From a virus (lineage: Duplodnaviria; Caudoviricetes): DNA of 40,666 nt. The translations under genes and the position numbers were made by a program. Below the pieces are notes generated by a model that was given only the letters and a program-made list of their open reading frames with translations, did not search any database and was not told the DNA's origin. Shown one piece after another: positions 1 through 40,666 of the stretch. Every line of letters starts with the position of its first letter. The stretch's first letter is position 1. The stretch lies in the IMG/VR virus record IMGVR_UViG_3300005261_000054, positions 1 to 40,666 of that record; one strand, 5' to 3'.

Positions 1-225
1 CTACATTTTTTTCTTTTCTTGCCTACCACGAGAATAACCATACAAAAACATTAAACCAACGATAATAAAAATTATGCCAGTCGGCACATTATATCCTGAA
101 AAATCAAATATCATAGTTCTGAACTCAACTGTTGGAGTAAACAACAATCGAATACCTAATAACATAAGAATCAAACCATTATAAACAAGATATTTTGGTG
201 TTTGCTCTGAGAAGTTCATTTGCAT
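1..225 (-). CDS. Small two-TM membrane protein, candidate immunity protein for the upstream RHS C-terminal domain
   Basis: 74 aa, two hydrophobic stretches, basic tail; starts 6 bp after the RHS stop; AT-rich like the RHS tip. Confidence 0.6.
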   Translation of the reverse strand: MQMNFSEQTPKYLVYNGLILMLLGIRLLFTPTVEFRTMIFDFSGYNVPTGIIFIIVGLMFLYGYSRGRQEKKKM

Positions 226-231
226 ACCTAA

Positions 232-3200
232 TCATCTAAACAAAAGTGGTTTAATAAAAGTATTGTATAAAGTACCATAGAATCCTCCAGCAGATTGGGC
301 TGATGGAGTTGTTCCAGGCAATTGTGTGTCCGCAAAATCAGGAATATTATTAAGTATATCTTGTCCTCTTTGTGAACCTGCTGCCACCATTAATGCCCAA
401 TATAATTTTTCAAACTCCCCAGGAGGAGGCCCTTTTGGCCCTTTTCCTTTATAGGGACATGATTTTGATTTACTTTTTGGTTTTTTATAATTTGGAGTAC
501 TTCCTTTTACATTCGGATTAACTCTGTTAATCTGGGTAACCATTGCTTCTTCATATGGTCCGGCTGATGTATTACCATCATAAAAGGTGACAGCAAGAAA
601 AGCACCAACAGGATTCGCAACACGCCCAAATGCAGCCAAACCTGAAAGGTTTGGAAATGTAAATTGAATTGCTGGTAAAGTTAAAGTTCCTGCACTTAAT
701 CCTTCCGGATCAACCCAATTCACCGGATTATTTTGAACATACTGATACAGGTTCCCCTGTCCACCCTCGAAGAATATGGGGTCCTTTGCCGTCCATCTCC
801 CCGTGCCGGGCTCATAATCCCTGTAGCCAAACCTCACCAGTTGGGTGTCGGTATCGATCACACCGCCGGCAAACCCGACCGGCAGCACGAAGTCGGCATT
901 GCTGTCCAGGGTCCAGGCGCCGAAACTGTCGAACTCCAGCAGCTTGACGATGTTACCTGTTGCGTCAGTCACTACTTTCGGCGTGCCCACCTGGTCAGCG
1001 CCAACATAGTACGTTGCGCCCCCCTTGTCCATGGCAAAGAGATGTCCGCTGTTATCATAGTGGAAATAGGTAAGGCTACCCGCAGGATCGCGCATGGCCG
1101 TGAGCTGGAACGGCTGCCCGAGGTTGCCGTAAAGGTACTGCCAGGTGCCGGTGCTGTTTGTTCGCGCGATCTGTCTTCCCATGCCGTCGTAGGCATAAGT
1201 GACGGTTTTGCCGTTGACGCTCGCTTGAACAAGTTCGCCCTGGGCGCTGTATTGGAAGGTGTCGGTGCCACGTTGGATTAACTGGCCGTCGGCGTTGAAC
1301 TGGTAGGATGTGCCACCCTGCTGGACGAGACGGTCCTGGCTGTCGTAAGTCGACGAGAGCGTTGTGGTGGTAGCCAACTGGTAGGTAGTCCGATTGCCGT
1401 TGACGTCGTAGGTGTACTGTTGCTGGGTGACGCCGTTTTGCGCCACTTGCACGAGCTGCCCGTCCGCATCGTAGGTGTACTTCCAGGTGACGGCCGGGTA
1501 GCCGGTAACGGTTTCGGTTTTTTGAGAAATATTACCGGTACTGTCGTAGGACAGCTGGAGGGAATAGATGGTCTTGCTGTTTACCGTATGGGTGCGGGTG
1601 GCAACACGGCCAAGGGTGTCGTAGGTGACGGCAATGTTCGAGGCCGTATCGCTGATGCCGCTTACCGCTCCGGCAGGGCCGGTGCGGGCAAAGGTAAAGG
1701 AGCCTGCGCCGGTAACCAGGCCATCGGTGTCCCTGGTGATTGCGGTTGCAATGTTGTCCGTTCCGCTGGCAAGGTTTATCTGCTTGAGGAGGAAGTTGTT
1801 GTCATAGGTGTAGGTGAACTGGCCATTGCTTACCCCGGTGAATGCGTTTCCCGTTACCAGGCTGCCGTCATAGGTGTAGGCAAGCTGTTGTACCGACGAG
1901 CCGCCGGCCGGAGTGCGGAGCATGCGGCTGAGCCGGTTGGTCTGGTCGTTGTAGGAGAGGCTGACCGTTGCTTCGGCGTAGACCGTTCCCAGGGGGCGAC
2001 CGCCGCTATCATAGCCTGCATCCACCGTGCGGCCGCCGGGAAGCGTGGTTCTGGTCCACTCCTGATCAAGGCTGTACTGCCAGGAGTAGGGAGAATTGCC
2101 GGGAGGGGTGTAATCACTGCTCAGGTCGATTACCGTATAGCCGAGCTTGTGCACCGCTCCGCTCGGCATGGTGAGTTGGGTGCGGTTGCCGTTGGCATCG
2201 TAGGCAAAGCCATAGGTCCGGCCGCTGGGCAGCGTGAGTTGCGTTACCTGGTCGGCATTGTCATAGCTCAACTTGACCATGTTCCCCAGGGCGTCGGTCC
2301 GGCTTGCCACCCTTCCCAGCGAGTCATAGACATAGCTGCTTTGCTGGTTTCCCTGCACCATTTGTTGCATCATTCCCCTGGAATCATACGTTATGGTCAG
2401 GGGTGAAATGGCCGTATCAAGGGTGAGCGATAGCGGCCGCCCCTGATTGTCGGTGAGAAGCGTTGTTTTCCGGCCTGAAGGGGTGGTGGCGGTGTATGTC
2501 AGATGAGATGCGTCGAAGACTTTGGTATAGGCTTTACCGTTGAGGGAAAGCGTGTCGGTTTGAGTGGTCAAATTCAAATTATTGTTCGGATCAAACGTCG
2601 CGGTCCGGTTTATGGTGATGGTGCCTGTTAATCCGGATGGGGCCTTGACAGTGGCCGAAGACGGCAGATCCACCAAGGTTCCGAATCGCGGATCGATCCC
2701 GGGAGTGACCGAGGTTATCGTTCCATCCGGCAACGTGCTCTGGTTGCTGCCGTTGGTTCTGGTCACTGTCACGCTTTGCGCGCCGGTGGGCGACGTAATG
2801 GTTTCGCGCTGGTCGTTGGTAGTGAGATAGTCCGTCAGGTATGTGGTGGTTCTGCCGAGGGCGGTGGACAGAATTTTCTGTTTGGAAGACAGTGTTTTTG
2901 TTCCGGTAAGTGCCGTGTATCCACCGGCGGGATTTTCATCGCGGGTAAGAAGGCCGAGGGTGTCGTAGGTGAACGTATGAATGTTTCCCTTCGGGTCGGT
3001 ATACGTGCTCAGCAGCCCGGTATCCGAATACGTCATCCGGGTCGCTTCGCCTGCCGGATTTGTCAGGCTCGCGAGATAGCCGTCGGCGTTAATCGCGAGA
3101 GTGGTGCGTTGACCAAAGGGAGCGACAATGGCCGTAGCATTGCCATTGGCATCCTTTTCGATGGTCGTGATGTTGCCGTCGCCGTCAGTCACCGCGGCGA

Positions 3201-6200
3201 GTCTGCCGTTTGAATCGTAGCTGAAACCGAATACTGTTGCGCCAGTCAGGGCGTTGAGGGTGCGCTGGTGTTTGCCCGAGCTGTTGAATAGATAGAGCTG
3301 GCTGCCGTCATCTGAAGGGATATAAATATCATTGATTGTTAAACTGGGCCAAACAGGTCCGACGCGGCGAATACGGAAATTAGAATAATCAGCAATGTAG
3401 ATGATTCCGTCTGGACCGACCGCAACACCGAATGGTGTGTAAAACGAAGCGCTGGTCGCAGAGCCGCCGTCGCCACTGTACCCTCCGACGCCATTACCGG
3501 CGACTGTCGTGATGATCCCGTCAGGACCGACACGGCGAATACGTAAATTAGCCTGATCAGCAATGTAGATACTTCCGTCCGTCCCGACAGCAACACCACC
3601 TGGCCCATAAAGCGAAGCGCTGGTCGCAGGGCCGCCGTCACCGCTGTAACCTCCGGCACCATTGCCGGCCACGGTGGTAATGATACCATTTGGGCCTATT
3701 CGACGAATACGGTGATTACCCTCATCGGCAATGTAGATGATTCCGTCTGGCCCGACAGCAACACTACGTGGACCGCTAAACGCAGCGCTGGTACCAAGGC
3801 CGCCGTCACCACCATAATCACCATCATAATTACCGCGACCGGCTACGGTAGTGATAATCCCGTCAGCCCTGACACGGCGAATACGGTTATTACCTCTATC
3901 AGCAATGTAGATGCTTCCGTCCGGCCCGACCGCAACACCGGTTGGAAAGTAAATCGCAGCGTTGGTAGCAGGGATGCCGTCACCACCACGAAAATAATAC
4001 GTATCACCATTACCGGCTACGGTAGTGATGATCCCGTCAGGGCTGACACGGCGAATGCGGTTATTACCATAATCAGCAATGTAGATGCTTCCGTCCGGCC
4101 CGACCGCAACATCGATTGGATTACTAAACATGGCACTGGTTGCCGGACCGCCGTCGCCACCATAGCCGGCAGTACCATTACCGGCTATGGTGGTCATAAC
4201 GCCATCTGTCCCCACCCGGAGAATACGGTTACGGTTATAATCAGCAGTGTAGATGCTTCCGTCTGGCCCGACCGCAACACCGGATGGAGTAGAACCTTGC
4301 TTATAAGAACCGGCCGCTGTTGTGATGACTGACGCACCAAGCGTTTTTGCAGAGCGCCAACCGCCATCTCCCAACAAGAGCGTTTTGCCGGCAGGGTCGT
4401 ACACATGATGGCTGTCCAGATCCCAACCACCCAGACCTTGAGAGCGGGCATCGAAATAGCTGCCCACCGAAAGCTGCTCAGCTTGCCAGATAGTGATCTC
4501 CCTCTCTTCAAATAAGGCGGAAACAGGGGAACCATAATAGGTGAAGTGACCGAACATCTCGTCGTAGCCACCTAATGGCTTGGCTGTCAGGTAGACAAGG
4601 CCATATACATAACCTATGTTCACCTTGAGAGGCTGAGTGCCTTGCATGGTCCTCCCAAAAGCATCCTTGCCATCCCAGGTAAAGGTATAGGTTTGGTTTG
4701 TTGCTGCGGAAAAACTTTGCGAAAACCGTCGGCCGGCGAGCTGGATTATGACATCGATTCTTTTGAGGCTTGCCGGAACGCTTGCGCCGCTAATGGGGAT
4801 GTCCACCGAGCGAGTTGGCGTATAGCCGGGAGCACGGCTGCTTCTGTAGTTCAAGGTAAAGGGCGTGCCGGGTACTCCTATTCGTTCACCCAAGACCTGA
4901 TTCTCGGCTTCAATGATGGATCCACACTCTTCACATGGATCTTGAGTTTGCGCGATTGCAGGTGGTGGCTGTTTCGGCGCCGTTGCATCCGATGGAGGGC
5001 CATAGGGCCAGTTGAAATCCCAGGTGGAAAAATGGGTGACGGGAACTCGCCAGAGTTGTTTCGGAGTTTGGGGATACAGGGTGGCCAGTTGCTGCCGTTC
5101 CGTGTCGGTTATGGCAAGGGCGGCCAGTTTGGTTGCATCGCCGGCCTGCCCAGTGCCATCGGTATCAATATCCGCAAGTCCGCCAGTAATGCTCAGGATC
5201 TTGATTACCCGGCCATTTTGCGAAGGGATCCATTGGCCTTTGTCGCGATCGTAATATCCGGAGGGCACTGTTTCTCCGGTCGGAAAGCCGATGAAGTTAT
5301 CCACATAGACATATACCGGCTGACTAAACGTTATCTGTTTGGCCCCGGCGGCTATGGCTTCGTCGGCGCTGAGTTCCACGGCATAGGTATAGCCGCTGGC
5401 GGCCGGAAGCGAGGCCGGCATGGTCTTGGGACCGTTGGTGCCCACGGTGTATTCCGTTGCCCTTATGTTCAGGCTGGCTGCTGACTGGGTACTGCCGTCA
5501 GACATGACCATCTGGGCGGTGGTGCCTGATGAAAACAGCAGCGTTGCCTGACGGGTACCGGTCGTGTCTGTAACGACAGTGCCCTGATGCACCTGCATCT
5601 GAGCGGATGATGAAAAATTAACCGTAGTAACCTGCGTATCAACCGGGATCAGTACCACGTCGGGAAGCCAGGCGTAATCCTGCCAGGGAACAGTGATCTG
5701 CCGGTGCGCGGGAAAATAGCCGGTCTTCTCATAGGCGACCGTAAGAGATCCTCCACCATTGACCGCCATGTCGAACATGCCGTCGCTACGGGTATAGGTC
5801 TGGCCAAATTCGGGGTGATCCTTGATGGTGATCTTCACACCTGAGAGTGGTTGATTGGTGCGATCAGTGGCCAGGCCGCGTACCACCGCGGCCCGGCGCA
5901 CCTCGATGGTTCCGGTTGGAACGCCGGTCTGAATCGGGTCGGTCCCGGTGTAGAGAAAAGAGGTGCTGGCGGCGACAGTCGTTGTCACGGTTGTGTCTAA
6001 TGCAGGGGCGATGGTCTGTGGATCAACGGGAACCGGGATGGTGGTTGCCGGTCCACGGGAGACGATCAGGTTGACGGCGGAACCGGCAGGCGCCTTGGCT
6101 GAAGCCAGGGGATACTGGCTGATGACAGTGCCGCTCGTGACACTGGAACTATAGTCGCTGCCAATAGCACCGACGGTCAGACCGGCAGCGGTAATCGCGG

Positions 6201-7749
6201 TCGCCGCATCGCTCTGGGTGAGGCCGTTTACCTTGGGAACGGTGCTGGTGTTGGCTGCCGGACCGAGTGAAATAACGATGGAAACCGCAGCGCCTGACAC
6301 AGCAGTGGTTCCGGCTGCCGGGTTCTGGCTGATGACGGTGCCGACAATTGCTGTTGTACTGTTGACTGAGGTGACCGTGCCGAGGGTCAAGCCTTTGGTT
6401 GTCAAGGTATTGCCGGCTGCTTGCTGGGTCTGGCCGGTCACATCCGGGACGATGAGCGGCGGCGGTCCGGAAGAGACAACCAGTGCTACGGCTGTTCCGG
6501 CGAGGGTGGTGGTTCCTCCTGCCGGATTCTGGCCGATGACGGTACCGGCAGCTGCGGTGGTGCTTGATGTGGTGGTTATGGTACCGGCAACAAGGTTGGC
6601 CGCCGCAAGTGCTGCCTGAGCATCTGTTTGCGTCTTGCCGAAGACGTTGGGCACGGTAACAGTGGCAGGGCCGCTGGAAACAACGAGGTTGACCGACGAG
6701 CCTTGCACTGCAGTTGCGCTGGCAATGGGGCTTTGGCTGATAACATTGCCGATAGGTACGGTGGTGCTTGAGGCAGTGGTTATGGTACCGACAGTGAGGT
6801 TTGCTGCCGTAATTGCTGTCTGTGCATTCGCCTGCGTCATGCCGACGACATTGGGTACCGAAACGGTCGGCAGACCACTCGACACCACGAGGTTGACCAC
6901 TGAGCCTTGCGACGCGGTTGTACCGGCAGCAGGGGTTTGGCTGATGACGCTGCCGGCAGGTACGGTGGTGCTTGAGGTGGTAGTTATGGTACTGACAGTG
7001 AGGTTTGCCGCCGTAATTGCCGTCTGCGCATTCGCCTGTGTCATGCCTACGACATTAGGTACCGAAACGGTTGACTGACCACTCGACACCACGAGGTTGA
7101 CCGCTGAACCTTGCGACGCCGTTGTACCGGCAACAGGGGTTTGGCTGATGATGGTACCGGCAGGTACGGTGGTGCTTGAGGCGGTAGTTATGGTACCGAC
7201 AGTGAGATTGGCTGCCGTAATTGCTGTTTGAGCGTTCGCCTGTGTCATGCCGACGACATTGGGAACAGTAGCGGAGTGTGATGCTTTGACTATTGCTATG
7301 GTTATGAAGCTTCCCCGTTTGCCTTGAAGCTGAACAGTCAGGACGTTGCGCTTCCGCAACGTCACGTTCCGTTCTATCAGCTTGACACCGTGGTGAAAGT
7401 CGGAGGGACCGATGATCTCGTTACCATTCAGGGTTACGGTGGCGCTGGACACGTCATCATCATCTTTGTGTCTATCGCGATCCCTGTCCCTTCCTCTGCT
7501 TGGTTCTCTATCCCGATCTCTATGCCTGTCCCGCTCTCCGTTGAACAGCAGCAGGGTATAATTGGAACCCTCAGTGTGGACGGTGAATTTCCGTTTCTCG
7601 GTTTCCGGTCTGCCCCTGTCCCGCTCGAATCTCTCTGGTCCAAAGACCGTATGGTGGCCTCTGTCAAAAGATAATGCGTTGTTGAGGAAGAAATGAGGAG
7701 CAAAGCCAAGAAGCAGGCCTGCGATCAGAATAACTTTCACGAACTTCAT
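232..7749 (-). CDS. Secreted teneurin-like / RHS-YD repeat protein with 6 PASTA domains, NHL repeats, RHS core and variable C-terminal (toxin-like) domain
   Basis: Start set at ATG 7749 (GGAGG RBS, signal-peptide-like MKFVKVILIAGLLLG); VPNVVGMTQ PASTA repeats; GVAVGPDGSIYIAD NHL repeats; YD repeats; RFGYRDYEPGTGRWTAKDPI...NPVNWVDPEG RHS core. Confidence 0.92.
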   Translation of the reverse strand: MKFVKVILIAGLLLGFAPHFFLNNALSFDRGHHTVFGPERFERDRGRPETEKRKFTVHTEGSNYTLLLFNGERDRHRDRDREPSRGRDRDRDRHKDDDDVSSATVTLNGNEIIGPSDFHHGVKLIERNVTLRKRNVLTVQLQGKRGSFITIAIVKASHSATVPNVVGMTQANAQTAITAANLTVGTITTASSTTVPAGTIISQTPVAGTTASQGSAVNLVVSSGQSTVSVPNVVGMTQANAQTAITAANLTVSTITTTSSTTVPAGSVISQTPAAGTTASQGSVVNLVVSSGLPTVSVPNVVGMTQANAQTAITAANLTVGTITTASSTTVPIGNVISQSPIASATAVQGSSVNLVVSSGPATVTVPNVFGKTQTDAQAALAAANLVAGTITTTSSTTAAAGTVIGQNPAGGTTTLAGTAVALVVSSGPPPLIVPDVTGQTQQAAGNTLTTKGLTLGTVTSVNSTTAIVGTVISQNPAAGTTAVSGAAVSIVISLGPAANTSTVPKVNGLTQSDAATAITAAGLTVGAIGSDYSSSVTSGTVISQYPLASAKAPAGSAVNLIVSRGPATTIPVPVDPQTIAPALDTTVTTTVAASTSFLYTGTDPIQTGVPTGTIEVRRAAVVRGLATDRTNQPLSGVKITIKDHPEFGQTYTRSDGMFDMAVNGGGSLTVAYEKTGYFPAHRQITVPWQDYAWLPDVVLIPVDTQVTTVNFSSSAQMQVHQGTVVTDTTGTRQATLLFSSGTTAQMVMSDGSTQSAASLNIRATEYTVGTNGPKTMPASLPAASGYTYAVELSADEAIAAGAKQITFSQPVYVYVDNFIGFPTGETVPSGYYDRDKGQWIPSQNGRVIKILSITGGLADIDTDGTGQAGDATKLAALAITDTERQQLATLYPQTPKQLWRVPVTHFSTWDFNWPYGPPSDATAPKQPPPAIAQTQDPCEECGSIIEAENQVLGERIGVPGTPFTLNYRSSRAPGYTPTRSVDIPISGASVPASLKRIDVIIQLAGRRFSQSFSAATNQTYTFTWDGKDAFGRTMQGTQPLKVNIGYVYGLVYLTAKPLGGYDEMFGHFTYYGSPVSALFEEREITIWQAEQLSVGSYFDARSQGLGGWDLDSHHVYDPAGKTLLLGDGGWRSAKTLGASVITTAAGSYKQGSTPSGVAVGPDGSIYTADYNRNRILRVGTDGVMTTIAGNGTAGYGGDGGPATSAMFSNPIDVAVGPDGSIYIADYGNNRIRRVSPDGIITTVAGNGDTYYFRGGDGIPATNAAIYFPTGVAVGPDGSIYIADRGNNRIRRVRADGIITTVAGRGNYDGDYGGDGGLGTSAAFSGPRSVAVGPDGIIYIADEGNHRIRRIGPNGIITTVAGNGAGGYSGDGGPATSASLYGPGGVAVGTDGSIYIADQANLRIRRVGPDGIITTVAGNGVGGYSGDGGSATSASFYTPFGVAVGPDGIIYIADYSNFRIRRVGPVWPSLTINDIYIPSDDGSQLYLFNSSGKHQRTLNALTGATVFGFSYDSNGRLAAVTDGDGNITTIEKDANGNATAIVAPFGQRTTLAINADGYLASLTNPAGEATRMTYSDTGLLSTYTDPKGNIHTFTYDTLGLLTRDENPAGGYTALTGTKTLSSKQKILSTALGRTTTYLTDYLTTNDQRETITSPTGAQSVTVTRTNGSNQSTLPDGTITSVTPGIDPRFGTLVDLPSSATVKAPSGLTGTITINRTATFDPNNNLNLTTQTDTLSLNGKAYTKVFDASHLTYTATTPSGRKTTLLTDNQGRPLSLTLDTAISPLTITYDSRGMMQQMVQGNQQSSYVYDSLGRVASRTDALGNMVKLSYDNADQVTQLTLPSGRTYGFAYDANGNRTQLTMPSGAVHKLGYTVIDLSSDYTPPGNSPYSWQYSLDQEWTRTTLPGGRTVDAGYDSGGRPLGTVYAEATVSLSYNDQTNRLSRMLRTPAGGSSVQQLAYTYDGSLVTGNAFTGVSNGQFTYTYDNNFLLKQINLASGTDNIATAITRDTDGLVTGAGSFTFARTGPAGAVSGISDTASNIAVTYDTLGRVATRTHTVNSKTIYSLQLSYDSTGNISQKTETVTGYPAVTWKYTYDADGQLVQVAQNGVTQQQYTYDVNGNRTTYQLATTTTLSSTYDSQDRLVQQGGTSYQFNADGQLIQRGTDTFQYSAQGELVQASVNGKTVTYAYDGMGRQIARTNSTGTWQYLYGNLGQPFQLTAMRDPAGSLTYFHYDNSGHLFAMDKGGATYYVGADQVGTPKVVTDATGNIVKLLEFDSFGAWTLDSNADFVLPVGFAGGVIDTDTQLVRFGYRDYEPGTGRWTAKDPIFFEGGQGNLYQYVQNNPVNWVDPEGLSAGTLTLPAIQFTFPNLSGLAAFGRVANPVGAFLAVTFYDGNTSAGPYEEAMVTQINRVNPNVKGSTPNYKKPKSKSKSCPYKGKGPKGPPPGEFEKLYWALMVAAGSQRGQDILNNIPDFADTQLPGTTPSAQSAGGFYGTLYNTFIKPLLFR
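3360..4290 (-). repeat. Coding repeats for six NHL beta-propeller blades
   Basis: Six copies of (G/D/S)VAVG(P/T)DG(S/I)IY(I/T)AD..N.RI(R/L)R in the translation, with similar DNA. Confidence 0.85.
6050..7270 (-). repeat. Six PASTA-domain coding repeats; three near-identical 204-bp units at ~6660-7270
   Basis: GACATT anchors at 6847, 7051, 7255 (204-bp period); 68-aa repeats. Confidence 0.9.
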
Positions 7750-7818
7750 GTAACCCTCCAATAGAAAAGCCTGCCATCGAACAAGAAGGCAGGAACAAAA
7801 CAGTGCACGCATAGGCAC

Positions 7819-7852
7819 AAAAAAAGCCCACTCCGAAAAAAGGGTGGGCTTT
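7819..7852 (-). terminator. Intrinsic terminator in the RHS gene leader (riboswitch expression platform)
   Basis: Minus strand AAAGCCCACCC-TTTTTTC-GGAGTGGGC-TTTTTTT: GC stem followed by a U-tract. Confidence 0.85.
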
Positions 7853-7876
7853 CATGATAGACAAACATCATCCGTC

Positions 7877-7955
7877 ACTTCGACAGCCCCTCTATCCAGT
7901 CCATTCTGGATGGTGGCTTTGTGCCACACGGTTACCCGTGCTTTACCCTTTCGGC
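7877..7955 (-). ncRNA. c-di-GMP-I (GEMM-I) family riboswitch aptamer
   Basis: Minus strand CGAAAGGGTAAA-GCACGG-GTAA-CCGTGT-GGCACAAAGCC-ACCATCCAG..CTGGATAGAGGGGCTGTCGAA matches the GGGYAAA / GNRA hairpin / CAAAGCC / GGGGYTRYCGA layout, with a compensatory T-A pair in place of the usual C-G. Confidence 0.8.
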
Positions 7956-8365
7956 GACTCGGTATATTTAATTTTAATGAGACGATAAATTAAGAAAATG
8001 ATTTAAGGTTTGGATGTCTGTCTTGTAAGTGAATAATGTCTTTCTGTCAATATTTTTTTCAAGAAAATATTAGCAATTACAAATATTTGAAATTACTTAA
8101 AATACGGGCGAATGTTTTGTATATGGAATTGTTGATTGGATATTTGGGGAAGGACAAAACGAGCAGGAGACACCACTTAAAGATATCTGTCTTTCTTATA
8201 CTTACACACAGGCCTACATACATTGGGACGTATTCTGTCCAGTCAGCTAAAAAAATTCTTGTTCATTAAAAACATAAATGTTTCAATCCCGTAAACTTAA
8301 ATCACTATTTATATGTAATACTAAAGTTCTAGTTTTTATTAATGGAGGGACTATGCCGCTCAAGG

Positions 8366-8731
8366 CTATTCTTGTTTCCGAGATGCTTTCTCGTTACGGA
8401 TACGCAGGATCTCTGCAAATAGCTCGGTTTCTGAAAGAAGAGAGAGTTCATCACAAAGCATCTTCACAATCCTTGGATCGAAATTCTCAAGCTTCTTCAA
8501 AGCATCAAAATATTCCTTCTGCACTTCATCCTGTATAGAAACAATTATTTCACGTTCGTCTATTGCCAGTACTTCGCAGATTTTCCGTATAGATTCTAAT
8601 TTGGGTACAATAGTTCCTTTTTCCCACCGGCTAATTTGCGAAGCGGGCAATCCAGTCATTTTTGCAAGCTCTTTCTGAGCTAGTCCGTGCTGAATTCTGA
8701 TTTTTCTTATTTTGCTTCCGATGCTCTCCAT
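8366..8731 (-). CDS. XRE-family HTH repressor (CI-like)
   Basis: IGSKIRKIRIQHGLAQKELAKMTGLPASQISRWEKG HTH_3 pattern; GGAGG RBS; divergent from the phage operon. Confidence 0.88.
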   Translation of the reverse strand: MESIGSKIRKIRIQHGLAQKELAKMTGLPASQISRWEKGTIVPKLESIRKICEVLAIDEREIIVSIQDEVQKEYFDALKKLENFDPRIVKMLCDELSLLSETELFAEILRIRNEKASRKQE

Positions 8732-8739
8732 TTACCCCT

Positions 8740-8900
8740 CCAGCTAATTTCTTTCCAAAATTGACACAAGAAATAACATAAAAAACAATATTGACAATTA
8801 AAAAATGACAAATGCTAATTTTTTCATTGCGAACCATCACCTGTTATGTTATCAGAATTATCATTTATGTTAATTACGATACAACAAATGACAACAAAAG
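8740..8900. promoter_or_regulatory. Divergent promoter/operator region of the lysis-lysogeny switch
   Basis: AT-rich gap between divergent DNA-binding genes; TTGACA at 8761 and 8791; -10 boxes unclear. Confidence 0.5.
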
Positions 8901-8908
8901 GAGGTCCT

Positions 8909-9073
8909 ATGGCAAACGCGAATGAGCAAATAACCGTCAAAATAGGAGTGGAAAGAAAGAAGCAATTGATAGCTTTGGGGAAGAAAACCGGGGTTCAGAT
9001 GTCAAGTCAAATCCGTAAATGGATTTTTGAGAGGCTCGACGAAATTCAACTACAGAAACAAGAAGCCCCGTAA
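8909..9073 (+). CDS. Small DNA-binding protein (ribbon-helix-helix-like, Cro position)
   Basis: AGGAGG RBS then ATG 8909; QITVKI strand followed by two amphipathic helices. Confidence 0.6.
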   Translation: MANANEQITVKIGVERKKQLIALGKKTGVQMSSQIRKWIFERLDEIQLQKQEAP

Positions 9074-9142
9074 GGAAGCACGACAACACCCACGCCACAC
9101 TCAAAGCAGACAGCTCCGTTACGTAAGAAAGCAAGCAAAACC

Positions 9143-9337
9143 ATGGCAACCACTCTTGACGATATCGCCGCACTTTTGACCGAGCAAAACAACTTGCTTC
9201 GGCAGATGCTCAATGTGTCACCAGTTACGCATGCTGCGCCCTCCCCTGTCCACGAACACCAAATCAGAAAAGCGGCTCAAGCCGACTGGGCGGAAATCAT
9301 GGCCAAGAAAGCACGGAAGCAATCGAATACAGCGTAG
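9143..9337 (+). CDS. Hypothetical phage protein
   Basis: 64-aa ORF in operon orientation. Confidence 0.55.
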   Translation: MATTLDDIAALLTEQNNLLRQMLNVSPVTHAAPSPVHEHQIRKAAQADWAEIMAKKARKQSNTA

Positions 9338-9425
9338 CACAACCAAACATTAGAGAGTGAGCCACCAGAATGAACAGATGTGAGACATACCAAAAACTGG
9401 AAAATCTCCAAACCCTGAGAGCTGC

Positions 9426-10244
9426 ATGATTCAGATCAAGGTGGATACTAAACAAGTAACAGCGATGCTGGGAGGGGTCGCAAGGCAGATGCCCTTTGCG
9501 ATAAGCCTGGGGTTGAATCTGACCGGGCAGGCGGTGAAAGACGCCGAGATTGCGGAGATGAAGCGCTGCTTTGACAGGCCCAGCCCATTCACGCTGAGCA
9601 GCCTCCAACTCACGCCCAGCAAGAAGAACAGGCTGGCTGCAAGCGTGTGGTTCAAGGATCCACCAAAGCTCGGCCAGAAGGCTCATTACCTGTTGCCGCA
9701 AGTAGATGGCGGCAGGCGTCCTTTGAAGCCATGGGAGGTCAACATGGGCAAGCACTACATCATGCCCGGCAAGTACACGCAACTCGACCAGTACGGCAAC
9801 CTGGGACGCGGTCAGATCACAAAGCTGCGGTCATTGTATGGCAAGGCGGATATTGCAGGGTTTGATTCTACTACCAAGGCCAAGGGCAAACGATCTCAGT
9901 ATTTCCTCATCAAACAGACCAAGGGCAGGCTGCTGGCTGGTATCTATGAGCGAGTGCAGGGTGCAGGGGCAGCGGGAAGGATCGGGCGTTACATGCTGGC
10001 TCGCAGCTTGGCAAAGAAGAATGGAGTGAAGTTGAAGGATCTGAATTCTCGAACAAAGGCGCTCTATGCCAGGGGCATCAGGCCTGTGGTTATCTTTACT
10101 GAGCAGGCACCGAGCTATCGGCAGCGCTTCGACTTCTATGGCATTGCACAACGCACCATCGACAAAGTGCTCATGTCTAATATGCGCACTGCGGTTGAGC
10201 AGGCTCTGAAGACGGCGCGTGCCCATCAACCAGGATTGTTCTGA
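9426..10244 (+). CDS. Basic phage morphogenesis protein (gpZ / tail-completion-like)
   Basis: RQMPFAISLGLN...FDRPSPFTL motif and RFDFYG C-terminus, as I recall from genes next to cos/terminase in lambda-like prophages. Confidence 0.55.
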   Translation: MIQIKVDTKQVTAMLGGVARQMPFAISLGLNLTGQAVKDAEIAEMKRCFDRPSPFTLSSLQLTPSKKNRLAASVWFKDPPKLGQKAHYLLPQVDGGRRPLKPWEVNMGKHYIMPGKYTQLDQYGNLGRGQITKLRSLYGKADIAGFDSTTKAKGKRSQYFLIKQTKGRLLAGIYERVQGAGAAGRIGRYMLARSLAKKNGVKLKDLNSRTKALYARGIRPVVIFTEQAPSYRQRFDFYGIAQRTIDKVLMSNMRTAVEQALKTARAHQPGLF

Positions 10245-10357
10245 TGCCCCCGTCCCCCGAGTATGGGGATAGGCGTAGCAAACCAGGTAATCATACCTGA
10301 GACAACGATAAGTAGCCCAAAAACATCAAGTCCGGGCCGCCATGATTTTGACGTCGC

Positions 10358-10400
10358 GGGTCCTTCCTGCGGCTACTGAGACGAGGGTAATTCGACCCTC
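10358..10400 (+). other. Putative cos packaging site (cosQ + cosN-like dyad)
   Basis: GGGTCCT (lambda cosQ sequence) at 10358-10364, then dyad GAGGGT-AATTCG-ACCCTC at 10383-10400. Confidence 0.65.
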
Positions 10401-10463
10401 TGTATAAAACTCCATATAGTTTTCGGCTTAGCACTGTAATAATGTAATTTACGAGGTTTATCA

Positions 10464-10862
10464 ATGGGTTGCAATAATTTGCCAGTCTTTGACACATCAA
10501 GCCTCGGCAGCCAAATAGTCAGAGCATTCGGCATCGGTCATTTCGATGAAACCGTATGCCGCCGTACTTTGCTTCAACTGCTGCGCCCTGCCCCAATCTG
10601 CCCCGGCTGTAAGCGCTCCCTCAGCACATCAGAAGTCGAGAAAATGCTGGACGACAAGGATATCCGTTGTGACTGCGGCCGCAAGAGTTCCCCGCGATCC
10701 GGCACTGCACTCGAAGGCGTCCACGCCGAATACCGCACCATACTCCTGATCGCCTGCATGTCCTTCTGGGGCATTACTATCAAAGAAACAGCCTCACGCA
10801 CCGGTGTATCCGTTGACACCGTGCGCCGGGTAATCGAGCGGCTCAAAGTGCCGCATAATTAA
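10464..10862 (+). CDS. Zinc-ribbon + HTH protein
   Basis: CPGC...CDCGRKSSPRSGT; C-terminal TIKETASRTGVSVDTVRR HTH. Confidence 0.7.
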   Translation: MGCNNLPVFDTSSLGSQIVRAFGIGHFDETVCRRTLLQLLRPAPICPGCKRSLSTSEVEKMLDDKDIRCDCGRKSSPRSGTALEGVHAEYRTILLIACMSFWGITIKETASRTGVSVDTVRRVIERLKVPHN

Positions 10863-10873
10863 GGACCTGAAGC

Positions 10874-13273
10874 GTGCCTGATTACCACCTTGCCAACTAC
10901 GATGATGTGCTCGACCAGATGCGCGACTATGGCCTGCTCGTAGAGCACCTCGAAGTAGACACAGCCCGACCAAAACGCTGCAAAGTGGCTGACGACCAAT
11001 CCCGAGAACAGCGCGGCTGGTACTGGCTTTCCACGTTCCTGATCGACTCCGAGACCTTCATCGTCGGAGCCTACGGCATCTATCGCGGCAACGACAGCGG
11101 CAAGCAGACCGTCAAGCTTCCGAAAGAGAAACGGGAACGCCTGACCACCGAGCAGATCGAGGCCCAGAAAGCGCGACACCGGGAGGCGCAGAAACGCGCC
11201 GAGCAGGAACGCCAGCGGGAAGCCGACCGAGCCGCCGACCGGGCAAAAAAAGCCTGGGCACAATGCTCTCCGGAGGGAGATAGCGAATACCTGACGCGCA
11301 AACAGGTCGGGGCCCATGGCGTGCGTTTCAGCGCTCAAAGCTCAGTCGTCATACCCATGGTTGACGAGCGCGACATGATCCGCGGCCTGCAATTCATTCT
11401 CCCCAGGGGACATGAACGGATAGCAAAAACCGGCAGAGACAAGGAATTCTGGCCAAAGGGCTTGCAGACCAGGGGGACATTCCACCTGATCGGACCACCC
11501 CCTCGCGACATCCTGCTCATCGCCGAAGGATACGCCACCGGCGCCAGCCTGCACGAAGCCACCGGCTACCCGGTAGCCGTGGTCTGGTCCGCCAACAACA
11601 TCCTGCCCGCCTGCCTGGCGCTCAAAAGCAAACTGCGCCGGGTACGGTTTCTCATCTGCGCCGATGACGACTGGCTGCAAAAATGCGACGCCTGCAAACT
11701 CTACACTCCGGTTGCCTCCCCCGATTGCCAACACTGCGGGCAGCCGCACCGGAAGAGCAACGCCGGAATCATCAGCGCCCAGGCCGCGGCCATCGCCATT
11801 AACGGAGCCTGGATCTGCCCCGAGTTCTCCTCTCCCCGGCCAGGCGATAAGAAAGGCCCGACCGACTTCAACGATCTGCACGTTCTGGAATCCCTCGATA
11901 CAGTAACCCGGCAGATCGAAGCAAAGATTGACCACCTGGACTGGCGGGACACAACGTCCCGGCCGACCATAACCGAGGGGGCGGGGGAAGCGAGAAGCGC
12001 CCTCAAGTCAATGCTCACCATCGACGAAGCGGTTGAACGCTTCTCCATGGTCTATGGCGGCAAAGGGACCATGTTCGACCATCAGGAACACATCCTGGTG
12101 CCGAAGGCGGACGTGCTTGACATCCTCCCGGAGCACGGCTGGCGCGACATGCGGGCGCACAAGAAAGTAGTCCGGCTGGATGAGGTCGGATTCGACCCCT
12201 CCGGCGCCGACAAGCGAGTGCGCTGCAACCTGTGGGGCGGCTGGCCTACAAAACCGAAGAAGGGAAAATGTGACTGTCTTCTTGAACTACTACACTACCT
12301 CTGCAGCAACGAAGAACATTCGGACAATATCTTTCGCTGGGTACTCAACTGGATCGCCTATCCCATCCAGCACCCCGGCGCCAAGATGAGCAGTGCGCTG
12401 ATCTTCCACGGACCGCAGGGCACCGGAAAAAACCTTTTCTTCGAAGCCATCATGGCCATCTACGGCGAATACGGCCGGATCGTCGACCAGGCCGCCATTG
12501 AAGACAAGTTCAACGACTGGGCCAGCAAGAAACTGTTTCTCATCGCCGACGAAGTGGTAGCCCGCTCCGAGCTGTTCCATATCAAGAACAAGCTCAAATG
12601 TTTCGTCACCGGAGAATGGATCAGGATCAACCCGAAAAACGTTGCCGCCCACGATGAGCGCAACCACGTCAACCTGGTGTTTCTCTCCAACGAAACCCAG
12701 CCACTGGTGCTGGAAAAAGACGACCGGCGATACGTGGTGATTCACACCCCGGAAAAACTGGACGAACAATTCTATCTCCAGGTGTGCGACGAAATAAATG
12801 CCGGAGGAGTTGCCGCGCTCCACCAGTATCTTCTCGATCTTGACCTGTCGGGATTCAGCCCGCACGCCAAACCGCCCATGACCCGAGCCAAAACCGACCT
12901 GATCGAGGTCAGCATGGACAGTGTTTCCAGCTTTATTCGCGACTGGCAGCAGGGAGACATCCCGGACATTCCGTTCTGTCCCTGCCTCGGCACACAGCTT
13001 TACACCATTTACCGGCGGCATTGCGACAAAACCGGGGAGCGTTATCCCCGTATCCAGCGGCAATTCATCGGTGACCTGAAGATGATACCCGGCTGGCGCC
13101 ACGGCCCCGTGACCACCCTGGATTTCACCGGCAGCCGCATCACGCGCAAAATGGTACTCCCTCCGGATGACCTGCTTGCTCCGGGCTATGCCAGAAATCC
13201 GAACCAGACACAGGAACAATGGCTGACCGAATGCTTTGACGCCTTCTCTAAGGCTGGAGAATTTACAAAATGA
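10874..13273 (+). CDS. Toprim primase fused to SF3 (D5 / P4-alpha-like) helicase
   Basis: IAEGYATG and ICADDD Toprim motifs, TDFND, Walker A GPQGTGKN, Walker B LIADE, DDRRY. Confidence 0.9.
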   Translation: MPDYHLANYDDVLDQMRDYGLLVEHLEVDTARPKRCKVADDQSREQRGWYWLSTFLIDSETFIVGAYGIYRGNDSGKQTVKLPKEKRERLTTEQIEAQKARHREAQKRAEQERQREADRAADRAKKAWAQCSPEGDSEYLTRKQVGAHGVRFSAQSSVVIPMVDERDMIRGLQFILPRGHERIAKTGRDKEFWPKGLQTRGTFHLIGPPPRDILLIAEGYATGASLHEATGYPVAVVWSANNILPACLALKSKLRRVRFLICADDDWLQKCDACKLYTPVASPDCQHCGQPHRKSNAGIISAQAAAIAINGAWICPEFSSPRPGDKKGPTDFNDLHVLESLDTVTRQIEAKIDHLDWRDTTSRPTITEGAGEARSALKSMLTIDEAVERFSMVYGGKGTMFDHQEHILVPKADVLDILPEHGWRDMRAHKKVVRLDEVGFDPSGADKRVRCNLWGGWPTKPKKGKCDCLLELLHYLCSNEEHSDNIFRWVLNWIAYPIQHPGAKMSSALIFHGPQGTGKNLFFEAIMAIYGEYGRIVDQAAIEDKFNDWASKKLFLIADEVVARSELFHIKNKLKCFVTGEWIRINPKNVAAHDERNHVNLVFLSNETQPLVLEKDDRRYVVIHTPEKLDEQFYLQVCDEINAGGVAALHQYLLDLDLSGFSPHAKPPMTRAKTDLIEVSMDSVSSFIRDWQQGDIPDIPFCPCLGTQLYTIYRRHCDKTGERYPRIQRQFIGDLKMIPGWRHGPVTTLDFTGSRITRKMVLPPDDLLAPGYARNPNQTQEQWLTECFDAFSKAGEFTK

Positions 13274-13531
13274 TTACGGTTATTACGCCATGATTACGCT
13301 TTTGATTACGGGTCAACCCATTGAAAACACGAGATTCTTACGCTTATTACGCTTTTACGTGCGCGCGCATACGCGCGAAGCGAAACAAAAACACACAACA
13401 AAAATACTCCTCACGCGCGTATAGACATAGCCGTAATAAGCGTAATAACCGTAATAAAGTAATAATTACAGCACATTACAAATTCAAAAAGCGTAATCAA
13501 AAACGTAATCAACCCACTGGAAGCGTAATAA
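13271..13531. repeat. Putative replication origin with oppositely oriented (A)TTACG / CGTAAT iterons
   Basis: Seven TTACG copies (13273-13360) and six CGTAAT copies (13432-13530) around an A-rich core with CGCGCG elements, directly after the primase. Confidence 0.7.
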
Positions 13532-14053
13532 ATGGAGCTGACCATGCCGGTAATGGATCTGATCAAGAAAAACAGGAACTATCGGGAGATATCTCCCGGA
13601 GAATTCGCCGGTCCCTGCCCCACGTGCGGGGGCGCCCTGCGGCTCAGGATCTGGCCGGATCAGGACCGGTTCAGGTGTAACCATTGCGCACTTGAAGGCA
13701 ATACCACAGACCTCTGCAACGTACTCGCGCCACAGTCGCCAACAGCCACTTCTGCCCAGGTGTCCCCGGCACCTGATCCCCATTCCCCGGTACCCGTCCC
13801 CGGCTTCTGTTGCCGAATCACCACCCCTGACAACCTTGACTACTGGGTCACCGACAAACGTGAGGAGTGGGAACGTCTTTCGGGTGAAGGCGCAATCGTC
13901 TTCTCGGCCGGTGAAATACAGCGGATCAGCCGGATGGTGAACCTGGCCGGAGACCGGGCGGGAAAAGTGGCGGAAATGCATCTGGCTGCAAAACGGATAT
14001 TTCCGGGAACATACGTGAGCACCGTGGAAGATTTGAGATCAACGAAAGGATAA
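13532..14053 (+). CDS. Protein with N-terminal primase-type zinc-binding domain
   Basis: EFAGPCPTCGG..RLRIWP....FRCNHC. Confidence 0.75.
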   Translation: MELTMPVMDLIKKNRNYREISPGEFAGPCPTCGGALRLRIWPDQDRFRCNHCALEGNTTDLCNVLAPQSPTATSAQVSPAPDPHSPVPVPGFCCRITTPDNLDYWVTDKREEWERLSGEGAIVFSAGEIQRISRMVNLAGDRAGKVAEMHLAAKRIFPGTYVSTVEDLRSTKG

Positions 14054-14056
14054 AAA

Positions 14057-14299
14057 ATGGCAACTGCAACCTGGCTCCTCACGGCCCTCTCCCTGATCGG
14101 CGTAATCCTCAACACCCATCAGGACCGGCGCTGCTTCTACATCTGGATCGTGACCAACACATCCTGGGCGGCGGTCGATTTTTACAAGGGGATTTACGCT
14201 CAGGCAACCATGTTCCTGCTCTATCTGGCGCTCTCCATCTGGGGATTGTTCAAATGGGGCAAAGGGAAACCTTCTTTAACCCAAAACAGTGAACCCTGA
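14057..14299 (+). CDS. Small PnuC-like (nicotinamide riboside transporter-related) membrane protein
   Basis: Three TM segments, CFYIWIVTN and YLALSIWGLFKW motifs; AAGGA RBS. Confidence 0.65.
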   Translation: MATATWLLTALSLIGVILNTHQDRRCFYIWIVTNTSWAAVDFYKGIYAQATMFLLYLALSIWGLFKWGKGKPSLTQNSEP

Positions 14300-15053
14300 A
14301 CCACAAACCATGACCGAACGCTATCAAAAACTTCTCGAAACCGTTTCCGAACCTGACAAGGCCGAACTCACCCTGGCCGACAATGGCCGGACACAGGCCA
14401 TGAAAGCCTACCAGGACAAGCCCGGCAAGGCCAGCAAGGATGATTACGATGCCGCGCGGACCATGCTCGAGGAAACCGTCGACCGTCTGTATGCCCGGTA
14501 TTTCCCCCAGGAAGCACCGACCCCGGAAAACGACCGTTTCAAGAACCGCATCCAGGCGCTGAACTGGCTGCAGGCCCAGGGGTACAAGGTCAGCCAGGGC
14601 AAGTTCTACGGCGACTGCAAGGACGGTTTCCCCACCATTCATAAAGACGGGACCCTCAGCCGTTTTCAGGTCATGCAGTACGGCCAGCAGCTTGATATCG
14701 AAAAGCGCTCCAACCCGGTGGACTCTCTGGAGCGGGAGCGTGACGAAGCCCGCAAGGTCAAGGCCGAGATGCAGGCCGATGAAATGCGGCGCGAACTTGA
14801 TAAGAAATGGATTCTGCGCGAAGACGCCGATTCCCACGAAGCTGCTCTCATGGGCATCTTGAAAGAGACCTTCCGCCACCGGGTCTATCTCGATCACTCC
14901 CACCTGATCCTTACTGCCGGAGGAGATCCAAACCGGGACAGTGAATTTGCCCTGGCTCTGCAGGGTTTCGTCGATGCAGCATTCAACGATGTGGCGGATG
15001 GAAAACGGTTTGAGGTGGAATTCGAGGAAGGTGATTTCGAGGACGAGGAATAA
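14289..15053 (+). CDS. Probable terminase small subunit
   Basis: Directly upstream of terL; wHTH-like segment then coiled coil ERERDEARKVKAEMQADEMRRE. Confidence 0.55.
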   Translation: MNPEPQTMTERYQKLLETVSEPDKAELTLADNGRTQAMKAYQDKPGKASKDDYDAARTMLEETVDRLYARYFPQEAPTPENDRFKNRIQALNWLQAQGYKVSQGKFYGDCKDGFPTIHKDGTLSRFQVMQYGQQLDIEKRSNPVDSLERERDEARKVKAEMQADEMRRELDKKWILREDADSHEAALMGILKETFRHRVYLDHSHLILTAGGDPNRDSEFALALQGFVDAAFNDVADGKRFEVEFEEGDFEDEE

Positions 15054-15056
15054 ACC

Positions 15057-16970
15057 ATGAACCTTTTACCGGACAGAAAACTTTCGCTTCCCTCCTGGCT
15101 GCCTGAGCACCGCCGCCGGTCTCTCTCCGGGCAACGCGTCACTGTCACCATCAGCAAAAGCGTCCGCGCACGGCTTTTGACCAAGGAACGCATTCCGCCC
15201 AGCGAATGGAGCGAGAAATACCGCGTCATGGGCAGCGCCGAAAGCTTTGCCGGTCACTGGCGGCGCGATATCGCCCCCCATGCCGTCAAGGTCATGGACC
15301 TGTGGGCGCTCCCCTGGGTGCGTGAACTCTGGTTCTGCGGCCCGGACCAGGCCAGCAAGACCAACTGCATGCTCTCCTGCCTCGGCTGGAGCATTGACCG
15401 AGACCCCGGCAACATCTTCTACACCGCCAGCGGCGAGGACCCGACGAAAAAGATCCTTTCCGAAAAGCTGATCCCCATGCTGCGCAACTCCCCGGTGCTC
15501 GCCCGGCGGCTTTCGCCCAAGGCTGACCACACCGGCCTGGGCATGATCCGCCTTACCCACGGCGTCAACATCTATCCCGCCTGGGCCAACTCCGCGGCAG
15601 CCACGGCCACTTTCTCGGCCAAATACACGTTTAACGATGAGGTGGACAAGTGGTCCATGGTCGGCGCCGAAACCGATCCGATTAAGCGTATCCGCAAGCG
15701 CGCGAAAAACTTTCCCCTTACCCACAAGCATTTCTTTGCCAGCACTCCGGCCGGGAAATACATCTACAGGGAAATGACGGCCTGCCGTCAGGTGTGGGAA
15801 TACGCCGGTCGCTGTCCCGACTGCGATGAGCTGGTTGTCATGGATGAAGAGCATTTCACCCTCCCGACAGACGCCACCCGCGAGAGCATTGAGGCCGATC
15901 CCGCGGCCATCGAATACGCCTGCAACCACTGCGGTTCCCTCTGGGACGAAACCAAACGCCTCGCCGCCTACCGCACCGGCGACTGGCTCTGCGTCAAAGG
16001 CGCCGATGTTGCCCGTCCCTCCAAAGTCGGCGTGCATCTTTCCGGTTTTATTACCCCGGACATGAAGATGGCCGATATCGCCATCACCATTGTCGCTGCA
16101 CGGGCTGGCGACCTTGCGGCCAGGCGTGACCTGGCGCATGGGGTTAAGGCAGTGGACTACGAGGAAGAAACACAACCGATAGTTTCCGCAGAGGGCATTT
16201 TGCGCTTTCGCTCCGAACTTCCGCGCAATCTGGTGCCTCCTGACGCCGCCCGACTGGTTCTTCTGGCCGATACCCAACAGGATAGCTTTTACTATCAGGT
16301 TTGGGCCATGGGATATGCACCTGAGATTTCAATGCACATGGTCCGGCATGGTCAGGTCAAATCGTTTGCCGATCTCGAGGGGCTGCTTACGGTGGACTGG
16401 AAAGATCATGACGGCCGCGTTTACCGCATTGCCTCCGGACTCATAGACTCCGGCGGTACCCGTCGCGGCTGGCAGAAACACAGCCGTACTGTCGAAGTTT
16501 ACCAGTGGTGCAGTGGTCATCGCGTTATGATGCCGATCAAAGGCATGCCCGGTCGTAACGGAGAAATGATCGGGTACAAAACCATCGCAACCTATCCCGG
16601 CACCAACAAGGCTATCCCCGGTGGTCTCACCCGCGCAAACCTGCGTGTAGATTTTTTCAAGGATGAACTGGAGCGGATCCTTGGCATTGAGCCTGACGAC
16701 CCGGGCGCGCTTTCGTTTCATTGCGATATCGAGGAGACCTTTGCCAAGCACTACACCACGGAAACCAAAGATGCCGTTGGAGAATGGACGCACAATAAAA
16801 GCAAGGGCCGGAATGACTACTTTGACTGCACCGTGTATGCCCTGGCCCTGCGGGAGATGGTGAAACTATCCCCATCCATGCGCCGTCCGGCCCGTAATGG
16901 AACAACCGGTAAAACGCAAACCAATATCAAGCCATCCACTTTGCCGAACTGGTTTAGAAACAGGAGATAA
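15057..16970 (+). CDS. terL: Terminase large subunit, GpA family
   Basis: PSEWSEKYR, DQASKT, FNDEVDK, ASTP, CPDC/CNHC, ADTQ, IDSGG, RNDYFDCTVYA. Confidence 0.93.
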   Translation: MNLLPDRKLSLPSWLPEHRRRSLSGQRVTVTISKSVRARLLTKERIPPSEWSEKYRVMGSAESFAGHWRRDIAPHAVKVMDLWALPWVRELWFCGPDQASKTNCMLSCLGWSIDRDPGNIFYTASGEDPTKKILSEKLIPMLRNSPVLARRLSPKADHTGLGMIRLTHGVNIYPAWANSAAATATFSAKYTFNDEVDKWSMVGAETDPIKRIRKRAKNFPLTHKHFFASTPAGKYIYREMTACRQVWEYAGRCPDCDELVVMDEEHFTLPTDATRESIEADPAAIEYACNHCGSLWDETKRLAAYRTGDWLCVKGADVARPSKVGVHLSGFITPDMKMADIAITIVAARAGDLAARRDLAHGVKAVDYEEETQPIVSAEGILRFRSELPRNLVPPDAARLVLLADTQQDSFYYQVWAMGYAPEISMHMVRHGQVKSFADLEGLLTVDWKDHDGRVYRIASGLIDSGGTRRGWQKHSRTVEVYQWCSGHRVMMPIKGMPGRNGEMIGYKTIATYPGTNKAIPGGLTRANLRVDFFKDELERILGIEPDDPGALSFHCDIEETFAKHYTTETKDAVGEWTHNKSKGRNDYFDCTVYALALREMVKLSPSMRRPARNGTTGKTQTNIKPSTLPNWFRNRR

Positions 16971-16971
16971 G

Positions 16972-17181
16972 ATGAAACAAGAAACTACTGTCATTTATCG
17001 CAAACAAGACTTGATCACCATATCCGACGTTGCCCGGAGGTGGGGCGTTTCCAGGCAGAAGGTTTACAACATGATCGACGAAGGGAGGCTGAAGGCATTC
17101 CGGTTCGGTTTTTCCAATGCCCTGCATGTTCCACTCGACCAGGTGAGAAAGATGGAGAGAGGGGAGGTTTTTAAAGGGTGA
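16972..17181 (+). CDS. Excisionase-type (HTH_17) DNA-binding protein
   Basis: AGGAG RBS, ATG 16972; ITISDVARRWGVSRQKVYNMIDEGRLKA. Confidence 0.85.
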   Translation: MKQETTVIYRKQDLITISDVARRWGVSRQKVYNMIDEGRLKAFRFGFSNALHVPLDQVRKMERGEVFKG

Positions 17182-17334
17182 TCTATTTTGTTTCGTCAAG
17201 ATTCATAGGGCGTTCGAAGCTGCACTGACTCCCGAACGCGGACAAATCCGGGCAGGATCATCAAATGTGTGGGGCTCGCCTGACACCCTCCCATTCTTCC
17301 ACCTCTATGAAAATGTGCAGATTTTTCGAATTAT

Positions 17335-17634
17335 CTATTTACACAATAGGGCAAAAGTTGTGAAAATTGCTGCAAACAAGAACAATATTCCCACCTGAGT
17401 CCAATACAAATTTGGTCTTTTAATTTTATTTACTACTCCATAGCCTCTGATACCTATCTCGCCAGTCATCAATGCTCCACATATAATAGAAAATAAGACC
17501 ACAGAAAATGCCAAGAATGAGTCATACTTTGAAGGTAATTTATCAGACACAAGCACTAGCAACATATATCCCGATAAGGTTATTAGTGGAATTACATAAT
17601 CAAATAAATTAGACAAAAACCTTTTCTGCACCAT
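17335..17634 (-). CDS. Cassette gene: three-TM hypothetical membrane protein
   Basis: AGGAG RBS; hydrophobic segments. Confidence 0.75.
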   Translation of the reverse strand: MVQKRFLSNLFDYVIPLITLSGYMLLVLVSDKLPSKYDSFLAFSVVLFSIICGALMTGEIGIRGYGVVNKIKRPNLYWTQVGILFLFAAIFTTFALLCK

Positions 17635-17659
17635 AAGCTCCTAAGTTCTTCTTGTTTTC

Positions 17660-17732
17660 TTCCAACGGCTCTGCTGTTGACTCATCAGCCCAGATTTTTC
17701 CGGGCGGCTGGTGTTCAACTATCAGGTTAGAT
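17660..17732 (-). other. attC-like site (best preserved)
   Basis: Minus: ATCTAAC-CTGATA-GTTGAACACCAGCCGCCCGG-AAAAAT-CTGGGCTGATGAGTCAAC-AGCAGAGCC-GTTGGAA, starting 4 bp after a stop codon. Confidence 0.8.
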
Positions 17733-17736
17733 TCTT

Positions 17737-18375
17737 TTACTTGTTTTGAGTCTCTGCCACTTTTTCTACAGCAGAAGCTAGGCGATCTAGAGTTTCAAGC
17801 TGTTTTGAGAGTATTGAGTTTTGATTTTCAATTAGCTCTACACTTCGTCGTTGTGGTGAATCTTTTTTATTCATTTTTTTAATAAAGAAAATCCAAACGC
17901 CAATGAGTATAAGCAATGGCAACCAACTCACAAATGTTTCAAGCCATATTGATGTATTATTCTTAGAACTTGAAGAACAAGCTTCACGCTGTTCTGCTGT
18001 AACTACGCGAACAGAACTGGAAACGTAAGCTTCTTTTGATTTGGCAGCAACATCAAGTACTCTAAAGCTAACCTCTTGCGAAGGTGGGACAACCACGCCA
18101 TAAAGCGGTTGAGTGACGGTGTCTATTAATCTCTTTGCTTGATCAAAATATTTAACTTCCAGAACAAGTCTATCAATCCGCATATCTGATAAATTCTTGA
18201 TAGTGCCTATAGTTGATATATTGCCGTGGCCATCCTCTTTCGAGTAACTAAAGGTCGTGTCAGATATTTTTAGAATATTTCCAGGATTGTCTATGGTGTC
18301 CTGATCAGCATAGCCCTTCGAGATAATTGAAATTAAGAGCATCAACATTACAAATAAAACGGTTTTGATTTTCAT
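17737..18375 (-). CDS. Cassette gene: exported FxLYD-like Ig-fold protein with C-terminal TM and coiled coil
   Basis: GAGGAG RBS, ATG 18375; signal peptide; GTIKN...VKYFD...LIDT; TM SWLPLLILIGVWIFFIKKM. Confidence 0.75.
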   Translation of the reverse strand: MKIKTVLFVMLMLLISIISKGYADQDTIDNPGNILKISDTTFSYSKEDGHGNISTIGTIKNLSDMRIDRLVLEVKYFDQAKRLIDTVTQPLYGVVVPPSQEVSFRVLDVAAKSKEAYVSSSVRVVTAEQREACSSSSKNNTSIWLETFVSWLPLLILIGVWIFFIKKMNKKDSPQRRSVELIENQNSILSKQLETLDRLASAVEKVAETQNK

Positions 18376-18390
18376 AAATCTCCTCTTTTT

Positions 18391-18425
18391 GTACAACGGC
18401 TCGAAAATTGACCGACTGTGACCGG
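18391..18425 (-). other. Partial attC-like site (right arm only)
   Basis: Minus: GGTCAA-TTTTCGAGCC-GTTGTAC then RBS/ATG; left arm not recognisable. Confidence 0.55.
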
Positions 18426-18710
18426 TATTATTTTCTGGGAATCACACTTCAAAAAATTTCGTTTTCGTGCTGGCCCCTAAATTTCTTCTGTCTAAATTGA
18501 TGCGGCCAGTTTGACAAGCTGCGCCTTGTTTGCGCCCATCAGCCCAACTTTGATGCCTTTGCTCCTGATAACGGCGGTAGCTTTGGCGTTGAGATTTAGC
18601 AGCAGGATAATGTTGACAAATGGAATTAACATGCAAACAAAAAAAGCCCAATTGGCATGCAGCTTCAACTCATCCGCTAAGCAGTACACAAACACAAATT
18701 TTAAAAAAGC

Positions 18711-20057
18711 GGTTCCTCACACATACCTGTGCAAATTTGATGGCATGGCTAGATCGCCCATGCAGTGATACAAATTAAGTATATAGTTCTTTGCCGTTCT
18801 GAATCCGTAGGCTCGGTGACTTATTACCTTGGCCTTGTTGTTGAGACCTTCTGCGATTCCGTTTGAGATCGGCATATCGAAGTAGGTGAGGATGTTGTCC
18901 TCATGCCGCCTGATTAGTTTGACGACTTCTTGCATCGGCTTGATCTCTGATTCATCGGCCCATGAGTACCATTGTTGAAGGTACTTGGCAGCGTCCTCTT
19001 TTGTCGGTGACTGCCAGAAATCTCTGAAGGACTCCTTGAGCAGATAAGCTCGGTGGATGGTCAGGTTCAGTTTCTCCAGGGTATCCAGCGAAGCCTTCTG
19101 CCCATCCGTGAGATTCCAAGGATTTTTGAGCCAGATGTATCTACTGCCGGCAACCAGTTTCTTGTGCTCTTTGCCTTTTTCAGTGATCTCCTGGCGGCGC
19201 ACCGTATCAACCGCTTCAGTGAGTTTCCTAACGATATGGAACTTATCGAAGACCAATATTGCCTGTGGTGCCTTGGCCTTAACCGCATTGATAAAGGCTG
19301 GCCACATATCACAACAGATGCCGAGCAGTTGTTTGGTCCTCTCTGGGCCGAAGAAGCTGAAAAAGGCCTCAAGGCTTTCTATTGAGCGGCCTTCTCCGCT
19401 TCAGATGAGTGTTCCGGTTTTAAGGTCATATACATTCGTAAGATAGACATGACCTTTTTGCCGAGAAATCTCATCGATACCGATATGGGTTATTCCCGAC
19501 AAATCACGGTGAGCCAAACCAAAGGCAACCACATAGGCAACTGCTGTTGCTACTGTACCCCAGGAGCAACCAAACTGTCTGGCAACCTGTTGCCAGGTCA
19601 GTTGTCGTGCCCAGGTAGCGATGGTGACAGCAAGTGCTCTGGTGAGACGCTTCTTGCCAGCAGCCCATGGCATCAGTTCAACATGGATGCCGCCACACTC
19701 TGAGCAACTGACACGACACGGAGTGTACGTCAGGTTCACTGCGATACCCCAAATCGGCACATGGCGAAAGCGGCGTGCTTGCAAGGTATCGCGATAATCA
19801 CCGGAAGCCCCGCACACACCACAGCGGGGATGGTAACGGAGATCAGCCTGGATGGTGACGAGTAGTTCGGAATCCTTCTTCTCAACGGATTCGATGCGAA
19901 ATCCTTGCAACTCGAGTGTCTCGCGGATAAGCTGTTTGACAAGCATGGGTTCCTCTTTCAGATAGAATGGTTGGTCGCGCTTCCATAACTACCTGATGGA
20001 ACTCATGCTTTTCAATTATTAAAGAACAAAATTACTTACTGATTACCGTGACGAACC
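18711..20057 (-). mobile_element. ISL3-family insertion sequence (1347 bp)
   Basis: Ends GGTTCCTCAC / GGTTCGTCAC (inverted); 8-bp TSD AAAAAAGC at 18703-18710 and 20058-20065. Confidence 0.93.
18717..19946 (-). pseudogene. ISL3 transposase with one in-frame TGA at 19401-19403
   Basis: CGVC/CSEC zinc finger, IGIDE, DKFHIV, SNGIAEGLNNKAK...AYGFR; both ORF halves in the same frame. Confidence 0.9.
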
Positions 20058-20197
20058 AAAAAAGCAATTATTATAAAGACTGGTCGAAATACAAAGTCAA
20101 CAAAGGAGGCGAGAACCAACCAGATAATAACCCTCTGACTTTTTGCAATTGCAATAACGTTATCATTTGAATATTGCGTCATATATCTTCCTTGTGT

Positions 20198-20270
20198 GGC
20201 TAACGGGAACCACCATTGACTCATCCGGGCAGCTTTTCCGTCCGGTCGGCATCAAACGGTGTGATTGGGA
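20198..20270 (-). other. attC-like site
   Basis: Minus: TCCCAAT-CACACCGTTTGATGCCGACCGG...CCGGATGAGTCAATGGTGGTTCCC-GTTAGCC; shares GATGAGTCAA with the 17660 site; left core AAC changed to AAT. Confidence 0.7.
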
Positions 20271-20323
20271 ATCGCTTTTTAGATTATTCCCTTTTCAAGG
20301 ACAGACACCTCTGTTTCCCCTTG

Positions 20324-20773
20324 TTAGGATGTTTTCAGGTTTTCCCTTTTGCTTTTCCTTGATGGGGGCGGGATTTCATTATCAATGTATGCGTTCATAA
20401 CCTTATCCCCCCAAGACGTAGCATAATCTTCTCTAATCGGGGAATTATGGATCATTTGATAGTAGTATTTAAGAATGCGGCTAATGGCAGCAATAACAGT
20501 GGGGTATGCCACATCTTCCCCTTCATCTCTTAGATTTTTATCGAACGATTTTACAGCGATTTCTCCTATAACAGATTCAGCACCACTTGAATTTTGCCAA
20601 AATCTGAGAGCGCATTCTGTACCATCGAAATCAATTAGGACTTGCTTGTATATGAGCCTGATTTCAAGCGGGTTTGGAAACTCATAATATTTTCGAAGCC
20701 ACTTTTCAAAGTAGGATATCTCTTTTTTCAAATCAGGATTCACATCGCCTATATATTTAAAGGATAAACTCAT
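20324..20773 (-). CDS. Cassette gene: hypothetical cytoplasmic protein
   Basis: ORF with AGGA RBS before ATG 20773; stop codon lies within TCCTAAC, an attC left-core-like motif. Confidence 0.75.
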   Translation of the reverse strand: MSLSFKYIGDVNPDLKKEISYFEKWLRKYYEFPNPLEIRLIYKQVLIDFDGTECALRFWQNSSGAESVIGEIAVKSFDKNLRDEGEDVAYPTVIAAISRILKYYYQMIHNSPIREDYATSWGDKVMNAYIDNEIPPPSRKSKRENLKTS

Positions 20774-21061
20774 ATTTCCTAAACTCCCCATGGAGCTGAG
20801 GGTGTGCGGGTTTTCACTGCACCGCCCGATGTTTGGCTACTCAGGTTTCTTGAATTCGATTCTCTTTAGGTAACGGAATCTTTACCTGTGATTATTGCCC
20901 AAACCTGCTCCCCAAACACTTCAAGTCGTCCATTTGGTGGAAAATCTGTTTGCCCAAGAATCTTTCTGTCCTGCATCAACTCAACGATGTCCTAGTCATT
21001 ACGTGTGCAGTTGGCGGATTTCTCTTCTGTCTTTTTCTCTTCGCAACTCGTAAATTGACTG

Positions 21062-21181
21062 TCATATGTGCATCGCGTTGTATGTTAGTGAATGGAGAGG
21101 GATGACATCGACAAGTCGCACTGCACAAACGCCTAGTATGAGTGTTGCAATCAAGACTGCTATCCATTTTGATCGTCGCAT
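21062..21181 (-). pseudogene. Truncated cassette gene (39 aa, signal-peptide-like)
   Basis: ATG follows the attC right core; reads MRRSKWIAVLIATLILGVCAV... then an early TGA. Confidence 0.45.
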
Positions 21182-21195
21182 ATTCATCTCTTTTT

Positions 21196-21256
21196 GCCTA
21201 ACGCCACAAGCCTGACTGGGGCGGGTTTATCTCCCCGGTCTTGACGCGAGTTGGAC
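21196..21256 (-). other. attC-like site
   Basis: Minus: GTCCAAC-TCGCGTCAA-GACCGGGG..CCCCAGTC-AGGCTTGTGGC-GTTAGGC, 7 bp after a stop codon. Confidence 0.75.
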
Positions 21257-21263
21257 ATCTTCG

Positions 21264-21848
21264 TCAATGTTTAGCTCTGGCACCTAACTCTGTCACGCCC
21301 CTCTCCTTCTTGAAGCGTATTGCATCTGGCAATGCCGATTCAGGGTTCTTGCCATCCCAGCCAAATTCAAACGTCTTCTGTTGTCCTTTGTAGGTAAATG
21401 ACAAAGTAATTATCCCGTTTCCGATCCTTGCCGATGCCCAATTAAAGGCAGAACCATCATCGAGAATACACCCTTGAAATAAATCTCCTACCAAACGCTC
21501 TGCTGTGCGCTTCTCATCTTCCCAAGAAAAGTCTGTCAGGGTTCTCTCTATGAGACTGTCATAGTCACGCGCGGCAAAGAATAGAAACAGTCCGTCTCGT
21601 GTTGTCCACACGACTCCGGATCCTTTACGTGCAACATCCACTATTACGTCACAACACCCCACGCAACCGCAGTCGCAGCGTCCGACCAAGAGTCTACCGC
21701 CATGCAGGAGAGAATCCTGCGCAAAGAACTTAGGGGGATCTATCCCAAGGCTGTCATCACCAAGCCAGTCCTCCCCATCAACAACAACTCGCACCTGATG
21801 GTCATTCGAACTGGGGCTTGGTTCTATTCTGAATTCCAGTTTATTCAT
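21264..21848 (-). CDS. Cassette gene: hypothetical protein with a CxCGxxGC motif
   Basis: 194 aa; GRCDCGCVGCCD. Confidence 0.8.
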   Translation of the reverse strand: MNKLEFRIEPSPSSNDHQVRVVVDGEDWLGDDSLGIDPPKFFAQDSLLHGGRLLVGRCDCGCVGCCDVIVDVARKGSGVVWTTRDGLFLFFAARDYDSLIERTLTDFSWEDEKRTAERLVGDLFQGCILDDGSAFNWASARIGNGIITLSFTYKGQQKTFEFGWDGKNPESALPDAIRFKKERGVTELGARAKH

Positions 21849-22204
21849 CTCTTGCCTGCCAAACGGTTTAAAAAATCACCTGACGGCTTTTGGTCAGATG
21901 CATCGTCCCCGCTGGGTCCGGTATTTAATTCAGCCTCTTCGGCCTTCAATCGCCATTGTTCAGCAACTAGAGACTCCTCGTCAATTCCATCAATAGGCCG
22001 ATTAAGCTCAAGAATTGATTGGGCTTGGTAGTCTGTGAATAAATATTTTTCGACCAGATGCTTTTTGGGATCTTCTTCTGTATCAATGATTTCAATAATT
22101 TTACCCGCGGCCCGTCGTGCCTTTAAAAGGCCTTCAATAATGTGCTGTCTCCACAAATTGATTTGTATGCGTTTTTCAGTATTTGCTTCAGTCATGAGGT
22201 TCAT
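21845..22204 (-). CDS. Cassette gene: stand-alone GyrA/ParC C-gate-like domain
   Basis: QHIIEGLLKA...IIEII..EEDPKKHLVEKYLFTDYQAQSILEL resembles GyrA/ParC HILEGLLIA..IDEVI..I...L...F.LSE.QAQAIL. Confidence 0.65.
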   Translation of the reverse strand: MNLMTEANTEKRIQINLWRQHIIEGLLKARRAAGKIIEIIDTEEDPKKHLVEKYLFTDYQAQSILELNRPIDGIDEESLVAEQWRLKAEEAELNTGPSGDDASDQKPSGDFLNRLAGKR

Positions 22205-22268
22205 CTTTCATTGGCATAGCGTTTTTGTTTTTGTCCTGATGGGCGAGATTGTATGTATGTTTACAAAT

Positions 22269-22538
22269 TCAGAAAAATGACTCTACGAGATCAGGCATTA
22301 ACACGAAAAGTATTCCTAAACATATTGCCAATAATGAAGCAACTCTAGCTGTCCATCCTGTTAAATAGCCATTTGCTGGGCGCCCTTCCCATCCGAATGG
22401 GACACGCCCCCGGCGAAACATTTGTATTCCAAAAATAATTTCAGCAAGCCCAAGAACGCGGATGCCGACAATACGTTCATAAAAAAACGCGAATACACAC
22501 ACTGCGAAAACGAAGAAACCCCAGACGTTATCATTCAT
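22269..22538 (-). CDS. Cassette gene: three-TM hypothetical membrane protein
   Basis: ATG 22538 just after the GTTGGGT core at 22548-22554; hydrophobic. Confidence 0.7.
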   Translation of the reverse strand: MNDNVWGFFVFAVCVFAFFYERIVGIRVLGLAEIIFGIQMFRRGRVPFGWEGRPANGYLTGWTARVASLLAICLGILFVLMPDLVESFF

Positions 22539-22594
22539 TTTGTTATCACCCAACGGTTCAGCCGGGACCCGACGCAGCTTTATCTCGAACGGAG

Positions 22595-23155
22595 CTACTG
22601 GCCGGACCTCATTTTCTCATCGGCCATTCTGGCCTGTGCGATTACCTCGTGAGCTTTATGGAATAGGGGCGATAGTGGCAGGCGGTTATTGCCTAAATCG
22701 TTTTCATTTGATTCCACTGTGAGAATGCCGTTCGATGTGAGGAAATAGAAACGCGTGTTGCCCTGGGAGGGAAGTGGAAAAGTCTTCGTAGGCAATGCTT
22801 GGCCAAGAAATTGGTTGGAAAAGGTCAAAAACTCGCTACTTGCTTTTCTGGGACCTTCATGTTGGCCAACTCCAATAATTCCGCCGCCATTGCTGAAGTA
22901 GAGGCTAACTGTGCCGTCGGCGAGAGTAACCAAAGTGGCAACCGCTTCAGGATATCCGGTCTCCATGACAACGCCCCATACGCTATTTGAACGTGATGGG
23001 GTTACTCCAATTTTTGATGGATCGAGTAGGAATACTTGTTGTCTGAGGTTTCGATAAATGTCTGCTGTCTTGTAATGATTTGTGTCTGGCTTATTGCAAC
23101 CGAAGATGCCTAAAATCGATCCCAAAAAACTTGCCATTACGATTCCTCTTTTCAT
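22595..23155 (-). CDS. Cassette gene: hypothetical, possibly a lipoprotein (alternative start 23137)
   Basis: LGSILGIFGC; DGTVSLYFSNGGGIIGVG; the ORF-track extension to 23257 runs through the attC-like site. Confidence 0.8.
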   Translation of the reverse strand: MKRGIVMASFLGSILGIFGCNKPDTNHYKTADIYRNLRQQVFLLDPSKIGVTPSRSNSVWGVVMETGYPEAVATLVTLADGTVSLYFSNGGGIIGVGQHEGPRKASSEFLTFSNQFLGQALPTKTFPLPSQGNTRFYFLTSNGILTVESNENDLGNNRLPLSPLFHKAHEVIAQARMADEKMRSGQ

Positions 23156-23170
23156 GATATCTCTTTTTAT

Positions 23171-23238
23171 AATTAACGTTTTTGCGCTTGACCTGCCGGG
23201 GCAGTATACCCGGTTATAGTCTGAGCGCCTGGATAACT
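23171..23238 (-). other. attC-like site
   Basis: Minus: AGTTATC-CAG-GCGCTCAGAC-TATAACCGGG..CCCGGCAG-GTCAAGCGC-AAAAAC-GTTAATT; extra base on the left arm as in canonical attC; left core degenerate. Confidence 0.75.
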
Positions 23239-23257
23239 GCCTGACACTTAAGAACAT

Positions 23258-23495
23258 CTATTTTCTTCTTCGCTTCATTCTCTGATAAATAGCAATGGCA
23301 ATTAAAACCGCTGCCACAGCACACCAAGAACAAAACGATAAAAGTTCGGATCAATGCCGAATGATCGGACTACTCCGTCTTCCCATTTAATTATCTCATG
23401 GGCAAAGACGTAGCGAACTAGGATGAGTATGATCATCGCTACGATCAAAACTTCTACTGGGTAAATCACTTTTTATCGTTGGGTTTTAAATTCAT
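23258..23495 (-). pseudogene. Frameshifted small membrane-protein gene, first cassette of the array
   Basis: Hydrophobic pieces VEVLIVAMIILILVRYVF and AVAAVLIAIAIYQRMKRRRK* in different frames. Confidence 0.5.
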
Positions 23496-23736
23496 TCTTT
23501 AATCCAGCCGTTATTGCCCAGACCTCACCATCCACTCAAACTGGATATCTAAGTATGCGCACATTAAAACAAAAGACGCTTCGTGAAGCGATTCCCCGGG
23601 TATCCACATACGTATTACGTATCTTTATAATTAGAAATAATGAAAAACAAGGGTAAATCGCATCATTAAACAAAATGTTTCATTTCGTGTAATGCCGATC
23701 CATCATTGTTGCCGGTTACAGACGCTCTGCCTCCAG

Positions 23737-23795
23737 TGTCCTGTCAAATCTGTCAAAAAGTGTCTTATCTGTCCAACTTGTAAAATAACGTAACT
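23737..23795 (+). promoter_or_regulatory. Phased TGTC repeats upstream of the head operon
   Basis: TGTC at 23742, 23751, 23761, 23770, TGTA at 23779, CGTA at 23789 (9-10 bp spacing). Confidence 0.5.
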
Positions 23796-23836
23796 TCCGT
23801 CTCACCACTCCGCCATGGATGTGCCATGCTTCGCGC

Positions 23837-24079
23837 ATGGCAATCACCTCCCTCTACACAGACGCGGAACTAAGCGAACTTATCGCCGCCTACAAAAAGG
23901 CCCTGCTCGATCTCGCCCAGGGAAAGCGGATCCGTTTTTCCTCTGCCGGGTCCGATCACGAATTCGAGCCGCAGGACATCGAAAGCGTTCAAAAAGCCCT
24001 CGACTATTTCCAATCCCAGAAAGCCAAAAACGCCGGGCTTACCGGTCCCCAGTTTCTTTCCGCGAGGCCCAGACGATGA
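23837..24079 (+). CDS. gpW-like head completion protein
   Basis: 80 aa directly upstream of the portal with ATGA overlap; helix-hairpin-helix pattern. Confidence 0.7.
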   Translation: MAITSLYTDAELSELIAAYKKALLDLAQGKRIRFSSAGSDHEFEPQDIESVQKALDYFQSQKAKNAGLTGPQFLSARPRR

Positions 24080-25632
24080 CAAGTCCCGGTTGCCGCATAC
24101 GCCGCAGCTACCTCTCGCCACGCGCACAGGCCGCCATGCTGCCCGGAATGCAGGGATCCGCCTTCACCCGCACTGCCGGTTCCGCAGGCGGCACGTTCTC
24201 CAACTGGTCGCCCCGTCGCCTGACATGGACAGAGGAGGGTCGCCAGCGCGAACGCATCGTCGAACGTGCCAACGACATTGCCGCCAATAACGCCCACGGC
24301 GCCAGCCTGATCGATTCCATCGCCATCAACACCGTTGGTACCGGGCTCTGGCCGCAAGCCAAACCCAACTGGAAGCGCCTGGGCATCACGGAAGAACAGG
24401 CCCAGAACATTGCCGAAACCATGGAATGGGAGTTCGAACAGTTCACCCGCACCTCCGACGCCTCCGCCCCCAGCGCCGAAACAGCTACCTGCAATTTTTA
24501 CGGCCAGCAATTTCAAAACATCTATTCCATGCTGGTCAATGGCGAGTTCCTCAACCTCCCGCTCATGATGGACGACCCGACGCGGCGCTACTCATTGGCC
24601 CTGCAAGCGGTTGATCCGGTTCGCCTGCGCACTCCCCTGGCCTACATCGGAGCCACCGACGTGCGTGACGGCATCCGCTTGGGCAAAAACGGGCAGCCTG
24701 TGGGGTATCTGCTGGCCGATCCCGAGGACGGGCGCCTGTCCACCTCCCTCGACCTGCGCAGCTTCCGCGAACTTCCTCCCCGTGCCGGACACCGCCCGGT
24801 AGTAATCCACCGTTTCCACAAGAAAAACCCCGAACAGGTACGCGGCGTTTCGATCCTGGCACCGGCCATGAAGTTCTTCCGCGACATGAACGACTATCTG
24901 GATTTCGAGCTGGTAGGAGCCATTATCGCTGCCAGTTTCCCGGTATTCATCCAGAAGTCACCCGATTTTGACGCCGTGACCAGGCACGGAAGCGAGCCGA
25001 CCGTCACCGATCCAACCCGGTATCAGGAAGTGTCCCCGGGTGTCATGTACGGCAACCCGGGAGAAGAGCCGCATGTATTGTCCAATCCCCGGCCCGGCGG
25101 ATCGTTCGGCGTCTTCGTCGAAACCATCCTGCGCGCCGTGGGAGCTGCTGCAGGCATGCCCTATGAAGTCATTGCCAAAGACTTCAGCAAAACCAATTAC
25201 AGCAGCGCCCGTGCAGCACTTGAAGAAGCATGGCGCGTATTCGGCATGTACCAGGACTGGCTGGTTACCTATTTCTGCCAAATCATCTGGGAAATGGTCT
25301 GGGAAGAAGCATGGCTGCGCGGGTACATCAAACTGCCTGCCGGAGCCCCGGACTTTTACGCCGCCAGAGCCGAATGGACCGCCGCAACCTGGATCGTTCC
25401 CGAACGGACCAACCTGGATCCGGTCAAGGAAATCACCGCAGCCATTCTGGCCAAGAACAACAACATGGGCACCGATGCCGACTTCGCCGCCAAGCGCGGC
25501 AAAGACTGGGAAGCGATCTATGAACAGCGTTCCCGCGAAATCAAAAAGGCCAGGGAACTCGAGCTTCCGGATGCCGCGGGAGCACAAAAACAGACCGTAG
25601 CCAACAAAACAGCGCCCGAGGAACAAGCATGA
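24076..25632 (+). CDS. Portal protein, lambda family
   Basis: EQVRGVSILAP, GMPYEVIAKDFSKTNYSSARAAL, LDPVKE; start at ATG 24076. Confidence 0.93.
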   Translation: MTSPGCRIRRSYLSPRAQAAMLPGMQGSAFTRTAGSAGGTFSNWSPRRLTWTEEGRQRERIVERANDIAANNAHGASLIDSIAINTVGTGLWPQAKPNWKRLGITEEQAQNIAETMEWEFEQFTRTSDASAPSAETATCNFYGQQFQNIYSMLVNGEFLNLPLMMDDPTRRYSLALQAVDPVRLRTPLAYIGATDVRDGIRLGKNGQPVGYLLADPEDGRLSTSLDLRSFRELPPRAGHRPVVIHRFHKKNPEQVRGVSILAPAMKFFRDMNDYLDFELVGAIIAASFPVFIQKSPDFDAVTRHGSEPTVTDPTRYQEVSPGVMYGNPGEEPHVLSNPRPGGSFGVFVETILRAVGAAAGMPYEVIAKDFSKTNYSSARAALEEAWRVFGMYQDWLVTYFCQIIWEMVWEEAWLRGYIKLPAGAPDFYAARAEWTAATWIVPERTNLDPVKEITAAILAKNNNMGTDADFAAKRGKDWEAIYEQRSREIKKARELELPDAAGAQKQTVANKTAPEEQA

Positions 25633-26945
25633 GAAACCTGCACCTTGCCGAACTACTGTTCAACCGACCGCTGATGATTTCAGAGGGCAAACTCAACGTG
25701 ATCCTGCATGCCTTGGGGCCGCGGTTCAACCTCGACATGGCCGCCATTCCGGTTGCCGATATGGCGCAGATCAGCGAGCAGGAGCGCAAGCGGGCCGGAT
25801 ACAACACTTCAAATGGCATCGGCATTATCGGCATCTACGGCCCGCTGATGCACCGCGTCATGGCGTCGGATTATCCCAGCGGCGGTCCTACAACTTACGC
25901 TGATATCCGTAGAGCCTTTGACTTGGCCATGGCCGATGACTCCGTTCAGTCCATCGTGCTGGACATGGATTCTCCCGGCGGCGAAGTTCACGGAGCATTC
26001 GATCTGGCTGACCATATCTTCCAGTCGCGGGGCAAAAAGCCGATTACCGCCGTGGTTAACGAATCCGCTTACAGCGCGGCTTACCTGCTGGCTTCGGCCG
26101 CCGACCGCATTGTTATTCCCCGTACCGGCGGGGCTGGCTCCATCGGAGTCATTGCGACCCATGCCGACTTCAGCCGAGCCGAGGATGCCGCCGGTATTAC
26201 CGTCACTCATATTTTTGCCGGTTCCCGCAAAGCCGATTTTTCCCCGCATCAACCGTTGGGAGATGATGCTTTCGCGTCTCTGCAAGGCATGGTCAACGAT
26301 ACCTATGAGATGTTCGCCGAGACCGTCGCCCGTAACCGAAAAATGTCGGTTAAAGCAGTCAAAGACACCGATGCAGGCATATTCGAGGGCAAGAAAGCAG
26401 TATCAGCAGGCTTGGCCGATGAAGTTGCACCTGCCGACAAGGCTATAGCCAACAGCCGAGGCAAAAACAAAGGATTTGTCACCGCCACCAGACAGGCAAT
26501 CACAACCAGTAAGGAGAAGAAGCATATGACCACCCAAGAACTGAGAGAGAACCACCCCGATCTGGTGGCGCACATCGAAAGCGAAGCCAGACAGGGCATG
26601 ATCAGCCAAGCTGAAGCGGCAACATCCGCAACCGCAGCGGCCGCAGCCGAACAGACCAGAATATGTGCTCTGGTATCCGCCGCATTTGGCGAAGAGCCGG
26701 GCCAGAAGCTGGCAGCCGTAGCCGCCAAAGGCCTTACCGCCGAGGATGTTACAACCCTGGGCATCACCTTTGCCGCCGCAGCCCCTGAAACCGGATCTGA
26801 CGAAGCCAGCCGTACGTCGATTCTGAACGCACTGCACCAGGTTGCACCTGCAGGCCTCAGGGGAGTCCAACCGGCAGGAGGCGAAGCTGCCGAGCGCACC
26901 GCCGCTGTCAGTGCAATAGCCGCGGGTGGCAGCGCCAAACGGTAA
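25629..26945 (+). CDS. S49-family head maturation protease with C-terminal scaffold region
   Basis: LDMDSPGG, AYSAAYLLAS, GSIGV, GLADEV. Confidence 0.92.
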   Translation: MRNLHLAELLFNRPLMISEGKLNVILHALGPRFNLDMAAIPVADMAQISEQERKRAGYNTSNGIGIIGIYGPLMHRVMASDYPSGGPTTYADIRRAFDLAMADDSVQSIVLDMDSPGGEVHGAFDLADHIFQSRGKKPITAVVNESAYSAAYLLASAADRIVIPRTGGAGSIGVIATHADFSRAEDAAGITVTHIFAGSRKADFSPHQPLGDDAFASLQGMVNDTYEMFAETVARNRKMSVKAVKDTDAGIFEGKKAVSAGLADEVAPADKAIANSRGKNKGFVTATRQAITTSKEKKHMTTQELRENHPDLVAHIESEARQGMISQAEAATSATAAAAAEQTRICALVSAAFGEEPGQKLAAVAAKGLTAEDVTTLGITFAAAAPETGSDEASRTSILNALHQVAPAGLRGVQPAGGEAAERTAAVSAIAAGGSAKR

Positions 26946-26979
26946 TCAAGCGAACTACACATTAATGGAGGCATAAATC

Positions 26980-27324
26980 ATGAGTGAAACTTTTACCCCC
27001 GATAAGCTGCTGGCCGGAGATTATCCGGTCGTTACCGATATCGTCACCATCGATACCGGCATACTCACACGCGGTACCTGCCTGGGCAAGATCACCGCAA
27101 CCGGCAAATACGTCATCTGCAACAGCGCCAACTCCGATGGATCTCAGAACCCTGTTGCAATCCTGGCCGAAAAAGCCGATGCCAGCTCAGCCGACGTGCA
27201 GGCCACTGTATACCTGTCCGGCGCATTCAACCAGGCCGCCGTAACCTTCGGCGGCACCGATACGGCGGACACTCACCGGGTGGCCCTGCGCAACCTCAAC
27301 ATCTACCTGAAAAAAGCGGCCTAA
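26980..27324 (+). CDS. Head decoration protein (gpD-like)
   Basis: RGTCLGKIT..GKY, DGSQNPVAIL, YLSGAFN. Confidence 0.88.
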   Translation: MSETFTPDKLLAGDYPVVTDIVTIDTGILTRGTCLGKITATGKYVICNSANSDGSQNPVAILAEKADASSADVQATVYLSGAFNQAAVTFGGTDTADTHRVALRNLNIYLKKAA

Positions 27325-27359
27325 ACCGCTACAAAATTTTGGTTTAAGGAGACGACACC

Positions 27360-28415
27360 ATGATTGATATTTTCGATACCCGTACCATGCTGGAGGCGGT
27401 TGAGCAGATGCACCGTCCTGCCCGATGGCTGCGCGATACTTTTTTCCCGGCCGACACTCCTGCTGACACCGAAGCTCTTGATGTCGATATCGTCAAGGGA
27501 GGCCGCAAGCTGGCGCCGTTCTGCTCTCCTCTTGCGGAAGGGAAAGTTATTCCCGGCGCCGGGTTCACAACCCAGACATTGAAACCGGGTTATATCAAGC
27601 CGAAGCGCCCCACAACTGCGGCGGATCTGCTGACCCGGCTTCCCGGTCAGACCATCTATTCCGGCGGCCAAACCATTGAACAGCGTGCACAGATCAAGTT
27701 GGGCAAGGATCTGGCCGACCTGATGGACACCATCGACCGCCGTGAGGAATGGATGGCGGCCAGCGCTCTGGATCTCGGGACAATCACCATGACCATCAAG
27801 GGGGAAACCGGCGATAAAACCGTGCTGGTCGATTTCCAGATGGATTCAACCCACAAGATCACTCTGACCGGCACTGATCTCTGGTCCGATGCTGCTTCCG
27901 ATCCCTTGGCGAAACTGTCGTCAATTGCCCAGATCATCCGCAAGGATTCGGGGGTATCCCCCAATGTGCTTGTGCTGGGTTCCGATGCCGCCGCAGCGTT
28001 TGTTGGAAATGCCAAAGTCCAGAAGTACATGGATATGAGAGCCGTTGATGTGGGTGAAATCAAACCGATGGAACTCCCCGAGGGCGTGACCTATATCGGC
28101 CGCATCCGTTATCCCGGCCTGTTCGTTGATGTCTACAGCTATGACCAGTGGTACGAGCATGAAGATACCGGAGTGCTTACTCCAATGGTTCCGGCTAAAA
28201 AAGCATGGCTCGGCTCTACCAACTCCGCCAACCGCACACAGTATGCCGTCATTCAGGATATCCAGGCTATTGAAGGCGGTCAGGCTGCAGTCTCGCGTTT
28301 TCCGAAATCATGGGTAACAGACGATCCTGCCGTGCGCTGGCTGATGGTCCAGGCCGCTCCGCTGCCTACCATGAAGCAGCCGGACGCATTTGCATCGATC
28401 ACCGTATTGTCGTAA
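27360..28415 (+). CDS. Major capsid protein, lambda gpE family
   Basis: LRDTFF, RKLAPFCSP, RREEWMAA, QAAPLP. Confidence 0.93.
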   Translation: MIDIFDTRTMLEAVEQMHRPARWLRDTFFPADTPADTEALDVDIVKGGRKLAPFCSPLAEGKVIPGAGFTTQTLKPGYIKPKRPTTAADLLTRLPGQTIYSGGQTIEQRAQIKLGKDLADLMDTIDRREEWMAASALDLGTITMTIKGETGDKTVLVDFQMDSTHKITLTGTDLWSDAASDPLAKLSSIAQIIRKDSGVSPNVLVLGSDAAAAFVGNAKVQKYMDMRAVDVGEIKPMELPEGVTYIGRIRYPGLFVDVYSYDQWYEHEDTGVLTPMVPAKKAWLGSTNSANRTQYAVIQDIQAIEGGQAAVSRFPKSWVTDDPAVRWLMVQAAPLPTMKQPDAFASITVLS

Positions 28416-28462
28416 GTCGTCAGGGGCGGACGCGTTCCACCCCATCTCAGAAAGGACCACAC

Positions 28463-28771
28463 ATGGCAAAGACCGTAAAAATACAGGTTATCTCCGGGAG
28501 CATCCACTACGGGAACGACATACATCTTCCGGGAAAGCAATTCGACTGTGATCCCAAAGAGGCAAAGCGCCTGGTTGATATGAAAGTGGCCTTTTATCCG
28601 GTTGCGACTGACAGTAAACCTGTTGTGACACAGGTTGATAATTCGGCTCTACTGGACGCCATCGCTGCTGCTAACTCTCCTGAGGCATTGGCTGCACTGA
28701 TGCCTGAAACCGAGCCTGAAGATGAAATCAAGGCTGCTTTCGAAGCTCGCATGGCTGAACTGGAGAAATAG
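28463..28771 (+). CDS. Small head-associated hypothetical protein (gpFI position)
   Basis: AAGGA RBS, ATG 28463; follows the capsid gene. Confidence 0.65.
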   Translation: MAKTVKIQVISGSIHYGNDIHLPGKQFDCDPKEAKRLVDMKVAFYPVATDSKPVVTQVDNSALLDAIAAANSPEALAALMPETEPEDEIKAAFEARMAELEK

Positions 28772-28776
28772 AGGCC

Positions 28777-29091
28777 ATGGGTTTTCACGAGATGATCGCC
28801 ATTGCCAACCGGGCTGAACAGAAAGCCTTTGGTGAACCGCAAGGAGCAAACTTGATTTTCAAGTCCTCCCGTATACCGGTTGAAGGCATTTACTTGGTAA
28901 CCCCAGGCGGCGTCTCTCCCCTGGATGGCCGGACCATTCTTCCCGGCACTTATTTTTCATGTCTCGCAACTGACGTAATCGGAGTTGGCCCCGGCTGGTA
29001 CGTCGATGTCAAGAATCAGGTCCTGCCCGTTATCGCCGCCGTGCCTGACGGTATGGGCAGAGTCGAACTCTATCTCGGAGATCCGGAATGA
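28777..29091 (+). CDS. Head-tail joining protein (FII-like)
   Basis: Size, position, PDGMGRVELYL C-terminus. Confidence 0.6.
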   Translation: MGFHEMIAIANRAEQKAFGEPQGANLIFKSSRIPVEGIYLVTPGGVSPLDGRTILPGTYFSCLATDVIGVGPGWYVDVKNQVLPVIAAVPDGMGRVELYLGDPE

Positions 29092-29534
29092 ACGAAATCC
29101 AGCTTGTAGATGCCATAACTGCCCGGCTGAAATCGCTGTTGCCAACAGCCATGCAGAACAGCGTGGTTCCGTTCCCATCAAAACCCGAAAGCATCACCGG
29201 CGATATCGTCAAGGTACAACATCCGCGGGGATTGTATTCGGTACGCTATATGGAGTCCGAAGCCGCCAGCGGAGCGGAAACCATCATCACCGGCGTGTAC
29301 ATCTTCGCTCTCAACCCGGAGATGGAAAGCAGGCTGGCAAGGGCTGCAAAAATCATCGTCAATGGTTACTTGTTGCCGGGGATTTCTCAGCGTGGGTTCG
29401 AATTACACAAAGACGAACCGGTCGTGCAGGAAAACGGCGTCATGGTGCGGGTAGTATCATTCCGCTGCACCGTGCCCTCGGTCAAAGTAGCTGAAACCGG
29501 TATCCCGGCGGCCATAGCCGCCCTGAATCTATAA
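29088..29534 (+). CDS. Tail terminator / Gp37-like protein
   Basis: ATGA overlap; PFPSKP..HPRG...VRY; precedes the tail tube gene. Confidence 0.55.
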   Translation: MNEIQLVDAITARLKSLLPTAMQNSVVPFPSKPESITGDIVKVQHPRGLYSVRYMESEAASGAETIITGVYIFALNPEMESRLARAAKIIVNGYLLPGISQRGFELHKDEPVVQENGVMVRVVSFRCTVPSVKVAETGIPAAIAALNL

Positions 29535-29555
29535 CCACAACAAGGAGCACATATC

Positions 29556-30323
29556 ATGTCACAGGGAGCACTCAAGGAAACCGAATATTTCATGCCGCAA
29601 GGCCGCTTGATGATGGCCGAACGGGATTCCACCACCGGCAACCCGCTGGGATTTACCCACCTGGGCAATGCCGTCAACATCAAAGCGGCACTTACCACCA
29701 ACACCATCGACAAAAAGGAAGCCATGACCGGACAATTCGGCCTTCTCGCCCAGTTCGAGACCGAACGTGGCTGCACATTCTCTTTCGATCTGGAGAGTTT
29801 CAGTAAGGAAAACCTCGCAATCGGATTGCGTGCGAATGTTACCGATATCACCGGCGGCACCGCAACCGATGTCGCTATCAAGGTCTACAAGGGCAAGGAA
29901 ATCAACTTGCCGCATATCCGTTGCAGTTCGGTAACGCTCAAGTCAGTCAATGGCACAACCACCTACGATTCCGGCACCGACTACATCGCCTATGACAACA
30001 GCATCGCCATTCCCGCCACGGGAGATATCGCGACATTGGACACCGGAGCCGGGGTGGATCTGCATGTCAGCTATACCTATGCCACACAGTCCAGAATCGA
30101 CGTCTTTACCGCTGCCAAGAAAAACTACTGGTTCTGGCTCGATGCGCTCGATGTCGCCCAGGAAAGCGAAATTATCGGCATCCATTTCTTCAAGGTCACA
30201 CCGAGCGTCTTGAAAGAGCTTTTGCTGATCTCCGACCAGCCCGGCACCATGAGCATCGAGGGCGCCTGTATGCTGGACTCCACCCGGACGTCGGGCAGCA
30301 AGTACATGCAGATCATCAAGTAA
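29556..30323 (+). CDS. Major tail tube protein
   Basis: YFMPQGR, LGNA, ENLAIGL, LISDQPGTMSIEG; no sheath gene. Confidence 0.75.
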   Translation: MSQGALKETEYFMPQGRLMMAERDSTTGNPLGFTHLGNAVNIKAALTTNTIDKKEAMTGQFGLLAQFETERGCTFSFDLESFSKENLAIGLRANVTDITGGTATDVAIKVYKGKEINLPHIRCSSVTLKSVNGTTTYDSGTDYIAYDNSIAIPATGDIATLDTGAGVDLHVSYTYATQSRIDVFTAAKKNYWFWLDALDVAQESEIIGIHFFKVTPSVLKELLLISDQPGTMSIEGACMLDSTRTSGSKYMQIIK

Positions 30324-30343
30324 GAGCCTTGAGGGAGACTGGA

Positions 30344-30640
30344 ATGCCGGAAGAGCGCCGCCAACGCACCTTAACAAAGCACGACCTGGAAGACTTGTCG
30401 GAACTCATACAAAAACATCAGGTCTGTTCGCTGAACCTCAATCCGGATGTGGCCAAGGCTCTGAACGCATTGACGCCCGAGCAGATCGGCATCCTCCGGC
30501 GAATCATGAGCATCATGGGAAGTGCCGCCAGCATTATCGGCGGCACGATCCTGGTTGCCGTCGTTGGCGTGCTGATCGCCATTTTCACCAAAGGATTCTG
30601 GTCAACCATCGCAAGCGGAATCAAAAAAAGCGCAGGCTGA
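30344..30640 (+). CDS. Single-TM membrane protein (holin/antiholin-like)
   Basis: GGGAG RBS; C-terminal TM. Confidence 0.55.
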   Translation: MPEERRQRTLTKHDLEDLSELIQKHQVCSLNLNPDVAKALNALTPEQIGILRRIMSIMGSAASIIGGTILVAVVGVLIAIFTKGFWSTIASGIKKSAG

Positions 30641-30646
30641 ATAGCC

Positions 30647-30889
30647 ATGAAAGGAGCCGACATGAAGTACCTACGGCTCAAAATCAATGTCGCAACATTC
30701 GTTGTTTGTCTGGTTGTCTGGGTCGCGCTCGGTTTGGCAATGGCATGGCCCGGCTATACCCTGCCACTGGAACTTAAAACCCTCTTCGCGACCATTACCG
30801 GCGTAATCATCAACACCTTAACCGGATTCGAGAAAGGAGCCGACGATGAAAACAAAATTCCTGCTGTCCCTGATGTTGCTGGGCCTTAG
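30647..30889 (+). CDS. Two-TM holin-like protein
   Basis: Two TM segments; two possible starts (MKGADM). Confidence 0.5.
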   Translation: MKGADMKYLRLKINVATFVVCLVVWVALGLAMAWPGYTLPLELKTLFATITGVIINTLTGFEKGADDENKIPAVPDVAGP

Positions 30890-31304
30890 CGCCTGCGCCT
30901 CAACAGGAAAAAATATCAACAACAATGATGCAGACCGGATTGATGCCATCCTGACCGCTGCACAACAGGTCAACACGGTTTCCGGTATCATCCTTGACGG
31001 AGCCGGTCCTCTGGCGGTCACCGGCATCTGCGTGGCACAGCCCCCACACTGCGCTGCCGCCAAAGCAGCGCTGACGTTGGCCCACGGCACTCATGACGAA
31101 ATTACCCGGCTCATCTCAGCTGCCGACGCCGCCCATGCCGCTCCGGACGGTACGCAATTAGTGACCCTCGGCGAAAAATTCGCTGCTGAAATGGGAAACA
31201 TCAATACGCTTGTAGCCGCGTACGGCGGGATGCCCGTGGATATCACGACATACCGTTCCGTCCTCACCAGACTCCAAACCGGGACATCTCCCACACCTGA
31301 CTAA
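30846..31304 (+). CDS. Lipoprotein
   Basis: MKTKFLLSLMLLGLSAC lipobox. Confidence 0.75.
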   Translation: MKTKFLLSLMLLGLSACASTGKNINNNDADRIDAILTAAQQVNTVSGIILDGAGPLAVTGICVAQPPHCAAAKAALTLAHGTHDEITRLISAADAAHAAPDGTQLVTLGEKFAAEMGNINTLVAAYGGMPVDITTYRSVLTRLQTGTSPTPD

Positions 31305-31310
31305 GACACC

Positions 31311-34300
31311 ATGGGCGCACAACAACTGATAGCCAACAACGGCAACATCATTGCCGACGCAATCATATCCGCATCCGCCGTCATGCCGTCCGACGTCATC
31401 AAGCGGACAGGCATGACACGTTCAGGCATCGGCATTGCCTCGTTAACCGGTTCCTATACCGGCAGTGATGATGCCACCTATCGGTTGGTCTATCACGCCG
31501 ACGCCGCCCAGCCCGGCTCCGCATCCGCCCCGGTATTCTCCGGCGTGGGTTCAGGATCTCTTGCCATTCAGTCCGCCAATATCCCGGCACAGGAAGTCAC
31601 CGTCACCCTGCTTACCGCCGCTGATGCCGGATCGTCAGCAGAATGCGCCATCGGTACGGATGCCGTAAAAGCGGTTGCAACCGGGGCGACCGGCAACCGG
31701 ATACGAATCGAGGTCAGCCGGGCCGGTTTGACCGTTACCGATAGCGGACACACAACCCTGGAAGCCATAGCTGCAGATGCCGACACCTTGACTCCCGCCC
31801 TCTGGAATATCACCGGCATCATCACCACCACCGACCTTTCCAGCAACGTGCCGACCGATGCTCCCCGTATCCGCTTCGGTTCCGATCCGGTCATCTATCG
31901 TGTCGTGCGAGACTACAGCAGCGGTTCGGCAACGGTCACACTCAGTCCGGCAACCGAACGCGAGATACCAATCGGGACACCAATTTATGTTGTGACCGGC
32001 ACCTACACCATCACCGTCACCGGAGTCGGCATGGGTACAGCCGGAGCGGATATCGTCGAGGCCTATACCGGCATCACCACCGGCTACGACCTGCTGCGCG
32101 CCTTGATGGATTCCGCGCTGATCCGCCCGGCATACACGCCGTCTCCGGTTACCACCATCAATGGTAATGCCGTAACCGATCTGCCCGTCATCACCAGCGC
32201 CCACGCGCTGATCACCTCGGCCACCAGTGCCGATATCCGTCCTGCCGATCTGACGGCGCGCTCCACAGCCACCGCAGAAATAATCATCGTGCAGAGCAAA
32301 GGCAACGGCGCCTGGAGCGTCACCGGCACGGTATCCGGCGCTCTATCCGATGCACAGGAAGGGATAAGCTACGCATCGACAGCCGGCCCCATAACTTTCA
32401 CCATTCCAAAAAAGAAAGTGACCACAAGCAGCAGCATCGACCCGGTATACATTTCAGGTGTCAGTTTCGCGACCAGGGAAGAGTCTGTCGCATTGCCGAA
32501 CATCTGCATTCAGGGGAAACTCGGAATCAACGCCAAGGCGACCAGCATAACAGCCGTCTACACAAAACGCACGGTAATCGCGGATTGCGACTGCCCAACA
32601 TCAATAGCCGGTTTCAGCAACAGTTGTCTGGGACTCACAACAGGAGGTAACGACATGGCACTTGACCCGGCCTACCGGTCGCGATTGGTAGACCTCTACA
32701 CATGGCAAAAAAGCGTCATCAACATAAATGCTAACATCAATAATCTTGTCGCCACAAAAACAACGACATACGTAGCGGAATACTCACGAGCGGCGAATAG
32801 TCTTGATTGGGTAGCCACTGATAAGAGATACCCCACTACTGCGTCCGCTGCTGAATATCGTGGGAGTGCATGGATTGGGGCTATTGAGCCTGTTGCTCAG
32901 ATTACCCTCGCTGACCAACTGCAACACGCTCACCCCACTACCAGCACCAGCGAGACGTATGCTGGGATTATCTTTTGGTCTAGCCCGGTGCCGGGCATCG
33001 ACGGCAATGACATCGATCTCTGCAATACCGTGACAGGATATCTGGCCGAATGTCTGGCGAAGGTCTACACCGACACTGCAGGCCTGGCCGCCTGGGATTC
33101 CCTTTTTACCTCGACCAAGACGGAGCTTGCCAAACTCGACACCATCAAGCTGATTTCGGCGGCTCCCGACGCGTACCTTTCCGGATTCGTCTCAAGCTGT
33201 AATGTGGTCCTGGCAACTGCGGGGATAGTGCCGGGGGAGTCTGACACCGCCAGCGGAACAGCATCGACCGGCTGTTGGCGGAATGATGACGATGCTGAGT
33301 ATTATTGGGTACTCAGCGACGGTTATGCACCTGCGTTCACCGGAGTGAAGTATTACTCAGCGCTCTCCGGAACGTACGAAAACACCAAAGAATTTGCCTT
33401 TGAGATCGAATGCTCCTGCCCCGGTTTGCTGGTGGCTGGCGACACCATTACCATCCAGATCGGGGCGGGACTGGCTGAAAACTGCTGGAACAGTAACAAC
33501 TCGTTCGTCGTCGCCACCATCCCGGCCACGCCACTGAGTGCGACCGGCGGTAAAAACGCCGACGACACCGAAACCTGGGCGGTATCGGGTACCGGAGCCA
33601 CCGCCGCCCTTGCGGATTTCACGGCCACGTCCGCAAACCGGATCTACAATTCCGACGGACTGACGTTCACATTGACCGCCGGAGGTATCCCCTTCGCTGT
33701 CGGCGACCGGTTCACCTTCAGTGTTCAGCGGGGACATTTCACCTGGTTCAAGAACGGTGTCGAAATGGGCACCGGCTCGCTTGCCGGAACAACAACGCTC
33801 GACAGCGGCCTGTCGGCAACCTGGACGCCCGGGGCGGCTCCGGCATTTGTCGAGGGGGACAGTTTCAGCTTCACCGCCCAACAGCCCCATGCAGCCGGCG
33901 GGATCGCCACACCCAACGAATCGGGATGGCACTGGACCGGCGCCGGAGTATTGACCATAACCCTTTCGTCCATGAAGTCCTTATCGTCCCTTGCTCTCTG
34001 GCACAACCTGGCTGATGTCACCATTGAGACAACAGCCGACGGCTCGACCTGGGCCGCCCTTCCCTGGCCTGTCACTCTTCGCTCTCCGCTGACGGTCCTG
34101 TCCGGCGATGCAATCACCGTCAAGGGCATCCGGATCACCAGCACCGCATCCGGCTCCATCCGCTGGCTCTGGGCCGGTATCCCTTTCGCTCCCGAATACT
34201 CAGCGGCGGTCAGGTTGCGCCATCTGTTCGATATGACCCGGGCGCGAACATCGGGAGCATCGGCCATGTTGGGTGAAGGTACGGGCGCAAGCGTGGAATG

Positions 34301-34535
34301 GGATGTTCTGACCCCCGATGACGCCGATACACTCAAAACCATGGTGCGCGGCGTCAAAACCGGCGGCGATGAAACCATCATCATGATCCCGCAGCGCAAC
34401 CACCCCGAGGAGGCGTTCCTGTGCCGCATCGATAACGACAGCCTCGAGCTGGACGATGTGCTGGAGTTCCAGCCGGACGACATCAGTCACCGGATCATTT
34501 CCGCCGGCCTGGAGTTGACCCCCGAATGGCTCTGA
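31311..34535 (+). CDS. Large beta-rich virion (tail) protein
   Basis: 1074 aa, T/S/G/A-rich, repeated PF..GD.F.F motifs. Confidence 0.75.
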   Translation: MGAQQLIANNGNIIADAIISASAVMPSDVIKRTGMTRSGIGIASLTGSYTGSDDATYRLVYHADAAQPGSASAPVFSGVGSGSLAIQSANIPAQEVTVTLLTAADAGSSAECAIGTDAVKAVATGATGNRIRIEVSRAGLTVTDSGHTTLEAIAADADTLTPALWNITGIITTTDLSSNVPTDAPRIRFGSDPVIYRVVRDYSSGSATVTLSPATEREIPIGTPIYVVTGTYTITVTGVGMGTAGADIVEAYTGITTGYDLLRALMDSALIRPAYTPSPVTTINGNAVTDLPVITSAHALITSATSADIRPADLTARSTATAEIIIVQSKGNGAWSVTGTVSGALSDAQEGISYASTAGPITFTIPKKKVTTSSSIDPVYISGVSFATREESVALPNICIQGKLGINAKATSITAVYTKRTVIADCDCPTSIAGFSNSCLGLTTGGNDMALDPAYRSRLVDLYTWQKSVININANINNLVATKTTTYVAEYSRAANSLDWVATDKRYPTTASAAEYRGSAWIGAIEPVAQITLADQLQHAHPTTSTSETYAGIIFWSSPVPGIDGNDIDLCNTVTGYLAECLAKVYTDTAGLAAWDSLFTSTKTELAKLDTIKLISAAPDAYLSGFVSSCNVVLATAGIVPGESDTASGTASTGCWRNDDDAEYYWVLSDGYAPAFTGVKYYSALSGTYENTKEFAFEIECSCPGLLVAGDTITIQIGAGLAENCWNSNNSFVVATIPATPLSATGGKNADDTETWAVSGTGATAALADFTATSANRIYNSDGLTFTLTAGGIPFAVGDRFTFSVQRGHFTWFKNGVEMGTGSLAGTTTLDSGLSATWTPGAAPAFVEGDSFSFTAQQPHAAGGIATPNESGWHWTGAGVLTITLSSMKSLSSLALWHNLADVTIETTADGSTWAALPWPVTLRSPLTVLSGDAITVKGIRITSTASGSIRWLWAGIPFAPEYSAAVRLRHLFDMTRARTSGASAMLGEGTGASVEWDVLTPDDADTLKTMVRGVKTGGDETIIMIPQRNHPEEAFLCRIDNDSLELDDVLEFQPDDISHRIISAGLELTPEWL

Positions 34536-34807
34536 CCGTTACCATATTCACGACTCCGGCAATCACGGCAACCCAGCCGGGCAACCTGATCGGCATATCC
34601 GGCATTACCGCCGAACTGTCCCCCGGTGCGGAAAACGCGAACTGCAGCATATCCCTCGATAACGGGGACGGCCGGTATAGCGAGTTGTTCGCCTCCCCTC
34701 CCCTGGGCGTGACCTGTAGCGTGTCGGATTCCGACGGCACCCTGTTCGAGGGAGTCATTACCAGCATTTCGCTGGGCGCTACCTGTGAGCTGGAGGTGGA
34801 ATCATGA
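34526..34807 (+). CDS. Small tail protein
   Basis: Overlapping ORF in the tail module. Confidence 0.6.
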   Translation: MALTVTIFTTPAITATQPGNLIGISGITAELSPGAENANCSISLDNGDGRYSELFASPPLGVTCSVSDSDGTLFEGVITSISLGATCELEVES

Positions 34808-36093
34808 TCTCCACCGCCCTTTCCGGCCTGGTTCCCCTTCGCAAAACAACCGTCTGGGGCAAGTACGCCAACATCACGACGATTCCCCGCCTGTACAATC
34901 TGGTTACCGTCGACGCCATTCCCTACGATACCGGCGACCGTAACTTCGTGGTTGCGGATCATCCCATAACGGGAGTCGTCACCGTCAAAATAGATGGCGT
35001 GAAGACAACAGCCTACAGCCTGGTTCACCAGCCGGACTCAACCGGAAAAACCATTGCCTTCATCAAACTAGGAAAAACGATTGATCTCACCAAGTCGAAG
35101 GTGACCGTCACACTCAAGGGCATGCTGCACCCGGTCACCGGCAAAATGATGACCAACCCGGCGGACATCGCCTGGGATCTACTGCAATGGACCACCGGCA
35201 AAACCATCGACCGCAGCCGCTTCGCTTTATTCGCAACCGCCTGCGATGCAGCAGGCCTGGAAGCGGGTGGCGCGGTAAAAGACGGTACCCAGACCATGCG
35301 GGCGCTGCTCGACTCCATTATGGACAGTTGCCTGTCGACCTGGAGCGGCGGCATGGACGGTTTCGGGCTGGTGTGCGGCGCCGTTGGAGATGGGTTCACC
35401 ACCACCATTCACCCCACGCAGATCAGCGCCAAAACCCGGCTCTCCGATATCGCCACAATCGTAACGGTCAACTACGGCTATGACTGGGCGGCATCCGATT
35501 ACATCGGCAGCGTCACCTATACCGCACCCGAACAGGTCAAGCAGTACGGAGAGATTGAAACGACCATCGATGCGCCGTACTGCCCGACCGGCCGGCAGGC
35601 AAGCCGCATTGCGGCCTATTGGTGCGCCCGGCTGGCCATCCCGCACTGGTCGACGGTAGTGACCTGCGACCGGTCGGCAGCAGGGGTGACATTGGGCGAC
35701 AGGATCAGCGCTACACATCCGCAGCTTCCGGTAGCCGCCAGCGATGTCGTGGTTACCCGCCGCGAGTACAGCCCGGCCAGCGGAGAAGTTCTTTTGACTA
35801 TTGATCTGCCGTCCGGATCATTGCCGTCCGTCGCCCTGACCGGATCCAGCGGACGCTTGACGCTGACCTCTCCTGTCGGAGTGACCGTCCTTTACAGCGC
35901 GAACAAGGCAATCATCACCATCACCGATGAAGACGGCAAACCGTTGGCCGGGGCGATCTGCACCATGGACGGCGGTCAGACGGTAACGGCGGATTCATCC
36001 GGCATTGCGGTATTTACCGCCACTACCGGCAAGCACACGATTGAAGTCCGGGCGAGCGGATACGACACATTCACCATGGAGGTAACCGTATGA
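34804..36093 (+). CDS. Tail tip / hub-like protein with C-terminal carboxypeptidase-regulatory-like domain
   Basis: TNPADIAWDLL, QYGEIE, LGDRI; ITDEDGKPLAGA...TADSSG..F. Confidence 0.7.
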   Translation: MISTALSGLVPLRKTTVWGKYANITTIPRLYNLVTVDAIPYDTGDRNFVVADHPITGVVTVKIDGVKTTAYSLVHQPDSTGKTIAFIKLGKTIDLTKSKVTVTLKGMLHPVTGKMMTNPADIAWDLLQWTTGKTIDRSRFALFATACDAAGLEAGGAVKDGTQTMRALLDSIMDSCLSTWSGGMDGFGLVCGAVGDGFTTTIHPTQISAKTRLSDIATIVTVNYGYDWAASDYIGSVTYTAPEQVKQYGEIETTIDAPYCPTGRQASRIAAYWCARLAIPHWSTVVTCDRSAAGVTLGDRISATHPQLPVAASDVVVTRREYSPASGEVLLTIDLPSGSLPSVALTGSSGRLTLTSPVGVTVLYSANKAIITITDEDGKPLAGAICTMDGGQTVTADSSGIAVFTATTGKHTIEVRASGYDTFTMEVTV

Positions 36094-36266
36094 TGAGACG
36101 ACGCACACGCCATAGAGGCCTCGGGGATACCGTGGCGGCCATAACCAAGGCAACCGGCATTGAAAAGGCTGTGCAGGCGGTAAGCAAAGCCACCGGTCAT
36201 CCCTGCCGGTGCAAGGGGCGTCAAGCGACACTCAACCGCATGTTTCCCTACCGGAGACGGCGATAA
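36090..36266 (+). CDS. Small basic phage protein (58 aa), absent from the ORF track
   Basis: GGAGG RBS, ATGA and TAATG overlaps; RGLGDTVAAITKATGI...PCRCKGRQATLNRMFPY. Confidence 0.75.
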   Translation: MMRRRTRHRGLGDTVAAITKATGIEKAVQAVSKATGHPCRCKGRQATLNRMFPYRRRR

Positions 36267-36655
36267 TGAAAACCGTAACCCTGCCCGGCACAACCATCAG
36301 TGTTGGTGCGCGGCTGACACCAACGAAGACCGGAACAAAATGTCAAACTGCTGCACTCGTATCACCAATTGCCCTGGTAGCATTCGGCGGCGGAGACTGG
36401 GCCTCGAGTATCAGCACATCAAAAAAAATAATACCGTTGGCTCTCCAATGGGCGGACGGAGTGACCACAAAAAGCGCCGGAGCGGTCGCATGGGAGTTTA
36501 GTGACCCTGACGAGATCGATTGTACCCTGCGTGAAGCGCCGTCCAGCACCTCGGCGTCGTTATACATCAATTCATACTATCTCGGCACCATAACCGTAAC
36601 CGCAACGGTTGACGGGATACCACTGACGGCAACCATCTCAACGATAGGAGAATAA
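36266..36655 (+). CDS. Hypothetical beta-rich tail protein
   Basis: TAATG-coupled start at 36266. Confidence 0.6.
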   Translation: MKTVTLPGTTISVGARLTPTKTGTKCQTAALVSPIALVAFGGGDWASSISTSKKIIPLALQWADGVTTKSAGAVAWEFSDPDEIDCTLREAPSSTSASLYINSYYLGTITVTATVDGIPLTATISTIGE

Positions 36656-36656
36656 C

Positions 36657-37001
36657 GTGAAGAAAACGGCAACCATTACCATCAATGAAAAAGTCATCAC
36701 CATTACTGAGCTGACCGTCCGGCAGATCCTTGAGATCAGGAAAAGCTTCACCGGCAACACGCTGGAAGCCCTGCAGCAGATCCTGCCGCTGATCACCGAT
36801 GCCTCCCCGGAATTCCTGCTCGACCTGGCGCCCTCGGAATTGTCCGAATTGTACGAAAAGGCCAAGGAGGTAAATGCCGCTTTTTTGGCGGTTCTCCCGC
36901 TGGACAAGCTGCTGGCGGGATATCGAAGCGTGATCGTGGAAAAGATACAATCGAACTTGCAACTGTTGTCTGCCGGCTCATCACAGCAGGCCACGGTGTA
37001 G
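36657..37001 (+). CDS. Tail assembly chaperone (G-like)
   Basis: ITITELTVRQI, LAPSEL, EVNAAFL; directly upstream of the tape measure. Confidence 0.8.
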   Translation: MKKTATITINEKVITITELTVRQILEIRKSFTGNTLEALQQILPLITDASPEFLLDLAPSELSELYEKAKEVNAAFLAVLPLDKLLAGYRSVIVEKIQSNLQLLSAGSSQQATV

Positions 37002-37150
37002 CGGTATTAAATTACGGCTGGAGTTGGTTCGAAACAGCGTGTAAGGCGTTGGAAAAAGAACAGACGGATGAGATGAAGCGGCTGGCTACGGCTGTACGAA
37101 TCGGCAGATTTGCGGATGATAAGACATGGCGGAAGTTTATCCAAGGGTGA
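36881..37150 (+). CDS. -1 frameshift extension of the chaperone (G-T-like)
   Basis: Slippery T TTT TTG at 36881-36887; -1 frame open to TGA 37148-37150 (LITAGHG...YGWSWF). Confidence 0.65.
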   Translation, partial: FFGGSPAGQAAGGISKRDRGKDTIELATVVCRLITAGHGVAVLNYGWSWFETACKALEKEQTDEMKRLATAVRIGRFADDKTWRKFIQG

Positions 37151-37153
37151 CGC

Positions 37154-40100
37154 ATGACTGACAATAAACTGAATATCCAGATTACGGCGGAAGACCTGAC
37201 TACCGCCGTAATCAACGGCATCAATGCCGCCTTCGGCAAGATGGGTAACGATTTAAGAAAGATCACCCAGGAATCGCAACCGGCAAAGGCAGGCTTGGAT
37301 TCCCTTGCAGATTCTATCTGGAAAATCCCACTGGCGTTCAACCAGACGCTGGCCGCCGCCCAAACCCTGTGGCAGGGCCTCATGAATCTGGCCGAGCCCG
37401 CCATGCAAATGGACAAGCTCAACACCCAATTCAAGGCCGCCACCGGATCATCGGAAGCGGCGGCCCAAGGCATGCAATTCGTCCGCGAGGAGTCGGACCG
37501 GCTGGGGATGTCGTTTGCATCAACGGCGGAATCCACCTCCAAATTCATGGCGTCCACCCGGGGCACCGCGATTGAGGGCGAAAAATCACGGCAGGTATTG
37601 AACGGGGTGTTTGAGGCAACCACCGCGCTGAAGCTTTCCACCGAAGAGACCAACGGCATCCTGCTAGCTTTTTCCCAGATGATGGGCAAGGGCAAGATCA
37701 GCGCGGAAGAGTTGAATCAGGTGGGCGAACGCTTGCCCGGCGCGCTTGACGTAATGGCCAAGTCCATGGGCATGACCACCGCAGAATTCCGCAAGGCCGC
37801 CGAGGAAGGGCGGATCCTGTCGGCGGAACTGATGGAAAAGGTCGGCCCGGCATTGAGCAGTCTCTACAAGGATGCCGCCATGGAAGCGGCAAGCGGTCCG
37901 GCTGCCCAGTTGAACCGCTTGAAAAATGCCGTCTTTGAACTTGGCGCAGTAATCGGAGCCGGTCCCATGAAGGCGGTGGGTGACCTTGCCGGGATGCTGC
38001 AAAGTCTGGCATCGGCAGCGAAGGCGGGGCTTGCCTGGCTTAATCAGGAACAGGACGGCACGGCATTATCCGCCTTTGCCGCCGGTCTGTCCAATATATC
38101 CAGCGGCATAGGTTTTTTAGTCGATGCTCTGGCAACCGCCGCAATCGGTTACGCTGCCTATTCCGCCGCTGTCGCCCTTGCCGCAACCGCCACCGGAGAA
38201 TTTACCATTGCACTGCTTTCAAACCCGCTGGTGCTTGCCGGAGTCGCGGTCTTTACCGGTGTAGTAGCAGCCATCAAAGCCATTGCCGATGCTTTCGATG
38301 ATTCCGCCAAATCCGCCTCAAAATCCGGTAAGGCCATCAAGGAGAGCGTCGAAGAGCAGCGCAAGTCCGCCGCAGAACAGAAACAGCTTCAGGATGAATA
38401 CGACAAGGCGTTCGGCACAAACATCGACCGTCAACTTGCCAAGCGGGAACAGCAATACAAAGACGATCTGGACATGCTCGACAAGAAGCTGTCCAAAGAG
38501 CTGGCCCTGACCGGAAGCGATGAAGCGGCAAAACAAAAGCTGACGGAAAAGTACATCGGTGATCGTGTCAAGCTCAATGAGTTGTACTATCAGGATGCCG
38601 ACAAGATGCGCGATGCAGAGCGCAAAAAAGAGCAGGCTGCGTATGATGCGCGGATCAAGGATCACATCGCGTTTCTGAAGGCGACGGGGAAAGACAATGA
38701 TGCGGATGACCAGAGCTTTGCCCGTAAAAACCAGAAAGAGCGTCAGGAGGTGCTTGACTACTATGACAAGAAGGTTTCTGACGCAAAAGCCAACGGTCAG
38801 GTATTGATCGGTATTGAAGCCGAAAAGCAAGCCGCCATTGACGCCTTGCAAAAAGAGCAGTTTGCGGAAGCCGCCTGCCGCGGCCTGGATCGACAGAAAG
38901 AGGATGTGGATCTTGCCAAGAAAACAGCCGACGCCCAGATAGCGGAAATCAGGCGCAAGGTTCAGGAAGGGAAGATATCGGAAGAAGCGGGACAGGCTGA
39001 AATACTCAAGTCACAGCAGGATCTATTGCAGAAAGAACTGGAAATGGCGAAACAGCGGGCGGCCACGTACACGCCAGACAATGAGGGATACAAAAAATCC
39101 CTGGGCGAAATCGCAGCGGCAGAGGCGGCTTTGACCAACAATATCACCGAACAATCGAAGTTGAGAGAGATGGTTTGGAAAAACGAGATCGACAACCGGC
39201 TTGTTGCCGCTCAAAACAGTTATCAGGCAGACCTGAACAGCCTGCAACAGGCGGAAAACGACAAGACCGTCAGCACCCAGGAAGCGACCTTGCGCCGGTT
39301 GCAACTGGAACGGGAATACGCTGCGAAGGTCGCATCACTCCGCGCCCGGGAACTGTCTCAATACGATCCGCAAACCCAAACTAAGGAATATGAAGCGGCT
39401 CTTTCAGCCAAGCTGGATGCAGACAGAGCTTATCTCACTGCTCGACAGGCTGTCCTCAATGAGGAAGCTCGGCAGTTCGCGGAACAAACGCAGAAAAATA
39501 CCGAGGAAATACAAAAGCGAACAGACGCGGAAAGGGAATCGTTGCGACAGTCCCGCGAGTTTGCGGCCGGGTGGTTCGGCCTGTGGGACCAAGCGTACAA
39601 CAATGCGAGTGACAGCCTTCAAAAGCTGTCGGATGCCGCCTACAACACATTTGCCGCGACATATAAGCTTCCACAGAAAACGGCAGAATCACTGGAAACA
39701 CTGAAACAGAAGGCCGCCGAAGCATCTGAAAACTATGCCAAGTTGGAACTGGCGGCAGTGAGATCAGGTCAACGTGCGTACGGCACATGGGTAACCGCAT
39801 TTACGGCGCTGAACCGGATACCGGCGGAAGCGGAAAGAATAACGGCGGAATACTATAAACAGGCGGTTGCCGCCGAAGAGCTGGCCCAGGCGCTCGAAAA
39901 GCCCGAAAACCAAACGGCGCAATTCGCCCGGCAGACGGAAGGAGCTATCGACAACCTGAAGTTGCTGGATAACACCACCCTCGACAAACTGAAAAGCAGC
40001 GTCCAGAAAATCAAGGATGCCATGCAGGCGTTTACCGATTCGGTCAAGGATGGTCTCAAATCGCTTCAGGATGACTGGGACAACATGAGCATGTCGAAGC

Positions 40101-40666
40101 TGCAGCTTGAGGAAAAGCGTTATCAGGAGGAAAAGAAGAAGTGGCAGGAAGAGAGCGACAAAGCTCAAAGACAGCAGAACAGAGAGGCCATTGCCGCGCT
40201 GGCTGATCAACTCGCGCTGATCGAGAAAATCCATGCCGCGAAGGTCGCGGAGCTTAAAACCGATTCGGCCAACAGCACAGCACCCAGCATCCCCGGCATG
40301 GCCACCGGCGGCAATGTCGGGGGCAGCGGCACGGGAGATAATCAATTGCGCTGGCTTGATCCGAGGGAATGGGTTATCCGTCCCGAGGCCGTTTCTCACT
40401 GGGGGGATGGTGTTATGGCGGCGCTCAATGCTCCATGGAGCAATGCCGGTCAGCTTCTGGCGGATCGCATACATGGCTTAACCGTCCCGGCCATATCAGT
40501 CCCTGCTCCAAGGTTAGGCATGATCACCGGCGGGCCGGTCGGTAATCTGCAATCATCCGGCGCTAACGTCAGCAACCATTTTTACATTAATGAGCCGCTT
40601 ACTGAAACGGCGGTGCGACGGCAGGTCATTCCGGTGATTGAAAAATATGCCAGGTTAAAAAAATAG
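37154..40666 (+). CDS. Tail tape measure protein
   Basis: AFSQMMGKGKISAEELNQVGERLPG tape-measure domain, long coiled coil, ATGG...EWVIRPEAV C-terminus. Confidence 0.92.
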   Translation: MTDNKLNIQITAEDLTTAVINGINAAFGKMGNDLRKITQESQPAKAGLDSLADSIWKIPLAFNQTLAAAQTLWQGLMNLAEPAMQMDKLNTQFKAATGSSEAAAQGMQFVREESDRLGMSFASTAESTSKFMASTRGTAIEGEKSRQVLNGVFEATTALKLSTEETNGILLAFSQMMGKGKISAEELNQVGERLPGALDVMAKSMGMTTAEFRKAAEEGRILSAELMEKVGPALSSLYKDAAMEAASGPAAQLNRLKNAVFELGAVIGAGPMKAVGDLAGMLQSLASAAKAGLAWLNQEQDGTALSAFAAGLSNISSGIGFLVDALATAAIGYAAYSAAVALAATATGEFTIALLSNPLVLAGVAVFTGVVAAIKAIADAFDDSAKSASKSGKAIKESVEEQRKSAAEQKQLQDEYDKAFGTNIDRQLAKREQQYKDDLDMLDKKLSKELALTGSDEAAKQKLTEKYIGDRVKLNELYYQDADKMRDAERKKEQAAYDARIKDHIAFLKATGKDNDADDQSFARKNQKERQEVLDYYDKKVSDAKANGQVLIGIEAEKQAAIDALQKEQFAEAACRGLDRQKEDVDLAKKTADAQIAEIRRKVQEGKISEEAGQAEILKSQQDLLQKELEMAKQRAATYTPDNEGYKKSLGEIAAAEAALTNNITEQSKLREMVWKNEIDNRLVAAQNSYQADLNSLQQAENDKTVSTQEATLRRLQLEREYAAKVASLRARELSQYDPQTQTKEYEAALSAKLDADRAYLTARQAVLNEEARQFAEQTQKNTEEIQKRTDAERESLRQSREFAAGWFGLWDQAYNNASDSLQKLSDAAYNTFAATYKLPQKTAESLETLKQKAAEASENYAKLELAAVRSGQRAYGTWVTAFTALNRIPAEAERITAEYYKQAVAAEELAQALEKPENQTAQFARQTEGAIDNLKLLDNTTLDKLKSSVQKIKDAMQAFTDSVKDGLKSLQDDWDNMSMSKLQLEEKRYQEEKKKWQEESDKAQRQQNREAIAALADQLALIEKIHAAKVAELKTDSANSTAPSIPGMATGGNVGGSGTGDNQLRWLDPREWVIRPEAVSHWGDGVMAALNAPWSNAGQLLADRIHGLTVPAISVPAPRLGMITGGPVGNLQSSGANVSNHFYINEPLTETAVRRQVIPVIEKYARLKK

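What the first reader, a model, noticed from the sequence alone, without database searches (positions are those of the whole stretch)
17200..23500. Integron-like attC cassette array embedded in a prophage morphogenesis operon
Seen: about ten unrelated, short, AT-rich genes on the minus strand between terL/HTH and gpW. On the plus strand the junctions share AAC-N9..11-TTGAC: 17664 AACGGCTCTGCTGTTGAC, 18395 AACGGCTCGAAAATTGAC, 20202 AACGGGAACCACCATTGAC, 21200 AACGCCACAAGCCTGAC, 23175 AACGTTTTTGCGCTTGAC, and degenerate 21862 AACGGTTTAAAAAATCAC, 22218 AGCGTTTTTGTTTTTGTC, 22552 AACGGTTCAGCCGGGAC. On the coding strand this places a GTT core about 10-25 bp before each ATG. Four sites (17660, 20198, 21196, 23171) form 61-73 bp imperfect hairpins, three of them starting within ~20 bp of the previous stop. 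Established: this is integron cassette architecture, and integron cassettes can carry anti-phage genes. Inference: the phage carries its own cassette array as a variable moron/defence locus and can package and spread it. I do not know this as a described feature of lambda-like prophages.
Basis: partly seen in the sequence, partly recalled or inferred. Interest (0 to 1): 0.9.

Follow-up and report, generated by a model that had tools for sequence, protein, structure and literature searches.

The report
Decaying integron cassette array inside prophage
Between the DNA-packaging and head genes of a lambda-like prophage sits a real but worn row of about ten integron gene cassettes with no integrase, likely captured from one particular lineage of Geobacter-type host integrons; phage-borne cassette arrays have been known since 2023, and neither current mobility nor anti-phage function is shown for this one.

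Summary
Observation largely confirmed. Seven of nine gene junctions between terL/HTH and gpW are decayed attC sites. A covariance model trained only on 43 host attCs ranks four of them as the top 4 of 21 window hits, and the seven match host attCs by sequence. The sites belong to attC families found beside one clade of long (~450 aa) IntI in the class of a Geobacter genome; a model of ordinary host attCs misses them. A decayed attI-like site heads the array; no intI lies in the window. Close relatives hold different genes with the same attC type in this slot, an otherwise general moron slot (median 817 bp, n=57). Five of nine junctions have lost an AAC or GTT core, so the array is likely mostly frozen. 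No window gene hits PADLOC. Qi et al. 2023 described phage CALINs, and this scan noted similar terL-portal arrays in other genomes. Verdict: new variant of a known kind, interest 0.47.

The parts
15057..16970 (+). terL (gpA-type large terminase), left flank
   Evidence: Pfam GpA_ATPase 2.9e-40 and GpA_nuclease 3.6e-34
16960..17181 (+). Excisionase-like HTH_17 gene, last phage gene before the array
   Evidence: Pfam HTH_17 1.6e-8, TIGR01764 over cut-off
17335..17634 (-). Gene 10 (99 aa, hydrophobic, unknown); no attC detected after it
   Evidence: ORF; tail 17190-17300 scores 25.5 vs host attCs, background level
17660..17732 (-). attC, AAC and GTT intact
   Evidence: R1 18.3 bits; 78% over 76 nt to host site in L219, E 1e-6; 0 of 200 shuffles
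17737..18375 (-). Cassette gene 9 (212 aa; weak FxLYD-like domain, hydrophobic segments)
   Evidence: NCBIfam NF038353 E 0.0015, below cut-off
18392..18467 (-). Weak attC-like site, AAC and GTT intact, arms poorly paired
   Evidence: 8 of 200 shuffles as high; 86% over 35 nt to L215, E 0.34
18492..18702 (-). 3' half of cassette gene 8, cut by ISL3
   Evidence: halves sum to 336 nt, a multiple of 3; an IS-free contig joins 18702 to 20058 in run X1
18711..20057 (-). ISL3-family insertion sequence with 8-bp target duplication (18703-18710, 20058-20065); transposase carries a premature TGA at 19401-19403
   Evidence: Pfam DDE_Tnp_ISL3 3.9e-64; inverted repeats and duplication; copies in runs X2, X4, X7 read another base at 19401
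20058..20182 (-). 5' half of cassette gene 8
20198..20270 (-). attC, left core AAC changed to AAT
   Evidence: 80% over 56 nt to L238, E 5e-5; 20202-20316 is 80% over 116 nt to L240, E 4e-19, ending at the GTT
20324..20791 (-). Cassette gene 7 (about 150 aa, unknown)
   Evidence: ORF; no Pfam, NCBIfam, PADLOC or PHROG hit
   Evidence: 89% over 44 nt to host site in L228, E 1e-6
20840..21187 (-). Cassette gene 6, pseudogene (internal stops; its 3' part matches a longer host cassette gene)
   Evidence: 20792-21066 is 73% over 279 nt to L252, E 1e-31, homology ending at the crossover position; frames
21196..21256 (-). attC, AAC and GTT intact
   Evidence: R1 13.4 bits, R2 13.8 bits; 77-80% to host sites in L236, L248, L252
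21264..21848 (-). Cassette gene 5 (194 aa, family of unknown function)
   Evidence: ESM Atlas hits only hypothetical clusters; an 86%-identical copy in run X1 matches 21208-21903 only, i.e. from one attC to the next
21858..21917 (-). attC, left core AAC changed to AGC; lies inside the read-through end of gene 4
   Evidence: R1 23.7 bits; 88-91% to host sites in L216, L241, L244; a contig of run X7 leaves the window at 21861, one base past the GTT
21845..22204 (-). Cassette gene 4 (119 aa, weak likeness to a GyrA/ParC segment); no stop before its attC
   Evidence: NCBIfam NF004044 E 1.4e-13, far below cut-off
22212..22290 (-). Junction with GCT in place of GTT; not supported as attC
   Evidence: 56 of 200 shuffles as high
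22269..22538 (-). Cassette gene 3 (89 aa, hydrophobic, unknown)
   Evidence: ORF, no family hit
22546..22615 (-). attC, left core not recognisable, GTT intact
   Evidence: 78% over 69 nt to L230, E 2e-5; score 66
22595..23155 (-). Cassette gene 2 (186 aa; 1313 homologs, some fused to ankyrin repeats)
23171..23238 (-). attC, left core AAC changed to ATC
   Evidence: R1 27.4 bits, best hit in the window; 82% over 56 nt to L237
23260..23490 (-). Cassette gene 1, pseudogene spread over three frames
   Evidence: 62% protein identity to a gene in the host integron array of L230, E 4e-9; frames
23503..23575 (-). Decayed attI-like site heading the array (core GTT read as GCT, one base short)
   Evidence: best of 81,282 positions for a host attI weight matrix, 10.4 bits vs host median 30.2; aligns to L217 attI with score 63, 0 of 4274 window tiles as high
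23599..23680 (.). AT-rich leader segment with a palindrome and a plus-strand sigma70-like match; shared with contigs of runs X1 and X2 that continue into other DNA
   Evidence: loose ends at 23599, 23604, 23680; 10 of 12 promoter match at 23603-23631
23819..24079 (+). gpW-position gene (label from gene order, no family hit), right flank
   Evidence: homologs directly before portal in related phages; no Pfam or PHROG hit
24076..25632 (+). Lambda-family portal
   Evidence: Pfam Phage_portal_2 6.6e-78

Best explanation
The block is an integrase-less integron cassette array (a CALIN with a decayed attI-like head) that likely came from the long-IntI integrons of a Geobacter-type host, sits in the phage's terL-gpW accessory slot, and is likely now mostly frozen. 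Shown: seven junctions are homologs of host attC sites; two cassettes and one cassette tail have homologs in host arrays; no intI lies in the window; cores and genes are decayed; an ISL3 came in after the array formed. Inferred mechanism: a piece of a host integron reaching from the attI leader into the cassettes recombined into the slot, which tolerates kilobase inserts, probably because the head genes have their own control region just before gpW; the host's long IntI could then add or remove cassettes in trans in the lysogen; without an integrase in cis and with little selection on the sites, AAC/GTT cores drifted, so that at most the sites at 17660, 21196 and perhaps 18392 remain substrates. 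The cassettes face against the late operon and would be read from the leader in the lysogen, like morons.
For: Model R1 from 43 host attCs only (80.9% of cells paired vs 64.4% shuffled, covariation 0.387 vs 0.150) gives the top 4 of 21 window hits, all minus strand inside the array. The top 7 of 369 minus-strand tiles are all in the array. blastn identities of 72-91% to host sites; host homology ends at the crossover position for 20792-21066 (L252) and 20202-20316 (L240). In public runs one contig leaves the window one base past the GTT at 21861 into a ribosome-binding-like stretch and an ATG, and another matches only 21208-21903, from one attC to the next. attI-like site is the best of 81,282 positions. 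32 of 33 IntI rows labelled with this attC type fall in one 45-row clade (SH-aLRT 99), none of 25 rows with ordinary attCs does. IntI passes the TIGR02249 cut-off in 107 of 201 genomes of the class. No intI in the window (best tblastn E 0.018). Window sites score 13-27 bits vs 26-54 for held-out sites in long-IntI loci. Related phages L001 and L002 (terL 87-89%) hold other genes with this attC type in the slot.
Against: The sites are not significant hairpins alone and a generic geometry scan does not lift them from background. Only two R1 hits have E below 0.01 and E-values are rough. The 43 training sites were chosen by me for long spacers after seeing the window sites, and the loci by an E-value band, so the clade link is partly circular; the tree is the quick one. 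The attI-like site scores a third of host sites and needs a one-base gap; the 561-nt leader found no match in 261 genomes. Genes 2, 5 and 9 were not found in 401, 331 and 331 genomes, so their origin in host arrays is not shown. The read-laying breakpoints rest on single contigs at 85% likeness. Phage-borne IntI genes with the same attC type exist in this phage group, so the donor need not be the chromosome. Host identity is inferred from terL similarity only.
Confidence: 0.72

Rival explanations
1. The slot is a live, integrase-free docking platform: the phage keeps an attI-derived site and is loaded one cassette at a time, in trans, by host or co-resident phage IntI, so cassettes turn over between phage lineages.
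For: attI-like site at the head of the array; an attI-like site also before the first gene in L002 (11.9 bits); different cargo in L001 and L002; L001 sites score 36 and 20.9 bits; 11 of 57 related terL-portal loci carry an IntI-like gene, two of them over the TIGR02249 cut-off (G050 and G057).
Against: The attI core is changed, and the cassette next to it, which would be the newest, is a pseudogene with a broken attC core. Window and L001/L002 share no DNA after terL, so their arrays look like separate captures, not states of one platform. Only L026, L002 and the open-ended L001 show such sites in the slot among the loci scanned.
Confidence: 0.15
2. The array descends from the phage group's own integron (IntI just upstream of terS) by rearrangement and loss of intI, not from a chromosomal integron.
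For: IntI lies upstream of the terminase genes in L004, L005, L271, L275, L276, L294, L297, L299, L300, L307, with R1-type attCs nearby in L005, L299, L307.
Against: In the phage-borne arrays examined (L005, L023, L026) the ORFs run opposite to the attCs, in the phage's direction; the window has the host-like arrangement, a host-like attI and host-array homologs. The two phage IntI tested fall outside the long-IntI clade, on long branches.
Confidence: 0.09
3. The junction motifs are chance or terminator/REP-like hairpins in an ordinary AT-rich moron block.
For: Weak folding; generic scan not above background; the control model R2 finds one site at E 0.54; most inserts in this slot lack attC hits.
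Against: Seven junctions match host attCs at 72-91% and outrank all other window tiles; homology ends at crossover positions.
Confidence: 0.04

Closest known systems
CALINs and integrons in phage genomes (Qi, Rajabal, Ghaly, Tetu, Gillings 2023, PMC9892861; read parts 1-4 of 7: abstract to conclusion; supplements not opened)
   Same: Cluster of co-oriented attC-bounded genes without intI in a phage; their Shewanella prophage M16-3 has a CALIN with its own attI, flanked by terminase, scaffold and tail genes.
   Different: Here a lambdoid prophage of a Geobacter-type host, about ten cassettes, a donor IntI clade can be named, sites are decayed, and relatives show recurrent filling of one slot. 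Their sites were tested with IntI1; these are untested.
Sedentary chromosomal integrons and attC anatomy (Bouvier 2009 PMC2727003, Buongermino Pereira 2020 PMC7370490, Ghaly 2021 PMC8352920; passages only)
   Same: R''-spacer-L''-loop-L'-spacer-R' layout, RYYYAAC/GTTRRRY cores, an extrahelical base in L'', length 55-141 nt, spacers up to 10 nt.
   Different: This subtype mostly has an 8-9 nt L'-R' spacer and the extrahelical base at position 5 of L'' against 5-8 nt and position 4 beside other IntI of the same class; a model of the ordinary type finds 4 hits in 13 long-IntI loci. Whether it equals the Deltaproteobacteria model of Ghaly 2021 or clade 15 of Nemergut 2008 (PMC2426708, passages) was not tested.
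SALINs and attC x attG insertion (bioRxiv 10.1101/2022.09.11.507474; passages)
   Same: Integron cassettes outside a complete integron; the paper suggests small CALINs can arise by insertion into genome sites.
   Different: Here many cassettes and an attI-like head point to capture of an integron segment rather than single attG insertions.
Integron cassettes as anti-phage stores (bioRxiv 10.1101/2024.07.02.601686 and 10.1101/2024.07.02.601719; search listing and start of abstracts only)
   Same: Small cassettes of unknown function; cargo of relatives hits PADLOC PDC-S45 (E 3.9e-19) and PD-T7-4 (E 2.8e-7).
   Different: No window ORF hits any defence model.
Lambdoid morons (recalled knowledge)
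   Same: AT-rich accessory genes inserted between morphogenesis genes, often against the late operon; this slot holds a HicAB-like pair, an outer-membrane-like protein or methylases in relatives (labels from reading the sequences).
   Different: Here the cargo is bounded by integron recombination sites.

Membership tests
CALIN | Two or more attC sites clustered on one strand within a few kb | tested here: met
   four R1 hits on the minus strand in 5.6 kb; seven by homology
CALIN | No integron integrase nearby | tested here: met
   tblastn with 7 IntI, best E 0.018; Pfam scan of 46 ORFs; the array is 17 kb from either end of the window
CALIN | Detection by IntegronFinder or HattCI plus the published attC model | not testable with these tools
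   models not available; no attC match in Rfam at gathering thresholds; own model of ordinary host attCs finds one site, 13.8 bits
attC site | R''/L''/L'/R' layout with RYYYAAC and GTTRRRY cores | tested here: inconclusive
   layout present at seven sites; both AAC and GTT intact only at 17660, 21196 and the weak 18392 site; 20198 has AAT (sequences)
attC site | Extrahelical base in L'' and unpaired central spacer, supported by covariation | tested here: met
   for the host family: 13 of 19 pairs with compensatory change, slid controls far lower; window sites align to that structure
attC site | Bottom strand folds into the recombinogenic hairpin | tested here: inconclusive
   MFE folds partial or alternative, z -1.3 to +1.3
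attC site | Recombined by an IntI at G/TT | not testable with these tools
   indirect only: homology and contig breakpoints at the cores
Complete integron | intI gene next to the array | tested here: not met
Complete integron | attI site at the head of the array | tested here: inconclusive
   best window hit, but 10.4 vs 30.2 bits, core changed
Complete integron | Pc promoter facing the cassettes | tested here: inconclusive
   no minus-strand sigma70-like match in the leader at 9 of 12; matches overall at chance level, 12 vs 11.7
Anti-phage defence island | Genes of known defence families | tested here: not met
   0 of 11 window ORFs hit PADLOC at E 0.01
Inducible lambda-like prophage | gpA terminase, lambda portal, S49 protease, D, E capsid, repressor | tested here: met
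Inducible lambda-like prophage | Own integrase, att ends, complete tail and lysis genes, virion formation | not testable with these tools
   the held genome is the window only and ends in the tape-measure gene

The most novel reading that the evidence does not exclude
Lambdoid phages of Geobacter-type bacteria run a two-way trade with one host integron lineage: many carry their own IntI with inverted cassettes upstream of terS, and others keep an attI-derived dock in the terL-gpW slot that host long-clade IntI loads in trans. Because these attCs have a shifted geometry that ordinary attC models miss, phage-borne cassette traffic, including defence genes, is far more common than surveys report.
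Probability: 0.22. Interest if true: 0.75.

Novelty: new variant of a known kind. Interest (0 to 1): 0.47.

Why it matters
Integron parts were found in only 21 of 10,705 phage genomes (PMC9892861), and how they got there was left open. This case ties a phage array to a named donor lineage (long IntI clade, its attC families and its attI), shows the same slot filled separately in close relatives, and shows what happens afterwards (core decay, pseudogenes, IS insertion). It also suggests that a whole attC subtype is poorly seen by ordinary models, which would bias integron surveys. It gives a direct test: one IntI clade, matched intact and decayed sites.

Tried and rejected
Rfam at gathering thresholds: only a c-di-GMP-I riboswitch at 7879-7957, no group II intron or attC match. 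Generic attC geometry scan: no discrimination in the window. Pattern scan of viral contigs with a site-derived motif: 119 stretches, judged mostly chance from their flanks; of those with a tblastn hit to window genes one was the L002/L007 phage. Leader 25-mer in viral contigs: 0. Leader DNA in 261 genomes: 0. Genes 2, 5, 9 in 401, 331, 331 genomes: 0; gene 2 in viral contigs and plasmids: 0. No close cultured phage (best terL 27%). A terminal attC after the last gene (17190-17300): background score, rejected. The 22218 site: rejected. The 63-aa ORF 20976-21167 is not the cassette's frame. Promoter and terminator scans at chance level. No RNA holder listed. Run X1 has no cover over 21906-22839 but no contig joins across it, so no loss of cassettes is claimed; 64 loose ends and 90 pieces of that answer were not shown, so breakpoints at the other sites remain unseen. 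The idea that the leader segment 23599-23680 is the start of a truncated intI (loose ends read like a short N-terminus) was not confirmed by comparison with host IntI starts. The careful IntI tree did not finish; the quick tree is used. PHROG: no named family for 8 cassette ORFs. Literature searches; none listed a paper on this attC subtype or on terL-gpW cassette slots, but subscription papers and supplements (such as the phage list of PMC9892861) were not seen.

Full report
Setting. The held genome is the window itself, a 40.7-kb virus record. It carries a lambda-like prophage: repressor-like HTH (8366-8731), primase, terL (15057-16970), an excisionase-like HTH_17 gene, then the block in question, then a gpW-position gene, lambda portal, S49 protease, D, E and a tape measure cut by the window end. 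The nearest genome-borne terL (63%) is in a Geobacter MAG, and 16 of 331 genomes of that class have a terL match at E 1e-60. The host is therefore inferred to be of that class (Desulfuromonadia, name recalled).

Observation. Taken alone, however, the sites are unconvincing: folding z-scores are -1.3 to +1.3, and a generic attC-geometry scan scores one of them, level with 22 other hits. A contig in run X1 joins 18702 to 20058 with four differences in 608 nt, so an IS-free form exists, and contigs of the same run cover terL, the HTH gene and the last array gene at about 91-97% identity.

Test against host integrons. IntI passes the TIGR02249 cut-off in 107 of 201 genomes of the class. I fetched 80 regions around these genes. 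Beside most short (about 330 aa) IntI and some long ones, attCs have the extrahelical base at position 4 of L'' and a 5-8 nt L'-R' spacer. Beside one group of long (about 450 aa) IntI they are short, mostly with the base at position 5 and an 8-9 nt spacer. In a quick tree of 79 IntI, 32 of 33 rows labelled with this type fall in one 45-row clade (SH-aLRT 99); the 33rd is a phage IntI on a long branch; none of 25 rows with ordinary sites falls in it; 21 rows were unlabelled. Labels and loci were my choice, so this is partly circular. Spacers up to 10 nt are within the published range (PMC7370490, passage).

A covariance model from 43 such host sites (structure supported by covariation) ranks 23171-23238, 21858-21917, 17660-17732 and 21196-21256 as the top 4 of 21 hits over both strands of the window, at 27.4, 23.7, 18.3 and 13.4 bits. 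Held-out sites in long-IntI loci score 26-54 bits. By local alignment the top 7 of 369 minus-strand tiles all lie in the array. blastn gives 72-91% identity between junctions and host sites. Per site, seven are well supported, 18392-18467 is weak (8 of 200 shuffles) and 22212-22290 is not (56 of 200). A control model from 28 ordinary host attCs finds one window site at E 0.54 and only 4 of its 67 hits in the 13 long-IntI loci among 30 given.

Cassette-precise signs. Homology to host arrays stops at the crossover position for 20792-21066 (L252, 73%) and 20202-20316 (L240, 80%), and gene 1 has a 62% homolog in the array of L230. One contig of run X7 leaves the window at 21861, one base past the GTT, into a ribosome-binding-like stretch and an ATG about 30 nt on; one contig of X1 matches only 21208-21903, from one attC to the next. 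These are single contigs laid at 85% likeness. Against this, genes 2, 5 and 9 were not found in 401, 331 and 331 genomes.

Head of the array. 26 of 40 long-IntI loci show a shared attI-like motif upstream of intI. The window's best match to its weight matrix, of 81,282 positions, is 23527-23503, directly before the first cassette, but at 10.4 bits against a host median of 30.2 and with one base missing. It aligns to the L217 site better than any of 4274 window tiles (best of 26 host sites). No intI lies in the window. The leader found no match in 261 genomes.

Decay. Both AAC and GTT survive only at 17660, 21196 and the weak 18392 site; 20198 has AAT. Gene 1 is spread over three frames, gene 6 has internal stops, gene 8 is cut by the IS, and gene 4 reads through its attC. 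The cassette next to attI, normally the newest, is among the broken ones, which argues against recent turnover.

The slot. Of 57 non-redundant related terL-portal intervals the median is 817 bp; the window's 7.1 kb is exceeded by one. Many relatives have HTH and gpW within 110-400 bp. The two closest relatives by terL (87-89%) hold other minus-strand genes here: L001 with sites at 36 and 20.9 bits, L002 with one decayed site and an attI-like site before its first gene. They share no DNA with the window after terL, so these look like separate captures. L026 has sites in the slot with ORFs on the opposite strand. Most inserts show no such sites. In 17 of 19 related loci, 9-bp direct repeats lie 23-46 nt before gpW (0 of 200 shuffles each; the window's own are weak, 0.1). 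I infer a control region there, perhaps bound by the HTH_17 protein (BldC-like binding to direct repeats, PMC5859096, listing only), which would uncouple head genes from terL and explain why the slot tolerates inserts. This is untested.

Function. None of 11 window ORFs hits PADLOC; Pfam, NCBIfam and PHROG give only weak partial hits; ESM Atlas gives hypothetical clusters for gene 5. Cargo of relatives looks more defensive: PDC-S45 (E 3.9e-19), PD-T7-4 (E 2.8e-7) and a NACHT/NB-ARC-like 868-aa protein just below cut-off.

Mechanism. Most likely (0.72) a segment of a long-IntI host integron, from the attI leader into the cassettes, recombined into the slot; host IntI may have edited it in trans; then it decayed. 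Rivals: a live integrase-free dock (0.15); descent from the phage group's own integron (0.09), since 11 of 57 loci carry an IntI-like gene, seen upstream of the terminase genes in the ten loci whose positions I read; chance hairpins (0.04). Recombination, expression, packaging and defence are all untested.

Known and new. Qi et al. 2023 (PMC9892861, parts 1-4 of 7 read) found 3 integrons, one In0 and 17 CALINs in 10,705 phage genomes and showed five of six tested phage attCs recombine with IntI1, so the kind is known. Earlier notes of this scan list similar terL-portal arrays in other genomes; none was found for this stretch or for the long-IntI link. What this case adds is a named donor clade, an attC subtype that an ordinary model misses, an attI remnant, recurrent filling of one slot and a record of decay. 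My searches listed no paper on that subtype, but they cover open-access text only. Verdict: new variant of a known kind, interest 0.47.

Noticed in passing
L005:3854-5020, L004:997-2019, L271, L275, L276, L294, L297, L299, L300, L307: Related lambdoid phages carry their own IntI just upstream of the terminase genes; two pass the TIGR02249 cut-off (G050:C22 and G057:C3). 11 of 57 terL-portal loci have an IntI-like gene.
   Followed up: partly
L005:1617-2852, L031:693-752, L023:953-9169, L026:8385-9131: attC sites on the minus strand alternate with plus-strand phage genes, several of them methylase-like: cassettes with inverted ORFs read in the phage's direction.
   Followed up: partly
L215-L267 (long-IntI loci), between intI and attI: Many long-IntI integrons have a conserved small ORF and short direct repeats between intI and attI; a subgroup (L217, L244, L256, L258, L266, L267) lacks it and has attI about 200-250 nt from intI.
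   Followed up: no
window 23740-23780 and upstream of gpW in 19 related loci: Four tandem 9-bp direct repeats before gpW, significant in 17 of 19 relatives; candidate binding site of the HTH_17 protein encoded after terL.
   Followed up: partly
window 23599-23680: AT-rich segment with a palindrome and a plus-strand promoter-like match, shared with contigs of runs X1 and X2 that continue into other, mutually similar DNA. Identity unknown.
   Followed up: partly
window 232-7818 and 7879-7957: A 2528-aa PASTA, NHL and YD/RHS-repeat protein downstream of a c-di-GMP-I riboswitch, apparently host DNA beside the prophage.
   Followed up: no
window 14057-14299: 80-aa ORF with a nicotinamide mononucleotide transporter-like Pfam hit over cut-off, between primase region and small terminase-position gene.
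   Followed up: no
window 21845-22204: Cassette protein with weak likeness to a GyrA/ParC segment (E 1.4e-13, far below cut-off).
   Followed up: no
window 20270-20320; L240:12658-12771 and 14229-14293: A non-coding stretch just before the attC is shared by different cassettes in a host array and the window.
   Followed up: no
L001:8303-8370: Two attC hits only 66 nt apart, an ORF-less mini cassette.
   Followed up: no
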